Shown one piece after another: positions 1-64,000 of a DNA stretch of 64,000 bases (position 1 is its first letter; the number at the start of each line of letters is the position of its first letter). The position numbers and the translations under genes were made by a program. The DNA comes from Deltaproteobacteria bacterium (GTDB taxonomy: Bacteria; Desulfobacterota; Desulfomonilia; UBA1062), in contig JAHDOV010000005.1 in the NCBI GenBank assembly GCA_018434685.1, forward strand, positions 997-64,996, written 5' to 3'. The notes under the pieces were generated by a model. That model worked only from the letters and a program-made list of their open reading frames with translations. It was not told the DNA's origin and ran no database searches.

Positions 1-901
1 CAAGGAGCAGATGCTCGTTGTGGTGGGCGACAGGAACATGGCGGTTTTTAACGACACGTTGGCGTGGGGTGAAAAGCTCCTGCTCTATCCTCACAACATA
101 AACTGGCACAACGGTATTCCTGTGCCTGACAAGAAAGAGGCAAACAAGGTAACGGTGGAACAGAGCGAGCCCTTGAAGGCGGAATGCGCGCATTTTATCG
201 ACTGCATCAGAACGAGAAATACACCGGTTACCGATGCCATAGAGGGCATCGAGGTGTTGAAGATCCTCAAGGCAAGCCAGGAATCACTCAACAGCAATGG
301 CAGGAAGATCTTCCTCAAGGAAGCGTATCGCAAGTCCGACGGCTATTTTATCCACGAATCCAGCTACCTGGATGATGACGTGACTGTCGGGGCAGGGACA
401 AAGATCTGGCACTTCAGCCATGTGCTCAAAGGGTCAAGTGTGGGGAAAAACTGCAGCATCGGCCAGAATGTCGTCGTTGGGCCGGATGCAACCATAGGAA
501 ACGGCTGCAAGATTCAGAATAACGTTTCCATATACAAGGGGGTTACCCTCGAGGACGATGTATTCTGCGGGCCGTCCATGGTCTTTACCAATGTCTTCAA
601 TCCGCGGGCCCATATCTCGAGGATGGACGAGCTGAGGCCGACCGTTGTGAAGCACGGCGCAACCATCGGGGCAAACGCCACCATCGTCTGCGGGCACACC
701 ATCGGTGCCTATGCCTTCATCGGTGCCGGAGCCGTGGTAACCAGGGGTGCTCCAGGTCATGCCCTGATGGTGGGCAACCCCGCCCAGCAGATCGGCTGGA
801 TGTGCGAATGCGGCAACCGTCTGGATGAAAATCTGCGGTGCTCTCATTGCGGCAAGGCATTCGAGAAAAGTGCCGAGGGAATACACATAATTTCTCAGTA
901 A
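1..901 (+). CDS. Fused sugar oxidoreductase C-terminal domain (WbpB/WlbA-like, Gfo/Idh/MocA) and hexapeptide N-acetyltransferase (WbpD/WlbB-like); 5' partial
   Basis: The frame is open to the window edge (phase of nt 2). The first ~95 aa look like the C-terminal domain of Gfo/Idh/MocA oxidoreductases. From YFIHESSY onward it is a left-handed beta-helix acetyltransferase, nearly collinear with WlbB/WbpD as I remember them ([67 protein letters not shown]). Confidence 0.8.
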
Positions 902-938
902 GCTTTCATCAAACAAATAAACATCCAGGGAGATTTTA

Positions 939-2357
939 ATGGCAGCAGAGAGAGAGGATCGGATCTACGATGATGAGCTGGACCTGAGAGAGCTTTTCTC
1001 GGTCTTATGGCGGAGAAAATGGATAATTATCGGTATGGTAATTATCATGGTCCTTCTCGCCTTGGGCTGGACAATAGCTACCTCAAAGAACTATACCGAA
1101 TCGCTCATCCAATTGAATTTCTCGGGCATAGACAAGCACCTCTACCCGGATGAAACCCGGTTCGAGATGCACGATATCATTGCACAGGACATTCTCTCTG
1201 TCGCGGCAAATGCACTCGATAACGCCGAGCACAGAGAATTGTTCACGAGCAATCCGAGGAGCTTCATCTTTATTGACCCCTTCATCCCAATCGAGGTGAA
1301 GGAAAAGATGAAGGCTATGGAGCGTGACAAGCAGACCTATGTGTACCTGCCAAATCAGTTCTTTGTTCGATTCGTTCAGCCCAGAGGCGAAGTGTTCTCT
1401 CACGATGAGAGGAAGAGGGTATTACTGGCAATCAACAGGGCCTATGAAGACAAGTTTGTAAAAGAATATGTAAATCAGAAGCTCGTGGCGTTGAACCTGA
1501 CTCCCGATATACTGGATGGGTATGATTACGGTGAAGTGGTTGATATCTTTAAATCATATGTGGATACCTATATATCATACCTGAACAACATGACCAAAAA
1601 TGCCGGGCTCTACCGGTCGTCGCAAACAGGCCTGTCGTTTGTCGATCTCCTGGATTCTCTTGATAATATCAGGAAGATTGATCTCTACGAGATAGAGTCC
1701 ATCCTCAAGGTCTCCCTCGAAACAAAACAAAAAGAGGCCCTGCTCAAGAAATATCAGTATCGGATAAAATCGCTCGACAAGGAGATGCAGAAAAAGCATG
1801 AAGAGGCGGCGAGTGCAAAGACGCTGCTAGATGAGGTCTGGCGGCAGGAAAAGGGCGGAAATTCCTTGGATATCGGATCGACCAGTCAGACAGCGCCCCA
1901 GATCCTCGTGGATGCATCAGTGCTGGATAAGCTTTCCGGCAAAGAATACAAGGCAGTGCTTCTTCAGAGAGCACTTGATTCAGAGGTTGCCGCAAGTTCG
2001 CTCAGGATAGACAAAAAATTTCTCGAAGATGAAATAACTCTTTTGAAGAGCGAGAAAAACGAGGGCAGTAATCCGGGCATCTCGATTGAATTCATACAAA
2101 ACTCCCTGGAAGGCATCAGAAAACATATCCTGGCCCTTGGGGGAAAGGCCAATGAACTCAGCGCTGAATTTCTTGCGAAAAGATACTCGGGTATTATCAA
2201 GGTCCTGAAAAATCCTGTCTCTGCTACTCAATATGGTAAGAGTCCTGTTGTTGTTTTCGCCTTGAGTTTTGTGATGAGCTTGATTCTTGGGATTTTTATT
2301 GCATTTATAGTAGAATATGTAAGGACGTCTCGAAAGGAAACAGAAGCCGGCAATTAA
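939..2357 (+). CDS. Wzz-family polysaccharide co-polymerase (chain-length determinant), no kinase domain
   Basis: N-terminal Wzz signature (YDDELDLRELFSVLWRRKWIIIG followed by a TM helix), a long periplasmic helical region, and a C-terminal TM helix (VVVFALSFVMSLILGIFIAFIVEY). A GGGAG RBS precedes the ATG. Confidence 0.75.
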   Translation: MAAEREDRIYDDELDLRELFSVLWRRKWIIIGMVIIMVLLALGWTIATSKNYTESLIQLNFSGIDKHLYPDETRFEMHDIIAQDILSVAANALDNAEHRELFTSNPRSFIFIDPFIPIEVKEKMKAMERDKQTYVYLPNQFFVRFVQPRGEVFSHDERKRVLLAINRAYEDKFVKEYVNQKLVALNLTPDILDGYDYGEVVDIFKSYVDTYISYLNNMTKNAGLYRSSQTGLSFVDLLDSLDNIRKIDLYEIESILKVSLETKQKEALLKKYQYRIKSLDKEMQKKHEEAASAKTLLDEVWRQEKGGNSLDIGSTSQTAPQILVDASVLDKLSGKEYKAVLLQRALDSEVAASSLRIDKKFLEDEITLLKSEKNEGSNPGISIEFIQNSLEGIRKHILALGGKANELSAEFLAKRYSGIIKVLKNPVSATQYGKSPVVVFALSFVMSLILGIFIAFIVEYVRTSRKETEAGN

Positions 2358-2481
2358 CAGGCAGAGTATAAAGCAATAGAGGAGAGCTTTTAATTTTTGA
2401 GATGATGTGTTTGGATTATGGGCGTTGTTTTACAGGTGTTTATTAATACATACATTTTTGAAATGATACTTTGGGGGCATT

Positions 2482-3642
2482 ATGAGAGAGGATTTCGATC
2501 AGTCAGCCTATGATGATGAAATAGAATTAGCCCAACTGTTCCTTGTGTTGTGGAAGCGCAAGTGGATCGTTTTAGGCATCAGTTTGCTGATAGTGGCAAC
2601 CACAATAGCTGTGACCCTCACCCTGCCAAAGATTTATGGTGTCTACATTGTATTTGAACCCGGAGTGGTGGATGTGGCGACGGATGGGAAGTTTGTCTAC
2701 ATGGACAGTGTTTCAAACATTAAAGGCAAGATCGACAGTAAAGCTTATGGTCAACGATTGATAGCAGCGCTGGGTGCTAATCCATATAATAACAACTCGA
2801 TTGAGTTGAGAACAGAACTACCTAACAAAGCAAATATTATCAAGGTGAGCTATGAAGTAGAGAAAGATGAGATAGACAGTGGAGTGAAGCTTTTAAACCA
2901 GCTGGTGGAAGAACTCCAAATCGATTACACCGATGATATTCAATTGAAAAAAGATGAATTCAACAACCAGCTTTTTTTGAAGAAGAATAAGTTTCACATG
3001 CTCGAATTCCGAAGAAAAGACCTGATCAACCAGATACTGATAAAGGAAAAGCTCATCAAGGATAAATATGAAGAGATTGAAAGACAAAAGACAAATGTAG
3101 ATTCTTGTGATCAAAAGATTCAAGAGCTGCTTCAGGGATTAAAAAATGCAAAAGAGAACACAGATAGTGTTGTTCTCAAGCGAGATACATTGCATAACAA
3201 AGACACACAGGGTTCCGAAAATGAAGTTGCCGACCTTTTCTATTCTGCAACCATCCAGCAAAATGTCGCATTCTTTAATGAGTTAAAAAACCAGATCAAT
3301 TATCTCCGGACAGACAAAGAGAGTTCCAAGTACTACATGGAACGATTGCAGGAAGATATTGATGAATTATATAGTGATATTGAGAGAATAACTAAAGAAA
3401 AAGACGAGACTATTCAATCCGAGATGGATTCACTGCAAGCAGAGATCAATAAATTAGAAAATAAGGTTAATTATATCCAGGCCATTAAAATTATAACTGA
3501 CCCAACTGTAACTCCCTATTCCATAAAACCCAATGTAAAAATGAATCTCATTCTTTCACTGTTCATTGGGCTGATAGTGAGCGTACTCATTGCTTTCATT
3601 GTTGAATACATATCAAATGCAAGAAAAGACCTTCATGTATAG
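2482..3642 (+). CDS. Second Wzz-family co-polymerase, AT-rich, coiled-coil-rich
   Basis: Same N-terminal signature as the upstream gene (YDDEIELAQLFLVLWKRKWIVLG plus TM). The middle is K/E/Q-rich and coiled-coil-like, and there is a C-terminal TM helix (LILSLFIGLIVSVLIAFIVEY). The DNA is visibly more AT-rich than either neighbour. Confidence 0.7.
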   Translation: MREDFDQSAYDDEIELAQLFLVLWKRKWIVLGISLLIVATTIAVTLTLPKIYGVYIVFEPGVVDVATDGKFVYMDSVSNIKGKIDSKAYGQRLIAALGANPYNNNSIELRTELPNKANIIKVSYEVEKDEIDSGVKLLNQLVEELQIDYTDDIQLKKDEFNNQLFLKKNKFHMLEFRRKDLINQILIKEKLIKDKYEEIERQKTNVDSCDQKIQELLQGLKNAKENTDSVVLKRDTLHNKDTQGSENEVADLFYSATIQQNVAFFNELKNQINYLRTDKESSKYYMERLQEDIDELYSDIERITKEKDETIQSEMDSLQAEINKLENKVNYIQAIKIITDPTVTPYSIKPNVKMNLILSLFIGLIVSVLIAFIVEYISNARKDLHV

Positions 3643-3689
3643 ATACTTTGTATATGGGAATATAATTTATGTGTAAGGAGGACGCTAAG

Positions 3690-5324
3690 ATGGAATATTC
3701 AGTGAGCCCCGATGGCAAGGAGTACCCCCTTCCTCTTGAGGATGACTACGAAAAAGAGTTCGACCGGCTCAAAACCATTACCGATACACAGCGGGGACTC
3801 GGTCGGGAGATCGTTGTGGTCATGGGCCTGGGTTTTGTTGGGGCTGTCATGGCTGCGGTTGTTGCCGACAGTACAGACAAGAAAACAGGAGAAGCAAAAA
3901 AGTTTGTCATCGGCATGCAGCGACCGAGTTCCAGGAGCTACTGGAAGATTCCAAAATTCAACAGCGGCGTCTCTCCAGTCAAGGCTGAAGACCCGGAAGT
4001 CGAGGAACTCATCCATCGCTGTGTCCTTGAAAGAAAGAACCTCATTGCAACCTACACCTACGATGCCCTGTGCCTGGCAGATGTGGTTGTTGTGGACGTG
4101 CAGTGCGATTTCCTCAAGCAGGAACTGGGCAACTGTACGACCGGCAGGGCCGAGATCGCTGCCCTGGAAGAATCCATGAAGGTAATCGGTGAGAAGATAC
4201 AGCCAGGGTGCCTCGTGTTGATCGAAACAACAGTTCCACCCGGAACAACTGAATATATTGCCTATCCCACTATCAAGAAGGCATTCAAAGAACGCGGCAT
4301 AACGTCAGAGCCGCTCCTTGCCCACAGCTATGAAAGAGTCATGCCGGGCAAGGATTATGTCAAATCGATCAGAGACTTCTGGCGTGTCTGCAGCGGAATC
4401 AATGAAGAGAGCAAAAAAGGGGTCGAGCAATTTTTGTCCGATGTGCTCAATGTAGATGACTATCCCCTCACGGTACTCGACAAACCTATCGAGAGTGAAA
4501 CAGCTAAAATCGTGGAAAACAGCTACCGTGCAACCATCCTTGCCTTCCTGGATGAGTGGAGCAATTTCTGTGAGAAGAACGGTGTCGATCTTATCAAGGT
4601 CATCAAGGCCATAAAGGTGCGTCCCACCCACAGCAATATGATCTTCCCGGGCCCTGGTATCGGGGGATACTGCCTACCCAAGGACGGCGGTCTCGGCGTA
4701 TGGTCATATCGGCACCTCATGGGTTTTGAAGACAATAATTTCAAGATTACGCCAGTTGCCATTAATATCAACGATACAAGAGCCTTGCATGCAGTCCAGC
4801 TCGTCAGGGATGCACTCAGGAACATGGGCAAGATCGTTGCTGCCTCCGTTGTGACTGTACTTGGGGCATCTTATCGAGAGGACGTCGGAGACACCCGTTA
4901 CAGTGGCTCGGAGCTCATTGTCAGGAAACTAACTGAAATGGGGGCAGACGTCAGGGTGCACGACCCGTATGTCGAGCACTGGTGGGAATTTGAGGCGCAA
5001 GATACTTATCCGGCAGTCGGTGCAAGCTGGTCAAGATTCTTCAGGAATCAGGAAGGACTTAAACACCTGCATCTGAACAATGACCTTGAGGCGGCAATAA
5101 AAGGGGCAGATGCCGTAGTTATGGCGGTCAGACACTCAGACTACCTTGATCTTGATCCTGATACGCTGGTGCAGATGATAGGTTCTTCTGCAGCGATCAT
5201 TGATTGCTTCGGTATCCTTGATGATGAGAAGATCAAGAGATTCTTCGAGCTTGGCTGTGAAGTAAAAGGTCTCGGGCGGGGTCATATCCAGCGGATTAAA
5301 GAGAGTGTTCGTTCTGGGGAATAG
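3690..5324 (+). CDS. Nucleotide-sugar 6-dehydrogenase (UDP-glucose/GDP-mannose dehydrogenase family, WbpA/WecC/TviB-like)
   Basis: Rossmann motif VVVMGLGFVGAVMA, catalytic-Cys region GGYCLPKD, and a C-terminal UDP-binding domain (VLGASYREDVGDTRYS). I prefer the start at 3690 because AAGGAGG lies 8 nt upstream. The track ORF begins at 3669. Confidence 0.85.
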   Translation: MEYSVSPDGKEYPLPLEDDYEKEFDRLKTITDTQRGLGREIVVVMGLGFVGAVMAAVVADSTDKKTGEAKKFVIGMQRPSSRSYWKIPKFNSGVSPVKAEDPEVEELIHRCVLERKNLIATYTYDALCLADVVVVDVQCDFLKQELGNCTTGRAEIAALEESMKVIGEKIQPGCLVLIETTVPPGTTEYIAYPTIKKAFKERGITSEPLLAHSYERVMPGKDYVKSIRDFWRVCSGINEESKKGVEQFLSDVLNVDDYPLTVLDKPIESETAKIVENSYRATILAFLDEWSNFCEKNGVDLIKVIKAIKVRPTHSNMIFPGPGIGGYCLPKDGGLGVWSYRHLMGFEDNNFKITPVAININDTRALHAVQLVRDALRNMGKIVAASVVTVLGASYREDVGDTRYSGSELIVRKLTEMGADVRVHDPYVEHWWEFEAQDTYPAVGASWSRFFRNQEGLKHLHLNNDLEAAIKGADAVVMAVRHSDYLDLDPDTLVQMIGSSAAIIDCFGILDDEKIKRFFELGCEVKGLGRGHIQRIKESVRSGE

Positions 5325-5750
5325 GCCACTATAGTCAGTTGAACCGGGAGTTTCAGCATATCAACGACATCTCCGATGGGATAATACGGAAAGATGAGCG
5401 GAACGCGAAGATTACGGAGATGGAGATAATGAGGATTAAGATGATCTCGAAGGTGAGATACGAGATTGAACAGTATCTCGGAGCGACGGTGTTGCACCAG
5501 GGGGCATTCCGAGGCCGGTTCACTATTTTGCCAAAAAGGGTTGGGACCGGATCTGTCAGGTAATGGCCTTCAACCTGAAGTGGTCATACTGTGCGGGGTT
5601 AAAGGAACCGGCGAATACAATGGCGACATAGGGACAGGTGTGTTTGGGGCATGGAAATTCAGCCGGATATGAGGGGAATGGAGATGAATCAGTCATGAGA
5701 ATGCCCCCTTTTCCTTGATAGTTGGATGAAAAATTATCAATCAAACCTAG

Positions 5751-7238
5751 ATGAACGCCTTCTGCCGGATTACGCAAAGGTCTCCTCTTATGCTACTACG
5801 CCATAGTATTTATTATCTGCTGGCTCGCGGCATACCGGGGCTGGTCAACGTCGCGGCTCTCGCACTTTTTACCCGTCTTCTGGCCCCTGATGAGTTCGGA
5901 AGGTATGCATTGGTTATCATTGGCGTGGGATTGGCAAATGTTGTTGTTTTTCAATGGCTGCGTCTGGTGCTGGCGCGATTTCTCCAGGCCAGCCGAGATG
6001 ATTTAGAACGTTTTCTGGCTGGCATACTCAGTCTGTTTCTCACACTCTCTGTAGTGGTAACGGGCACGGGATTTTTGCTAGGGGTTTTGTGGCCTGATCC
6101 AGTATGGCAAAAACTGCTGATGTTGTCAGTTCTCTTGCTAGTTACTGAGGCTTGGTTCGAACTGAACCTGTCGATTGCACAAGCCGAGGTCAAGCCTGTC
6201 CAGTACGGAAAGCTTCTTGGCAGCAAGGCCCTGCTTTCGCTGGTGGTAGGAGGGGTGTTGGCTTGGTTTGGTTTGGGCACTGCGGCCCCGATCATGGGGT
6301 TGCTTTTCGCGTATATTGCATCCTTCATGTTGTTTGCATTGGCTGCTTGGCATGGAAGTTCTCCCAGATGGCCTCAATCTGATGTATTGCGAGCTCAGTT
6401 GCGTTACGGATTGCCTTTGATAGTCACCTTTGCTTTGAGTTGGGTGGTATCCGGCTCTGATCGGCTGATGATAGCATGGTTTCTCGATGAGACTGCGGTC
6501 GGGATGTACGCCGCAGGCTACGATCTGGTATTTCAAAGCCTGATTCTACTATTAAGCATTATCAATACGGCAGCCTACCCTTTGGCTGTGAATGCAATGG
6601 AGCACGGAGGCAAAGATGAGGCCTGCAAGCAGCTTGAGCAAAATGGCCAATTGATTATTGCAGCCGCACTTGCGGGTGGCATGGGCCTTATTGTTCTGGG
6701 TCCACACCTCGTTGCCATTATGATTGGTGAGGAGTTTCGTGCCGCCTCGTTGGCTATTCTGCCATGGGTGGCTGTGGCTGCTGTCGTGGCGGGTGTTAAG
6801 ACGTACCACTTTGATCTGGCTTTCCAACTCGGCTATGCGAGCCACTGGCTGGTCTTAACAAGTGGTGTGGCCGCAGTGTCAAATGTAGCATTGAACGTGA
6901 TGCTTATCCCTTCTTTTGGGATTGTTGGAGCAGCATGGGCTTCGCTAGCGGCATTCAGCATTGCCGCCATCACCAGCGCATGGTTGGGATCTCGTATCAT
7001 CACCATGCCAGACTTAATTCCTATGTTTATTAAAGCTGTAATCGTGGCCGTCCTAGTCGGCAGCACGGCATGGCTTGGTGCCGGCTTAAGTGAAGTGACC
7101 TGGAAGGCACTACTTCTTGGTTCATTGTCCGGTACAGCTATGGCAATTTTAGCCAGTCTGCTGACAAATCTATGTGCCTTCCGGACGCTAGTGATTACTC
7201 ATGCGCGAGGCCGTTTTATAGAGGCTGACAAACGATAA
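5751..7238 (+). CDS. Wzx-like oligosaccharide flippase (MOP superfamily polysaccharide biosynthesis protein)
   Basis: About 12 predicted TM helices with a typical RfbX/Wzx-like N-terminus (LARGIPGLVNVAALALFTRLLAPDEFGRYALV). An alternative start at 5790 (MLLRHS) is possible. Confidence 0.75.
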   Translation: MNAFCRITQRSPLMLLRHSIYYLLARGIPGLVNVAALALFTRLLAPDEFGRYALVIIGVGLANVVVFQWLRLVLARFLQASRDDLERFLAGILSLFLTLSVVVTGTGFLLGVLWPDPVWQKLLMLSVLLLVTEAWFELNLSIAQAEVKPVQYGKLLGSKALLSLVVGGVLAWFGLGTAAPIMGLLFAYIASFMLFALAAWHGSSPRWPQSDVLRAQLRYGLPLIVTFALSWVVSGSDRLMIAWFLDETAVGMYAAGYDLVFQSLILLLSIINTAAYPLAVNAMEHGGKDEACKQLEQNGQLIIAAALAGGMGLIVLGPHLVAIMIGEEFRAASLAILPWVAVAAVVAGVKTYHFDLAFQLGYASHWLVLTSGVAAVSNVALNVMLIPSFGIVGAAWASLAAFSIAAITSAWLGSRIITMPDLIPMFIKAVIVAVLVGSTAWLGAGLSEVTWKALLLGSLSGTAMAILASLLTNLCAFRTLVITHARGRFIEADKR

Positions 7239-7603
7239 AATTGGTTGAAATAAAGATGACTTATTAAAACCGTTGAACAATTCCAACACCAGCAGGGCTG
7301 GTCAAGGTACTGATTTTCAGAGATAAAGATATTTAATCAAATCGGGTTAATTCCCCGCAGCTAGTTGCGGGGTAGTTCATTAGAAAATCATGGTATACTC
7401 CTTTTCATCATATAATACATATGGAGGTGGAATAGCGTGGTATGTGCAGACGCGAGACGGATTTCTAAGTTGATCTTGGCAGCAAATGTGCCTGGGATTA
7501 ACAGTGAAATATACGGGGCGGGGGATGTAGTGGATCATATACCTCACAACATTGTTTACACAAAACAAGCTGCTGCTTTTTGTTGCAATAAGGCACGAAT
7601 GGT

Positions 7604-8704
7604 ATGAAGATTGCGTTTCTTGGTGATTTAGCTCTTTTTGGTCGTTTCTGTTTGAAACAAAATCGTGATGTTTTTATTTATCTTGAAAACGTAGCTGAAT
7701 ATCTCAAACAACATAATCTTGTTGTCGCAAATCTAGAGGCACCTTTTTCAGAAGACGCCCGGGCCTATGGTGCAAAGTCGGCACATATCCGATCAGCGCC
7801 AGAAAATATCGATATTCTGAAGTATCTTGGGATTACTCATGTTTCCCTAGCTAACAACCACATGGGTGATTTTGGGCTAGAAGGATTTGCAGGCACTAAG
7901 AATCTTCTCGAAAAATCGGGAATTGTTCATTTTGGGACAGGTGGGAATCAGGTAAAAATCGATGGTGCTGATGCTCGGGTTGCACTTATGGGCTACTGTG
8001 CTTATAACACGAACCCTTTGCTTACCACTGATCACTTCAAAGAGGGTGTAAATGTCCTAGATGTGAAACACGTCATTGACGATATGGACGCCAATACGCT
8101 TGAAGGTTATGTGAATATTATTTCAGTTCATTCGGGGCAAGAACATGTGCCAATGCCGAGCCAGGAAGATGTCCGTTTTGCGCGTGGGCTTGCAAGACGG
8201 AGTCCGTACGTGTATTTTGGCCATCACCCACATGTTATTCAAGGCGTGGAAGAATGGTTAGGTTCAACAATTTTCTACAGTTTAGGGAATTTTCTTTTCG
8301 ATGACATATACACTCCACGCAATGGTACAAAGCCGTTAATCACTCTATCCGAAGCCAACAAAACCGGGTTGATTGCTACCGTAGAGATTTTGGGGAATCG
8401 CATAACAGACTGGAGCTTTATTCCGTTATACCTAGGGAGAGAACGCCTTCTTATTGAAGATGAAGTGAGCAATTTTGATATGCAAGAAATAAACGCTCAT
8501 TTAGCCGATGTGTATGGCGTTGAATATTCGAATAAGCGCGCACTCTGCATCTCTGAATATTTATTGGGACGTAAGGCGAAGCGAAATCTAAGTTGGTATC
8601 TCCGTCGTCTTAACCTCAATTCGGTCGGGATGATATTGAATGCACGTAGAAATAATTATTTGCAGAAGATACATTTCAAGTCGCAGCTTGGATTTCTTGA
8701 TTAA
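7604..8704 (+). CDS. CapA-family (PGA_cap) metallophosphoesterase-like protein
   Basis: CapA-like N-terminus (MKIAFLGDLALFGR), NLEAPF, SLANNHMGDFG, VHSGQEH and GHHPHVIQG motifs in the order expected for the CapA/PgsA family. Confidence 0.75.
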   Translation: MKIAFLGDLALFGRFCLKQNRDVFIYLENVAEYLKQHNLVVANLEAPFSEDARAYGAKSAHIRSAPENIDILKYLGITHVSLANNHMGDFGLEGFAGTKNLLEKSGIVHFGTGGNQVKIDGADARVALMGYCAYNTNPLLTTDHFKEGVNVLDVKHVIDDMDANTLEGYVNIISVHSGQEHVPMPSQEDVRFARGLARRSPYVYFGHHPHVIQGVEEWLGSTIFYSLGNFLFDDIYTPRNGTKPLITLSEANKTGLIATVEILGNRITDWSFIPLYLGRERLLIEDEVSNFDMQEINAHLADVYGVEYSNKRALCISEYLLGRKAKRNLSWYLRRLNLNSVGMILNARRNNYLQKIHFKSQLGFLD

Positions 8705-9056
8705 TTAAGGAGAAACCAAGGATGTCTGGTGCTATCGTCAAAGATGATTTCTACGGTAAAACACAGCACCTCGGAAAAATGTTTGAGTTCTTTCTTATGC
8801 GCAAGCCAGGCTGGCCATTGTCAACGGAACGTTAACCGGAATCGTGAGCAAGACCGTAAAGTCCATGCCAGTGTTTGCTTGGGAGAGTCCAGCCGATACT
8901 CCAGGGTTTTGATCGTATGAATGCGTGGATTACACAGTGCTACAAGCCAACAATGACGCAAGGATGTGTTCCCAGCACCTATAATGAACAGGTACAACTC
9001 TACGATTTCTCCGCCATTACCTGCAATTTGCGCAGAGTAATGCAAGGCATCATAAA

Positions 9057-10298
9057 ATGATCGCAACGCGGTTAGAGCCTTTTAGGTTTTCTTCATTTGG
9101 CCTTGTCAGAAAACTCCTGATAATTTCTTGTGTGTTTATACCGTTTACCGAACTGCGTTTCGGAATGTTTGGTATTGGCGAGCTTTTTCTTGGCTTTGCC
9201 TTCTTGCTGCTTATATATACCACGCATTTTAGATTGAGGTTTTATCGAGGACAAAAGATTTTTTTGAACTTTTGGGCTTTGTTTATATGCACTTGTATCG
9301 TTGGATTTTTATATAATTATTTCATGCTGGGGCATACCAGCGGTACAATAAAAGGTGCTGTATTTGATCTGACCGCTTATCTTACTGTGTTACTATTCTT
9401 TCTCATTGTTGGTGAGCGTCGGATTTTTGGGTCGGGCGGCCCGGTATGGTTTTGTTTCCTTGTCTATTGTATCTGGTTTGGCATCTTCCTGTTTTTGTAT
9501 TGTGTCAGCTTTTACTCACCTTCGGTCTTCGGGCTGCGCCTTCTCAGTGATGGCATGAACTTTTCCCCTCTTGCCTCCAATATTCACCAGACTGCAATGT
9601 TGTTTTGCTCCTTGCCTTTTCTCGGCTTGTACCTTTTGACAGTTCACAAAAATATTTTGGGAAGGTTATGGGTTGCAGCGAGCATACCTATGTATGCTAT
9701 CATGGCGCTTGAAAGCGGGTCCACCAAGGCTTTGATAGCATTAGTTTTTGGGACGTGTGTTATCGTGATGTGGTTTTTTGGCTATCGTACCAAAGGTAAA
9801 AACAGGGCATATGTGAACCTTATTACGTGTCTGCTCTTTCTTTCCGCTTTGTTGCTGATCTTATGCACTTATGGAGAACAAATTGCTGCAAGTTCCATCG
9901 CATTCTTCAGAGCGGAAGATAGGGGCCAAGGGCGCGAAATTATGTATCTTTATTCAATTAATCATGCCCTCGATTCTTTTATTGTGGGATATGGACCCGG
10001 GTCACACGCTGTTTACTTTGAAGGGCGCTACTCCGATGCTCATAATACTGTTTTGACGGTTTTTCTGCAGGGAGGCGCAATTGGTGTTATACTGCTGGTG
10101 ACGTTCGTTGTCAGGTTCATAAAGGTTGTTTTTTCTTCAGCTGCGTTGATGGCCTTCTTTGCCGCAATAAGCATTTACGTTATTGGCGGTGACATCCTGC
10201 GCCGTGTGCCTATCTGGATTGTCATGTATTTTGCTCTGGTACTCGCAGACAGTTCTCAGTCAAGAAGTCGGTCCGACGTTTCCCCTAGACCGGTTTAG
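9057..10298 (+). CDS. Wzy / O-antigen-ligase-like polytopic membrane protein
   Basis: About 10-11 TM helices. It has a large loop with a Wzy_C-like pattern (RAEDRGQGREIMYLYSINHALDSFIVGYGPGSH...HNTVLTVFLQGGAIGVILL). Confidence 0.65.
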   Translation: MIATRLEPFRFSSFGLVRKLLIISCVFIPFTELRFGMFGIGELFLGFAFLLLIYTTHFRLRFYRGQKIFLNFWALFICTCIVGFLYNYFMLGHTSGTIKGAVFDLTAYLTVLLFFLIVGERRIFGSGGPVWFCFLVYCIWFGIFLFLYCVSFYSPSVFGLRLLSDGMNFSPLASNIHQTAMLFCSLPFLGLYLLTVHKNILGRLWVAASIPMYAIMALESGSTKALIALVFGTCVIVMWFFGYRTKGKNRAYVNLITCLLFLSALLLILCTYGEQIAASSIAFFRAEDRGQGREIMYLYSINHALDSFIVGYGPGSHAVYFEGRYSDAHNTVLTVFLQGGAIGVILLVTFVVRFIKVVFSSAALMAFFAAISIYVIGGDILRRVPIWIVMYFALVLADSSQSRSRSDVSPRPV

Positions 10299-10319
10299 CA
10301 ATAAGAGGGAGATCTTTTA

Positions 10320-11696
10320 ATGGGATTACTCGAACGCATATATGATAACTCACCAATTTTCATCCAAAATGTGATGGTAGGTGTATCTGGTTATCAGCGA
10401 AATTTAACCCGATATGGAAAGATCTATTATGAGTATCTTAACTTTTTGGCAGATTTTGATACGTGGCCATTGCAACGAAAGTTAGAATATCAACGAAACG
10501 AGCTCATTCGTTTTATTCAATACGCAGTAAAAAATAGTAAATTTTATAATGATCTTTACAAAAATATAGATATTACATCTATTCGGGATATTGATGACCT
10601 TCGAAGACTCCCCATCGTCGATAAGGAAATGGTCAGAAAAAATATATCAAATGTAATTACAATATCAAATAAAGGGGCTGTTGAAGGCCACACAGGTGGT
10701 ACAACGGGGAAATCATTAGTTGTTCTATACACTAAAGAAGACAACATGAAAGCGCATGCTTTACTTGATCACTTCAAAAGGCGGGTTGGATTTCAACATC
10801 GAAAAATGAAGCGTGCAACTTTTAACGGAAAACATATCATCCCGCCGCATCAAAGAGCGAAGGTTTTCTGGCGTTACAATGCAGCCTGCAGGCAAATGAT
10901 TTATTCTTCGTTTTATATAACAGAAGAAAATATGAGATATTATGTAGAAAGTCTAAATCGATATAAACCACAGGCTATTGACGGTTTTTTCACGTCAATA
11001 TGCGATATTGCAGGATATATTGAACGGCACAATATTTTATTGTCTTTTGTGCCAGTTGCAGTTTTTCCAACTTCTGAGACACTTACAAAACAGGGTCGTG
11101 AATTAATAGAGCGTGTATTTCATTGCAAAGTCTTCGATCAATATGCTTCAAGTGAAGGCGCGCCCTTCATCACCGAGTGTCGTTTTCAAAACAAACATGT
11201 CGAATTAAACTCAGGTGTATTTGAATACTTCGAAAAAGGCAATCATGAAGTACTTATAACCAGTTTTTTTACACATGGAACTCCCTTGATCAGATATAGG
11301 ATTGGGGACAGTATGAAGTTTACCGACAAGATGACGTTATGCAACTGTGGTTTACATGCGCCGATTATTCAAGAAATTGAAGGTCGAAAATTAGACTATT
11401 TATACACCTCCGATGGTGCAAAAATTAATTCTGGGAATGTTGCAAATCTATTTAAAAACATGCCTAACGCCGTGATCCATGCGCAGGCAATTCAAAACAA
11501 AATAAATGAAATAAAGATTAAGCTTGAAGTGGATACTAATTTATATAAAAGTGAATATGATGACTTCTTGAAAAATGAATTTATTCATAAATTCGGAACA
11601 AACACAAAAATCATAATTGAACATGTCGAGATGATTCCACGTGAGCCAAATGGGAAGTACAGGTTAATAATAAATAACTTGAAGAGTTTGCACTGA
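10320..11696 (+). CDS. CapK-like adenylate-forming enzyme (phenylacetate-CoA ligase / F390 synthetase family)
   Basis: RLPIVDKEMVRKN followed by the AMP-binding P-loop variant HTGGTTGKSLVV. The later blocks YASSEGA and RYRIGDS are typical of the PaaK/CapK family. Confidence 0.75.
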   Translation: MGLLERIYDNSPIFIQNVMVGVSGYQRNLTRYGKIYYEYLNFLADFDTWPLQRKLEYQRNELIRFIQYAVKNSKFYNDLYKNIDITSIRDIDDLRRLPIVDKEMVRKNISNVITISNKGAVEGHTGGTTGKSLVVLYTKEDNMKAHALLDHFKRRVGFQHRKMKRATFNGKHIIPPHQRAKVFWRYNAACRQMIYSSFYITEENMRYYVESLNRYKPQAIDGFFTSICDIAGYIERHNILLSFVPVAVFPTSETLTKQGRELIERVFHCKVFDQYASSEGAPFITECRFQNKHVELNSGVFEYFEKGNHEVLITSFFTHGTPLIRYRIGDSMKFTDKMTLCNCGLHAPIIQEIEGRKLDYLYTSDGAKINSGNVANLFKNMPNAVIHAQAIQNKINEIKIKLEVDTNLYKSEYDDFLKNEFIHKFGTNTKIIIEHVEMIPREPNGKYRLIINNLKSLH

Positions 11697-11974
11697 TAGA
11701 GGCTCAAATTCCATTGCCACATCCGAGGATTATGGTCAATCTGTTCTGAGTATGTGAGAATAAACTGCGGGGAGCCGTGAGTCGGAAATCTGCAAGCATG
11801 GTTCTGAAAGGAGTGGGGGACAACTGTGGTGTGGTCAAAATCATATGGTGCCGTCGGGAAACAGAGAACACAAACCTTGACCTCTAGCTATTGGAGCAAT
11901 CCATCAACTCGCTCCATATCTCACAAAAGGCTCTTTATTTACCCAAAGGAAGTGTTTAAGCATTTAAATCAATC

Positions 11975-13027
11975 ATGAATATACCTGAAGCCTATAGCAT
12001 AGTAAATATTACATCTGAGACAGTCAGTTTATTTAAAGATTGTTTTGATCGAAACGGCGGGCTCAAGCAGGAAGATAAAATCAAATGGCAATTTCTGCAA
12101 AATCCGGTGGATAAACAATTTGTCGATATAGCAATAGATCGTGCCAATCAAGTGGTGGCCGCCATATATGCCATTATTCCTGTACAGTTCAAAGCAGGAG
12201 ATCAATATTTTGAGGGTTCCCAATCCTTGAATACCATCACCGATGTGAATTATCGAGGGAAAGGATTATTTGTCAATTTAGCCAAGGACGTATATCAGAA
12301 AGCTGTGAATGACGGCATTCAGTTAGTATACGGTTTTCCTAACGGAAGTTCCATTCACGGGTTTGCCAAAAAGTTAGCCTGGAAAGTTTTAGATCCCGTA
12401 CCATTTTTGATCCGTCCGTTAAATAGTCATTATTTTACCCAAAAGATTAGTTTATTGAAATGGTTACCGAATGTGAAGTTAAAATGGGGTGGCTATAGGG
12501 ATAGCAAAGAATATATCATTAAATCGATTTTGGAGTTACCGCAAGAAACAGATGTGATTTGGAAGGCATTTGCAAAGACTTTTCAAGTTGGTGTAGTACG
12601 CGACAGGCGTTATTTGAACTGGCGTTACCTGCAAAAACCTGGAGAACAATACAAATATGCAGCTTGTTATAGCCAACAGCAAGAGTGCTTAGGATTTGTG
12701 ATTTATACTGTTGAAAGAAAGCATGGCGGTAAAATTGGGTATGTCATGGAATTAATGTACGTCCCGGCATATCAAGATGTGGGTAAACAGTTGTTGAAAT
12801 ATGCTACGCATCAAATGAACAAGGCCGGAGCAGACTGTATTTTAGCTTGGTGTTTGGAACATTCAGCAAACTACTCGGCTTATACGGCAAATGGCTATAT
12901 GACTTTGCCAGAAAGAATTAGGCCGATTGAATTACATTTTGGATGCAGAAGTTTTAGTGGTGATGACAAATTAATGGAAGATCGCTCAAATTGGTACTTA
13001 AGTTATTCGGACTCGGATACGGTTTAA
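11975..13027 (+). CDS. Large (350 aa) GNAT-fold acyltransferase, possibly FemAB-like two-lobed type
   Basis: Acyl-CoA-binding-type motif SLNTITDVNYRGKGLFVNLAKDV. The size is about twice a minimal GNAT. The stop lies 1 nt before the downstream deacetylase start. Confidence 0.55.
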   Translation: MNIPEAYSIVNITSETVSLFKDCFDRNGGLKQEDKIKWQFLQNPVDKQFVDIAIDRANQVVAAIYAIIPVQFKAGDQYFEGSQSLNTITDVNYRGKGLFVNLAKDVYQKAVNDGIQLVYGFPNGSSIHGFAKKLAWKVLDPVPFLIRPLNSHYFTQKISLLKWLPNVKLKWGGYRDSKEYIIKSILELPQETDVIWKAFAKTFQVGVVRDRRYLNWRYLQKPGEQYKYAACYSQQQECLGFVIYTVERKHGGKIGYVMELMYVPAYQDVGKQLLKYATHQMNKAGADCILAWCLEHSANYSAYTANGYMTLPERIRPIELHFGCRSFSGDDKLMEDRSNWYLSYSDSDTV

Positions 13028-13028
13028 C

Positions 13029-14012
13029 ATGGCGGGCAGTTTTATCTTTTCACTGGATTTTGAACTGCATTGGGGAGCTGTAGAAAAAGGGGATTTGTCT
13101 AAAACAGAGGCGTATTTCACCAATACTCGGGCGAGTATCCCCCGCGTGCTGGAGCTATTCCAAGAAAAGGGAATTCGAGCCACTTGGGCCACTGTAGGGA
13201 TGCTTTTTGCATCGAACCGCAAACAGTTGGAAGCTTATTTACCGAAAGTTCGTCCGTGTTATGAATGCGCTGCTGAACTTAACTATTATTCACTTTTTGA
13301 TGACGATAAAATCGGGCCAGATGAGGTTTCGGATCCTTTTCATTTCGCGGCTTCCTTGGTAAAAAAGATATTAGACACGCCCGGGCAAGATTTGGGGACC
13401 CATACCTTCACCCATTATTATTGTAATGAACCAGGACAAACCATTGAACAATTCGAGGCGGATCTTGAGGCGGCTCAGAACATAGCCAAAAATCTATATG
13501 ATTGTTCATTACATTCCTTGGTATTTCCGAGGAATCAGTTCAATGCAGCGTATGCAGAGGCAGCGCACAGGGCAGGGATTAAAGTAGTCCGTACCAATCC
13601 GGCAGTCTGGTTTTGGCAACGGCCCGTTCCTATGGGTTCGCTATTCCGGGCTATGGACACCTTGTTCCCGATAAGTTCCAAGTTAACCTTCAAAAAACTT
13701 GAATTGACCAACGATGGTGTACTTTTGTTGCCAGCCAGTCGTTTTTATCGGCCGTACAAGCCTAAAGAGAAAGTGATACGTTCGCTACGCCTAAAACGAA
13801 TCAAATCAGAAATGTTATATGCAGCTAAGAATAATCAATACTATCATCTTTGGCGTCATCCACACAACTTTGGTTATGCAGTAGAAGAAAATATGGCGGA
13901 ACTTACAGAAATACTAGACTATTTTGAGGAGCTAAAAGCGCGGTACGAATTTCAATCTCATCACATGCTGGATATGTGGGAAAAAGCTCAAGAACAAACT
14001 AAATCAAATTAG
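13029..14012 (+). CDS. Polysaccharide deacetylase family protein (CE4/NodB-like)
   Basis: FSLDFELHWG (metal/acid motif), GIRATWATVGMLF, and GTHTFTHY (H-x3-H), in the order expected for NodB-type deacetylases. Confidence 0.65.
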   Translation: MAGSFIFSLDFELHWGAVEKGDLSKTEAYFTNTRASIPRVLELFQEKGIRATWATVGMLFASNRKQLEAYLPKVRPCYECAAELNYYSLFDDDKIGPDEVSDPFHFAASLVKKILDTPGQDLGTHTFTHYYCNEPGQTIEQFEADLEAAQNIAKNLYDCSLHSLVFPRNQFNAAYAEAAHRAGIKVVRTNPAVWFWQRPVPMGSLFRAMDTLFPISSKLTFKKLELTNDGVLLLPASRFYRPYKPKEKVIRSLRLKRIKSEMLYAAKNNQYYHLWRHPHNFGYAVEENMAELTEILDYFEELKARYEFQSHHMLDMWEKAQEQTKSN

Positions 14013-14232
14013 AGAGTTCAGTTAAGGAAAGAATATTCAGACTGTTGTCACAAATAATTATCTAACCCTATATGCAAAAAAAACATAAGAATAACCAGGG
14101 TACTAGTTTCCTTTCGTAGTTTGTTGGAGGGATAAAGTCATGACCAGATCTGTTGATGGCGCCGAAATGAATTGCCCCATCCACAGGCCGGGGTATACAA
14201 GTTTACCTTCCATGAATTAACGAGGTGTAAGA

Positions 14233-15381
14233 TTGAGTCGTGTTGTGTTGATAGGCGCATTACCGCAGTCTTTAATAAATTTCCGGGGTGATCTTTTGAA
14301 AGCGTTGGTGGCGGCGGGCCATGAGGTTACAGCCATGGCTGATCGATCAGGAGATGCTGTCGGCGAGCAACTTGCCCTCTTGGGGGTAAGCTTCCGGACT
14401 TATCCCGTACAGCGTAACGGCTTGAATCCGATCAAAGATATGCACACCTTTTTTGCACTTTCCAAGGCACTAGGTGAATTGAAGCCAGACGTAGTTTTGG
14501 CGTATACGATCAAACCCGTTATTTGGGGAGGCATTGCCTTAAAAAGAATGCCTAATCCTCGATTCTATGCCCTTATTACCGGGTTGGGATTTTCCTTTCA
14601 GGGAAATCGTAGTGTTCTCCGCAGAACGTTGACCTCACTGGTCACGTGGCTTTATCGCGTTTCACTTTTCAGGGCTTCCCGGGTCATTTTCCAGAACTCG
14701 GATAATCGAGATTTTTTTATTGCACGGAATATAATTGGTAAAGATAAATGCTCCCTTGTGAATGGGTCAGGTGTTGACTTAGATCGGTTTTCTATTACAC
14801 CTTTACCGCGGGAAAATGACAGAATTGTGTTCCTTACAATAGGTAGGATGCTCGGTGAAAAAGGTTTTCGCGAATATGCAGAGGCGGCGCGACTGGTAAA
14901 AGAGCGTTATCCTGAAACAATCTTTAGGATGGTTGGTCCTGAAGATCCTTCACCGGATGGTATCGTATTAGCTGAAATTAAAGATTGGGAGGCCAAGGGA
15001 TGGGTTGAATATCTTGGCGAAACTAAAGATGTTAGACCTTTTATCTCAGATAGTCATATATTTGTATTGCCTTCTTATCATGAGGGTATGCCACGTACTG
15101 TCCTGGAAGCAATGGCGATGGGGCGTCCTATTTTGACAACTGATGTTCCAGGTTGCCGTGAGACGGTGGTGCCGGGTAAAAATGGGTATTTGATTCCTAA
15201 GGGCAATGCTGTAGCATTGGCCGAGCGAATGCAATGGTTCATTGAACATCAGCAAGCATGGGTAAAAATGGGTGCACATAGTCGCAAGATAGCAGAGAGA
15301 CGCTTCGATGTTCATAATGTGAATCGCGACTTGTTGAAAGTTATGGGTTTATTGCAACAAAGTCATTCAAACACTGCTTAA
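14233..15381 (+). CDS. Glycosyltransferase family 4 (GT-B), PglA/WbuB-like
   Basis: E-x7-E region (PSYHEGMPRTVLEAMAMGRPILTTDVPGCRETV). TTG start. It sits directly upstream of a PglC-like gene. Confidence 0.8.
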   Translation: MSRVVLIGALPQSLINFRGDLLKALVAAGHEVTAMADRSGDAVGEQLALLGVSFRTYPVQRNGLNPIKDMHTFFALSKALGELKPDVVLAYTIKPVIWGGIALKRMPNPRFYALITGLGFSFQGNRSVLRRTLTSLVTWLYRVSLFRASRVIFQNSDNRDFFIARNIIGKDKCSLVNGSGVDLDRFSITPLPRENDRIVFLTIGRMLGEKGFREYAEAARLVKERYPETIFRMVGPEDPSPDGIVLAEIKDWEAKGWVEYLGETKDVRPFISDSHIFVLPSYHEGMPRTVLEAMAMGRPILTTDVPGCRETVVPGKNGYLIPKGNAVALAERMQWFIEHQQAWVKMGAHSRKIAERRFDVHNVNRDLLKVMGLLQQSHSNTA

Positions 15382-15387
15382 GTCATT

Positions 15388-15981
15388 ATGATAATAAATA
15401 AAAGAGTGTTAGATTTATTTTTGGCGGTACCGGCATTGATCGTCCTCATGCCGCTGTTACTGATTCTTGCAATCCTGGTCAGGTTTCTTTTGGGGTCCCC
15501 AGTATTTTTCAAACAGAAGCGGCCTGGATTGCACGGCCAACCTTTTTTATTACTGAAATTTAGAACTATGACAGATTCACGAGATGCCGGTGGTGACCTC
15601 CTGCCCGATTCAGAACGGTTGACATCATTTGGGCGCTTTCTTCGTGCTACCAGTCTGGATGAACTGCCAGAATTGTTCAATGTACTAAAAAGTGATATGA
15701 GCCTTGTTGGCCCAAGGCCTCTTCTCATGCAGTATCTTGAGCGATATAGCCCTGAGCAATCGAGGAGGCATGAAGTAAGACCCGGTATTACTGGCTGGGC
15801 CCAGGTGAATGGTCGAAATGCACTAACATGGGAAGAGAAATTTGAATTGGATGTCTGGTATGTTGATAACTGGAGTCTCTGGCTGGATATCAAGATCCTC
15901 TTTATCACGGTGTGGAAGATTCTCAAGAGAGAGGGAATAAATCACCCAGGCCATGTCACTATGGAGGAATTTAAAGGATAA
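15388..15981 (+). CDS. Small monotopic phosphoglycosyltransferase (PglC/WecP-like bacterial sugar transferase)
   Basis: 197 aa with a single N-terminal re-entrant helix. Motifs: FFKQKRPG, KFRTM, LDELPELFNVLKSDMSLVGPRP, PGITGWAQVNGRN. Confidence 0.85.
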   Translation: MIINKRVLDLFLAVPALIVLMPLLLILAILVRFLLGSPVFFKQKRPGLHGQPFLLLKFRTMTDSRDAGGDLLPDSERLTSFGRFLRATSLDELPELFNVLKSDMSLVGPRPLLMQYLERYSPEQSRRHEVRPGITGWAQVNGRNALTWEEKFELDVWYVDNWSLWLDIKILFITVWKILKREGINHPGHVTMEEFKG

Positions 15982-15985
15982 TGGA

Positions 15986-16390
15986 ATGAATGACAGATTT
16001 GATGAATGGAGATATCCTGATATCGAGGATGGTAAACTTACAAAATATTGCTGGATGGTCCAGCATGTGGATAACTTCAAGCTCGGTTATAGAACAGATA
16101 TTGGGGCTTTTACCTATATTAATGCAAAGTATTCAGTTATCATCGAAGACCATGTTCAAATTGGTTCCCATTGCTCGCTTTATTCTGTATCAACAATTGA
16201 TAATAAAACAGGGCCGATAGTATTGAAAAAGAACTGTAGGATAGGGAGTCATACTACGATCATGCCTGGAGTAACTGTTGGGGAGAATTCAATTATTGGT
16301 GCTCACAGCCTTGTCACACATACTATACCCGATAATGTCATTGCTTTTGGTGTACCGGCAAGAATCAAAAAAATGGATAGTTGCAGATGA
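15986..16390 (+). CDS. Hexapeptide-repeat (LbH) acetyltransferase, PglD-position
   Basis: Hexapeptide repeats (IGSHCSLYSV, IGSHTTIMPGVTVGENSIIGAHSLV). I prefer the ATG at 15986, which lies just after the upstream stop. The track ORF begins at 15953. Confidence 0.7.
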   Translation: MNDRFDEWRYPDIEDGKLTKYCWMVQHVDNFKLGYRTDIGAFTYINAKYSVIIEDHVQIGSHCSLYSVSTIDNKTGPIVLKKNCRIGSHTTIMPGVTVGENSIIGAHSLVTHTIPDNVIAFGVPARIKKMDSCR

Positions 16391-17571
16391 ATCAATCTAT
16401 ATTCTCTCCCTGGCCATCTTTTCAACAAGATGAAATCAGAGCTGTTTTAGATGTTCTGAGATCCGGCAAGGTCAATCAATGGACCGGTTCAGAAGTTCGC
16501 ACCTTCGAAGATGAATTTGCCCAATATCTTGGGGTGAATCATGCCATTGCTCTTGCCAATGGGAGTCTTGCCCTGGATCTTGCTCTTATAATTTTTGAAA
16601 TCGGCCCGGGTGATGAGGTAATTGTCACACCACGAACGTTTGTGGCTTCAGCAAGTTGCATAACTCTTCGTGGTGCTGTTCCTGTTTTTGCGGATATCGA
16701 TCCGGTTTCACAGAACATATCCGTTGAATCGATAAAGAAGTGTATATCTTCCCGAACAAAGGCTGTCATTGCTGTACATCTAGCAGGTTGGCCCTGTGAG
16801 CTAGATAAACTAAGGGAACTCTGTGATGAGAAAGGGTTGTTTCTCATAGAGGATTGTGCACAGGCTCATGGTGCGCGATATAATGGAAGACCAGTGGGCA
16901 GCTTTGGAGATTTTGCTGCATTCTCATTTTGCCAGGACAAGATTATGACCACCGGCGGGGAAGGGGGCATGCTGGTTACAAGCAATGAAGAATTGTGGAG
17001 AAGAGCCTGGAGCTACAAGGATCATGGCAAAGACTATGACGCTGTTTTTCATGATGAACATCCCCCCGGTTTCAGGTGGCTGGTCAAATCTTTTGGAACC
17101 AATTACCGTATGACTGAGATGCAGGCGGCAATTGGGCGGATACAACTCCGGAAACTTGATGCATGGGTTGAAAAAAGAAGGCATCTGGCTTCCATTCTTA
17201 CGGAAGGATTCAAGCAGTTCGAGGCGTTGAGAGTTACCTGTCCTCCTGAGCATGTATACCATTCCTATTACAAATATTATGTATTCGTGAAACCGGAAAG
17301 ATTGGGCAAAGACTGGTCGAGAGATAAGATTTTAATGTCAGTGGGAGAAAGGGGAATCCCCTGCGGCACTGGAATATGCCCTGAAGTATATATGGAAAAA
17401 GCTTTTGATAACTATGAATGGAGAACGTGCGACGGCGATAAGAAACGACTGGAAGTTTCAAAACAATTGGGCGAAAACTCCATGATGTTTCTGGTTCATC
17501 CCACGCTCGAGGAATCAGATATGCATTATATTGTGGAACAAATGGCCTGTATAATGAAAAAGGTCACATGA
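16387..17571 (+). CDS. DegT/DnrJ/EryC1/StrS-family PLP sugar aminotransferase (PglE-like)
   Basis: ALANGSLALDLAL, the FSFCQDKIMTTGGEGGML region containing the PLP-lysine (K), and YRMTEMQAAIG. The ATG at 16387 overlaps the upstream TGA (ATGA). Confidence 0.85.
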   Translation: MNQSIFSPWPSFQQDEIRAVLDVLRSGKVNQWTGSEVRTFEDEFAQYLGVNHAIALANGSLALDLALIIFEIGPGDEVIVTPRTFVASASCITLRGAVPVFADIDPVSQNISVESIKKCISSRTKAVIAVHLAGWPCELDKLRELCDEKGLFLIEDCAQAHGARYNGRPVGSFGDFAAFSFCQDKIMTTGGEGGMLVTSNEELWRRAWSYKDHGKDYDAVFHDEHPPGFRWLVKSFGTNYRMTEMQAAIGRIQLRKLDAWVEKRRHLASILTEGFKQFEALRVTCPPEHVYHSYYKYYVFVKPERLGKDWSRDKILMSVGERGIPCGTGICPEVYMEKAFDNYEWRTCDGDKKRLEVSKQLGENSMMFLVHPTLEESDMHYIVEQMACIMKKVT

Positions 17572-17683
17572 TATTGCCATTCTTGACTTGAACATTATAA
17601 TAGTTCGGGTATACCTGTGTAATAGTCTCAAGAAGAGATTGATATGTCTATTAGATCATGAATCGGAGGTAGGCTAAAAAATA

Positions 17684-19627
17684 ATGCAGTTCTTTCTCAA
17701 GAAGAATTTCTGGATTATTTTTCTGTTTGATCTACTCCTGCTCTCAGCTTGCTACTACCTTGCATACTGGTTGAGATTCGATGGAACCTTGACTCCTGTC
17801 ATCAAGAATAAGATCCTATCAACCATTATCCCGCTATTAGGTATAAAAATAAGCTGTTTCATCTTTTTTGACCTGTATAGAGGCATGTGGAGATATGCTG
17901 GCATAAAGGATCTTATTAATGTAATCAAAGCGTCCATTGCCGGGACCTTGATTTTTATCGTCTACCTTGCATCTTTTCATCACTTCTCAGGAACCTCTCG
18001 GGGAGTCTTGCTTGCAGATGCAGTATTGACAATAGTTCTCATCGGCGGAATGAGACTGTTGATCCGGTTATACTATCAGCGCGATCAGGATTTCTTTGAT
18101 GAAATCATCTTTTGGCGTAAGGCTCCAAAAGCAACCACGAAAGTCCTTATCATCGGAACAGGGCATCTTGCAGAAAGTCTGTTGAGAGAGGTCCGTGATC
18201 AGAAAACACTTAATTACAAACTGATAGGCTTTGTGGATGATGATCCAAAGAATAACGGTATGAAAATACATGGGGTCCCCATTCTTGGTGCCTTGAAGAA
18301 TATTCCTGAACTGGTCGAGTATTATGGTATAGAAAATATACTCATTGCCGATGTTGAGTTGAAGGCTAAAGAGATTGCGGAGATCATTGAGTCCTGCGAT
18401 GGCTTGGGTGTCCACTTCAAGGTTATTCCATCGTTTTCTGAGATGATTGCTAATAACGTCACTGAAAATCTCAGGGATATTAAAGTGGAGGACCTGCTTG
18501 AAAGAGAACAGGTTTCTCTTGATATGCATCTCGTAAGGGCTGAGATAGAATACCGGACTGTCTTGATAACGGGTGCCGGCGGGTCGATTGGGTCGGAACT
18601 TGCCAGACAGATCCATGCATTCAATCCACAACAGCTTATTCTCTTGGATAACGCAGAGACGCCATTATACCAGATAGATATGGAGCTCCGGTCAAGAGGT
18701 GGTGAAACTGAAGTTATACCTTGCATAGGTGATATACGGAGCAGACGGGGGTTGGACCGTGTATTTTATAAATACAAGCCGCAATTCGTGTATCATGCAG
18801 CTGCCTATAAACATGTGCCCATGATGGAATTGTCACCCATGGATGCGGTCAACAATAATATTATCGGGACATTCAAACTGGCAAGTGTTGCAAGCAGATA
18901 TCATGTCAATAAATTCGTCATGATATCAACAGACAAGGCAGTGCGGCCTACTTCTATCATGGGTACAACCAAGAGAATTGCTGAGATGGTTGTGCAGTCT
19001 CTCAATGGAAACGGTACACGGTTTGTGGTGGTGAGATTCGGGAATGTTTTAGGAAGTAATGGCAGTGTTGTGCCTCTGTTCCAGAAGCAGATAGCCTCCG
19101 GAGGGCCGGTAACGGTCACCCATCCTGAGGTCACCCGCTATTTCATGACGATCCCGGAGGCGGTCATGCTGGTGCTGCAGGCCGGTTCCATTGGCAAAGG
19201 CGGGGAATTATTCCTGCTTGATATGGGTGAGCCGGTAAAAATAGTTGATCTGGCAAAGAATATGATACGCCTGGCGGGGCTCGTTCCCGATCGTGACATC
19301 AGGGTAGAATTTATCGGACTGCGACCTGGTGAAAAGTTATACGAAGAGCTGCTGATAGATGGTGAAGGAGTGCTCGATACAGCATTTGACAAGATCAAGG
19401 TGTGCAACAATGCAAACGGGTTCGATGAAGCGATACTGTATGAGGCCATCGAGCATTTCAATCTGTTGCTGAAAGACTCCAGAGACAATGAAGCTGTTAT
19501 AAAGGTGCTGAAGAAACTCGTACCAGCTTTTCATTGGGATGACCGGGTTCGAAAGATGGAAGCACAAAAAGAATATACATATGCAAAGAATGATAAGAAC
19601 ATTGCGGTAGAGGGCAGGGTACACTAA
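17684..19627 (+). CDS. Membrane-anchored UDP-GlcNAc 4,6-dehydratase (PglF/CapD/WbpM family)
   Basis: Four N-terminal TM helices, a first Rossmann-like domain, then an SDR domain: LITGAGGSIGSEL, YHAAAYKHVP (Y-x3-K), FVMISTDKAV. Confidence 0.85.
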   Translation: MQFFLKKNFWIIFLFDLLLLSACYYLAYWLRFDGTLTPVIKNKILSTIIPLLGIKISCFIFFDLYRGMWRYAGIKDLINVIKASIAGTLIFIVYLASFHHFSGTSRGVLLADAVLTIVLIGGMRLLIRLYYQRDQDFFDEIIFWRKAPKATTKVLIIGTGHLAESLLREVRDQKTLNYKLIGFVDDDPKNNGMKIHGVPILGALKNIPELVEYYGIENILIADVELKAKEIAEIIESCDGLGVHFKVIPSFSEMIANNVTENLRDIKVEDLLEREQVSLDMHLVRAEIEYRTVLITGAGGSIGSELARQIHAFNPQQLILLDNAETPLYQIDMELRSRGGETEVIPCIGDIRSRRGLDRVFYKYKPQFVYHAAAYKHVPMMELSPMDAVNNNIIGTFKLASVASRYHVNKFVMISTDKAVRPTSIMGTTKRIAEMVVQSLNGNGTRFVVVRFGNVLGSNGSVVPLFQKQIASGGPVTVTHPEVTRYFMTIPEAVMLVLQAGSIGKGGELFLLDMGEPVKIVDLAKNMIRLAGLVPDRDIRVEFIGLRPGEKLYEELLIDGEGVLDTAFDKIKVCNNANGFDEAILYEAIEHFNLLLKDSRDNEAVIKVLKKLVPAFHWDDRVRKMEAQKEYTYAKNDKNIAVEGRVH

Positions 19628-19898
19628 AAAAATTCTGTAACTGAGATCGTGAAGATTGCCTCAAGATCTTAAAACCCTGTAATAATCAAAGAAGAAGCCA
19701 TCGCTTGATGATACCTGCAAGTTGATTGTCGGCCTTTTAACAGTAAGTACATTCCTTTGAAGTCGGATCTCCAAGAAAATGCTTGGCCCTGTTTTTTGAT
19801 TCCCCATGCTTGGAAATGACGGAATATAGATTTGTTGGAGTTAAATGGCAAGAAAGCAAAAGTGAGTTGTCGGGAATTAATCCCTGAGAAAGACTAAT

Positions 19899-21317
19899 TT
19901 GACGAAGAAGATCCTGATTACAAATTTCAGTGCACTTACAGTTATGCAGATAGTGCAATACGTTGTGCCGCTGATTGTGCTTCCATACCTGGTGAGGGTT
20001 ATCGGGCCGGCGAAATTCGGGATTATTTCATTTGCCCAGGCCATAGCATATTATTTTGCACTGCTGCCGGATATTGGCACAAACCTCTATGCGCCCAGAG
20101 AAATCGCCTTGATAAAGCAGGATCAAAAAGAGCTGTCAGTTTTTGTCACGGGGGTTCTGGCATTGAAGGTTCTGGTGCTGATGTTGACCCTGCTGCTCTA
20201 TTTTGCAATGATATCATTTGTGCCACGTTTTCAGGATGAATTACTGGTGTTCATTTTCAGCGCTGGGTACATTATCGGAGAAAGTTTTATCCCGGTGTGG
20301 TTCTTCCAGGGTATCGAAAAGATGGTAAATATTACCACCGGCATTTTTTTTATCCGGATCCTGGGCCTGATATCGATATTTATTTTCATAAGGCAACCTG
20401 CTGATTATGTATATGTACCCCTGGTGAACTCAGGGGCATTGATCATCGGGGTGATTTTCATGTATTCGCTGGTATTCTTCAGGGAGGGCGTCAGGATCTA
20501 TACGCCGAGTTTCAAGCTGCTCGACAAGATCATCAGGGAATCATTGCCGCTGTTCGTTTCCAACCTGGTGAGGAATCTCCATGTCGGGATCAATGTAGTT
20601 GTTCTGGGCTTTTTCACCTCCAATACCATAGTCGGGTACTACTCTGCTGCCGAGAGGCTCATAAAGGTGGGCATGGGGCTTCTGGTTCAGGTGAGCAATG
20701 TGTTCTATCCCTACACATCAAGAATGCTCAAGGTGTCGCGGGAAGCTGGAGTGGCGTCTATGAGAACAGGGATTGTGGCCGGAATGCTCTTATCAGTACC
20801 TGCAACCATATTTGTCGTAACCTATGCGGAGTTTATTGTTTCGGTAATGTTCGGGAGTGATTTCACAGGAAGTATCCCGTCTCTGAGAATACTAGGCATG
20901 CTTTTCCTGATAACAGGCTTGGGCAACATCCTGGGGATGCAGATACTGCTACCGCTCGGAAAGCGGCAGATGTATATGCGTCCAGTCCTTGGTGGATTCA
21001 TTCTGCACCTTATCCTTGTCTTTATGCTTGTACCGTGCCTTCAAACGGTTGGTGCTGCCATGGCCTTTGTTATGGCTCAAATTGCGGCAACGCTTTGGAT
21101 GAGTTGTTTGGTCAAGAGACTTTCGCTTGGGATTGTTTCTGTATCAGCAGGTTTGAAGATGATGGGTCTATCCACGGGGTTGGTGGTGTTCTCACTGATA
21201 TCATGGTTCATGGATATCAATACTATTATAAGCATAGGAATCTTCTGTGTTATTTATATATCCTTGGTCCTGGCGTTACGAATCGTAGACCTGCGATCCT
21301 GGTCGATAATAGTGTGA
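19899..21317 (+). CDS. Second Wzx-like flippase (MOP superfamily)
   Basis: About 12-14 TM helices. The N-terminus (ALTVMQIVQYVVPLIVLPYLVRVIGPAKFGIISFAQA) is typical of Wzx/RfbX proteins. TTG start. Confidence 0.7.
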   Translation: MTKKILITNFSALTVMQIVQYVVPLIVLPYLVRVIGPAKFGIISFAQAIAYYFALLPDIGTNLYAPREIALIKQDQKELSVFVTGVLALKVLVLMLTLLLYFAMISFVPRFQDELLVFIFSAGYIIGESFIPVWFFQGIEKMVNITTGIFFIRILGLISIFIFIRQPADYVYVPLVNSGALIIGVIFMYSLVFFREGVRIYTPSFKLLDKIIRESLPLFVSNLVRNLHVGINVVVLGFFTSNTIVGYYSAAERLIKVGMGLLVQVSNVFYPYTSRMLKVSREAGVASMRTGIVAGMLLSVPATIFVVTYAEFIVSVMFGSDFTGSIPSLRILGMLFLITGLGNILGMQILLPLGKRQMYMRPVLGGFILHLILVFMLVPCLQTVGAAMAFVMAQIAATLWMSCLVKRLSLGIVSVSAGLKMMGLSTGLVVFSLISWFMDINTIISIGIFCVIYISLVLALRIVDLRSWSIIV

Positions 21318-21363
21318 GGTTCGATGATGAGAGATAAACGAATCTTTAAAGAATAGTAGATAG

Positions 21364-23040
21364 ATGTCGAGAGTTCATCTGATGAGATTATCTTCCACTG
21401 AGAGAGAGTATGTTATAGAGGGGGTGACCAAGCGGTATAGTAACTGGCTGGCTGCCTCTTTTCTCGTTGTATATTTCATAGCAATGATTCTGCTCTTTCC
21501 CCCATTACATGAGCTGAGTGTGTTGCTCTGGATGTATTGTGTTCTCTTCATGCTGTTAATCATATATTCCCCCAAATGGTGGCTCTGGGGTGCCATCATT
21601 ACCATATGCTCGCTGGGCTTTGTCCCCAATCTGTATGGGGTTTTCAATAAACAGGTTATTGATGGTTCTGTTCTCAGTATAGCTTATATACAACAGATCC
21701 AGGCCTCGGGACTGAAAGACCGGGTTATTTCTCTGCCGCTCCTTGGCCTGCCCCCAGGCATTCTCATATGGTGGTTAAGGAACCCGAAGATTATTGTTCC
21801 CCGGTCATTCCTTTCGATTGCCGGTTTCTGTGTAATGATGATCGGTTCATCTGTGTATGTCTGCATGAAGTACATTCATATCTCATTCATGCCGCTTGAT
21901 TTCACTATAGCCGTACCGGAGATCTTTGAGAAACTACCCTATGCTCGGCAGTGGTGGCAGGCAGGTATGCCCTATACCTTGATGTCCTTCACCTTAACGC
22001 TTACCTTCGCCAGTTTGATGGGGAGTATGCTCCTTCTGGTCGTTTATAACCTGCTGCGGAAGATCGATTTTTTGAGAAGTGCTTTTTCCGCTCTGACTAT
22101 TGCTGCCGTAATTAGCGTTTGTTACGGTCTTGCACAGATGAAAGGCCTGGTTCCTGTCTTCACTCCGGGAGGAAGCCTTGAATCGACCTTTCAGAGCCAG
22201 GGCAGTTATGGGGTTTTTGTCGGCATAGGTTGTGTTCTTCTTTTTAGCAGGTTGATTCTCTCAAGGAATAGGGCAGGTATATATGGGCTATTGTTTGTAT
22301 TCTCCCTCCTTGGTCTGTTCATAAACCAGACGCGGACGGCCCTGGTTGCTCTGGCAATTAGCCCGCTCGTAATCTATGCAGGATACCTGTTACTTCGCCG
22401 TCAAGGGGTGTATCTTTTCAATAGCTGGAAGAAAAAGGGATTAATGCTGCTTATGGCGGTGATAGTGGTGTCAGGCTTTGCATTAAGTATCCCTGATATT
22501 AATAAATATGTTCTCCAGAACTGCCGGAATCCTTTTATTGTGCGTACGGTACAGTCTTTCGATTTCGACAGGGAGCTCGATAAAACATTCTCCGGGAGAA
22601 TGCATATCTGGTCTGAATGCATGGAGATCTGGCATGAAAAGCCAATTTTTGGCTGTGGGCAGGGGCAACTCTATTGGGAGTTGAAAGCTCGTCGTACCGC
22701 GGATACTGCTGCAAACCAGTTCATTCTTGTGCTGGCGGAGTTGGGGATCATCGGATTGGGCCTCTTCCTCTGGGTGATATTCTCGATCTTCAGGGATCTT
22801 GCCAGACCTGTCTTCTCAAAAAAAGATGAGTATGATTATGCCTCATGGCTCATATGCTGCTCCCTGGTGGTGTGCATTCTCGTGCAATCATTCACTGTCC
22901 ATGTGCTTCACTTTCCAAATCTGCCGCTTCTGGTCGGGGTTATAGTTGCCATGGCGCTTGCCTGCTCGAGGCCATGCCCTGATTCATCAGAGAATAACTC
23001 CGCTCAAGCAAGTTTACCAGAAGGAACGATAGAACCCTGA
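21364..23040 (+). CDS. O-antigen ligase / Wzy_C-domain polytopic membrane protein
   Basis: Polytopic protein. Wzy_C-like block: NQTRTALVALAI ... FSGRMHIWSECMEIWHEKPIFGCGQGQLYW ... ANQFILVLAELGIIGL. Confidence 0.65.
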   Translation: MSRVHLMRLSSTEREYVIEGVTKRYSNWLAASFLVVYFIAMILLFPPLHELSVLLWMYCVLFMLLIIYSPKWWLWGAIITICSLGFVPNLYGVFNKQVIDGSVLSIAYIQQIQASGLKDRVISLPLLGLPPGILIWWLRNPKIIVPRSFLSIAGFCVMMIGSSVYVCMKYIHISFMPLDFTIAVPEIFEKLPYARQWWQAGMPYTLMSFTLTLTFASLMGSMLLLVVYNLLRKIDFLRSAFSALTIAAVISVCYGLAQMKGLVPVFTPGGSLESTFQSQGSYGVFVGIGCVLLFSRLILSRNRAGIYGLLFVFSLLGLFINQTRTALVALAISPLVIYAGYLLLRRQGVYLFNSWKKKGLMLLMAVIVVSGFALSIPDINKYVLQNCRNPFIVRTVQSFDFDRELDKTFSGRMHIWSECMEIWHEKPIFGCGQGQLYWELKARRTADTAANQFILVLAELGIIGLGLFLWVIFSIFRDLARPVFSKKDEYDYASWLICCSLVVCILVQSFTVHVLHFPNLPLLVGVIVAMALACSRPCPDSSENNSAQASLPEGTIEP

Positions 23041-23104
23041 AATGGTTAATACACCACATTGCAGGAGTTGCTTCAGCTGCAACATTTTCCGGGGGTAAGG
23101 GAAC

Positions 23105-24022
23105 ATGTCACTGAAACTATCAGTTATCATACCCACTCTGAATGCCGGTAAATATCTCCCGGTCCTGCTTGGGAGGCTTTCTACCCAGACAATTTCTGAT
23201 AAGGAAATAATTATCGTAGATTCGGCATCGGATGATGAAACAGCGGAGGTTGGCCGTTCGTTCGGTGCCTCTGTCAAATCCATAGCTCGAAACGAATTCA
23301 ACCATGGGCGAACCAGGAATATGGCTGCCAGAGATGCTTCAGGTGAATTTCTTGCATTCCTCACACAGGATGCGCTCCCGGTCGATGATCTGATGCTTGA
23401 GAATCTTATAAACCCGATGGAGAGAGATGAAACAATTGCGGTTACGTATGGCAGGCAAATAGCCTATATGCACTCCCGTCCTGTTGAAAGGTTCATCCGC
23501 TCTTTCAATTATCCTGAAGTGAGCAATACCAGGGACACAACAGACATCGAGCACCTCGGGGTCAAGACCTTCTTCTGCAGCAATGCCTGTGCTTCATACA
23601 GGAATGAGACCTTCCGGCGACTCGGCGGCTTCAGGGATGACACCATCATGAACGAGGATATGGAATTGGTCTTCAGGTCTGTAATAGCGGGGCACAGGGT
23701 CCATTATGCCGCGGATGCACAGGTGTGGCATTCCCATGACTATACGCTGAGGGAACAGTTCCGGCGCTACGTGGATATCGGGGTGTTTTTTGCGGATAAC
23801 AGGCGACTGGCACGCTATGCGAGAAATGAGAGCGAGGGAAAGAAATACATCGTGCAGGCCGCTCGGTACTTGATGCAGAACAAAGAGCCACAGGAATTGC
23901 TGCACCTTTTTCTCGACAGCGTTGCGAGGCTTATCGGGTACAGGGTGGGGATTAAATATAAGGCCCTGCCGAGGTCATCGATGAATTACCTGTCGATGAA
24001 CAAAAAATACTGGCTGCCGTAA
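23105..24022 (+). CDS. Glycosyltransferase family 2
   Basis: LSVIIPTLNAGKYL and IIIVDSASDDET (DxD-type region) within a GT-A fold N-terminal half. Confidence 0.8.
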   Translation: MSLKLSVIIPTLNAGKYLPVLLGRLSTQTISDKEIIIVDSASDDETAEVGRSFGASVKSIARNEFNHGRTRNMAARDASGEFLAFLTQDALPVDDLMLENLINPMERDETIAVTYGRQIAYMHSRPVERFIRSFNYPEVSNTRDTTDIEHLGVKTFFCSNACASYRNETFRRLGGFRDDTIMNEDMELVFRSVIAGHRVHYAADAQVWHSHDYTLREQFRRYVDIGVFFADNRRLARYARNESEGKKYIVQAARYLMQNKEPQELLHLFLDSVARLIGYRVGIKYKALPRSSMNYLSMNKKYWLP

Positions 24023-24201
24023 AACAGACTATATATAACTGTTGGAAAAAATATCTTAAAAGAATACAATACCAAAGTTGCTATTGTATTGTCATCTCGC
24101 TGATACGTATGGGAGGGACCCTGAAGCTATTCGAATTCCGGATTTCCGTTTTTGCAGGAAAGGCAATCTGAAAACAATCATTGCATCCGGCGATTGGCTC
24201 G

Positions 24202-25626
24202 ATGAACATGATAAACGGAATCATTAAAAAAGCTTTTCTTTCTCTTACCCTGATTGTCGGCGATATGTTCGCCATTTTTATGAGCTTTGTCACGGCCTTT
24301 TACATCAGGTCATGGCTTCTTGCAGAAGTATTCGGTTTATTCCCGAAGATGATTCATGGCCTCGATGTATACCTGAATGCATGGGTGCTGTTTTCTCTCT
24401 GGCTGCTCATATTTGGTTATGAAGGCCTCTATCCTTCAGTGGGGATGGGATTTTGGGATGAGACGAAATCTCTCCTGAAGGGTAATGGATTGGCCTTTAT
24501 CATCATAATTCTCCTCACGTTCCTCACGAAGACATCGATACAGTACTCCCGGCCGGTAATCTTCCTGGCCTTCATATTGTCAGTTGTCCTTCTGCCGGTC
24601 ATGAGGCGGAGCGCACGGTCTATCCTGAGACATATCGGGTTGTGGCATAAGGATGTTCTCATCGTTGGTTCCTCAGAGACCGTCAAAATCGTGCTCTGCA
24701 ATCTCAAAAAACATCCTGACTGGGGCTTGAAGCCAATGGGAGTGGTCATGCCCGGGAGTCAGAAATCAGGTATTCCAAAGAGCCTCCCGGTTTATGGGGA
24801 TATGGAACATATTCCCTTCAGGGTCGAAGAGGTTATTGTTGCCATGCCGGAGTTATCACGTGCAAAGCTCGTTGAGGTCGTCGAGAATGCCATGAAGATC
24901 GCACCGGTTGTCAAGATGTTGCCCGATCTCTATGGGGTTGTATCCGTAGGGGTCAAGACCTACGACCTGGATGGCATGCTGCTTCTGGAAATGGAAGACA
25001 GGCTGGCGCTGAGAAAAAACGCCTTCATGAAACGTACCTTCGACATTATATGTTCGCTGTCCGCAATACTGTTTCTCTCCCCTTTGTTTGGGCTCATTAT
25101 GGCTCTGATAAGGCTTGATTCTCAGGGGCCCATCTTTTTCGGGCATAAGCGCCTGGGAAAGAGTGGTCGACATTTTACATGTTACAAGTTTCGAACCATG
25201 CTGCCCAATGCCCAAGAGATCCTCGATGAGCTTCTTGAAAATGATCCTGAGGCGAGAGCACAATGGGATAAGGATTTTAAACTGAAAGATGATCCACGGA
25301 TTACGAAAATCGGGCATTTTCTGAGAAAGACAAGCCTCGATGAACTGCCGCAGATCTGGAATGTGCTCAAGGGGGATATGAGTCTGGTGGGGCCGAGACC
25401 CATCGTGGATGAAGAGGTTGAGAGGTATCGCGATAAATCCCGGTATTTTTTCAGGGTAACACCAGGGATAACCGGGCTCTGGCAGGTTTCCGGGCGCAAT
25501 GATGTGGATTACGACGAACGTGTTATCCTCGATGAGTACTATGCAAAGAACTGGTCGCTCTGGCTTGATATTGAGCTCCTGATGCGCACCTTCGGGGCGG
25601 TAGTGAAAAAAAAGGGAGCCTACTGA
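24202..25626 (+). CDS. WbaP-type polyprenyl-phosphate hexose-1-phosphate transferase (large PGT), copy 1
   Basis: N-terminal block of 4-5 TM helices, a central soluble domain, and a C-terminal sugar-transferase domain ([57 protein letters not shown]). It ends in the WbaP-like tail KKGAY. The track ORF begins at TTG 24181. Confidence 0.85.
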   Translation: MNMINGIIKKAFLSLTLIVGDMFAIFMSFVTAFYIRSWLLAEVFGLFPKMIHGLDVYLNAWVLFSLWLLIFGYEGLYPSVGMGFWDETKSLLKGNGLAFIIIILLTFLTKTSIQYSRPVIFLAFILSVVLLPVMRRSARSILRHIGLWHKDVLIVGSSETVKIVLCNLKKHPDWGLKPMGVVMPGSQKSGIPKSLPVYGDMEHIPFRVEEVIVAMPELSRAKLVEVVENAMKIAPVVKMLPDLYGVVSVGVKTYDLDGMLLLEMEDRLALRKNAFMKRTFDIICSLSAILFLSPLFGLIMALIRLDSQGPIFFGHKRLGKSGRHFTCYKFRTMLPNAQEILDELLENDPEARAQWDKDFKLKDDPRITKIGHFLRKTSLDELPQIWNVLKGDMSLVGPRPIVDEEVERYRDKSRYFFRVTPGITGLWQVSGRNDVDYDERVILDEYYAKNWSLWLDIELLMRTFGAVVKKKGAY

Positions 25627-25627
25627 G

Positions 25628-27013
25628 TTGTTGTCACAGACCTTCATGTCTCTGAACAGGAAGATGGAGAACATACCCTCAGGAAAGCTCATGCTGATCG
25701 TGGGTACTGGGGCTTTCCTGGCACTCCTGCCCGCCTGGATAAACTATGACATCATATCGAGGGACGGGGCCTTTCAATATGTACCTGCAGCCAAGGTGTT
25801 TCTCTCGGGTAATTTCCGGGAAGGATTTCTGAGGCCCGAGCTTCCGCTTTTTCCCCTGATCATAGCAGGTATAACAAAACTGACCGGATTCAGTCTTGAG
25901 TTTTCAGGTCGGGTTGCTTCATACCTGGCCTTTGTTCTGGCCGCCATAGGGATGTTCAAGGTGGGCGAGGTTCTTTTCAAGAATCGGGGCATTGCTCTTC
26001 TGGCGGTTTTATTTCTGATTACAAACCGTGAGTTTGTCGATTGTTCCGTGGACTGTCTCAAGGAGGCACTGCTGATTTGCTGTATTCTCTGGGGCAATTA
26101 CCTGATTCTCAAAGGAATCGCTGCTGCAGGAGAGAAACATACATATTATATTCTTGGTACGATAACTTTATTGGCAGGGGCATTATTTCGGAGCACGGCG
26201 CTCGTTTTTCTCTGTGCATGGATTATAATATGGGTATTCTATAAGAAAGAGGAAAGATTTATCCGCGCAGCTTTGTTTCTTATTCCCGTGACGCTTGTGC
26301 TAGTCATATGGGTGATAAATCCAGATCTGCCGATATTCAGGAAGAGTTTCCAGTTCGGGTATTTCTTTATTTCTTCCCATAGTGCCATGGACATATTCAA
26401 ATCCAGTGTGAATGTTATTATGGAATTCTTTTCCAGAGGCAATGCGTTCATTATTCTTTTTGGGTTGTTTGGGCTTTATCACTACACCAGAGACTATTAC
26501 TACATGCATGTATGTCTTGTGTTGGGGATGTTTTTCCTGATTTTAATAATGTGGCTGTTTGCCTCAGGGAGATATTTTCTGGCACCGATCTCCTGGATAT
26601 ATCCCCTTGCTGCGTATGCAGTGGCCCGGACTTTTCGATTAGCATCGAACCCCTTGAAGGCTATTGCATTCCTGACAGTTGTTTCTGCCATTGTCTTATG
26701 GGCTGATGTTGCCTTTACCCCTCCGGATCAGGACAAACTAGCGCGGAAAGATGCTGGTGAGTGGATTCTGGCCAGTCTCGGTCAGGATCAAGAGATTATC
26801 AGCAACAGAGATCGGCTTGTCTTTTATGCCCAGGGAAGCTATATTCCCCTTTCAGATTTTCAGGAGACTGATCTTTTCAGTCGGGTTATTGCAATCGATA
26901 CCATGCTTGAAGACGCCAAGCTTCTTCAGGAGAAGATACGTTCGCGGGGGATTATTCCGGATAAACAGTTTCGGTCCATCTCGGTTTACTTGGCAACTCC
27001 CCCAGGTTCTTGA
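25628..27013 (+). CDS. GT-C-fold (ArnT/PMT_2-like) membrane glycosyltransferase candidate, copy 1
   Basis: About 11 TM helices. The first-loop Asp motif (ISRDGAFQYVP), ELPLFPLIIAG, and a C-terminal ~100-aa soluble domain resemble ArnT/PMT-type GT-C enzymes. It is clearly paralogous to 36847-38748. The start is uncertain (25628 TTG, 25646 or 25664 ATG). Existence of the gene is firmer than the function. Confidence 0.6.
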   Translation: MLSQTFMSLNRKMENIPSGKLMLIVGTGAFLALLPAWINYDIISRDGAFQYVPAAKVFLSGNFREGFLRPELPLFPLIIAGITKLTGFSLEFSGRVASYLAFVLAAIGMFKVGEVLFKNRGIALLAVLFLITNREFVDCSVDCLKEALLICCILWGNYLILKGIAAAGEKHTYYILGTITLLAGALFRSTALVFLCAWIIIWVFYKKEERFIRAALFLIPVTLVLVIWVINPDLPIFRKSFQFGYFFISSHSAMDIFKSSVNVIMEFFSRGNAFIILFGLFGLYHYTRDYYYMHVCLVLGMFFLILIMWLFASGRYFLAPISWIYPLAAYAVARTFRLASNPLKAIAFLTVVSAIVLWADVAFTPPDQDKLARKDAGEWILASLGQDQEIISNRDRLVFYAQGSYIPLSDFQETDLFSRVIAIDTMLEDAKLLQEKIRSRGIIPDKQFRSISVYLATPPGS

Positions 27014-27035
27014 CTAAACAGGGGCTTAATGATAC

Positions 27036-27485
27036 ATGGCTCACTTGGACGACTGCTCTTTGATGAAACTGGCGCTGGAAGAGGCGAGAACCGCAGCCAG
27101 CCTCGGTGAGGTTCCGGTGGGTGCCGTGCTCGTGGCGGGTGATCTTGTCGTAAAGGGTCACAACCGGGTAATCAGTGATGCCGACCCGACTGCACATGCA
27201 GAGATTGTCGTAATGCGCGAGGCCGCACAAAGGATCGGCAACTACCGCCTGGTAGGTGCAAGCCTGTACGTGACCCTGGAGCCGTGTATCATGTGTGTCG
27301 GTGCCATCGTACAGGCTCGGATCCAAAGGCTGGTGTATGCGGTGCAGGATCCCCGGTACGGCGCTGTGGAATCGATGCTGAGGGCATTCGATCTGAACGT
27401 GAACCACAAGCCCGAGATCTGCTCGGGTGTTTTGCACGAGCAGGCAGGCTTATTATTGACGAAATTTTTTCAGGCACGAAGAAAA

Positions 27486-27509
<24 letters not shown>
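27036..27509 (+). CDS. tadA: tRNA-specific adenosine deaminase
   Basis: CDA zinc motifs HAEIVVMREAA and LEPCIMCVGAI, with typical TadA length and termini. Confidence 0.9.
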
Positions 27510-27578
<69 letters not shown>

Positions 27579-27615
27579 TAAAAACATTTACAACAATAAG
27601 TTGAAAGTCTTCTTC

Positions 27616-27636
27616 AGCCGGTAACGGCTTCGTTTT
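27616..27636 (+). terminator. Weak intrinsic-terminator-like hairpin after tRNA-Ser
   Basis: AGCCG-GTAA-CGGCT stem-loop followed by TCGTTTT. The stem is only 5 bp. Confidence 0.3.
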
Positions 27637-27933
27637 ATATCCATAGTCTTTCCTCGAAACCCTCCTGTAACCGTGTCGTAACAATTCCGAGAGCACCACT
27701 TACTCCACTTCTGCATTCACCTGTTGAGCGGCAGAACCTGGGCTGCGACAGGAGGGTGCATGCCCTTTTTGGGGGATTGCCCCGTGATTTCTCTCAGACG
27801 CCTATGCATGGGTGGTTGAACCGGATCACCATATCCTGTAGGATGCCGCCCAGCGTCTGTTCCCGGCAGGACACTGCTGGTGTAGCATTGGGTGTGCGGG
27901 GCAGGCCGGAAAATGAACTGCTAAGGATGTGCT

Positions 27934-28902
27934 TTGTCGCTGGTAAGTGTGATCATTCCTACGTGCAACCGCCTGGAAGAACTGAGGCGCGCCATTGCGA
28001 GCGTACTTGCGGGATCCTACCCGGAGTTTGAGATCCTTGTAGTCAATGACGGTTCAGAGGAACAGCCGGTACAGGATATACTCGAGAGTTTTTGCGATAC
28101 GAGGATCCGTTACCTCAGGAATCAACATTGCAAGGGGTCGAGCGGTGCGCGCAATACCGGCCTGGATAATGCTCTGGGACACTACATTGCCTACCTGGAC
28201 GACGATGATGAGTGGCTGCCCACCAAACTGCAGGCGCAGGTCTCCCGGCTTGAGAGCCTCGATGATTCCTGGGGCGGGTGTTACTGCGGTTATCTCCTGC
28301 GGGAGGGCAAGCACTGGAGGAAGGTCCTGCATCTGCGCCAAGGGAGTTTTCTCAGGAAATTCCTCCTCATAGAGAATTCCATTGGTGCACCCTCCACCCT
28401 CCTCCTCAGGCGCGGGGCTGCCGAAAAGGTCGGCCACTTCAATGAAGACCTGGCGAGACACGAAGACTACCTCTACCTGATCAGGTTCTTCCGCGAGTAC
28501 AGGCTGGCCTTTGTGGATGACATCCTGGCCAGGATTAACGGGCATAATATCCCACGCTCAGTCGACGCTGAAGAGGCAAAAGATAAGCTGTTTCAGCTCA
28601 TACGTGATGATCTGGCCACGCTTGATCCCCGCGACAGGAAGCGGTATTTCGCCCTCCAGTACCGGGAACTTGCCATGCTCTGTGCCGGTGAGCACCAGAC
28701 GGCCAGGAGTATGGCCTATGTACGGAAATCGCTCGGGTCGGCGCTCCTTCCGCCCATCCGGTATGTGAAGATGTTCCTGGCCATTATTGACAGCCTGTTG
28801 CGGATCCACCTTGTTGACCGGTGGGAAGAACTCTCGACATGGGTAAAGATAACCCTATTGGAACGAGGGCAAAACTCGCATAGCGGGTTGCCGAGGGCGT
28901 AG
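27934..28902 (+). CDS. Glycosyltransferase family 2
   Basis: VSVIIPTCNRLEELRRAIASV, ILVVNDGSEE and YLDDDDEW (DxD). TTG start. Confidence 0.8.
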   Translation: MSLVSVIIPTCNRLEELRRAIASVLAGSYPEFEILVVNDGSEEQPVQDILESFCDTRIRYLRNQHCKGSSGARNTGLDNALGHYIAYLDDDDEWLPTKLQAQVSRLESLDDSWGGCYCGYLLREGKHWRKVLHLRQGSFLRKFLLIENSIGAPSTLLLRRGAAEKVGHFNEDLARHEDYLYLIRFFREYRLAFVDDILARINGHNIPRSVDAEEAKDKLFQLIRDDLATLDPRDRKRYFALQYRELAMLCAGEHQTARSMAYVRKSLGSALLPPIRYVKMFLAIIDSLLRIHLVDRWEELSTWVKITLLERGQNSHSGLPRA

Positions 28903-28909
28903 CCATAAC

Positions 28910-30220
28910 ATGCTCGAAAAGATACGATCACGAACGCTTGTCTGGGATACCATCACCACCACGCTCTGGAGCACGCTGGGTAAGGCCGTCGGTTTCCTGA
29001 TCCCGTTCTTTCTGGCCGCATGGTTCGGGGTAAGTGCCGAGACCGATGCGTTCTTCTTCGCCTATGCCTTGATCCTGTTTCTCGCCGAGATCTTCTCCAT
29101 CGTGGTTGAACGGGTCATCGTGCCCTATATCGCTGAATTGCGGGCAAAAGACGGAGACGTGGGCATTTTTGTGGGCAGGATCATGACTGTCAGCGGCATC
29201 GGCCTGGGATGCCTGGCTGCTGTCTTTCTGCTCCTCGTACGACCGCTGCTGCCGGTGATCACTGATTTCGGGGCCGCGAAAATCGGCTTGATCTCTAAGC
29301 TGCTCCTCGAATTCTCCCCCCTGGTGGTACTGCTGGTGTGGACGAGCATCCTCGCGGGGACCATGAATGCCCATAAAAGATTCGCCATCCCGGCTGTATC
29401 CCCCGTGTTTCGGGCCCTGATCAACCTGCTGGTGATCTATCTCATGAAAGACATATGGGGCGTTCATGCGATCGTGTTCGGATATCTCGCCGGTGAGGTA
29501 GTGCGTTTCGGGGTCCTGCTGGGCGTCATACAAAAAACGGGGGTGTGCCGGGTGCGTCTCGACCTGCATCTCGATGACAGGATGCGGAACTTCATCAGGA
29601 CCGCCTCCTACCAGGTGTTCGGCATGGTCGCGGTGGGGATGAATCCGCTTGTCGACAAGACCATGGCCTCCTGGCTGGGGGAGGGGAGTGTTTCCATCCT
29701 TTACTATGCTGACCGGCTCTACATGATCCCTGTCTCATTTATCATATCGGGCCTGATGGTGACGCTGCTCTCGCACTGGAGTGGAAAATTCTACACCAAC
29801 ATGGATGCCGCCAGGCTGAGGAAAGATGTCGGCAAGGCCGTCGGGTTCATCATCTGTCTGACGCTTGCGATGCTGATCGTTCTCGCCGCCGCCAGTCGCC
29901 CCCTGGTGTGGCTGGCATTCGGGGGAGGGGCATTCGACGTGGCCATCCTCGATGAGGTGCGCTGGGTGTGGATCTGTTACCTCCTGGGTTTTGCACCCCA
30001 GATGGTGGGGCGCATCTATATCCAGGCACACCTGACCCTGAAGAACACGATCGACCTCATGCGCAGCGGCATTATGGTGTGTTTCCTGAATGTGGTTTTG
30101 AACTACCTCTTCATGGGCCCCTGGGGTGTACAGGGGATCGCGCTGGCCACAACTCTCACCTCGATATGCTCAATGACCTTCCTGACCATCAGGTTTTACC
30201 GGAAGACTGCCCGGTCGTGA
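28910..30220 (+). CDS. MurJ/MviN-like MOP-family flippase inside a glycan locus
   Basis: About 12-14 TM helices. The N-terminus resembles MurJ (GKAVGFLIPFFLAAWFGVSAETDAFFFAYAL). Confidence 0.7.
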   Translation: MLEKIRSRTLVWDTITTTLWSTLGKAVGFLIPFFLAAWFGVSAETDAFFFAYALILFLAEIFSIVVERVIVPYIAELRAKDGDVGIFVGRIMTVSGIGLGCLAAVFLLLVRPLLPVITDFGAAKIGLISKLLLEFSPLVVLLVWTSILAGTMNAHKRFAIPAVSPVFRALINLLVIYLMKDIWGVHAIVFGYLAGEVVRFGVLLGVIQKTGVCRVRLDLHLDDRMRNFIRTASYQVFGMVAVGMNPLVDKTMASWLGEGSVSILYYADRLYMIPVSFIISGLMVTLLSHWSGKFYTNMDAARLRKDVGKAVGFIICLTLAMLIVLAAASRPLVWLAFGGGAFDVAILDEVRWVWICYLLGFAPQMVGRIYIQAHLTLKNTIDLMRSGIMVCFLNVVLNYLFMGPWGVQGIALATTLTSICSMTFLTIRFYRKTARS

Positions 30221-30551
30221 GATTCGATCCCGGAGCTTTGGATATTAGAGGGGAATATTGACAGAATAGTGCAGTGGGTGCTAGTTCACTGGCTGGCGCT
30301 GCCCTTATAACGTCCGGGCATTTCTTTGGCGGGTTTGGTGATCTCTGAGGTATGACCGGGGCGTTGGGTACAGGCATAATATCTCATCATCGGAAGAAGG
30401 GCAATGAAATGCTGTCTGGGCAAACAGAGAATCTTTGCAGGGTGGTCGTGGCCCTGGACCCATTGTGCGATGTCGGAAGTGCACAGCGGCAATCCTGCCC
30501 ACGATCCCGGTACACCAGTGAGCCTCGTGCTGTGTCAGGAAACCTTCCAGC

Positions 30552-31688
30552 ATGAAAATACTCTTTACCATTCCCTCGCTTGCCGGCGGGGGTGCCGAGA
30601 AGATGCTGATGCAGTTGCTGACACACCTGGACAGACGGAAATTCCAGGTTGAGCTGGCCGTGTTTGATTATTCCGGGAGGTATACCAGCAGCGTGCCTGG
30701 AGATGTCGTGGTCTACGATCTGGAGAAAAAGCGCAGGCACGATATGGTGAGGGCGACGCTGCGTCTGGCAGGGATTCTGCGCCGGGAGTGCCCGGACCTC
30801 ATTGTAAGCTTCCTGCCCTATGCGAGCACCAACACCATTGTCGCCAGGCAGCTGTCACGTACCCATATCCCCATCGTGGTTTGTGAACGCAATGCTCTCT
30901 CGAAAGTCCTCCAGGATGACGCCTGGGGACCATTGAAGGGGTTTCTGATCCGCAGGTACTACCCGCTGGCTGAGGCGGCCATCGCTGTCTCCCGGGGGGT
31001 CAGAGACGATCTCATGCACTACTACCCGTTCCCGGAGAGGGTTGGCGTGATATACAACGGAGCTGATGTACAGGCGATCCAGCGACAGACAGCGGAGCCG
31101 GTTGAACAGCCATGGTTTGATGACCACATCCCGGTGATCATTTCAGCCGGACGCCTCACGGCACAGAAGAATTTTCCCCTGTTGCTGCGGGCCTTTTCCC
31201 GGGTGCGGCAACAGATGGCCGTGAGGCTGGTTATCATGGGAACAGGGGCAGCGCGGCCGCAGTTGGAGACGCTGGCATCCGGGCTCGGAATAGCTTCTGA
31301 TGTGGCCTTCATCGGCTACCGGGATAATCCGTTTGCGTATATGTCGAAGGCGAGCCTGTTTGTGCTGTCCTCCTCGTGGGAGGGATTCGCCAATGTCATT
31401 ATCGAGGCAATGGCGTGCGGAGTCCCGGTCATTGCCACAGACTGCCCTTCCGGTCCTTCGGAAATCATCACGAGCGGCAGGGAAGGAATACTGGTCCCGG
31501 TTGAGGATGTCGACGCCCTTACGAGAGCCATGCTGCAGGTGCTGGAAGACAGCCGGCTCCGGCAGCGGCTTGCAGATTCCGGGCGGAGACGGGCCCATGA
31601 TTTCGACTATCGCACGATGGTTGCTGCATATGAAGGGTTCTTCGTAGATATGATCGAGCGCCGAAACGATGTGGCAAATCTTCCATGA
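30552..31688 (+). CDS. Glycosyltransferase family 4 (GT-B)
   Basis: MKILFTIPSLAGGGAEK N-terminus and the E-x7-E region (SSSWEGFANVIIEAMACGVPVIATDCPSGPSEI). Confidence 0.8.
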   Translation: MKILFTIPSLAGGGAEKMLMQLLTHLDRRKFQVELAVFDYSGRYTSSVPGDVVVYDLEKKRRHDMVRATLRLAGILRRECPDLIVSFLPYASTNTIVARQLSRTHIPIVVCERNALSKVLQDDAWGPLKGFLIRRYYPLAEAAIAVSRGVRDDLMHYYPFPERVGVIYNGADVQAIQRQTAEPVEQPWFDDHIPVIISAGRLTAQKNFPLLLRAFSRVRQQMAVRLVIMGTGAARPQLETLASGLGIASDVAFIGYRDNPFAYMSKASLFVLSSSWEGFANVIIEAMACGVPVIATDCPSGPSEIITSGREGILVPVEDVDALTRAMLQVLEDSRLRQRLADSGRRRAHDFDYRTMVAAYEGFFVDMIERRNDVANLP

Positions 31689-31750
31689 ACGCAGGGAAGA
31701 GAGGATCCGGGGTGGGTGATTTATGCCGGTATCTGCCTCTAGCGCAATAA

Positions 31751-32992
31751 TTGCGAATACGAAAGGAGCGAAGAATATTGTCTGCCGGAAAGATCAGGCC
31801 GCTCATCATCTACCAGATGGATCCACTGGGCAATAAGATCGGTGGGATCCAGACCTTCATAAAGAATTTCATCAAGTATGCCCCGGATGATTTCGAGATT
31901 GAATTCGTCGGGGTGAGTGCCGATACGAGGCGCGCAAAGGTTGGCGCCTGGCAGACCATCGAGATGTATGAGCGGCAGGTGAACTTTCTGCCGGTGCTCT
32001 TCAAGTCGGACGAGAATATCAGGTCGAGAATCCCCCTGAGTATGCAATTCACGGCACAGCTCATGCGCTACCGCCACAGCATAGACCTGCACGACAGGAT
32101 CGTGAATTTCCACCGTATAGAGCCAGGCATTCCGTTTGCCCTTGCACCGTGCAGGAAAGTGCTGGTGGTGCACGGCAACATGACAGACCTGTACAATCCC
32201 GGCACCGAGGTGAAGTGGCGAAGGTTTCCGTGGGCGTACTTCGGGATGGAGAAACTGCTCATGCCGGGCATGAGCAAGGTCTTTGTGGTACGCGAAGACG
32301 GTGCTGCCTTCTACAAGAAGCGCTACCCGAGCCTGGCGGAGCGGTTCTCTTTCCTGCCGACATGGGTCGACGATGCCATGTTCTATCCCCTTGCTGCCCC
32401 GGAGAAGGCAACCGCCAAGGTCGCTTTTCTTCAGCAGCAAGGCCTGCCCGGGGATACGAAGCTCGCGCTGTTCGTGGGGCGCCTTGCCGGTCAGAAAGAC
32501 CCTCTGCTGCTTCTGGATGCATTCTGTGAGCTCCGGAAGCAGGAACCGCAGACCCACCTGCTTATCGTTGGCCAGGGCAATCTGCGTCAGGAAATGGAGG
32601 AGCGACTGCGCCGGTACGGTATGTCAAAGCATGCGGCATTTCTGGGTCCGCTGACGCAGCCAGAGGTGGCCGGCCTCATGAGAATCTGCGATGTCTTTGT
32701 CATGACCTCGGCATTCGAGGGCATGCCCATCAGCGTCCTGGAGGCTCTTGCCTGCGGGCTGCCGGTGGTTTCCACCGATGTGGGCGAGGTCAGGCGGGTC
32801 ATCAGGGATGAATTATCCGGTCTGGTCTGTCACGACCGCATGCCGGATACCATCGGAGGGAATGTGGCGCGGGTGCTGCGGGAAGAGAGATTCTCTGCCC
32901 GAAACTGCACGGCCTCCATCCAGGAGTACACTGCGGGCAAGGTGCTGAACCGGATGTACGCAGCATTCATCTCGCTGGGGGCACGTCCATGA
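31751..32992 (+). CDS. Glycosyltransferase family 4 (GT-B)
   Basis: E-x7-E region (TSAFEGMPISVLEALACGLPVVSTDVGEV). The start is uncertain: 31751 TTG, 31778 TTG after AAGGAG, or 31817 ATG. Confidence 0.75.
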   Translation: MRIRKERRILSAGKIRPLIIYQMDPLGNKIGGIQTFIKNFIKYAPDDFEIEFVGVSADTRRAKVGAWQTIEMYERQVNFLPVLFKSDENIRSRIPLSMQFTAQLMRYRHSIDLHDRIVNFHRIEPGIPFALAPCRKVLVVHGNMTDLYNPGTEVKWRRFPWAYFGMEKLLMPGMSKVFVVREDGAAFYKKRYPSLAERFSFLPTWVDDAMFYPLAAPEKATAKVAFLQQQGLPGDTKLALFVGRLAGQKDPLLLLDAFCELRKQEPQTHLLIVGQGNLRQEMEERLRRYGMSKHAAFLGPLTQPEVAGLMRICDVFVMTSAFEGMPISVLEALACGLPVVSTDVGEVRRVIRDELSGLVCHDRMPDTIGGNVARVLREERFSARNCTASIQEYTAGKVLNRMYAAFISLGARP

Positions 32993-33438
32993 AGATCTGC
33001 CTCGTGTGTTCCTCCGGCGGGCATTTTCTGCAGCTGCATAGCCTGCGTGATTTCTGGGAGCGGCAGGAGCGTTTCTGGGTGACGTTCAGGGGCCGGGATA
33101 CCGAGTCGTTTCTCCAGGGAGAACAGGTCTATTGGGCTCACGAACCCACCAACCGCAATGTGAAGAATCTCATCCGGAATATGCTGCTGGCCGTCAGGCT
33201 CCTTTCCCGCGAACGACCCCGGTCCGTAGTGACCACCGGTGCCGGCGTGGCGGTACCGTTTATCTACGTTGCCAGGACACTACGCATCCGGACCGTGTAC
33301 ATCGAGTCCCTCACCCGGGTGGATAATCTTTCACTGTCAGGCAAACTGGTGTATCCGGTCGTCGATCACCTCCTCGTCCAGTGGCCGGAACTGGCCGCAC
33401 GCTATGGCAAGGCGCTCTATAAAGGACAGGTTCTATGA
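32989..33438 (+). CDS. Alg14-like membrane-anchoring subunit of a split glycosyltransferase (Cps14F/PssD-like)
   Basis: MKICLVCSSGGHFLQLHSL, RFWVTF, TTGAGVAVPF, VYIESLTRV and LLVQWPE match the Cps14F/Alg14 pattern as I remember it. The start overlaps the upstream stop. Confidence 0.75.
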   Translation: MKICLVCSSGGHFLQLHSLRDFWERQERFWVTFRGRDTESFLQGEQVYWAHEPTNRNVKNLIRNMLLAVRLLSRERPRSVVTTGAGVAVPFIYVARTLRIRTVYIESLTRVDNLSLSGKLVYPVVDHLLVQWPELAARYGKALYKGQVL

Positions 33439-33923
33439 TCTTCATCACGGTCGGGACCGAGAAATTCCCGTTCGACAGGTTGCTGCGTGCCGTGGACAGT
33501 GCACTGCTGAAAGGCAAGATCAGCCATACAGTATTCTGCCAGCGGGGGACATCCCGGTATATGCCTGAGCGTTATCCGAGTGTGCCGTTCCTCCCGTTCA
33601 ACGACATGACCCTGCAGATCAGTCAGGCCGACATCGTCATCAGTCATGCGGGAATCGGCTCGACCCTGCTGTGCACCCGTTTGGGAAGAATACCCATTCT
33701 CTTTCCGCGCGATCCTGCGCGGGGCGAACATCTGGACGGACACCAGCTGGAGTTTGCCCGCCGGATAGAGCAGGAGTCCCGGGTCCTGACAGCCTACGAT
33801 GAACAGGAACTCATCGAGAAAATCTGTCATTATGACGAGCTCGTGGGCCGGATGGAATTATCAGGGAGCTCGCGCAGGCCTGAGCTGGTGGAGTTTCTTG
33901 ATGGGTTGCTGGAGGGGGAATGA
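33435..33923 (+). CDS. Alg13-like catalytic subunit of a split glycosyltransferase (Cps14G/PssE-like, GT28 C-terminal domain)
   Basis: MIFITVGTEKFPFDRLL, ISHAGIGS and GEHLDGHQLEFA match the Cps14G/Alg13 pattern. ATGA overlap with the upstream gene. Confidence 0.75.
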   Translation: MIFITVGTEKFPFDRLLRAVDSALLKGKISHTVFCQRGTSRYMPERYPSVPFLPFNDMTLQISQADIVISHAGIGSTLLCTRLGRIPILFPRDPARGEHLDGHQLEFARRIEQESRVLTAYDEQELIEKICHYDELVGRMELSGSSRRPELVEFLDGLLEGE

Positions 33924-35329
33924 CCATACCGTTATCGATCGATTACCGCCTGATGCAGTTCACGCAGTATCCCCGCAGGTGGGTCTTGCCCCTGTTCCTG
34001 CGCCGTAACGGGTCAAGGGCATTGGAGCATTATTCTCTGATGAGGGATCTGCAGTGGGAAGCGCCCGCTGAGATCCGGCGTTACCAGATGGAAGCGTTGT
34101 GTGCCAACTTGCGCCATGCCCTCAGTGTCGTAGCCTACTACCGGAAACTCGGGATGGATCCCGGCTCAGTCACGCCCCGGAACGCGGCTGAGATGCTCCG
34201 GGGCATCCCTGTGCTCACCAAGGCCACGCTGCGTGATCAGTTCCAGAACCTGTCGGCAATCGACCTGGAGCCCGGGGTGCGAACCTTTCTGAATACCTCC
34301 GGTGGTTCCACCGGGGAGCCGGTTCTTTTCATGCAGGACAACATCTACAAAGACTGGCAGGCTGCAGCGATGATGCTGTTCGAGGAGTGGGCCGGGAGAT
34401 CCGTCACCGACCTCGAGATCAAGCTGTGGGGATCGGAAAGGGACATTATCAATGAGAGCGAAGGACTCCGGAAGAGAGCAGGGAATATCATGCGCAACCG
34501 GATCCTGCTGGATGCCTTTCACATGACCGAGCGGGGTATGGTTTCATATGTTGCCACCATCAACACCTGCCGTCCCAGGGTCATTCTGGCCTATGTGGAT
34601 GCTGTCTACGAGTTGGCCCGTTTCATTCGCGATCATGGGCTTGCGGTCGTTTCCCCGGGAGCGGTGATTACCTCGGCCGGCACCCTGTATCCGGAACAGA
34701 GGATGCTGATCGGCGAGGTGTTCGGCTGCCCGGTGTTCGACCAGTACGGTTCGCGGGAGATGGGGCAGATGGCAGGCGATTGTGAGCGCCACGAGGGGCT
34801 GCACCTCAATATGTTCAATAACTATATGGAAATCCTCGACGAGAACGATCAGCCATGTCCCCCTGGGAAGGAGGGGAGGATCGTGGTGACCACCCTGCAC
34901 AACCGCACCATGCCGCTGATCAGGTATGAGATCGGCGACATGGGGATCATGGCGGAAAAGCCCTGCTCCTGTGGACGGGGCCTGCCGATGCTCGAACGGG
35001 TCGTGGGCCGCAGCACGGAAGTGTTCAGGAACAGCCGGGGAGATGTTGTCAGTGGTCATTTTTTCAACAGGCAGCTCTTTTTCAGGACCTTTATCAAGAA
35101 GTTCCAGATAATCCAGGAGAGCCCGAACCACCTGGTCGTGAAGGTGGTGCTCGGCCAGGGAGATGACCTGTTGCGGCACCAGGATGACCTGCGCGATCTG
35201 GAACACAGGTTCCGGTCGGTGATGGGTGACGATGTGCGTGTCGAAGTTATTGCCGTGGAGGCGATAGAGCCCCTTGCTTCGGGGAAATACATCTACACCA
35301 TCTCTAAGGTCGGACGGCAGGTTCCGTGA
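33920..35329 (+). CDS. Second CapK-like adenylate-forming enzyme (PaaK/F390 synthetase family)
   Basis: GIPVLTKATLRDQ, P-loop NTSGGSTGEPVLF, QYGSREMG and RYEIGDMG. The ATG overlaps the upstream TGA. Confidence 0.75.
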   Translation: MTIPLSIDYRLMQFTQYPRRWVLPLFLRRNGSRALEHYSLMRDLQWEAPAEIRRYQMEALCANLRHALSVVAYYRKLGMDPGSVTPRNAAEMLRGIPVLTKATLRDQFQNLSAIDLEPGVRTFLNTSGGSTGEPVLFMQDNIYKDWQAAAMMLFEEWAGRSVTDLEIKLWGSERDIINESEGLRKRAGNIMRNRILLDAFHMTERGMVSYVATINTCRPRVILAYVDAVYELARFIRDHGLAVVSPGAVITSAGTLYPEQRMLIGEVFGCPVFDQYGSREMGQMAGDCERHEGLHLNMFNNYMEILDENDQPCPPGKEGRIVVTTLHNRTMPLIRYEIGDMGIMAEKPCSCGRGLPMLERVVGRSTEVFRNSRGDVVSGHFFNRQLFFRTFIKKFQIIQESPNHLVVKVVLGQGDDLLRHQDDLRDLEHRFRSVMGDDVRVEVIAVEAIEPLASGKYIYTISKVGRQVP

Positions 35330-35410
35330 GGGGTGCGGCGATCCACGGCTTGATCGATCCATGGTGATCGGGTATGGTACCCGGCACCATAACTACAACA
35401 TGAGGGGTAC

Positions 35411-36847
35411 ATGCGGGAACTGAAAAGGCTGCTCTGGGCGATGGTCCTTCTTCTTCTGGATCTGGCAGTACTCTACCTGACCTTCAGTCTGGCGCTGCAG
35501 ATCAGGATGGAGATCCTGCCCAGGATCTCTCCCGACATCTTCACGATCCGCACGATCGTGTTTCTCGACAGGTACTACTGGCTCATCGTGATCTGGCCCA
35601 TCATTTTTCTCTATGAGGGGCTCTACAAGAGACCGATCACCTTCTGGTACGCTGCCTGGAGTATGGTCAAGGCAAACACCGTTGCCATGATCCTCATTCT
35701 CGTGTTCATCTCGCTGACCCAGTCGTGGGATATCTCGCGCAGCGTGGTGGCGCTCACCTGGGGGCTGGGACTGGTGCTGTTTCCTGCCAGCCGGTACGTC
35801 TTCAATCTGCTGGTCTACCACTGGCCCTTGTTCCGCTCGAAGGTGGTGCTCTATGGGGCAGGGCTCACCGGTAAGGCCGTGCTGGAGGGCCTTGCCAAGC
35901 ACCCTGAACTGGGGATGGATATCATTGGTTTCATCGATGATGATCCTGAGCGTGTCGGTAAGGTCGTGGGGAGTTTTCACGGCAGGGATGTCGCGGTGAT
36001 CGGGCACGCCCCGGAATTTCTGGCCGGGCCCAAGGCCCGGGAAGCGGACGAGATCATCATCTCCATCTCGCACATCACCCGCGAGCGGCTGATCAAGGCC
36101 ATGGAGGTGTGCAACGAGGTGGTGGATACCGTCAAATTCATCCCCGACATCTTCGGCACCGCCATCCACAACGCCTCGATCGAGCGCGTGGATACCGCCT
36201 TGATAATGAGTTTCGAGCAGAAGCTCTCCAGACCCTCCAACCGTCTGGTGAAGCGGGTGTTCGACCTTGTGTTCAGCTCCCTTGGTATCGTGATCCTCTC
36301 ACCGTTGTGGCTCGTGGTCTATCTGTCGATCCGGACCGATTCATCGGGACGGGTACTCTTCGAACAGGGCCGGCTGGCTCAGGGCGGTGGAGGCTTCAAT
36401 CTCTACAAGTACCGCAGCATGTATTCCGACGGAGACCGGATCCTGAGTGATCTGCTGGAGAGTTCTCCCACAGCACGTCAGGAATGGGAGACCTACAAGA
36501 AACTCAAGAACGATCCCCGCGTGACCAGGGTGGGGAGGTTTATCCGCAAGTGGAGCATCGATGAGCTGCCCCAGCTCTTCAACGTGTTTTGGGGAGAGAT
36601 GAGCATAGTTGGTCCGCGGCCCTACCTGCCGCGGGAGGTCGATGACATGGGCGGATACAAGGACCTTATTCTCAAGGCCAAACCAGGCATCACGGGGCTG
36701 TGGCAGGTCTCGGGTCGCAACAACCTCACCTTTGAAGACCGACTGCGTCTGGATGCCTTCTATGTCAGAAACTGGTCGCTGTGGGGTGACATCTCGGTGT
36801 TGTTCAAGACCATCCCGGCACTGATAAGGCGTGGAGGGGCGTACTGA
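35411..36847 (+). CDS. WbaP-type polyprenyl-phosphate hexose-1-phosphate transferase (large PGT), copy 2
   Basis: Same architecture as 24202-25626: N-terminal TM block, central domain ([13 protein letters not shown]), then [41 protein letters not shown], and the tail RRGGAY. Confidence 0.85.
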
Positions 36848-38748
36848 TGGGGGCCGGACTGCCGGCTGGAGGGTCCATGATCCGAGCCGGGGGAATGGGG
36901 ATCAGGGCAACGATCGAGAACATGTCACCGGGGCAACTGCTGCTGACGGTGCTCCTGGCCGCGTGCGCCGCGTTAGTGCCGGCATGGCTCAACTACGACA
37001 TCATATCGCGGGACGGTGCCAGCCAGTATATCCCCACGGCCATGCTGTTCTATGAAGGGCGGTTTCTCGCTGCGCTGCAGGAATCGACCCTGCCCCTGTT
37101 TCCCTTTCTGATCGCAGTGGTGGCAAAGGTCACGACCCTGGATTTCGAGACAAGCGGCCGTTTGATTGCGGTCTTCAGCCTCGCGCTCGCTGCAGCGGGC
37201 ATGTACCGTGTCGCGGATGAAATCTATGAGAACCGCTGGGTGTCCCTCCTGGCGGTCCTCTTTCTCGTCACCAACGGTGATCTGGTTATGCGCTCGGTTG
37301 ACTGTCTGAAGGAAAGCCTGCTCGTGTGTTTCATCCTGTGGGGCAACTACTTCATCCTGAGGCAGGGCCGGTCCGGAAGGAAGTGGCTCCACCTCGGCAT
37401 GGGTACGCTGCTTCTGGTCCTCGGCGCCATGGTCAGGAGCACGGCGCTCCTGTTCCTGGGGGCATGGCTGCTCTTGTGGGTGTTCCATAAAAGACAGGGT
37501 ATTGCCGTAAGGATGCTTGTGCCGGCTATCCCGGTCGTTGCCGTGATCGTCCTGTGGCTGGTGGACCCATCGCTGCCGGTTTTCAGAAAAAGCTTCAGCC
37601 TGGGCAAGTTCGTCAATGCATTCCCGGTATTCAGGGTAATGGTGGAGAACATTGCCGGTATCATCGGCACCTTCTTCAAGACCGGAAATCCGCTGCTTAT
37701 CCTTTTGGGGTGCTGGGGGCTGTACGCCTCGCGCAAGAATTCCTACTCGGTACACTGGTGTATCGTGGCAAGCATCTTTTTCCTGTTGCTCGTGAGAATG
37801 CAGTGGACAACAGACCGCTACCTGCTTGCCCTTGTGGTCTGGATGTATCCCCTGGCGGCGTGTACGGCTGTGGAAGTCCTGCAGTCGAAACAGAAGGTGG
37901 GGCGGATTGTTGTGTGGTGTGCCCTCATCTCGGCTGTTGCCGGGTGGGCTGTGACCTCCTTCCGCCCGCCCAGCGACGACAGGGTCGCCCGGCGCGAGGC
38001 AGGGGCCTTTATCCTGGCGGAGCTGGGGCCCGGCCAGAGGGTGATCACGAACCGGGACAGGCTGGCCTTTTATGCCCAGGGCCAAAGCCTGGCACTGGAG
38101 AATATCCTCGTGCTGCCCGATACAGGGGTCTGTTATGCCATCGATACCGAAAAGGAAGGTCTCATCGGGAATCTGGGGTTTGAAACCGGGGGTCTGGCCG
38201 GGTGGATTGTCTCGCGTTACGCCGATTCCACCTACGCGTGCGTCATTGACGAGTCTGAGAAATATATGGGGCGCTCTTCTCTCAGGATGACGCAGCACCA
38301 GCGTCCCGGGAGCCGGGGCGGGCTGGAGTTCGATATCCCGTTTCTCGTCCTTCAGCCGGGAGAGACATACCGGCTTTCAGCCTGGTTTAAGGGCCGGGAT
38401 GTTCAGGGGGGGGCAGCAGGGGTGCGCCAGTTGTGTTTCCTGGTGAAATATGATGGGCAGAAAGAAAATGAGCGGGTCTGGCTGGAGGTGCCGGAAGGCA
38501 CGTACGACTGGACCAGTGTTTGTGCCGGCTTTTCCATCCCCCCGGGTGTTCAGGAGGCGAGACTCTGTCCCGATAAACCCTTGGGGTTCACCGGAACACT
38601 CTGGCTGGATGACGTTCAGCTGGATGGTGGAAATGCTCCTCTGGCCGGGACAGACACGATCCCCCTGCTCATCGATCGGTTGGACGGGATGGGCCGCAGG
38701 CCCGATAAGGTGGTGCGATCCATCTATGTCTACCTCCCACGGTCTTGA
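36847..38748 (+). CDS. GT-C-fold (ArnT/PMT_2-like) membrane protein with an inserted CBM4_9-like jelly-roll domain, copy 2
   Basis: The ATG overlaps the upstream TGA. The membrane part aligns by eye with 25628-27013 (LNYDIISRDGASQYIP, TLPLFPFLIA, RSVDCLKESLLVCFILWGNYFIL, MVRSTALLFLGAW). The extra segment NLGFETGGLAGW...YRLSAWFKG...LWLDDVQLDG resembles carbohydrate-binding module 4_9. The true start may be an internal Met (36892 or 36922). Confidence 0.6.
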   Translation: MGAGLPAGGSMIRAGGMGIRATIENMSPGQLLLTVLLAACAALVPAWLNYDIISRDGASQYIPTAMLFYEGRFLAALQESTLPLFPFLIAVVAKVTTLDFETSGRLIAVFSLALAAAGMYRVADEIYENRWVSLLAVLFLVTNGDLVMRSVDCLKESLLVCFILWGNYFILRQGRSGRKWLHLGMGTLLLVLGAMVRSTALLFLGAWLLLWVFHKRQGIAVRMLVPAIPVVAVIVLWLVDPSLPVFRKSFSLGKFVNAFPVFRVMVENIAGIIGTFFKTGNPLLILLGCWGLYASRKNSYSVHWCIVASIFFLLLVRMQWTTDRYLLALVVWMYPLAACTAVEVLQSKQKVGRIVVWCALISAVAGWAVTSFRPPSDDRVARREAGAFILAELGPGQRVITNRDRLAFYAQGQSLALENILVLPDTGVCYAIDTEKEGLIGNLGFETGGLAGWIVSRYADSTYACVIDESEKYMGRSSLRMTQHQRPGSRGGLEFDIPFLVLQPGETYRLSAWFKGRDVQGGAAGVRQLCFLVKYDGQKENERVWLEVPEGTYDWTSVCAGFSIPPGVQEARLCPDKPLGFTGTLWLDDVQLDGGNAPLAGTDTIPLLIDRLDGMGRRPDKVVRSIYVYLPRS

Positions 38749-38892
38749 CGAGAGATACCACAGCTGCAGAAATCGTCTTTGATGTGAGTATCCCTGAAAG
38801 GGGCGTATCACAATGTTTTCATGCCGGGACAGGCCCCGCGGGAACGACAGGAAGGAGGTGAGCACACGTGCAGGTGCTGCTTGATGACCCAC

Positions 38893-39183
38893 TTACTTCC
38901 CCTTGGGTTTTCCGTTTTTTTCGTCTGTCATATCCACGATCCACTCGTATTCGGTCACCTCGATCTTTTTCCTGGTCTCCACCTGTTTTACCGGGACCTT
39001 TTTCCTCGAGATCTGATAGAGAGCGCCTTCTCCGGAATAGTTCTTCAATGCCTCATCCAGGGTCTTGTAGATCTCTATCTTCTGGGTGCCGAACAGCGAT
39101 TCCCTGATGATGGCATATTCCTCCGCAGGTGTGACACCGGCCCATACCAGGATGACGAGTGCAGTGAGCAGAATTCTTTTCAT
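38893..39183 (-). CDS. Small secreted protein (96 aa), function unknown
   Basis: Signal peptide MKRILLTALVILVWAGVTPA and a lysine-rich tail. A GAGGTGGGGA RBS-like stretch lies upstream on the minus strand. I recognise no family motif. Confidence 0.5.
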   Translation of the reverse strand: MKRILLTALVILVWAGVTPAEEYAIIRESLFGTQKIEIYKTLDEALKNYSGEGALYQISRKKVPVKQVETRKKIEVTEYEWIVDMTDEKNGKPKGK

Positions 39184-39441
39184 GACATCCCCACCTCATC
39201 TCTCTTTGTTTGGTATTTTCGCCTTGTTGTCAACCATGAGCTTTAAAAACCATGATATTTGAGCGGTATACCCCTGCCAGGAGCGTGCTCATGTTCCTCA
39301 TCGCAATCCTTTTGGCATTTACATTGTTTTTGCTTTATGTTACTTCACGAATACTTTTTTGCATCATCTCGCAGCAATTGTGCGAGCGCTGTGCCGATAG
39401 AGAAATACAAGGAGATGCGCTATCTCCGGTAGATAGATAAT

Positions 39442-39534
39442 GGAGAGATGCCCGAGTGGCCGAAGGGGCGCGACTGGAAATCGCGTGTATCGTCAAAAGC
39501 GGTACCGAGGGTTCGAATCCCTCTCTCTCCGCCA
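39442..39534 (+). tRNA. tRNA-Ser (anticodon GGA), encoded CCA
   Basis: A 93-nt cloverleaf: acceptor GGAGAGA/TCTCTCC, anticodon stem CGCGA/TCGCG with loop CTGGAAA, a long variable arm, and T-arm GGTTCGAATCC. Confidence 0.9.
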
Positions 39535-39540
39535 GGCAAA

Positions 39541-39660
39541 GGCCCTGTAAGAGGCTGGGTCTCATGCAATACAGCGCTGTGAACTCCGTCAGGCCCGGAA
39601 GGGAGCAGCGGTAAACGGTACGCTGTATGTGTATGGTAAGGCCCAGCCCCTTACAGGGCC
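39541..39660 (+). ncRNA. ffs: Signal recognition particle RNA (small bacterial 4.5S type)
   Basis: Contains the conserved helix-8 core GTCAGGCCCGGAAGGGAGCAGC (E. coli 4.5S has GUCAGGUCCGGAAGGAAGCAGC). The ends pair (GGCCCTGTAAGAGGCTGGG / CCCAGCCCCTTACAGGGCC) and a T-run follows. Its position just upstream of dnaX is a known synteny. Confidence 0.8.
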
Positions 39661-39702
39661 TTTTTACTTGAATAATCTTGGTTTGAATAATAGTATGGGG
39701 AC

Positions 39703-41250
39703 ATGTATCAGGTAATAGCTCGAAAATTCAGGCCGCAACGGTTTGAGGATGTGATCGGTCAGGATCATGTCACCAGTGTGATCAAAAATGCCATCGATTT
39801 GAACCGCCTGCCCCATGCCTTTATCTTCTCCGGGCCCCGGGGGGTGGGAAAGACCTCGGTAGCGAGAATCCTGGCAAAGGCGATCAACTGTGAAAAGGGT
39901 CTATCCGGCACCCCGTGCAATACCTGCCCGGTGTGCGAGGATATTACGGCATCGAGGGCGGTGGATGTGTTCGAGATAGATGCCGCATCCCATACCGGGG
40001 TGGACAATATCCGGGACCTCATTGAAAATGCCCGGTATGCCCCGAGCATTGCCCGGTATAAGACCTTTATCATCGATGAAGTCCACATGCTCTCTCGCAG
40101 TGCGTTCAATGCCCTCCTCAAGACACTCGAGGAGCCTCCGGCTCACGTGATCTTCATCATGGCTACCACCGAGCTCGCCAAGGTTCCCGTGACCGTGCTC
40201 TCAAGATGCCAGCGGTATGATTTCAGGCGGATAGCAGTGGAGGACATCGTGGCGCATCTGAAATCCATCGCAGCCGATGAGTCCTTCAGCATCAGCGACG
40301 ATGCCATGCTGACCATCGCACTCCAGGCGGACGGCAGCATGAGAGATGCCCAGGGCATGCTCGAACATATGGCAGCAAGCGGCGTGGGAGATATTACTGC
40401 CGAGACTGTCGAGAACATGCTCGGCCTGGTGGGCAGAACCACCATGCACGACCTCATCACTGCCGTCATGAACAAGGATGTGCCGAGCATGCTCGATGTC
40501 ATCGATGGCGCATACCGCTACGGACAGGATCTGGGCCAGCTCTACCGCTCCCTGCTGGAACAGTTCAGGAACATGATGGTGCTCAAGGCCGGATACACGA
40601 ATCTGAAACTCCCCCAGGAAGAAAAGGACTTCTTGAACGAGATGATCTCTCAGACCTCGTTTGAAGAGGTTCACCGGATAATGAGTGTTCTCATCCACGC
40701 AGAAGAAGACCTGAAGTATTCCTCTCTGCCCAAGATTACCCTGGAAACCATCCTGCTGCGCATAGTATCCGCCCCGAGGCTTGGCGATCTGCAGCAGGTG
40801 ATCCAGGTCCTGCTGAGCAGGCCGGGAGCCATACCTGTGAGGCAGCCGGTCCAGGTCTCTCCGGTCGAAAAGTATAAACGGCCGCCATCGACCCTTCCCA
40901 TTTCCTGGGAGGGCTTCATCACCTACATGAGAGATCACGATGAGCCCCTCCATGCCATCCTCCTGAATACCTCCGTGGCTTCGGAAGAGGAAAACAGGGT
41001 GGTTCTCCTGTGTGCCGGCGGATTCTTCGCCGAACAGGCAAAAAAGGCCCTCCCGGAGATAACCAAGCGGGCGCAGGCGTTTTTCAGAAAAGATATCACG
41101 ATTCACCTGGAAGTGCAGGAGACGCCCGTCCAGGAGACCAGGAAGCAGAAGCCGTCAGAACTGCGTGCCCAGGCCATCAAGGCACCTGTAGTAAAAGAGA
41201 TCATGTCGGAGTTCGATGGGACGGTCCGTGATGTCAAGCCTAGAGAATAA
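39703..41250 (+). CDS. dnaX: DNA polymerase III subunit gamma/tau
   Basis: Walker A GPRGVGKTS, zinc module CEKGLSGTPCNTCPVCEDI, Walker B IIDEVHMLS, and sensor SRCQRYDF. Confidence 0.9.
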   Translation: MYQVIARKFRPQRFEDVIGQDHVTSVIKNAIDLNRLPHAFIFSGPRGVGKTSVARILAKAINCEKGLSGTPCNTCPVCEDITASRAVDVFEIDAASHTGVDNIRDLIENARYAPSIARYKTFIIDEVHMLSRSAFNALLKTLEEPPAHVIFIMATTELAKVPVTVLSRCQRYDFRRIAVEDIVAHLKSIAADESFSISDDAMLTIALQADGSMRDAQGMLEHMAASGVGDITAETVENMLGLVGRTTMHDLITAVMNKDVPSMLDVIDGAYRYGQDLGQLYRSLLEQFRNMMVLKAGYTNLKLPQEEKDFLNEMISQTSFEEVHRIMSVLIHAEEDLKYSSLPKITLETILLRIVSAPRLGDLQQVIQVLLSRPGAIPVRQPVQVSPVEKYKRPPSTLPISWEGFITYMRDHDEPLHAILLNTSVASEEENRVVLLCAGGFFAEQAKKALPEITKRAQAFFRKDITIHLEVQETPVQETRKQKPSELRAQAIKAPVVKEIMSEFDGTVRDVKPRE

Positions 41251-42199
41251 TACCCTCACGGCAATTGATGGCGTCAGGGTCGGCCACTGCTCCGATCGTG
41301 AGGGCGGCACAGGCGTCTCGGTCATCCTGTTCGACCGGCCGGCCACCGGTGCAGCGGATATCACCGGCATGGCAACCTCCACCAGGCAGATCGACTCGCT
41401 GGATATGATACATCCGGGAACATCTGTCCACGGCATATGCCTTGCCGGGGGATCTGCCTTCGGGCTCGATGCGGCCTCGGGTGTCGTGAGATTTCTCGAG
41501 GAAAAAGACATCGGCTTTGACCTCGTTGTTGCAAAGCTGCCGGTGGTTCCCACCGCAGTGATTTTCGACCTGTCATTCATGGATCCCAAGGCACGCCCCA
41601 CGCCCGATATGGCATATCAGGCCTGCGTGCACGCATCGGCATCACCCGTGGAACAGGGTTGCGTGGGTGCGGGCACCGGGGCAACGTGCGGGAAGATCCG
41701 CGGTGTTGTCTCTGCCACCAAGGCCGGACTCGGCTCGAGTATGGTACGCGGGGCAGGGGGCATAGCCATGGGCGCACTGGTGGTTGCCAATCCCTTCGGG
41801 GATATTCTCGATAAAGAGGGAAAGATCGTTGCAGGCGCCCGGGACGGCTCGAAGTTCATCGATTCCTGCACGGTCATAGCAGGGGGCGAGGTGCGGGAAC
41901 GCATTGGTTCTTCGGGGAATACCACCCTGTGCGTCCTGGTGACCGATGCGCATCTCGACAAGATCATGGCCATGCAGGTGGCCCGCATGGCCGGCCAGGG
42001 GTTATCAGGGCACATATCACCCTACAATACCCCTTATGACGGAGATATCGTCTTCTGCCTTTCTGTCGGAGTTAAACCGGCGCATCCGCTCCACCTCGGT
42101 GTCATCGCTGCCCGGGCAGCGACCGATGCGCTCCTGAACGCGGTCAGCTTCGCCCATGGCATGGGGGGAATACCTGCAGCGGTTGATGTCGGCCGCTGA
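41231..42199 (+). CDS. DmpA/BapA-like (peptidase family S58 / P1) aminopeptidase
   Basis: NTLTAIDGVRVGH, GGTGVSVILF, GMATSTRQIDSL, LAGGSAFGLDA and NTTLCVLVTDA fit the pattern of Ntn-type DmpA-family peptidases. An alternative ATG lies at 41216. Either start overlaps the dnaX 3' end. Confidence 0.75.
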   Translation: MSSLENNTLTAIDGVRVGHCSDREGGTGVSVILFDRPATGAADITGMATSTRQIDSLDMIHPGTSVHGICLAGGSAFGLDAASGVVRFLEEKDIGFDLVVAKLPVVPTAVIFDLSFMDPKARPTPDMAYQACVHASASPVEQGCVGAGTGATCGKIRGVVSATKAGLGSSMVRGAGGIAMGALVVANPFGDILDKEGKIVAGARDGSKFIDSCTVIAGGEVRERIGSSGNTTLCVLVTDAHLDKIMAMQVARMAGQGLSGHISPYNTPYDGDIVFCLSVGVKPAHPLHLGVIAARAATDALLNAVSFAHGMGGIPAAVDVGR

Positions 42200-42226
42200 A
42201 TACGGGCAACACAATTCCGAGTTTTC

Positions 42227-42260
42227 ATGAATTGCCCGGGAGATGTCTCGGGCAATTCAT
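42227..42260 (+). terminator. Perfect 12-bp stem hairpin downstream of the peptidase gene
   Basis: ATGAATTGCCCG - 10 nt - CGGGCAATTCAT. No T-run follows, so it could be a terminator, an RNA-stability element or a protein-binding palindrome. Confidence 0.35.
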
Positions 42261-42367
42261 CATGGTCGGCTCCAGTTGTGGGCCGTGGCATTATGGAGTA
42301 AGGGCTGTTGTCTTACCGGATTCGTATGATCGGGATGAAAAACTGCAACACACAAGGCTTTTCATAA

Positions 42368-42396
42368 TTGACAAAAGTCAGAGACTTGGGTAGAAG
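42368..42396 (+). promoter_or_regulatory. Sigma-70-like promoter candidate for tRNA-Met
   Basis: TTGACA, a 17-nt spacer, then TAGAAG, ending 10 nt before the tRNA 5' end. The -10 element lacks the conserved final T, so this is weak. Confidence 0.3.
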
Positions 42397-42406
42397 AAAA
42401 ACCCGT

Positions 42407-42483
42407 GGCGGTGTAGCTCAGGTGGTCAGAGCATGCGGCTCATATCCGCAGTGTCGGGGGTTCAAATCCCTCCACCGCTACCA
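42407..42483 (+). tRNA. tRNA with CAT anticodon (elongator Met, or Ile2 if C34 is lysidinylated), encoded CCA
   Basis: A 77-nt cloverleaf: acceptor GGCGGTG/CACCGCT (G1-U72), D-arm TAGCTCAGGTGGTCAGAGC, anticodon stem TGCGG/CCGCA with loop CTCATAT, and T-arm GGTTCAAATCC. It is not initiator-like, since it lacks the three G-C pairs in the anticodon stem. Confidence 0.85.
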
Positions 42484-42683
42484 GAATCTCTCATCCTTGC
42501 CTGATCTTCATGCATGCCTGTTGAAATCCGTCCAATTATTAAAGGGGAGGAGAATAATCCTGGCTAGGTATAGCGCGATGCCTGCGGGTCGATTCGTCGG
42601 TCATTCCTTGAGGAAACGAAATTCATTTTGCCTTGATAGGATTAGTGGATTATTAATATAGCAATGGCTTGGGGAGGTCGGAG

Positions 42684-44810
42684 ATGAGAGAAGTTTCTGT
42701 CGGATTCTTATGGCATATGCACCAGCCGTATTACAAGGATCCGGTATCGGGAACCTATCTCATGCCCTGGGTGCGGCTGCACGCAGTTCGCGGGTACTAT
42801 GACATGATTGCCCTGCTCGAGGACTACCCCGGGATTCGCTGCACGTTCAACCTCGTTCCCTCTCTCCTGGCGCAGATCATGGATTATACGGACAATGGAT
42901 CGCGGGATACGGATTTTCACCTTTCCCAGAAAAGTCCCTCGGACTTTACCCTTGATGAGAGAAAGCAGCTCCTGACCAGGTTCTTCATGTGCCATCAGCA
43001 GACGATGATCGCCCCGTTCCCCCGGTTTAATGATCTGTACGAGAAACGGGGGGCTATAAGGAATCCCAGGCAGCTCGAGTCCGTGGCAAAGAAGTTCACG
43101 CACCAGGATATCCTCGATCTCCAGGTGCTGTTCAATCTCACCTGGATGGGATTTACGGCGCGCAAGGACAAGAGGATCCGGGATCTCATCAGCAAGGGGA
43201 GATCGTTCAGCGAGTCGGATAAGAGGTTTCTGCTCGATTTTCAGATCGACATCATGAAAGAGATAATACCCCTCTACAGAAAGGCCCAGGCAGAAGGCCG
43301 GATAGAGATTACGGCATCTCCCTTCTACCATCCCATCGGGCCGCTGGTCATGAATGTCGGCCATGCACTCAGATCGCTCGATACCCCACTGCCAACGGAG
43401 GTGTTCTCTCATCCTCAGGACCTGAGGGTGCAGATATCAAAGGCGGTCTCCCTGCACGAACAGCTCTTCGGCAAGCCTCCGAAGGGCATGTGGCCCTCGG
43501 AGGGGTCTGTGTGTCCGGAAATGATCGAGCTGCTGGCAGACAATGGGATTGAGTGGAGTGCCTCTGACGAGGACATCCTCTTTGCGAGCCTGCGGCAGTC
43601 GCGTACGGGTACGAGGCTGTACCGGCCCTACAGGGCCACGTCCGGCACCTCGGGCGTCTCCATGTTTTTCCGCGACAGACCCCTGTCGGACCACATAGGA
43701 TTTGTCTATGCAAAGAATCCCCCCGGACAGGCTGCAGAGAACTTCACAAATCACCTCAGGAATATCCACAAGGGCTCCAGGGGGTATACGTTCAATCCGT
43801 TCGTCTCGATCATCCTCGACGGCGAGAATCCGTGGGAGTACTATCCGGACAGCGGGGAGGAATTCCTCAGGGCTCTGTATAGCAACCTGCTGTCGACACC
43901 CGGGGTACAGACATCACTCTTCGGGGAGTACCTGAAGGATAATCCTGCCGGCGATACGGTTGGGAACCTCTACAGCGGTTCGTGGATCAACCACAATTTT
44001 GCCATCTGGATAGGCCATGAGGAGGACAGAAAGGCATGGGAATATCTCGCCCGGACCAGGAACTATGTGGAGTCCAAGGGCAGCTCCGCCAACCCGCTTG
44101 CCTGGGAAGAGATATACATTGCAGAAGGGAGTGACTGGTTCTGGTGGTATGGGGATGAATTCACCAGTGAAAACGACGAACAGTTTGACAGGCTCTTCAG
44201 GCTGCACCTGGCGAATTGCTATACCCTCCATGGCGATACCGCGCCCTCGGAGCTCTCCAAGAGCATCATCACCCCCCACGATATTATTCCCGGAAAGATT
44301 CCAAGCGGGTTCGTACATCCGATCATCGACGGCAAGGTCTCGCACTTCTATGAGTGGCTCAAGGCCGGGTACTATGCTGCCGCCGGCAGTTCCACGAGCA
44401 TGTACCGCCAGCAGCGGATCCTGTCTCATCTCTATTTCGGCTTTGATGCCGAGCACCTCTACATGAGAATGGATTTCTTCAATACATCAGGGGATCTGAC
44501 CGTCCAGATGGATATTGTTTCGCCGGAGCAGTTGCGCCTACAGATCGCGCCGGCCGACAGGATCATGACGCTCTCTTCGGTAAAGAATAACAGGCTCGAA
44601 TTGAAGACAGAGCTTACAAGCGTTGCATTCGAGCATGTCCTGGAGTTCGGGATACCGTTCACGCTGCTTTCTGCCTCCGCCGGGCAGAGGATCCGTTTCT
44701 CTGTCTCCCTGGCGCTCAAAGGCCTCGAGGTTGAAAGGCACCCGGCAAGTGGTTTTTTATCCGTTACCGTCCCGGAAGAATATTTTGAAAAGGTGATGTG
44801 GTATGTCTGA
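42684..44810 (+). CDS. Glycoside hydrolase family 57 alpha-glucan-active enzyme
   Basis: GH57 N-terminal signature (VSVGFLWHMHQPYYKD), GRIEITASPFYHPI, WPSEGSV and ILDGENPWEYY. I prefer the ATG at 42684, after GGGGAGG. Confidence 0.85.
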   Translation: MREVSVGFLWHMHQPYYKDPVSGTYLMPWVRLHAVRGYYDMIALLEDYPGIRCTFNLVPSLLAQIMDYTDNGSRDTDFHLSQKSPSDFTLDERKQLLTRFFMCHQQTMIAPFPRFNDLYEKRGAIRNPRQLESVAKKFTHQDILDLQVLFNLTWMGFTARKDKRIRDLISKGRSFSESDKRFLLDFQIDIMKEIIPLYRKAQAEGRIEITASPFYHPIGPLVMNVGHALRSLDTPLPTEVFSHPQDLRVQISKAVSLHEQLFGKPPKGMWPSEGSVCPEMIELLADNGIEWSASDEDILFASLRQSRTGTRLYRPYRATSGTSGVSMFFRDRPLSDHIGFVYAKNPPGQAAENFTNHLRNIHKGSRGYTFNPFVSIILDGENPWEYYPDSGEEFLRALYSNLLSTPGVQTSLFGEYLKDNPAGDTVGNLYSGSWINHNFAIWIGHEEDRKAWEYLARTRNYVESKGSSANPLAWEEIYIAEGSDWFWWYGDEFTSENDEQFDRLFRLHLANCYTLHGDTAPSELSKSIITPHDIIPGKIPSGFVHPIIDGKVSHFYEWLKAGYYAAAGSSTSMYRQQRILSHLYFGFDAEHLYMRMDFFNTSGDLTVQMDIVSPEQLRLQIAPADRIMTLSSVKNNRLELKTELTSVAFEHVLEFGIPFTLLSASAGQRIRFSVSLALKGLEVERHPASGFLSVTVPEEYFEKVMWYV

Positions 44811-46863
44811 GAAAATATATCTGGCTTTCTGTGTCCATTCTCATCAGCCCGTGGGTAATTTTCCTTCGGTTTTTCAGCAGGGCTCACGCGACTGTTATCT
44901 CCCTTTCCTGAAGATACTCAAGGACTATCCCCAGATACGGATGAGCCTTCATTATACCGGCCCGCTCTTCGAGTGGTTCGAGGAACACGAACCGGAGTTT
45001 TTCGACCTGCTGTCCGAACTGGTGGGCCGTTCCCAGGTAGAGCTCATAGGGGGCGGCTTTTACGAGCCCATTCTTCCCGTGATCCCTCAGATCGATGCCC
45101 AGGCGCAGATCGATTACACCAGGAGATACCTGAAGGACAGATTCGGGGTAACTCCCCGGGGCATGTGGTGTGCAGAGCGGATCTGGGAACCGGGCCTTCC
45201 CAGGAAGATAGCGGGGTTGGACATCGAGTATACCCTGCTCGACGACAGTCACTTCCTCTCTGCGGGGCTTCGCCGCGAAGATGTCCACGGATACTACATC
45301 ACGGAGCGGGAGGGGTATTCATTAAAGGTTTTTCCCATCGACATGCACCTTCGCTACCTGATCCCGTTCAGGCAGCCGCATGAGGTCAGAGAGTACCTCC
45401 TGGAAATGAAAAACAGGGGGGTGCGCGTCATAACCTACGGCGACGACGGGGAGAAGTTCGGCATGTGGCCGGGAACCCATAAATGGGTTATCGAAGAGCG
45501 GTGGCTGCGCAACTTCTTCGATGAGATTGTCAGGGCATCGGCCGACATCGAGATCGTGCCGCTGGCCCATGTCGTGGATACCTGCGCGCCCAGGGGGCTG
45601 GTCTATCTGCCCACCGCGTCATACCAGGAGATGATGGAATGGAGCCTTTTTGCCGAGCAGGGGAGGGTGTACGAGGATCTCGTGAAGCAGGCCAAGAGGG
45701 AAAACACCTGGAGCGTGCTGCGGGCGTTCCTGCGGGGCGGCATGTGGGATAACTTTTTTGCCAAGTATCCCGAGTCCAATCTCATGCACAAGAAGATGCT
45801 CAGGATAAGCGACCTGGTAAGGGAATGCGGAGAGCCGGAAGACGCACTGCGCCATCTGCTCATGGCCCAGTGCAACTGCGCCTACTGGCATGGTCTCTTC
45901 GGCGGCACCTACATAGCGGCGTTGAGGCATGCGGTATACGAGAACCTTCTCAAGGCAGAGGCCATTATCGACGAAGGCCGGTTTGAGGATTCTCCCTGGG
46001 AGGTAACAATCGCCGACCATAATCTGGATGGACTCAACGAGGTGCTCGTCTCGGGCAAGATACTGAACTGCTACCTCTCGCCGCATGCGGCAGCATCTGC
46101 CTTTGCCCTGGAGTACAAGCCGAGAGCGTACAATCTGTCGAACATCCTCATGAGGCATCCCGAGATCTACCATAAGGCAATCAAGGAGGCCCCCGTCAAC
46201 TCGGGCGGGAACAACTCTCAGGAGCCGCTGTCCATCCATGACATTGCGCACGAGGTCTCGGAGGAATTCAAGGAACTCCTCGTCTACGATACCTATCCGA
46301 AGAATTCCTTCCTTACCCATTACCTCGATGTCGAACCCTCGCTGAACACCATTCTGAAGGAAAACCGGATCGATCACCCCATGCCGGGCCTCATGCCTTT
46401 TGAACTGACTGCCACCACCGAGTCGGGGGACACGCTCTCTCTCACCTTCGAGGGGGGGCGGGGCCCGGTGAAGATGAAAAAGACATACCGATGCAATCCC
46501 TCCGGGAGGATCGGTGTATCCCACGAGATAACGACCGGTCACGAGGAGTGGTGGCTGGCCATCGAATGGAATATCATGATTGTCTCCGAGCAGAGACCCG
46601 TTGTGGATGGTGAGGCAGTAGAGGATTGCCGGGGAATCTACCGGACAGGCAGGGTTGAGGTTGCGGATACGGACAAGGGGGTAAGGGTTTTCCTGGAGTC
46701 CGATCAGCCATGGGATGTCTGCATCGTTCCCATTGAATGCATATCGCAGAGTGAAGAGGGATTTGAGAAGACATTTCAGGGGTGGAGCATCTATTTCTTG
46801 AGAAGAGGTGAGACTCACATTCCCGATGTTGTCATGAGGGTTGAAGACGTATGTCCGAGTTGA
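44803..46863 (+). CDS. GH57-family enzyme (4-alpha-glucanotransferase/amylase-like with C-terminal extension)
   Basis: LAFCVHSHQPVGNF, ELIGGGFYEPILP, MWCAERIWEP and YGDDGEKFGMWPGT are typical GH57 blocks. It overlaps the upstream gene by 8 nt. Confidence 0.8.
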   Translation: MSEKIYLAFCVHSHQPVGNFPSVFQQGSRDCYLPFLKILKDYPQIRMSLHYTGPLFEWFEEHEPEFFDLLSELVGRSQVELIGGGFYEPILPVIPQIDAQAQIDYTRRYLKDRFGVTPRGMWCAERIWEPGLPRKIAGLDIEYTLLDDSHFLSAGLRREDVHGYYITEREGYSLKVFPIDMHLRYLIPFRQPHEVREYLLEMKNRGVRVITYGDDGEKFGMWPGTHKWVIEERWLRNFFDEIVRASADIEIVPLAHVVDTCAPRGLVYLPTASYQEMMEWSLFAEQGRVYEDLVKQAKRENTWSVLRAFLRGGMWDNFFAKYPESNLMHKKMLRISDLVRECGEPEDALRHLLMAQCNCAYWHGLFGGTYIAALRHAVYENLLKAEAIIDEGRFEDSPWEVTIADHNLDGLNEVLVSGKILNCYLSPHAAASAFALEYKPRAYNLSNILMRHPEIYHKAIKEAPVNSGGNNSQEPLSIHDIAHEVSEEFKELLVYDTYPKNSFLTHYLDVEPSLNTILKENRIDHPMPGLMPFELTATTESGDTLSLTFEGGRGPVKMKKTYRCNPSGRIGVSHEITTGHEEWWLAIEWNIMIVSEQRPVVDGEAVEDCRGIYRTGRVEVADTDKGVRVFLESDQPWDVCIVPIECISQSEEGFEKTFQGWSIYFLRRGETHIPDVVMRVEDVCPS

Positions 46864-47849
46864 GGAGAGATCCGGTCGTCAACAGGTGGGTGATCATTTC
46901 CGATGACCCGATACGGTCACCAGGCATAGGGCAGAGATCACAGGAGTTGATAGACGGTGATCATTGTCCGTTCTGTCCGGGCAATGAACATCTGTGTCCC
47001 CCGGAGATTCTTGCGAACAGGCCGCCGGGCTCTCATCCGAATGATGCGAGATGGAATCTGCGGGTCGTGCCCAGCCGTTCTCCGCTGCTGGTGGTTGAGG
47101 AGGATCTCAAACGTCTGGGAGAGGGAGTCTATGACAAGATAACCGGTGTCGGTGCCAATGAGGTGATAATCGAGACCCCCAGGCATGGCATCAGGCAGGC
47201 GCAGATGAGTACCGAAGAGCTGGAGAATGTCTTCTGGGCATACCGGGACCGGATCATCGACCTGAGAAAAGATATGCGGATGCGCTACGTCCTGATCTAC
47301 AAGAATTGTGGCGCGCCGGCAGGGGCAACCCTTGATCATATGTATTCGCTGCTCATGGCCCTGCCCATCGTGCCGCGGGGAATCCTGGACGAGATCGACG
47401 GCGCCAGGAGGCACTTCGAGTATAAGCAGCGGTGCATATACTGCGATGTGATCAGGCAGGAGATGCAGCTGGAAACGCGGGTGGTGAGCGAGACCCCGCT
47501 GTTCCTCGCAATCGAACCGTTTGCCCCGCGGGTCCCCTTCGAGACGTGGATTCTTCCCAAGAGACATACGTCATACTTCCACGAGATCGAACCCAAAGAG
47601 GTCAACGAGATGGCCAGGATCTTCAAGGATGTGATATCAAGGCTCGACAGCGCCCTGGACAGGCCGGCGTATAACTATGGTATTCATACTGCACCGTTCG
47701 GGAACGAATATGGGGAGTATTATCACTGGCACATGAAGATTATTCCGCGGATTGCCACCTCAACGGGGTTTGAATGGGGCTCGGATGTGCATATAAATTC
47801 CACCTCGCCTGAAGAGGCAGCGGCGTTTCTGAGAAATCTTGCAGTGTGA
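46851..47849 (+). CDS. GalT-like HIT-superfamily nucleotidyltransferase/phosphorylase
   Basis: Zinc motif HCPFCPGNE and two HIT-like halves. The second half ends in YYHWHMKIIP, where classical GalT has H-x-H-x-Q. Confidence 0.75.
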   Translation: MSELRRDPVVNRWVIISDDPIRSPGIGQRSQELIDGDHCPFCPGNEHLCPPEILANRPPGSHPNDARWNLRVVPSRSPLLVVEEDLKRLGEGVYDKITGVGANEVIIETPRHGIRQAQMSTEELENVFWAYRDRIIDLRKDMRMRYVLIYKNCGAPAGATLDHMYSLLMALPIVPRGILDEIDGARRHFEYKQRCIYCDVIRQEMQLETRVVSETPLFLAIEPFAPRVPFETWILPKRHTSYFHEIEPKEVNEMARIFKDVISRLDSALDRPAYNYGIHTAPFGNEYGEYYHWHMKIIPRIATSTGFEWGSDVHINSTSPEEAAAFLRNLAV

Positions 47850-47870
47850 CACGGCAGGAGGAAGGATACC

Positions 47871-48560
47871 ATGCCGCGCTTTTTTGCCGAACTCATTGAC
47901 GGCGACCATGCCGTGATCACCGGCAGTGATGCCCGACACATATGCGGACCGCTTCGGAAAAAACAGGGAGACGAGCTCTGTATCAGGGATCTGAATACGG
48001 GCTATGCCGCCAGGATCGTCTCTGTCGATCCGAAGAAGGTTACCCTTGAAATTGTCGGGACCCAGGAGCTCCACGAACGAGGTGCTCCGCAGGTGCACCT
48101 GGGCATGAGCATGATCGATCTCAAGGACATGGACCAGCTGATCCGCACCGTCACCGAGCTCGGCGTTGCAAACATACACCCGCTCATAGCCGAGAGATCG
48201 AACATCCGCACCCTGACGGAGACGAGACTCGATCGCTGGAACATCATCGTCGCCGAGGCAGTCAAGCAGTGCGAACGCAGAGACATCCCAATAATTCACA
48301 AACCCGCGGGGCTCATGGAGTTTGTCCGGTCGAGCCCTGTTTCCTGGAAGGTCAAGCTCGTTGCATCACAAGAGGCAACACGCACGATCCACGACTGCAG
48401 GGCGGATGATGTGGGGATCCTTATAGGCCCGGAGGGGGGGTTCACCCGTGCCGAGCTCGATGCCATGGCTGCCGGTGGATTTATCCCGGTGAGCATGGGC
48501 AAGACCATCCTGAGATCAATCACCGCCGCCATGACAGCGGTGGGTATCCTCGGGATGTGA
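47871..48560 (+). CDS. rsmE: 16S rRNA (uracil1498-N3)-methyltransferase
   Basis: MPRFF N-terminus (PUA-like) and the SPOUT C-terminal motif ILIGPEGGFTRAELD. Confidence 0.85.
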   Translation: MPRFFAELIDGDHAVITGSDARHICGPLRKKQGDELCIRDLNTGYAARIVSVDPKKVTLEIVGTQELHERGAPQVHLGMSMIDLKDMDQLIRTVTELGVANIHPLIAERSNIRTLTETRLDRWNIIVAEAVKQCERRDIPIIHKPAGLMEFVRSSPVSWKVKLVASQEATRTIHDCRADDVGILIGPEGGFTRAELDAMAAGGFIPVSMGKTILRSITAAMTAVGILGM

Positions 48561-48598
48561 TCGCTGCGGAGCCACTCACCCGCCAGATCCGGGAACGC

Positions 48599-50887
48599 CT
48601 ATTCTTTCGTCTCTGATTCGAGCCGGGCAAGCAGCGTCTGTGCCTGAGACTTCTCCTCGAACGAAGCCTGTGCGCTCAAGGCCCTCTTGAGATACTTCTT
48701 GGCCTCGCTCGCCCTGTTCAGGTCCACCAGTGCCAGGGCCATGTGATAGCTGATGGCGGGCTCTTCAGGGAGTTTTTCCACGGCAAGCTGGAACTGGGCA
48801 AGTGCATTGTCTGAAAGCCCTTTCTTGAGGTAGACATACCCGAGGGTATCTGCGATCCTCGGATCGTCGGGGAACTTGTCTTTTGCGATCTGGGCAAGCT
48901 GCAGGGCCTCGTTCAGGTCATTCTTGTTTCCGCTTTCAGCAAGGATCCAGGAGAGATTGTTTGCGGCAAGCGCATGTTTCGGCTCACGGTTCAGGATATA
49001 TTTATACACCTTCTTTGCATCCGATATCCTGCCCTCGTTCTGGTTGAGCAGGGCAAGCATGATGGCTGCCCGCAGGTCTTCAGGATTTTTATTGAGAAGA
49101 CTCTCGTATTCATCAAGGGCATTCTTTACCATGTTGTTCCGTGCATAGTACTGGGCGAGTGCATGATAGAGCACCGTGTTGTCCGGCTCCAGGTCTATCG
49201 CCACTTTTATCTGGGAGAGGGCCTCCGGCTTTTTGCCCGAACTTTCCAGGAGTCCTGCCAGGATCATGTGGCAGGTTGCGGTATCTGCCTTTGTGCAGAC
49301 AGCGGTTATCTTGCGTATGGCGTCCTCTTTTTTGGCGACTGCGGGTGCAATTCCTGCATAGAGTGTCAGTGCCTCGGCCTTGCCGGGATAGAGGTCCAGG
49401 GCTGTGCTCGCTGCCTGATAGGCCTCCTTTTTCTTGCCCTGGGTGAGCAGCAGGAGGGTCTCGGCATGCATGGTGGGCCAGGCCTGCGGGGCGCCTTTCT
49501 TGAGAATGTCCACATATGAACCGGCAGTATCGGATTTCCCTGCTTTCAGGGCTGATAGGGCCCCGATATAGATCACGTCGGGAATTCTCACGGAATGCTT
49601 CACGAGCAGTTCAACCTCTGATATGGTCTCGTCGTATTGTCCCTGGGCAAAATAGATCTTTGCCATCATGGAATGGAGGGAAACATTGTTGGCGTTCTCT
49701 TGTAGGGAGTTCTCGACGAGCTCCCGTGCGCGGACCACGTCTCCCTTCATGAGATATGCCTGCGCTGACGTTGTCGCCACATCCGGTCTCCGGGGGATAT
49801 TCCTGATCAGGGTGTCCAGGGTCACCAGTGCCTTTTCAGGATCTTTCTCGTCGATGTATATCTGCGCCAGGAGGATTCGCGAGGGTATGGCCTTGGGATC
49901 TTCCTCTGTGGTCTGCACGAGGATCTTCTTTGCCTGCTGGAGATCTCCTTTCTCCAGGAGAAGCTGGGATATGAGCGTCCGGCTCAGGGTATTGTCGTCC
50001 AGTTCCCCTGCCTTTTTGGCAGCATCCAGGGCCTTGTCGAGGGAGCCCTGCTGGTGGAGTACATTCGCCTCGAGCAGATAGGGGCTGGGATTGTCGGGGA
50101 ATCTGGTCTTCAGCTCGGTGATCTGTGCAGTGAAGAGGTCGTCCATCTTCTGGCCCGCGTAGAAACGGGCAAGGGTAATGCCTGCATTGATATCGTCTCC
50201 CCCGACGCGGTATGCCTCCTCTGCCCATTTTCTGGCCTGCTCGATATTGTTCTCGTACACATGGATATCACTGCCAAGAAAGCGGACCTTGGTGGAGTCC
50301 GGATAGAGGGAAACACCTTTTGAGACGAGCTTCAGGGCATCGTCGAATCTGCCGAGCGCCAGATACATCTGGATGGTATTGATGATGGCAGCCTCGGTCG
50401 GTTCCTTGGCCTGCAGGATATCCTCCATGATCGCGACTGCCTCTGCCTTTTTGCCGCTCTGAAAGAGTGCCTGGGCAAGCATCTCTTTTGCCGTAGGGTT
50501 GTTCGGGTCGATGTCGAGTATGGCCTGTGCCTGCTCGGCAGCGAGATCGTACTTTTTGGCCAGCAGCTGCATGGATGCCAGGTATTCCCGGGATCTGACA
50601 TTCTTCGGGTCCGCATTCGAGGCCCGTGCAAAGGCCTTGTATGCCTCGTTTGCCCGCATGAGCTTGAGCTGCACCTCCCCTAACGTGATGAGCGTGTCCA
50701 CGTCATCGGGTGCAATCTGCAGTGCGTTCTGATACTGTATTGCCGCCTCGGCATACTTCTCTTCCTGCATATATTTGTCCGCGCTTTCAAGGTACGCAGC
50801 TCGTTTCTCTTCAGGGCTTTTGCTGCAGCCGAGCACAACAAGGGAACAAATGAAGAATAACAATAGAATTCCAGGATATCTTTTCAT
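48599..50887 (-). CDS. TPR-repeat lipoprotein (762 aa), PrsT-like
   Basis: I prefer the ATG at 50887, which gives MKRYPGILLLFFICSLVVLGCSK (lipobox LVVLGC). About 17-20 TPR units extend to the C-terminus. The track ORF extends to 51082 with a non-signal-like leader. Confidence 0.8.
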   Translation of the reverse strand: MKRYPGILLLFFICSLVVLGCSKSPEEKRAAYLESADKYMQEEKYAEAAIQYQNALQIAPDDVDTLITLGEVQLKLMRANEAYKAFARASNADPKNVRSREYLASMQLLAKKYDLAAEQAQAILDIDPNNPTAKEMLAQALFQSGKKAEAVAIMEDILQAKEPTEAAIINTIQMYLALGRFDDALKLVSKGVSLYPDSTKVRFLGSDIHVYENNIEQARKWAEEAYRVGGDDINAGITLARFYAGQKMDDLFTAQITELKTRFPDNPSPYLLEANVLHQQGSLDKALDAAKKAGELDDNTLSRTLISQLLLEKGDLQQAKKILVQTTEEDPKAIPSRILLAQIYIDEKDPEKALVTLDTLIRNIPRRPDVATTSAQAYLMKGDVVRARELVENSLQENANNVSLHSMMAKIYFAQGQYDETISEVELLVKHSVRIPDVIYIGALSALKAGKSDTAGSYVDILKKGAPQAWPTMHAETLLLLTQGKKKEAYQAASTALDLYPGKAEALTLYAGIAPAVAKKEDAIRKITAVCTKADTATCHMILAGLLESSGKKPEALSQIKVAIDLEPDNTVLYHALAQYYARNNMVKNALDEYESLLNKNPEDLRAAIMLALLNQNEGRISDAKKVYKYILNREPKHALAANNLSWILAESGNKNDLNEALQLAQIAKDKFPDDPRIADTLGYVYLKKGLSDNALAQFQLAVEKLPEEPAISYHMALALVDLNRASEAKKYLKRALSAQASFEEKSQAQTLLARLESETKE

Positions 50888-51143
50888 AAAACCCCCACTT
50901 CCTTCGGATAGGAGAACGATAGCATAGTTGTATTCAAAGGAAAAGGGATAAGGGTGGCAACGGTTTATGCCAGGCACACGGCCCGAACATATGACGGAGT
51001 GTCTGCTGGGAATTGTGCCGGAGGTTTCTGTGTCACGAATGAATCCGGATCGTGCCTCTGGGGTGGCGGGATAGCGATCCATGAACTTGACTTGGCGTAT
51101 CCAAGATACTAATGAAGGAGTGAAGATTCAAGGGAGGAATAGT

Positions 51144-51833
51144 ATGATCTTTGATCCGCTCTACATCATCATGATTGCACCGGCGCTGCTCTTGAGCATA
51201 TACGCGCAGATAAAGGTGAAGTCTTCCTATGCGAAGTACTCCAAGGTGCCCACGTCTCGCGGCATTACCGGAGCCCAGGCTGCCCGCGAGATCCTCAGGG
51301 CCCAGGGCATCAGTGACGTGGGCATTGAACTGAGCAGGGGATTCCTGTCCGATCACTACGATCCCAGGACCAAGATGCTGAGGTTGTCCGAGAACGTGTA
51401 TGCCGGCAATTCCCTGGCCAGCGTTGGGGTTGCTGCCCATGAGGCCGGTCATGCCATACAGCATGCGCACGGCTACATGCCCCTGAAGCTGAGAAGCGCC
51501 CTCGTGCCCATTTCTTCCCTGGGATCCAATCTTGCCTGGCCATTGCTCATTATCGGGTTTATTTTCATGGCAAAGTCGCTGATCCTGGCGGGCATAATCT
51601 TTTTCAGCCTGGCTGTCCTGTTCCAGCTCGTCACCCTGCCGGTTGAGTTCAATGCCTCATCCCGAGCCCTGCAGGCCCTGCCGGCAACCGGTATCCTTTC
51701 TGATTCCGAGGTGGCAGGTGCCCGGAAGGTCCTCTCGGCAGCAGCGTTGACCTATGTTGCCGCAGCGGCATCTGCTGTTCTTCAGCTCATGTATTTTCTG
51801 CTCAGGGCAGGCTTTCTCCGCAATGATGACTAA
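51144..51833 (+). CDS. YugP-like membrane zinc metallopeptidase (Zn_peptidase_2)
   Basis: I prefer the ATG at 51144, after AGGGAGG. N-terminal TM helix, HExxH site (AAHEAGHAIQH), and C-terminal TM helices. Confidence 0.75.
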   Translation: MIFDPLYIIMIAPALLLSIYAQIKVKSSYAKYSKVPTSRGITGAQAAREILRAQGISDVGIELSRGFLSDHYDPRTKMLRLSENVYAGNSLASVGVAAHEAGHAIQHAHGYMPLKLRSALVPISSLGSNLAWPLLIIGFIFMAKSLILAGIIFFSLAVLFQLVTLPVEFNASSRALQALPATGILSDSEVAGARKVLSAAALTYVAAAASAVLQLMYFLLRAGFLRNDD

Positions 51834-52093
51834 CAGACCGATGGCAATACAGGAGATTGCTTCCTGGCCTTCGGGTAAGGACGTTATTCTTCGCTCATGA
51901 AGCAGAAGGGTCTTGCTGCTGAGATTCTTTATTACACAAATCACGATAATCTGCTAATCTTGGTTCACAGGTCGGGGTGAATCTCTCCGATGAACCCTGT
52001 CTGGGTCTTCCGGCAAGGAGGTTTGAATGACTCCTTAGGGCTACAGTATTAATAACCTTAATTTTTAAGGGCAATCTGACGATTGATTAAATC

Positions 52094-53449
52094 ATGACGA
52101 GAAACGTTTATTCAGCGGTCCTCCTGCTTATTCTTGATATTGTTGTAAGCGCAGGATCCGTATTTCTCGCAAAGTATATTCAAAGGCTGCTTCCCGAGGT
52201 CTGTCTGCCGGATGAATTGTTGTGGGTAAAGGCAGTGATGTATTCGGGAACGTGCATAATCTGTTTCTATTTCCAGGACCTCTATAACTGGCGGTATTGG
52301 AGAAGGGCCTCGGAACTTACGTCCTCCATCCTCCTGGGCGGGGGCATTACACTCATCGCGCTGGCCCTGTTATATTATATCCTGCCGGTAATAGGCCTCG
52401 AGCGGGATGTACTGCTCATAGCACTCGTCATCACGCTGGGGATATCGTTCCTCATGAGGGTCGGGTACCTCAGGCTGAAATTTGCCGATAATGCCGCAAC
52501 CCGGGTCGTAATCTTGGGCGACGGCGAGAATGCGAAGTTCCTGTTTCAGCAGATTCGCTCCGGCGGGTACCCGGTGATGTTTGAAGGGTATGTCGGGAAG
52601 AACAACTGGGATCTTCCCTACCGGTGCCTGGGAGATGTATCGCAATTGTCGGCAATCATAAACGCGGTGGATCCCGATGTGCTGGTCGTTGCACCGGACG
52701 GGTGGAGGGGGACGCTGCCCATCGATGATCTGTTGCATATAAAACTCACCTCCTGTGATGTGATCGATGCACCGACCTTCTATGAAAACATCACCGGCAG
52801 GATTCTCGTCGAAGAGATTCGTCCCAGCTCCATCATCTTTACCCGCGGATTCCTGAGCTCCCCGACACAGGATATCATGAAGCGCGGATTCGATATTCTC
52901 TTTGCCCTCATCGGGCTCATCGTGTCCTTCCCGATCATGCTCCTGACCGCAATCATAATCCGCCTGGAATCTCCGGGCCCCATCTTCTATCTCCAGCAGA
53001 GGGTCGGCAAGGACGGCAAAGACTTCAAGGTGATCAAGTTCAGGTCAATGAGGCAGGATGCCGAGAAGGCAGGACCCCAATGGGCCAGCGAGAACGACCC
53101 GCGGGTCACCCGCGTGGGGCGGATTATCCGCAAGATCCGCATTGATGAGCTGCCCCAGTTCATCAATGTGATCAAAAACGATATGAGTTTTGTCGGTCCG
53201 AGACCCGAGCGGAGATACTTCGTCGATCAGCTCGAGAAGGTCATCCCGTTTTATGCGTTGAGGATGCACGCAAAACCCGGGATTACCGGGTGGGCGCAGA
53301 TCAATTACCCCTACGGGGATACCATCGAGGATGCGAAAGAGAAACTCAAGTATGAGCTGTTCTACATGAAACACCGGACTCTCTGGCTCGATCTTGTCAT
53401 CATATTCCAGACCGTCAAGGTTGCCATAAAGGCGCGGGGCGCTCAATAA
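52094..53449 (+). CDS. Large phosphoglycosyltransferase (EpsB/WcaJ-like bacterial sugar transferase), third large PGT in the window
   Basis: N-terminal TM helices, a central CoA-binding-like domain (RVVILGDGENAKF), then FDILFALIGLIVSFPI, IKFRSM, IDELPQFINVIKNDMSFVGPRP and PGITGWAQINYPYG. Confidence 0.85.
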   Translation: MTRNVYSAVLLLILDIVVSAGSVFLAKYIQRLLPEVCLPDELLWVKAVMYSGTCIICFYFQDLYNWRYWRRASELTSSILLGGGITLIALALLYYILPVIGLERDVLLIALVITLGISFLMRVGYLRLKFADNAATRVVILGDGENAKFLFQQIRSGGYPVMFEGYVGKNNWDLPYRCLGDVSQLSAIINAVDPDVLVVAPDGWRGTLPIDDLLHIKLTSCDVIDAPTFYENITGRILVEEIRPSSIIFTRGFLSSPTQDIMKRGFDILFALIGLIVSFPIMLLTAIIIRLESPGPIFYLQQRVGKDGKDFKVIKFRSMRQDAEKAGPQWASENDPRVTRVGRIIRKIRIDELPQFINVIKNDMSFVGPRPERRYFVDQLEKVIPFYALRMHAKPGITGWAQINYPYGDTIEDAKEKLKYELFYMKHRTLWLDLVIIFQTVKVAIKARGAQ

Positions 53450-53551
53450 GAACCGAGACCCATCGCTGCCCGCGGTTGAAAACAGGGATTGCGCAGGTCA
53501 CGTGCGTAGCGGATTACCCGGTCTGAAGTCCGCAGATGCGGGGGTCGGTCG

Positions 53552-54298
53552 TTACAAGGCGCTCAGTATCAAGGGGCCGTCTTTCGTGATGGCGATGCTG
53601 TCTTCGAAATGCGCGGAAAGCGAGCGGTCTGCACTGATTGCTGTCCATCCGTCATGGAGCACTTTCACCCGCCACGACCCCTGATTCACCATGGGCTCGA
53701 TGGCAAAGGTCATTCCCTCCTGGAGCACCGGACCGTTGCCTTTTCTGCCGAAGTTCGGTATCTGCGGATCTTCATGGAGGTTTCTTCCGATACCGTGCCC
53801 CACAAAGTCCCTGACCACGCTGAACCCGGCTGATTCCACAACCTTCTGGATCTCCACCGATATATCGGAGAGACGGTTGCCGGGATACGCCTGGCGGATT
53901 CCGGCTTCCAGCGCCTCCCGGGTGGTATCCATCAACTGCTGTGCCTGTTTCGAGACGGTTCCGACGCTGAATGTCCTTGCCGCATCAGAGTAGAAACCGT
54001 CAAGGAGAGCCCCCACATCGATGCTGACGATGTCGCCCGAGAGTAACTTCCTGGGACCGGGGATCCCGTGCACCACCTCCTCGTTGACCGAGGTGCACAG
54101 GGTGCCGGGGAACCCCCGGTAGCCCTTGAATGCAGGCACGGCATTGTGCGAACGCATGAAGAGCTCCGCCTCCTGATCGAGCTCGGCGGTAGTGATCCCG
54201 GGCTGGATCAGCGGCCTGATATGCTCGAACAGATGCGCCAGGATGCGGTTTGCTTCCCGCATCAGGGCTATCTCTTCGCTGGTCTTCAAGATGATCAT
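53552..54298 (-). CDS. map: Type I methionine aminopeptidase
   Basis: Collinear with bacterial MAP1: KTSEEIALMREAN, VPAFKGYRGFP, VHGIP, DIVSIDVG, GHGIG, FAIEPM and HFEDSIAIT. Confidence 0.9.
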   Translation of the reverse strand: MIILKTSEEIALMREANRILAHLFEHIRPLIQPGITTAELDQEAELFMRSHNAVPAFKGYRGFPGTLCTSVNEEVVHGIPGPRKLLSGDIVSIDVGALLDGFYSDAARTFSVGTVSKQAQQLMDTTREALEAGIRQAYPGNRLSDISVEIQKVVESAGFSVVRDFVGHGIGRNLHEDPQIPNFGRKGNGPVLQEGMTFAIEPMVNQGSWRVKVLHDGWTAISADRSLSAHFEDSIAITKDGPLILSAL

Positions 54299-55173
54299 CC
54301 GTTCAACACCTTCTTGAGGGGATACTCGATAATGCCCCGGGCGCCTGCCCTGAGAAGCTCGGGTATGAGGTTTCTCGATTGCGACTCGAGGATGATGATC
54401 TCAAGAGAGAACCAGTTCGAGTCGTAGAGAGGAGATACCGTGGGAGAGGTGATGGCCGGGAGCATGGCGATAATGTTTTCCAGCTTGTCCTTCGGGGCAT
54501 TCATCTTGAGCCCGGTCATCCCGGTTGCCTGGAGGGCCGACTGGAGCATCATGGAGATCTGCTCGATCTTGGTTCTCTTGGCAGGGTCGCTCCAGGACGC
54601 CTTGTTCGCGATGAGCTTTGTGTTCGTAACGAGCAGTTCGTCTATGATCTTGAGGTTGTGCGCTTTTATGGTAGAGCCTGTCTCGGTTACCTCCACAATG
54701 GCGTCGGCAAGGCCGTCAACGACCTTTGCCTCTGTTGCTCCCCATGAGAACTCGACCTCGACGTTGATATTCCTTTCTTTAAAGTACTGCACCGTGAAGT
54801 TCACCAGCTCGGTCGCGATCTTCTTCCCTTCCAGGTCCTCTATTCTTTTGTAATCGGACTTTTCATCCACTGCGAGGACCCACTTGGCAGGCCGGTATGT
54901 CGCCTTGGAGTAGATGAGATCGGCGACCTCCACGACATCGGAGTTGTTTTCCAGGATCCAGTCCTTTCCGGTCAGGGCGACATCAAACAATCCTGACTCG
55001 ACGTACCGGGAGATCTCCTGGGCCCGTACCAGGGCGCAATCGATATCCGGATCGTCGATCGAGGGGAAATAACTCCTCGATGACATCCTGATGTTCCACC
55101 CGGCATCTTTAAAGAGATCGATGGTGGACTGCTGGAGACTCCCTTTTGGAATGGCAAGACGTATAAGGCTCAT
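54295..55173 (-). CDS. hisG: ATP phosphoribosyltransferase, long form
   Basis: [10 protein letters not shown], the VRAQEI region, ATEL.NF, and the C-terminal regulatory domain (292 aa). It overlaps map and hisI by 4 nt each. Confidence 0.9.
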
Positions 55174-55553
55174 GATTTGTACACCTCTTTGGGATCAAAG
55201 ACTTTTATTCCGTCTTCGACAATGCTTTCCCCTTCAATCTTCTTGAAGAAACATGATCTGTAACCGGTGTGGCATGCAGCCCCGCCGATCTGCTCCACCT
55301 TCAGGACAACGGTATCGGCGTCGCAGTCCGTACGAACTTCCTTCACCTCCTGAACATTTCCTGATTCTTCCCCTTTTCTCCACAGCCTGTTTCTGGATCT
55401 GCTGTAGTAACAGGCCCTGCCGGTGCGCAGTGTCTCCTCGAATGCCTCCTGGTTCATATAGGCAAGCATGAGGATCTCGCCGGTTTTCCAGTCCTGTGCT
55501 ATGGCCGGTACAAGGCCACCTTGTTTTTCAAAATCGAGTAAATAGTTCATCAT
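55170..55553 (-). CDS. hisI: Phosphoribosyl-AMP cyclohydrolase (monofunctional)
   Basis: [46 protein letters not shown]. Confidence 0.9.
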
Positions 55554-55639
55554 TATCCTCCTGGATGATTGGGGCTTAACAATTTTTGTTCGGCGGTGTC
55601 AAGCGGTCATCTTGAGCCTGGCGGGTGAAAAAGGTATTC

Positions 55640-56986
55640 CTATGGTTTGTGAACGCACAGCCCCAGGACATCTTCCGAGGCCTCTTTGAGGAGCTCGGAC
55701 AAGGTCGGGTGAGGATGATACAGGCCGAGGTAGTCTTCTGCGGTGAGGCCCCTGTCGATTGCCAGGGTGGCTATGCCGATGAGCTCGGTTGCATGGGGGC
55801 TCACGATGGTGACGCGCTCGATCCTGCCGGATGCGGCGCAGATGATATGGGCGTACCCGTCATGAGCCTCCATGGTTCGTGCCCTCCCGAGTGCCGATAG
55901 CGGGAACATGCCGTGCCTGGCAGTGGCATGATCGATCTCGTCAAGATTTTTTCCTGCCGAGGCGATCTCGGGATCGGTAAAGATGATCGTGGGAATGTTG
56001 CGGTAGTTCATCCGCCGGCTTCCCCCGGTGAGGTGGTCCACCGCAACGCCGGCCTCTTTGCTTGCCACATACGCATACATGTGTTCCCCGGTCACGTCGC
56101 CGATGGCATAGATGCCGGGGATGGATGTCTGCATGGTGTCGTCAACCCTGATGCCCCCGGCTTTGTTTATCTCGATTCCGAGGCGTTCGAGGCCCTGCGG
56201 CATCACCGGTGCTCTCCCAATGCACAGGAGGATCTTCTCGACGGCAAGGGTAACCGTCTCTCCGGGTTTTTCGAGGGTGAGCTCATAGGGACCATCGCCG
56301 TGGATATCCTTGACCTGCGAGGACGTGTGCAGGCTCACCTTCCGCTGGGCCTTTGCCAGGAAGGCGGAGACCTCCGGGTCTTCAGAAGGCAGGATCCTGT
56401 CCATGGCCTCGATAATGCTCACCGTGCAGCCAAGCGTGCTGAAGATATGGGCCATTTCCATCCCGATTACGCCTCCTCCGACAATGGCAAGGCTTTGCGG
56501 CAGCTCGGTGACATCGAATATCGTGTCGCTGGTCCATATGCCCTTGACACCGAACAGGGCGGGCTTCTTCGGTGTCGAGCCGGAAGCCACGATCAGGGAA
56601 CGGGTGACGAGCTCCCGGTCACCCACCGTGAGCCTGCCCTGATCAATGATCTGTGCGGGCTGCGGATAGATATCCACGGCCGCGTCCTTGAGGAGCTGTT
56701 CGACCCCCTTTGCCAGGCGGGTGATGATCCTCGATTTCCTCTTATTCAGGGAGCCCAGCGTCAGGACCGGTCTGCCCGCCTCGATGCCGAAGCGTGAGGC
56801 GGCGGTGATCCTGCTGAAAAGATTGATGCTTTCAATGTAGGTTTTTGTGGGGATGCATCCCGTGTTGCTGCAGGTGCCCCCCATGCGGGCCCCTTCCGCA
56901 ATTCCGACCCGCAGCCCTTTCTTTGCAGCGAGCAGTGCAGCGGTGTATCCTCCCGGGCCTGCGCCTATAACGAACAGATCATACAT
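55640..56986 (-). CDS. Dihydrolipoyl dehydrogenase-family FAD disulfide oxidoreductase
   Basis: FAD motif VIGAGPGGY, redox-active disulfide GGTCSNTGCIPTK, NAD motif IVGGGVIGMEMA, and a C-terminal dimerisation domain with HPHPTLSE. No E1 or E2 genes lie nearby. Confidence 0.8.
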   Translation of the reverse strand: MYDLFVIGAGPGGYTAALLAAKKGLRVGIAEGARMGGTCSNTGCIPTKTYIESINLFSRITAASRFGIEAGRPVLTLGSLNKRKSRIITRLAKGVEQLLKDAAVDIYPQPAQIIDQGRLTVGDRELVTRSLIVASGSTPKKPALFGVKGIWTSDTIFDVTELPQSLAIVGGGVIGMEMAHIFSTLGCTVSIIEAMDRILPSEDPEVSAFLAKAQRKVSLHTSSQVKDIHGDGPYELTLEKPGETVTLAVEKILLCIGRAPVMPQGLERLGIEINKAGGIRVDDTMQTSIPGIYAIGDVTGEHMYAYVASKEAGVAVDHLTGGSRRMNYRNIPTIIFTDPEIASAGKNLDEIDHATARHGMFPLSALGRARTMEAHDGYAHIICAASGRIERVTIVSPHATELIGIATLAIDRGLTAEDYLGLYHPHPTLSELLKEASEDVLGLCVHKP

Positions 56987-56988
56987 GG

Positions 56989-57306
56989 TCAGCCTTTCTC
57001 TTCGGGTTTCTTTTCCCTCTTGTTCGGGATGGGATAGTACTTGTCGAGGTAGTTGTGCTTGCGCGCGCCGACGGCCTCACGGTGTATCATGAGCATGTCC
57101 CTCCTCATGAGCGCCTGTTTCCGCAGTGTATTGAAGGCGTCAACCAGGGCATTGTATTCACCGGTGTCAGCTGTTGCTTCCAGCTGCCGAGAGATCCTGC
57201 CCAGTTCCTCCAGGACCATTTCCAGCTTATACCCGGTATGCCCCAGGGCCTTGGCCATTTCCTCGAGGATCTCTTCCTGGGTCTTATCGACACTGTCCTT
57301 CCCCAT
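56989..57306 (-). CDS. Hypothetical 105-aa helical protein coupled to the Lpd-like gene
   Basis: Good coding look with an ATG start. Its stop lies 2 nt before the downstream Lpd-like start. I recognise no family motif. Confidence 0.5.
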   Translation of the reverse strand: MGKDSVDKTQEEILEEMAKALGHTGYKLEMVLEELGRISRQLEATADTGEYNALVDAFNTLRKQALMRRDMLMIHREAVGARKHNYLDKYYPIPNKREKKPEEKG

Positions 57307-57474
57307 AAAAAAGATTTATAACATAGAAGCTCTTGGCGGGAAAGAGGACGTGAAGATGCCGGGATGTGAGGATTGTCTTCCCTCTCAGTGCAAATTGATC
57401 GTATACTGCCTGTTGAGTTGATAAAGAAAAAAGAGGTAAAATCCGATATACCAACATAAGTGGGGGCCTGTCGA

Positions 57475-58791
57475 ATGAAGGAAGGTGCAAGAGGGGAAGG
57501 CATAGATACAAAGATCAGTACCCTGGGAAAACCCGGAATAGATTCGCCGGTGAAATCAACCACCATATTTATCGACGAGACCGAGCGGGTATTGATCAAC
57601 ACCTCTTTAAAGTATGTTCAGAGCTGCGCCGGGAAGAAGACGGCCGTACCTTCCTTTGAACTGGCAGGGCCGAGAAAGAAGATATTCTTTGACCCTTCGA
57701 AGACCAAGTGCGGTGTGGTTACCTGCGGCGGGCTGTGTCCGGGCATCAACGACGTGATCCGCAGCATTGTCCTCGAACTGTACTTTATGTACGGTGTCGA
57801 GAATATCTACGGCATTCCGTACGGTCTCCAGGGGTTTATCCCGAAGTATAAACACTCGTTCATCGAGTTGACACCGTTCTTTGTGGAGCACATCCACGAG
57901 TTCGGGGGGACGGTGCTGGGATCGTCCCGTGGGGCTCAAAACATCGCCGAGATCGTCGATGCGATCGAACGGGTCAACATGAACGTCGTGTTCTTCATCG
58001 GCGGTGACGGGACGCTCAAGGCAGCGTCTGCCGTTGCCCGTGAGGCGCTCGCAAGGGGGTTCAAGTGTTCCGTCATCGGTATTCCCAAGACCATAGACAA
58101 CGACATCAATTTTGTATCGAAGACCTTCGGATTTGACACGGCCGTGGAAGAGGCCAGGGGGGTTATCCAGTGTGCCCATGTCGAGGCCAAGGGGGCGCCT
58201 TTCGGAATCGGGCTGGTCAAGCTCATGGGAAGGGATTCGGGATTTATCGCTGCCAATGCCGCCCTTGCCTCCAGGGATGCGAATTTTGTCCTCGTGCCGG
58301 AGGAAGACTTCGATCTGGATGGCGAGAGGGGATTCCTGGCCTCCCTCGAGAGAAGGCTGCAATCCCGGGGACACGCGGTGATCGTTGCAGCCGAGGGTGC
58401 AGGCCAGAAGTATTTTCAGGATCTCCCGCAAAAAAGCGATGCCTCCGGGAATATCAGGAAGGGGGATATCGGGCTGTTTCTCAGAGATCGTATCGAAGAA
58501 TATTTTCATTCGAAGGATATCGAGATCAATCTCAAGTACATAGACCCCAGCTATGTCATCAGGAGCGTTCCCGCCAATGCGTCGGATTCCATCTTCTGCG
58601 GGTTCCTTGCACAGATGGCAGTGCACGCAGGCATGAGCGGGAAGACGGACATGCTCATCGGCCTGTGGAACAACATGTATGTCCATATGCCCATAGCATT
58701 GAGTACAACAAGCAGAAAGAAGATAGACATTGAAGGCCCCCTGTGGATGTCGGTAAAGGAATCGACAGGGCAGCCGATCATGAAGAATTGA
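57475..58791 (+). CDS. pfk: 6-phosphofructokinase (long ~440-aa clade; GGDG motif suggests ATP dependence)
   Basis: CGGLCPGINDVIR, FFIGGDGTLKAA, IPKTIDNDI and LMGRDSGFIA. The track ORF starts at GTG 57460. Confidence 0.85.
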   Translation: MKEGARGEGIDTKISTLGKPGIDSPVKSTTIFIDETERVLINTSLKYVQSCAGKKTAVPSFELAGPRKKIFFDPSKTKCGVVTCGGLCPGINDVIRSIVLELYFMYGVENIYGIPYGLQGFIPKYKHSFIELTPFFVEHIHEFGGTVLGSSRGAQNIAEIVDAIERVNMNVVFFIGGDGTLKAASAVAREALARGFKCSVIGIPKTIDNDINFVSKTFGFDTAVEEARGVIQCAHVEAKGAPFGIGLVKLMGRDSGFIAANAALASRDANFVLVPEEDFDLDGERGFLASLERRLQSRGHAVIVAAEGAGQKYFQDLPQKSDASGNIRKGDIGLFLRDRIEEYFHSKDIEINLKYIDPSYVIRSVPANASDSIFCGFLAQMAVHAGMSGKTDMLIGLWNNMYVHMPIALSTTSRKKIDIEGPLWMSVKESTGQPIMKN

Positions 58792-58828
58792 GGGACGAAT
58801 AACGTGCATAGAGACAAAGGAGAGGGTT

Positions 58829-59605
58829 ATGAAAGACACTATGTTAGAAGATGACGAAATTATCGATCTCACGGATCTGCTGGAAGAAGGTCAGCCCCCG
58901 GGTGAGAAGACAAAGGCCGGTGAGAGTCAGGATCCCATCTCCCGGATAAACCAACCCGATTCATTCGATCTCGGTAAAGAAATCTCCATGGAATATGACA
59001 TATCGGTGGAGGAGATCGAACACGGGGACGAGGCCCTTGATATCGATGTCACCCTCTCATCCAATGAAACAGCAGCGCTGTCTGAGGAAAAGCCCGGCCA
59101 GGAGGATGTGATCACGCTCGAGGACACCGGCGAGAGCCTTGAAGCAGCCCTCGATGAGGATACTCTGCCAGGTGACAGCGGCCGCGATCATGCCCCTGAT
59201 GAAGAACACGTTATTTCCAGTGATGATACCTTCACCCTGTCTGAGAAGGACCTTCATGGCGGTGAGGAATTCAGTGCCCCCGAGGTGGAATCCTTTTCCG
59301 GCAGAGACGGAGAACCCGAACAGGCAGAGACGTTATCCGGCACGGATGTGACCTTTGGCAGCGCATCGGCTGAAGAGGTCCGACCCGAGTCGATGCCGCT
59401 TGAGGCAGCAGTATCGCGCCCGGGCACAGAGGAATTGATTGAGGACATCCGGCGGGAACTTCCCGAGGTGCTTGAAGGGATCGTGCGGCCTCTCATGGCG
59501 GAACTCATACGGGAGATCATAACCGCCTCGAGAGACGAGCTGCCGGGCATTGTCGAAAAGGTAATACGCGAAGAGATCGAAAAGCTCAAGAAGCTGGATT
59601 CCTAG
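58829..59605 (+). CDS. Highly acidic, probably disordered protein with a conserved-looking helical C-terminus
   Basis: An AGGAGAGGG RBS precedes the ATG. About 200 aa are D/E/S/T-rich, then ELPEVLEGIVRPLMAELIREIITASRDELPGIVEKVIREEIEKLKKL. Confidence 0.55.
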   Translation: MKDTMLEDDEIIDLTDLLEEGQPPGEKTKAGESQDPISRINQPDSFDLGKEISMEYDISVEEIEHGDEALDIDVTLSSNETAALSEEKPGQEDVITLEDTGESLEAALDEDTLPGDSGRDHAPDEEHVISSDDTFTLSEKDLHGGEEFSAPEVESFSGRDGEPEQAETLSGTDVTFGSASAEEVRPESMPLEAAVSRPGTEELIEDIRRELPEVLEGIVRPLMAELIREIITASRDELPGIVEKVIREEIEKLKKLDS

Positions 59606-59941
59606 AGGGGGCCGGGTAAACCCTTTGAAATCCCGTTGAAGGTGCGTATGCACCGCATCGTCAGGATGAGGAGGGCAGCCCGGTTCGTCTGTACCAGCAA
59701 GGTCCTGTCCTGTTTTCCCCCTGTTCAAACCGGCAGGGCCATCATCAGGCAGCGGTGCCTTTGAACCCTTTGGGAGCACCTGCTGACCCGGGATATCACG
59801 CTACCCTTCCCACAGGCATTGGCGCGGCCTCTTTCGGGAAGTGATTCAACCTCTCGTTTAGCCCCACCTGTCGATTATGATTTTTGCCTTTCGCCTTTTT
59901 TCATGCTATGGGATTTGCAGTCTGCACAAGAGGAGAAGGAA

Positions 59942-62578
59942 ATGCTGCATAGAGAATATGACCCCAAAGACATCGAACAGAAATGGTATGATATGTGGCT
60001 TAAGAAGAACTACTTTCATGCGGATGAGGATGACTCCGACAAGCCTACATATTCGATTGTGATCCCTCCTCCCAATGTGACCGGAGTCCTCCACATGGGA
60101 CATGCCCTGAACAATACACTCCAGGATATCATGATCCGGTACAAACGCATGGACGGCTACAATGCCCTGTGGATGCCCGGGACGGATCACGCCGGCATAG
60201 CAACCCAGAACGTGGTGGAGAAGTATCTTGCGGGCAAGGGTGTGTCCAGGCACGACCTGGGGCGGGATGCCTTTATCGACGAGGTATGGAGATGGAGAGA
60301 AAAACACGGAGGGCTTATCATTGGCCAGCTCAAGCGCCTCGGTGCCTCGTGTGACTGGGAGCGAATGCGCTTCACCATGGATGAGGGCTTGTCGAGGGCT
60401 GTCCGGAAGGTGTTCGTGTCACTGTACGACGAGGGGCTGATCTATCGGAGCGATTATATTGTCAACTGGTGTCCGAGGTGTCACAGCGCCATCTCGGATC
60501 TGGAGGTGGAACACGAGGAAGAGGACAGTTTCCTCTGGCACATCAGGTATCCGCTGGCTGACGGAGATGGGGAGGTGGTTGTTGCCACCACAAGGCCCGA
60601 GACCATGCTTGGCGATACCTGCGTTGCGGTCAATCCTTCTGATGAGAGGTATACTGACCTGGTGGGTAAGGAGGTTGTTCTGCCTATCGTGAACCGGCGG
60701 ATCCCCATCGTTGCCGATTACGTCGTCGACAAGGAATTCGGTACCGGCGCGGTCAAGATAACCCCTGCACATGACCTGAATGACTACGAGATGAGCCTGC
60801 GGCATGGCCTCGAGGTGATCGTGATCATGGACGAGTCGGGTATCATGAACGAGAATGCAGGCCCGTACAAAGGTCGCGACCGCTTTGTGTGCAGAAAGGA
60901 TCTGGAGACAGATCTCGAGGAACAGGGCTATCTCGTTGACCGGACGCCGTATCGGGTCCCCGTGGGAAAGTGCTACCGGTGCAAGAGTGTCATCGAGCCC
61001 TACCTCTCCAAGCAGTGGTTCGTACGGACGAAACCCCTGGCCGAAGAGGCTATCAAGGCGGTTCAGGAATCGAGGACGCGCATCCTGCCCAAACAGTGGG
61101 AGAAGACCTATTACGAGTGGATGAACAATATCCGCGACTGGTGCATATCCAGGCAGATCTGGTGGGGACACCGGATCCCCGCGTGGTATTGCGAGGACTG
61201 CGGAGAGGTCATCGTGAGCGAGACAGAACCGGGGGCCTGCAGCAGCTGCAGCTCGGCCAATCTCCGGCAGGAGACCGATGTGCTCGACACCTGGTTCTCT
61301 TCCGGACTGTGGCCGTTTTCCACCATGGGCTGGCCTGATAACACCAAGGCACTCCAGAAGTTCTACCCTACAGCCGTGCTCATCACTGGGTTCGATATCC
61401 TGTTCTTCTGGGTCGCACGGATGATGATGATGGGCATCAAGTTCATGGGCGATGTGCCCTTCGGAGATGTGTATCTCCACGCCCTGGTCCGGGATGAACA
61501 GGGCCAGAAGATGAGCAAGTCAAAGGGCAATATCGTTGACCCGATAGACGAGATGGACCAGTACGGAGCGGATGCATTCCGTTTTGCCCTGACCGCCTTC
61601 GCCGCCATGGGCAGGGATGTTCGGGTGAGTGACAAGCGTATCCAGGGGTATCGGTTCTTCATCAACAAGATATGGAATGCGGGGAAATTCGTGCTGAGCA
61701 ATATCGAGGGCTTCGATCCGAAGTCACTATCCATCAGCCCTGACAAGCTGAGCCTCGCCGACAAGTGGATACTCACCGAACTCAACAAGACCATCAGGGA
61801 TACGCGCTCGGCCCTCGATGAGTACCGCTACAATGATGCTGCCGACAACCTCTACCAGTTTACCTGGCATACCTTCTGCGACTGGTACATCGAGCTGTCG
61901 AAACCCATGATGAACGAAGAGAACGCCCCGTACACCAGGTGGGTCCTCACGCATGTCTACAAGACGCTCCTCGAGCTGCTTCATCCGATCATCCCGTTTG
62001 TGAGTGAAGAGATCTGGCAGAACCTGCCGGGACGAACCAGTGAATCCATCGTGGTAACCCAGTACCCGCAGGTGAATCATGAGCTCGATTTTCCCGATGA
62101 TGCACGCATGATGGAGTGTCTCAACGATGTTATCTCGGGTGTGCGCAGTATCCGGGGAGAGACGAACATAGCGCCTTCCCTTGTGCTTGATATCGTCCTG
62201 AAGGTGAAATCACCGGATATGGAGACCTTGATCGGCACCTACAGTGTATTCATCAGGGAACTGGCGCGGGTCAAGGGTATTGTCTTCATTGCCGAGGGAG
62301 CACCCAGGCCCAGGAAGTGCGCACTGGCAGTGACCTCCGAAGTCGAGGTGTATGTGCCCCTCGAGGGTGTGATCGACCTTGACAAGGAAAAGGAACGTCT
62401 CGATAAACTCATAGCAAAGACCCGGAAAGACCTGGAAGCGAAGCAGAAGAAACTCGAGAACAAAGGGTTCCTGGAAAAGGCAAAGCCGGAAATCGTGGAG
62501 GAACAGGTCCGCCTCAAAGAGGAACTCGATTTCATGCTCGAGAGGCTGCTCAAGGCCCATGCCCTGCTCGAGGGGTGA
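59942..62578 (+). CDS. valS: Valine--tRNA ligase
   Basis: HIGH motif (PPPNVTGVLHMGH), KMSKS, the CP1 editing domain and a C-terminal coiled coil. I prefer the ATG at 59942 after AGGAGAAGGA. The track ORF starts at 59819. Confidence 0.95.
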   Translation: MLHREYDPKDIEQKWYDMWLKKNYFHADEDDSDKPTYSIVIPPPNVTGVLHMGHALNNTLQDIMIRYKRMDGYNALWMPGTDHAGIATQNVVEKYLAGKGVSRHDLGRDAFIDEVWRWREKHGGLIIGQLKRLGASCDWERMRFTMDEGLSRAVRKVFVSLYDEGLIYRSDYIVNWCPRCHSAISDLEVEHEEEDSFLWHIRYPLADGDGEVVVATTRPETMLGDTCVAVNPSDERYTDLVGKEVVLPIVNRRIPIVADYVVDKEFGTGAVKITPAHDLNDYEMSLRHGLEVIVIMDESGIMNENAGPYKGRDRFVCRKDLETDLEEQGYLVDRTPYRVPVGKCYRCKSVIEPYLSKQWFVRTKPLAEEAIKAVQESRTRILPKQWEKTYYEWMNNIRDWCISRQIWWGHRIPAWYCEDCGEVIVSETEPGACSSCSSANLRQETDVLDTWFSSGLWPFSTMGWPDNTKALQKFYPTAVLITGFDILFFWVARMMMMGIKFMGDVPFGDVYLHALVRDEQGQKMSKSKGNIVDPIDEMDQYGADAFRFALTAFAAMGRDVRVSDKRIQGYRFFINKIWNAGKFVLSNIEGFDPKSLSISPDKLSLADKWILTELNKTIRDTRSALDEYRYNDAADNLYQFTWHTFCDWYIELSKPMMNEENAPYTRWVLTHVYKTLLELLHPIIPFVSEEIWQNLPGRTSESIVVTQYPQVNHELDFPDDARMMECLNDVISGVRSIRGETNIAPSLVLDIVLKVKSPDMETLIGTYSVFIRELARVKGIVFIAEGAPRPRKCALAVTSEVEVYVPLEGVIDLDKEKERLDKLIAKTRKDLEAKQKKLENKGFLEKAKPEIVEEQVRLKEELDFMLERLLKAHALLEG

Positions 62579-63282
62579 TGAACAGGATCTTTGGTGGACT
62601 GGTACAGGAGTACCGAGAGTTCGACGCAGTAGACTCCACCAACAGGTATGCCCTCGATGCCGGCATAGTGGGGCTGCTCGTTACGGCACGGTCCCAGACC
62701 CGGGGAAGGGGAACAAAGGGGAGAACGTGGTTCTCCCCTCACGATACCAATCTGTATCTGACCGTAACCCTGGGGGAGCCTGACCAGAGATTTTCCATCA
62801 TCACCGGTGTGGCTGTTCACGATTGCCTTTCCGAACTGTGCAGGGGGATTGAGGTCGAAATCAAATGGCCCAACGACATCATGATCTCCGGCAAAAAGGT
62901 CTGCGGCATCCTGTGTGAATCAAAGGGGGCGTTGACGGCCATCGGCATCGGCATCAATGTCAGGCAGACCGCGTGGCCGGACGACCTGATCGAGACGGCG
63001 ACCTCGCTGAGTGCGGCAACCGGCATGGAATACGAGGTGCCTCAGGTGATGAGACAGGTCCTCAACCGCATGGACCAGTGGTTTCACACCTTTTACGAGA
63101 ACGGATTCCAGCCCGTCCGGCAGCGGTTCCTCGAACACGGCCTCCTTAAGGGTCACCGGATCCGCACGGAAGAAGGTCTTGATTGCACCATCGTGGACCT
63201 CGATATGGAAGGCCGCCTGCTCATCAATGTCTCCGGGAAGCTGAAAACCCTGGTGTCCGGCTCCCTGTTCCTGGAGCGATAA
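62575..63282 (+). CDS. birA: Biotin--[acetyl-CoA-carboxylase] ligase, class I (no HTH domain)
   Basis: GRGTKGRTWFSP motif, KWPNDIMISGKKVCGIL. At 235 aa it lacks an N-terminal repressor domain. It overlaps the valS stop by 4 nt. Confidence 0.85.
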   Translation: MMNRIFGGLVQEYREFDAVDSTNRYALDAGIVGLLVTARSQTRGRGTKGRTWFSPHDTNLYLTVTLGEPDQRFSIITGVAVHDCLSELCRGIEVEIKWPNDIMISGKKVCGILCESKGALTAIGIGINVRQTAWPDDLIETATSLSAATGMEYEVPQVMRQVLNRMDQWFHTFYENGFQPVRQRFLEHGLLKGHRIRTEEGLDCTIVDLDMEGRLLINVSGKLKTLVSGSLFLER

Positions 63283-63448
63283 GTACGATCCGTAACCTGC
63301 TTTTCGGGAATTGTAAGCAATGACAGCCGCCTGCAGCCGGTATCTTCGTATTATTCTGAAATTAATATTGAATTCCTGAAATTAGGACAACCGCCCTTGT
63401 CTTTTATGTGCTCGTCGCTAACATTTCATATACCAAAAGGAGGAGCGT

Positions 63449-63922
63449 ATGCGACTAGACAGGAATATCAAGGAAAAGGTGCACGATCCGTATGATGATG
63501 GGCGGAAGTATTCCGAAGGTACATACTGTCCACAATGTCTGGCTCTCTACCAGGGTGGCAGGTGGAAATGGCCGAAACAGAAGGATACATCTGGCGAGCC
63601 TTTTCTCTGCTCTGCATGCAGGAGGATCCGTGACCGGTTTCCGGCAGGAGAGGTCCATGTATCAGGAAGCTACCTGAATCGGCATAAGGATGAGATCATG
63701 AATCTCATCCAGAATGTTGTCAAGGAAGTGGAAATACGTTCTCCGATGAAAAGGGTAATCGATTTTACACAGGACAAACAGAAGCTGAGTGTGAGCCTGA
63801 CCGACAACCACCTTGCGCGGCATATCGGCGATGCACTCTACAAGGCATATAATGGAGAGCTCGAGGTAAAATATTCCGAAGAAGAAAAATTTGTCAGGCT
63901 TTACTGGCGCCGTGACGCTTGA
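63449..63922 (+). CDS. Conserved zinc-ribbon protein (resembles what I recall as the BCAM0308 family)
   Basis: An AAAGGAGGAG RBS precedes it. CPQC-x(26)-CSAC, then RIRDRFPAGEV and a C-terminal LARHIGDALYKAYNGELEV block. The family name comes from memory only. Confidence 0.55.
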   Translation: MRLDRNIKEKVHDPYDDGRKYSEGTYCPQCLALYQGGRWKWPKQKDTSGEPFLCSACRRIRDRFPAGEVHVSGSYLNRHKDEIMNLIQNVVKEVEIRSPMKRVIDFTQDKQKLSVSLTDNHLARHIGDALYKAYNGELEVKYSEEEKFVRLYWRRDA

Positions 63923-64000
63923 GGCGCCCGCTTATTGTCGATGCCGATGATTTCGGGCTGATCAGGGAGATCCATGAGGGGATTCTCCGGGGACAGGGGA
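63919..64000 (+). CDS. YdjC/ChbG/HpnK-like carbohydrate deacetylase, N-terminal fragment (runs off the window)
   Basis: The frame from TTG 63919 reads MRRPLIVDADDFGLIREIHEGILRGQG. LIVxADDFG is the hallmark N-terminus of YdjC-family proteins. Only 27 codons are visible. Confidence 0.4.
   Translation, partial: MRRPLIVDADDFGLIREIHEGILRGQG

Follow-up and report, generated by a model that had tools for sequence, protein, structure and literature searches.

The GT136 enzyme ORF12 of Citrobacter youngae, a GT-C protein, carries a carbohydrate-binding module (CBM) that binds the acceptor polysaccharide (PMC11127046), and the lactococcal GT-C enzymes WpsJ and WpsH have been proposed to transfer or polymerize a whole lipid-linked glycan, WpsJ being kept across strains with variable glycans (PMC10821137). 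We analyzed a 64,000-nucleotide stretch of deltaproteobacterial DNA, called the window, which contains two paralogous gene pairs, A (24202–27013) and B (35411–38748). Each is composed of a WbaP-type polyprenyl-phosphate hexose-1-phosphate transferase (PGT-A or PGT-B) and a downstream membrane protein with a predicted GT-C fold (X-A or X-B).

As in the three- and four-component periplasmic glycosylation systems (GtrA/GtrB/Gtr*, GacI-L, GT136 ORF12), a GT-C protein is found here within a surface-glycan locus, and X-B resembles ORF12 in bearing a CBM. Unlike the Gtr and GT136 systems, the X loci carry neither a lipid-P-sugar synthase nor a dedicated small or MATE flippase in cis, and the conserved partner is a PGT. 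The likeness to WpsJ is one of proposed role: a complete oligo- or polysaccharide would leave its lipid carrier for another glycan, whereas the carrier link of WpsJ is a monophosphate and its glycan is started, in a Gram-positive host, by the GT2 pair WpsA/B with no PGT. The operon logic recalls the Campylobacter pgl operon, with PGT, GT4s, GT2, flippase and a GT-C enzyme at the end. Finally, WaaL, PglL and Wzy (Wzy_C) have the role proposed below for X, namely to accept Und-PP-linked glycans on the periplasmic side; X differs from them in having neither a Wzy_C match nor a structural match.

Gene pairs and their surroundings in the window

All four genes exist at the positions given in the first-pass annotation, on the + strand: PGT-A at 24202–25626 (alternative start 24181), X-A at 25628–27013 (alternative start 25646), PGT-B at 35411–36847 and X-B at 36847–38748. 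The X proteins share 43% identity across 432 aa (E 2e-111), the PGTs 36% across 426 aa (E 2e-94). Both PGTs terminate in GAY and display the features of large monotopic WbaP-type PGTs, as earlier assigned: a TIGR03022 match above the cutoff of 403 (505.9 bits for PGT-A, 411.4 for PGT-B), an N-terminal TM bundle, a CoA_binding_3 domain and a C-terminal Bac_transf domain (7.7e-69 in PGT-A). As to UDP-galactose specificity, the E. coli and Salmonella equivalog models remained below cutoff. PGT-B belongs to a second clade, with 55–56% identity to the PGTs of the related loci L030 and L031 and 76% to that of L014 (176 C-terminal residues compared).

At the B junction the sequence is TGATG, with stop and start overlapping by 1 nt and GGAGG located ~8 nt upstream; the ATGA overlap first described there is a misreading. 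The 1-nt spacer described for pair A holds if X-A starts at the TTG codon at 25628, with GGGAG lying 10 nt ahead of it, but not with the next ATG at 25646, the start in the database gene call, which leaves a 19-nt spacer.

Upstream of pair A, sub-locus A2 opens with a Wzx-type flippase gene (19899–21317, +; Pfam Polysacc_synt 1.1e-38, weak NCBIfam Wzx_EPS match) whose product is 53% identical to its equivalent in locus L003. It is followed by a gene for a 558-aa Wzy_C-domain membrane protein of polymerase, ligase or O-OTase type (21364–23040, +; Pfam Wzy_C 2e-16, weak TfpM match, 50% identity to the L003 homolog) and by GT2_A (23105–24022, +; Pfam Glycos_transf_2), a glycosyltransferase with no TM segment. 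GT2_A often makes up a trio with the PGT and X that follow it: orthologs with 57–71% identity directly precede PGT-X in L001, L003, L007-10 and L028, and relatives with 43–45% identity occur in loci of the sister family described below. Locus B comprises, ahead of its pair, genes (27934–35329, +; Pfam, NCBIfam) for a GT2, a MurJ-like flippase, a GT4, a GT1, Alg14-like and Alg13-like proteins and an adenylate-forming enzyme; no Wzy-, Wzz- or WaaL-like gene was found in it with Pfam and NCBIfam, the separate Wzy_C proteins of the window being encoded in locus A.

The gap between X-A and the downstream tRNA gene is filled by tadA (tRNA adenosine deaminase, 27036–27509, +; NCBIfam TadA 156 bits, cutoff 150), which lies directly 3' of X in most X-family loci and whose 3' end overlaps tRNA-Ser(CGA) (27486–27578, +), 473 nt past X-A. 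On the other side of locus B, tRNA-Ser(GGA) (39442–39534, +; both tRNAs by ARAGORN and Rfam) starts 694 nt past X-B and is followed by the small SRP RNA gene ffs (39553–39651, +; Rfam RF00169, 71 bits) and by dnaX (39703–41250, +; Pfam), a conserved right flank with 57–75% DnaX identity in relatives. Just upstream of tRNA-Ser(GGA), on the − strand, is an ORF for a small secreted-type protein of 96 aa (38893–39183), conserved at 53–67% identity (tblastn) in L007, L009, L010, L015 and L016. The gene order in relatives is X-tadA-tRNA-Ser(CGA)-tRNA-Ser(GGA)-ffs-dnaX, with the two tRNA genes 8–250 nt apart in 13 relatives. The whole of locus B is thus an 11.9-kb insertion bordered by these two normally adjacent genes; pair A is at the ancestral position and pair B came in with the entire insertion. 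The link to tRNA-Ser, earlier read as a trait of the cassette, stands as to the distances but is a matter of conserved synteny and an insertion hotspot.

Base composition does differ between the pairs, at 47.1% GC for A and 58.9% for B instead of the 48% and 62% first counted by hand, and the outlier is pair A, pair B matching the surrounding genome. Copies A and B are old paralogs with separate histories, in line with the earlier view that they are not recent duplicates. Two X copies are likewise present in L007/9/10, and two MAGs carry X in two separate loci: each glycan locus has its own copy.

Fold and family position of the X proteins

The AlphaFold2 model of X-A has a pLDDT of 91.2 and a pTM of 0.90, and the membrane core of the X-B model is confident. 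When compared with the PDB by Foldseek, the X-A model returned 18 matches at E<=1e-3, all 18 to GT-C enzymes; STT3B gave the best E-value (1.7e-6), followed by ArnT (2.3e-6), which had the best TM-scores (0.64/0.56), and PglB, AglB, ALG9/12, DPY19, Pmt4, PMT and Aft/Emb were also matched. WaaL, Wzy and SEDS proteins were absent from these matches. According to the models, then, X adopts a GT-C fold (GT-C_A class) with a core predicted to be superposable on ArnT, STT3 or PMT, which bears out the initial view of the downstream proteins as GT-C enzymes and not as Wzy or WaaL types. X shares with ArnT (GT83), PMT_2 and PMT (GT39) this fold, ~13 helices and a small C-terminal soluble α/β domain, but it is found outside any arn-type context (no ArnC-like synthase, no ArnE/F) and is tied to a WbaP-type PGT, which makes a PP-linked and not a P-linked sugar. 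It resembles STT3, PglB and AglB (GT66) in its Foldseek matches but lacks the WWDYG motif (no match to W[WY]D[YFW]G in X-A or X-B), and its C-terminal domain spans ~100 aa in the X-A model, against a periplasmic domain of >250 aa.

No Pfam or NCBIfam model matched X-A. The membership in PMT_2 (PF13231) or PMT (PF02366) that the first-pass annotation had put forward for checking was not borne out, with no match at E<=1 for X-A or X-B; since neither scores above threshold, X is a divergent relative and not a formal member of these families. PMT_2 was matched weakly (E<0.01) by 4 of 33 X-family members. The STT3 models gave no X match at curated thresholds and Wzy_C gave none, while EpsG matched X-B below threshold (18.9 bits, cutoff 30.1; E 9e-4). 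A profile search with X recovered ~20 full-length family representatives, then fell sharply to PMT_2-positive proteins. The nearest X-B homologs are 49–51% identical, and the nearest relatives by sequence are PMT_2 proteins labeled generically 'ArnT family / GT39'. X belongs to an uncharacterized and unnamed subfamily, ArnT/STT3-like and related to PMT_2.

A sister family, whose members mostly score above the PMT_2 threshold, has in common with the X family the motifs DGAFQY(I/V)P, S(V/A)D(V/C)LKE and SGRY and the C-terminal domain. More than 30 columns are invariant in the X family, including acidic and basic residues at GT-C-typical positions, and the motifs quoted in the initial annotation are all present, most of them in columns that vary hardly or not at all across a 33-member alignment. 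D40 of NYDIISRDGA, a conserved Asp just after TM1 and probably located in the first extracytoplasmic loop, is invariant in both families, D35 in the X family only; S-x-D-x-L-K-E is invariant in the X family. These conserved motifs would face the periplasm. The sole match of the sister-family profile among PDB sequences was STT3A (E 6e-4), an alignment that weakly places the LKE motif against the DNE metal-site motif of STT3A (YDNEG), offset by 1–2 residues.

X-B differs from X-A by a CBM_4_9 module (38161–38565, +; Pfam, 36 bits, cutoff 25.9) inserted in the C-terminal soluble domain, 135 aa long (residues 439–573) and β-rich with low pLDDT in the model. The insertion is present in none of the 41 other proteins recovered with X-B, which are all 437–519 aa long. 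By analogy with ORF12, it points to a glycan as the acceptor of X-B.

Linkage with the PGT in relatives

Among 22 informative clusters of the X family, a PGT lies directly upstream of X in 8 and further upstream in 8 more, and was not seen upstream in 6. Sister-family members were sampled through GT-C motifs alone, regardless of neighbors; a WbaP-type PGT of ~468 aa directly precedes the GT-C gene in 29 of 44 informative clusters (gap −4 to +150 nt), a PGT is found within 2.5 kb in 7 more, and none was seen upstream in 8. In the sister family the junction is tight and often overlapping even where GT-C identity falls to 18%, and tadA synteny is absent. The adjacency is general and recurs across many uncultured bacteria: the linkage noticed in the window extends far beyond this genome, and X did not score as an ordinary Wzy polymerase or as a non-glycosyltransferase membrane protein. 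Pairwise identities of PGT and GT-C correlate (r 0.87, Mantel p ~0.001, 33 pairs); X identity also tracks that of DnaX and S58 (r 0.77–0.83), and shared phylogeny alone may explain the correlation. No PGT–GT-C fusion was found among the 150 best relatives.

The pair is not the minimal two-enzyme module initially suggested, as it always closes an operon in which 2–4 cytoplasmic GT4/GT2 genes precede the PGT and the GT-C gene, sometimes with a Wzx/MurJ-type flippase. A Wzy/WaaL-like gene is usually absent from these operons. In seven loci (locus B, L022, L099, L112, L120, L072 and L077), X is not joined in cis by another multi-TM, Wzy_C-like gene and is left as the only candidate for the post-flipping step; several others (window locus A, L003, L013/L037) do encode Wzy_C and Wzz proteins. 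In keeping with the first reading, no polyprenyl-P-sugar synthase accompanies the pairs: neither an ArnC/GtrB/DPM1-like synthase nor a GtrA-like flippase or ArnE/F was found in the window loci or in the loci of relatives annotated with Pfam or NCBIfam, and GT2_A and GT2_B have no ArnC/GtrB/DPM1 match (NCBIfam) and no TM segments. X itself is conserved at 35–63% identity while the upstream GT sets vary (GT2_A versus three GT4s, and others). Such recurrent pairing may point to a final glycan-assembly step not described before.

Candidate functions of X

We propose that each pair is the conserved 3' end of an operon that assembles a glycan on a lipid carrier in the Wzx-type manner, with X acting in the periplasm as terminal transferase of the Und-PP-glycan that its partner PGT begins; to this reading, based on sequence and models, we give a probability of about 0.45. 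The PGT would load hexose-1-phosphate onto undecaprenyl phosphate at the cytoplasmic face; as 2–4 cytoplasmic GTs precede the pair, the simplest view is that it initiates the entire oligosaccharide, which the upstream GT2/GT4 enzymes would build up to a short chain and a flippase would carry to the periplasmic face. X would then cleave the sugar-1-PP-undecaprenyl bond made by the PGT and move the glycan to a periplasmic acceptor, possibly lipid A-core, a protein or a further glycan, ending the pathway much as an oligosaccharyltransferase or ligase would. The reducing-end sugar is fixed by the PGT and is the sugar that an enzyme cutting the sugar-PP bond would need to recognize. We infer both donor and acceptor. 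Several points run counter to the terminal-transferase reading: to our knowledge, all characterized ArnT/PMT enzymes use polyprenyl-monophosphate monosaccharides and not PP-linked glycans; X has neither the WWDYG motif nor the large periplasmic domain of STT3/PglB; the Wzy_C and Wzz proteins mentioned above could perform polymerization and ligation in their loci; some clusters of both families showed no upstream PGT; the identity correlation may be phylogenetic; PGT–GT-C fusions did not turn up among the best relatives; and the genome could carry a donor synthase at another site, by analogy with lactococcal CsdC/D, whose donor synthase is encoded away from the locus (PMC10821137).

Under the main rival, possible but rather unlikely in our judgment, X would be a classical ArnT/Gtr-type decorator, adding a single sugar from an Und-P-monosaccharide to a finished glycan or lipid A-core, with its GT2 synthase elsewhere and the PGT adjacent because both genes occupy the serotype-independent 3' end of variable loci. 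Its case includes the PMT_2 relatives and their generic labels, the TM-score of ArnT, the strongest X-family synteny being with tadA and dnaX and not with the PGT, the loci already provided with Wzy_C and Wzz, the CBM-bearing GT-C enzymes known among post-polymerization decorators and the fact that donor synthases of such systems can sit outside the locus. However, the annotated loci contain no polyprenyl-P-sugar synthase or small flippase, neither GT2_A nor GT2_B gives an ArnC/GtrB/DPM1 match, the tight junction persists in the sister family to 18% GT-C identity with no tadA synteny, and many operons would be left with no cis enzyme for the post-flipping step.

The many operons composed of GTs, PGT and X with no Wzy-like gene, the sub-threshold EpsG match of X-B and the proposal of GT-C-fold polymerases in lactococci could also suggest that X replaces Wzy and joins Und-PP-linked repeat units. 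This is improbable, given that the conservation of X despite differing GT sets is atypical of repeat-unit-specific polymerases, that no Wzz/PCP gene was found in the mapped sister-family loci, that X is retained alongside Wzy_C and Wzz and that it bears no structural likeness to Wzy, WaaL or SEDS. A functionally meaningless pairing, with X an unrelated membrane protein or an inactive GT-C relic kept by synteny, would fit its lack of a curated family match and the capacity of strong synteny to hold genes adjacent within one lineage, but it is hardly credible beside the >30 invariant columns with their GT-C-typical charged residues, the adjacency in different genomic surroundings in the sister family and the separate X copy of each glycan locus.

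A tentative extension of the terminal-transferase reading, which we hold possible rather than probable, is that the X family and its larger PMT_2-like sister family may represent an unrecognized class of bacterial oligosaccharyltransferases or ligases, transferring Und-PP-oligosaccharides, each primed by the WbaP-type PGT co-transcribed with the GT-C gene, en bloc to protein, lipid or glycan. If so, an ArnT/PMT-like scaffold would do a PglB/WaaL-like job, and a compact 'GTs-PGT-GT-C' glycosylation operon would be widespread in uncultured Desulfobacterota and beyond.

Two gene pairs in the glycan loci of the window

ORF calling and translation recovered the four genes of the two pairs at the positions given in the first-pass annotation, all on the forward strand. 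Pair A is composed of PGT-A (24202–25626), a WbaP-type polyprenyl-phosphate hexose-1-phosphate transferase (PGT), and the downstream GT-C membrane protein X-A (25628–27013), and pair B of PGT-B (35411–36847) and X-B (36847–38748). Both PGTs carry the CoA_binding_3 and Bac_transf domains and exceed the cutoff of the NCBIfam WbaP subfamily model (505.9 bits for PGT-A and 411.4 for PGT-B, cutoff 403). Sequence identity is 36% between the PGTs (E 2e-94) and 43% between X-A (461 aa) and X-B (633 aa), the latter over 432 aa (E 2e-111); such identities rule out a recent duplication of the pair, against which the first-pass annotation had also argued. The tight junctions described earlier stand with two amendments: PGT-B and X-B overlap by 1 nt in a TGATG junction, with GGAGG about 8 nt upstream, and the 1-nt spacer in pair A applies only to a TTG start at 25628, preceded by GGGAG 10 nt upstream, the alternative ATG start at 25646 leaving 19 nt after PGT-A. 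Scans for promoters and terminators near the two junctions were uninformative. The difference in base composition between the pairs is also present, with the GC contents revised to 47.1% (pair A) and 58.9% (pair B).

The window opens with a low-GC (38–45%) Wzx/Wzy/Wzz locus (1–19627), which contains a small PglC-like PGT and PglD/E/F-like genes, two Wzz-like genes, a UDP-glucose dehydrogenase, and PGA_cap, GNAT and deacetylase genes; taken together, these genes point to a reducing-end sugar of the bacillosamine type. It is followed by Wzx, Wzy_C (558 aa), GT2, PGT-A and X-A genes, in this order (19.9–27.0 kb), and then by tadA (27036–27509), whose ORF overlaps the 5′ part of the tRNA-Ser(CGA) gene (27486–27578) by 24 nt. 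An overlapping or abutting tadA/tRNA-Ser(CGA) junction is likewise observed in four loci of relatives (L001, L003, L005 and L007). Locus B (27.9–38.7 kb) carries GT2, MurJ-like flippase, GT4, GT1, Alg14/Alg13-like and adenylate-forming enzyme genes, then PGT-B and X-B, and has no Wzy-, Wzz- or WaaL-like gene. Downstream lie a small minus-strand ORF, tRNA-Ser(GGA), a small SRP RNA (39553–39651, Rfam 71 bits), dnaX, a peptidase S58 gene and tRNA-Met.

The minus-strand ORF (38893–39183, 96 aa), just upstream of tRNA-Ser(GGA), has a signal-peptide-like N terminus and no family match, and is kept at 53–67% identity in L007, L009, L010, L015 and L016; the overlapping orf141 (38821–39246, forward strand) is probably not a gene and was dropped in its favor. 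Two adenylate-forming enzymes of the DVU_1553 family/PaaK/F390-synthetase-like type (10320–11696 and 33920–35329), one per glycan locus, may serve acyl or amino-acid decoration of glycans. A fourth PGT (52094–53449, 451 aa, Bac_transf 3.6e-69) stands alone among housekeeping genes, with no GT-C gene after it. Downstream of tRNA-Met, two neighboring GH57 genes, one with amylase/4-α-glucanotransferase C-terminal domains, and a GalT/HIT-like gene (42669–47849) look like an α-glucan metabolism cluster.

The tRNA-Ser interval as an insertion hotspot

Among the loci with an X homologue, 29 from GTDB and others on several metagenome contigs, the usual gene order is X, tadA, tRNA-Ser(CGA), tRNA-Ser(GGA), dnaX and S58. 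The two tRNA-Ser genes are 8–250 nt apart in 13 loci of relatives and enclose 1.2–4.1 kb of unrelated cargo in others, including integrases (L003), a toxin–antitoxin pair with methyltransferases (L007 and L036) and an MBOAT gene (L016 and L037). In the window, this gap (27486–27578 to 39442–39534) reaches 11.86 kb and holds all of locus B. The interval is an insertion hotspot in the lineage, noted for the window, L003, L007, L009, L010, L015 and L016. The order and distances in relatives place pair A at the ancestral position and indicate that pair B arrived with the hotspot insertion; the two cassettes stand in tandem because a glycan locus landed between the two tRNA-Ser genes. Locus B shows no marks of its insertion such as an att-type repeat, an integrase or, behind X-B, remains of tadA; a classical tRNA-integrated island was rejected, the sole repeat coming from the two tRNA-Ser genes themselves, which are homologous at their 3′ ends. 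The GC outlier is locus A (44–47%), as locus B (57.8%) is near tadA, dnaX and the right flank (55–57%). Exchangeable surface-glycan loci are commonly low in GC.

A divergent GT-C subfamily

Pfam and NCBIfam searches with both X proteins gave no meaningful match to any model, the profile matches of X-B consisting of a CBM_4_9 insert, a sub-threshold EpsG match and weak similarity to the LA_3751/LA_3752 family. Among 5.8 billion clustered proteins, the X-A search detected only 58 relatives and the X-B search 42, nearly all unnamed and originating from metagenomes or Deltaproteobacteria/Syntrophaceae-type MAGs, for a subfamily of about 70 sequences. When 1.84 billion representatives were searched exhaustively with the profile, about 20 full-length members scored above 340 bits, below which the scores fall sharply to 181 bits or less. 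The tail, down to E ≤ 1e-3, numbers 1,869 proteins, and nine of the ten tested from it pass the PMT_2 threshold. Database labels are "hypothetical" for the X family and the generic "ArnT family" or "GT39" for the larger, PMT_2-like sister family. The motifs by which X-A and X-B had been aligned by eye are genuine, most of them being invariant or near-invariant columns in a 33-sequence family alignment. Several features are common to X and the sister group: D40 in DGAFQY(I/V)P, S-x-D-x-L-K-E, SGRY and a C-terminal domain with DK..RK.AG.W and R.AYYA. No WWDYG motif is present in X. Against PDB sequences, the X profile gave nothing meaningful at E ≤ 10, a mixed X and sister profile retrieved MCR-1 alone, a chance match, and the sister profile matched only STT3A, weakly (E 6e-4), centered on the YDNEG metal-site motif.

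The AlphaFold2 model of X-A, built from the family alignment (pLDDT 91.2, pTM 0.90), comprises about 13 membrane helices by helix count and a C-terminal α/β domain of ~100 aa. Foldseek comparison with the PDB at E ≤ 1e-3 returned GT-C enzymes exclusively, namely STT3B, ArnT, ALG12/ALG9, PglB, AglB, DPY19 and Pmt4, with ArnT giving the best TM-scores (0.64/0.56); AftB, AftD, Emb and Pmt1/2 fell just under the cut. WaaL, Wzy and SEDS proteins were absent from these matches, and a Wzy/EpsG polymerase identity was rejected, the EpsG match being sub-threshold and confined to X-B. The CBM region of the X-B model has a pLDDT below 50. The conserved motifs, including SVDCLKE, are assigned a membrane side presumptively, DSSP helix counting being ambiguous. 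Because the AlphaFold2/Foldseek comparisons and the profile searches agree, X is predicted to be a divergent, unnamed ArnT/PMT_2-like GT-C glycosyltransferase subfamily.

Linkage of PGT and GT-C genes and its possible function

The PGT-to-GT-C linkage, which the first-pass annotation required to recur beyond this genome, clearly does so, in loci of both the X family and the sister family. The X family was sampled as 24 clusters at 80% identity, 22 of them informative: a WbaP-type PGT lies directly upstream of X in eight, and in another eight it is 0.3–6.4 kb away on that side, separated from X by O-acetylation-like or methyltransferase genes; the remaining six have no PGT upstream, X following a PglF-like gene or Wzz. 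Synteny alone could explain this result, since X identity tracks that of DnaX/S58 (r 0.77–0.83) about as well as that of the PGT (r 0.70). The sister family, which provided the decisive test, was sampled from metagenome contigs by GT-C motifs only (narrow alignment A5; 51 clusters, 44 informative). A WbaP-type PGT of ~468 aa (CoA_binding_3 and Bac_transf) is directly upstream in 29 of the 44, the intergenic distance being −4 to +150 nt, within 2.5 kb in seven more, and not found upstream in eight. Across 33 adjacent pairs, GT-C identity (18–78%) correlates with PGT identity (25–93%; r 0.87, Mantel p ~0.001), which may reflect shared phylogeny.

Two further arrangements were observed. In L017, L019, L021, L028 and L034, a recurrent pair of a ~471-aa protein (5–6 TM) and a ~319-aa protein (1 TM), encoded between PGT and X and immediately before X, resembles an MBOAT/AlgJ-type O-acetylation pair by size and topology; L037 has a Pfam-confirmed MBOAT after tadA. 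In two sister-family loci, the GT-C gene is immediately preceded not by a PGT but by the gene of a ~620-aa membrane protein (L065, 4101–5969; L069, 4110–5975) that combines TPR repeats with a CBM60 at its C terminus.

The idea of a minimal two-enzyme module had to be abandoned, as a glycosyltransferase almost always precedes the PGT. In some loci this is a GT4 of ~370 aa whose gene shares 7 nt with the start of the PGT gene, in others a GT2 of ~305 aa that is a relative of GT2_A, the GT2 gene upstream of PGT-A (23105–24022). Additional GT4/GT2 and sugar-nucleotide genes are frequent, and some loci, among them L090, the window and X-family loci, contain Wzx. A typical operon runs from two to four GTs through the PGT to the GT-C at the 3′ end, with one X copy per glycan locus. 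The Campylobacter pgl operon has a similar make-up: PGT, GT4s, GT2, flippase and GT-C oligosaccharyltransferase. In most loci, no other ORF with at least 8 TM segments occurs in the 6 kb upstream, and ArnC/GtrB/DPM1-like synthases and GtrA-like flippases are absent from all loci with Pfam or NCBIfam annotation. GT2_A and GT2_B were rejected as GtrB/ArnC-type Und-P-sugar synthases, since neither has a TM segment or matches a family of this kind in NCBIfam. The missing TM segment would not suffice by itself, as synthases of the GacI/WpsA type have none either.

We tentatively favor, at a probability of roughly 0.45, that X acts as a periplasmic terminal transferase: the partner PGT would prime an Und-PP-linked glycan, which X would transfer at the periplasmic face. 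This proposal draws on the deeply conserved junction with the enzyme setting the reducing-end sugar, on the many operons, including locus B, that hold no other post-flipping candidate in cis, on the absence of a P-sugar synthase together with one X per locus, and on signals in structure and sequence that are STT3-like as well as ArnT-like. We infer both the donor and the acceptor of X. In the case of X-B, the CBM points to a glycan as the acceptor, by analogy with GT136 ORF12, EmbC and AftD (PMC11127046). En bloc transfer of a glycan by a GT-C enzyme has a proposed precedent in WpsJ (PMC10821137).

The main rival, somewhat less probable, is that X is a classical decorating enzyme using an Und-P-monosaccharide; it agrees with the known chemistry of ArnT and PMTs and with the Wzy_C and Wzz of some loci, and places the synthase, missing from the annotated loci, in trans. 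That X is a polymerase replacing Wzy would suit loci such as B, where none is encoded, and is unlikely, the structural matches including no such enzyme. Meaningless synteny, conceivable for the X family, is highly improbable for the pairing as a whole; sister-family loci do not adjoin tadA.

GT-C enzymes in glycan loci are already known. We found no description of a conserved operon end of WbaP-type PGT and PMT_2-like (GT39/ArnT-like) GT-C in full-text searches of the literature or in a PGT-superfamily neighborhood paper. Even the conservative reading leaves such a tight, deeply conserved operon end, a GT-C subfamily that is small, unnamed and uncharacterized, and an explained tandem. If X does use a PP-linked glycan as a terminal transferase, it would blur the textbook split between ArnT/PMT-type enzymes with P-linked monosaccharide donors and STT3-type enzymes with PP-linked glycans; enzymes of this kind are wanted as glycoengineering tools, and X would add to STT3/PglB and WaaL/PglL a third kind of structure that carries out the last transfer step of Wzx-type pathways.
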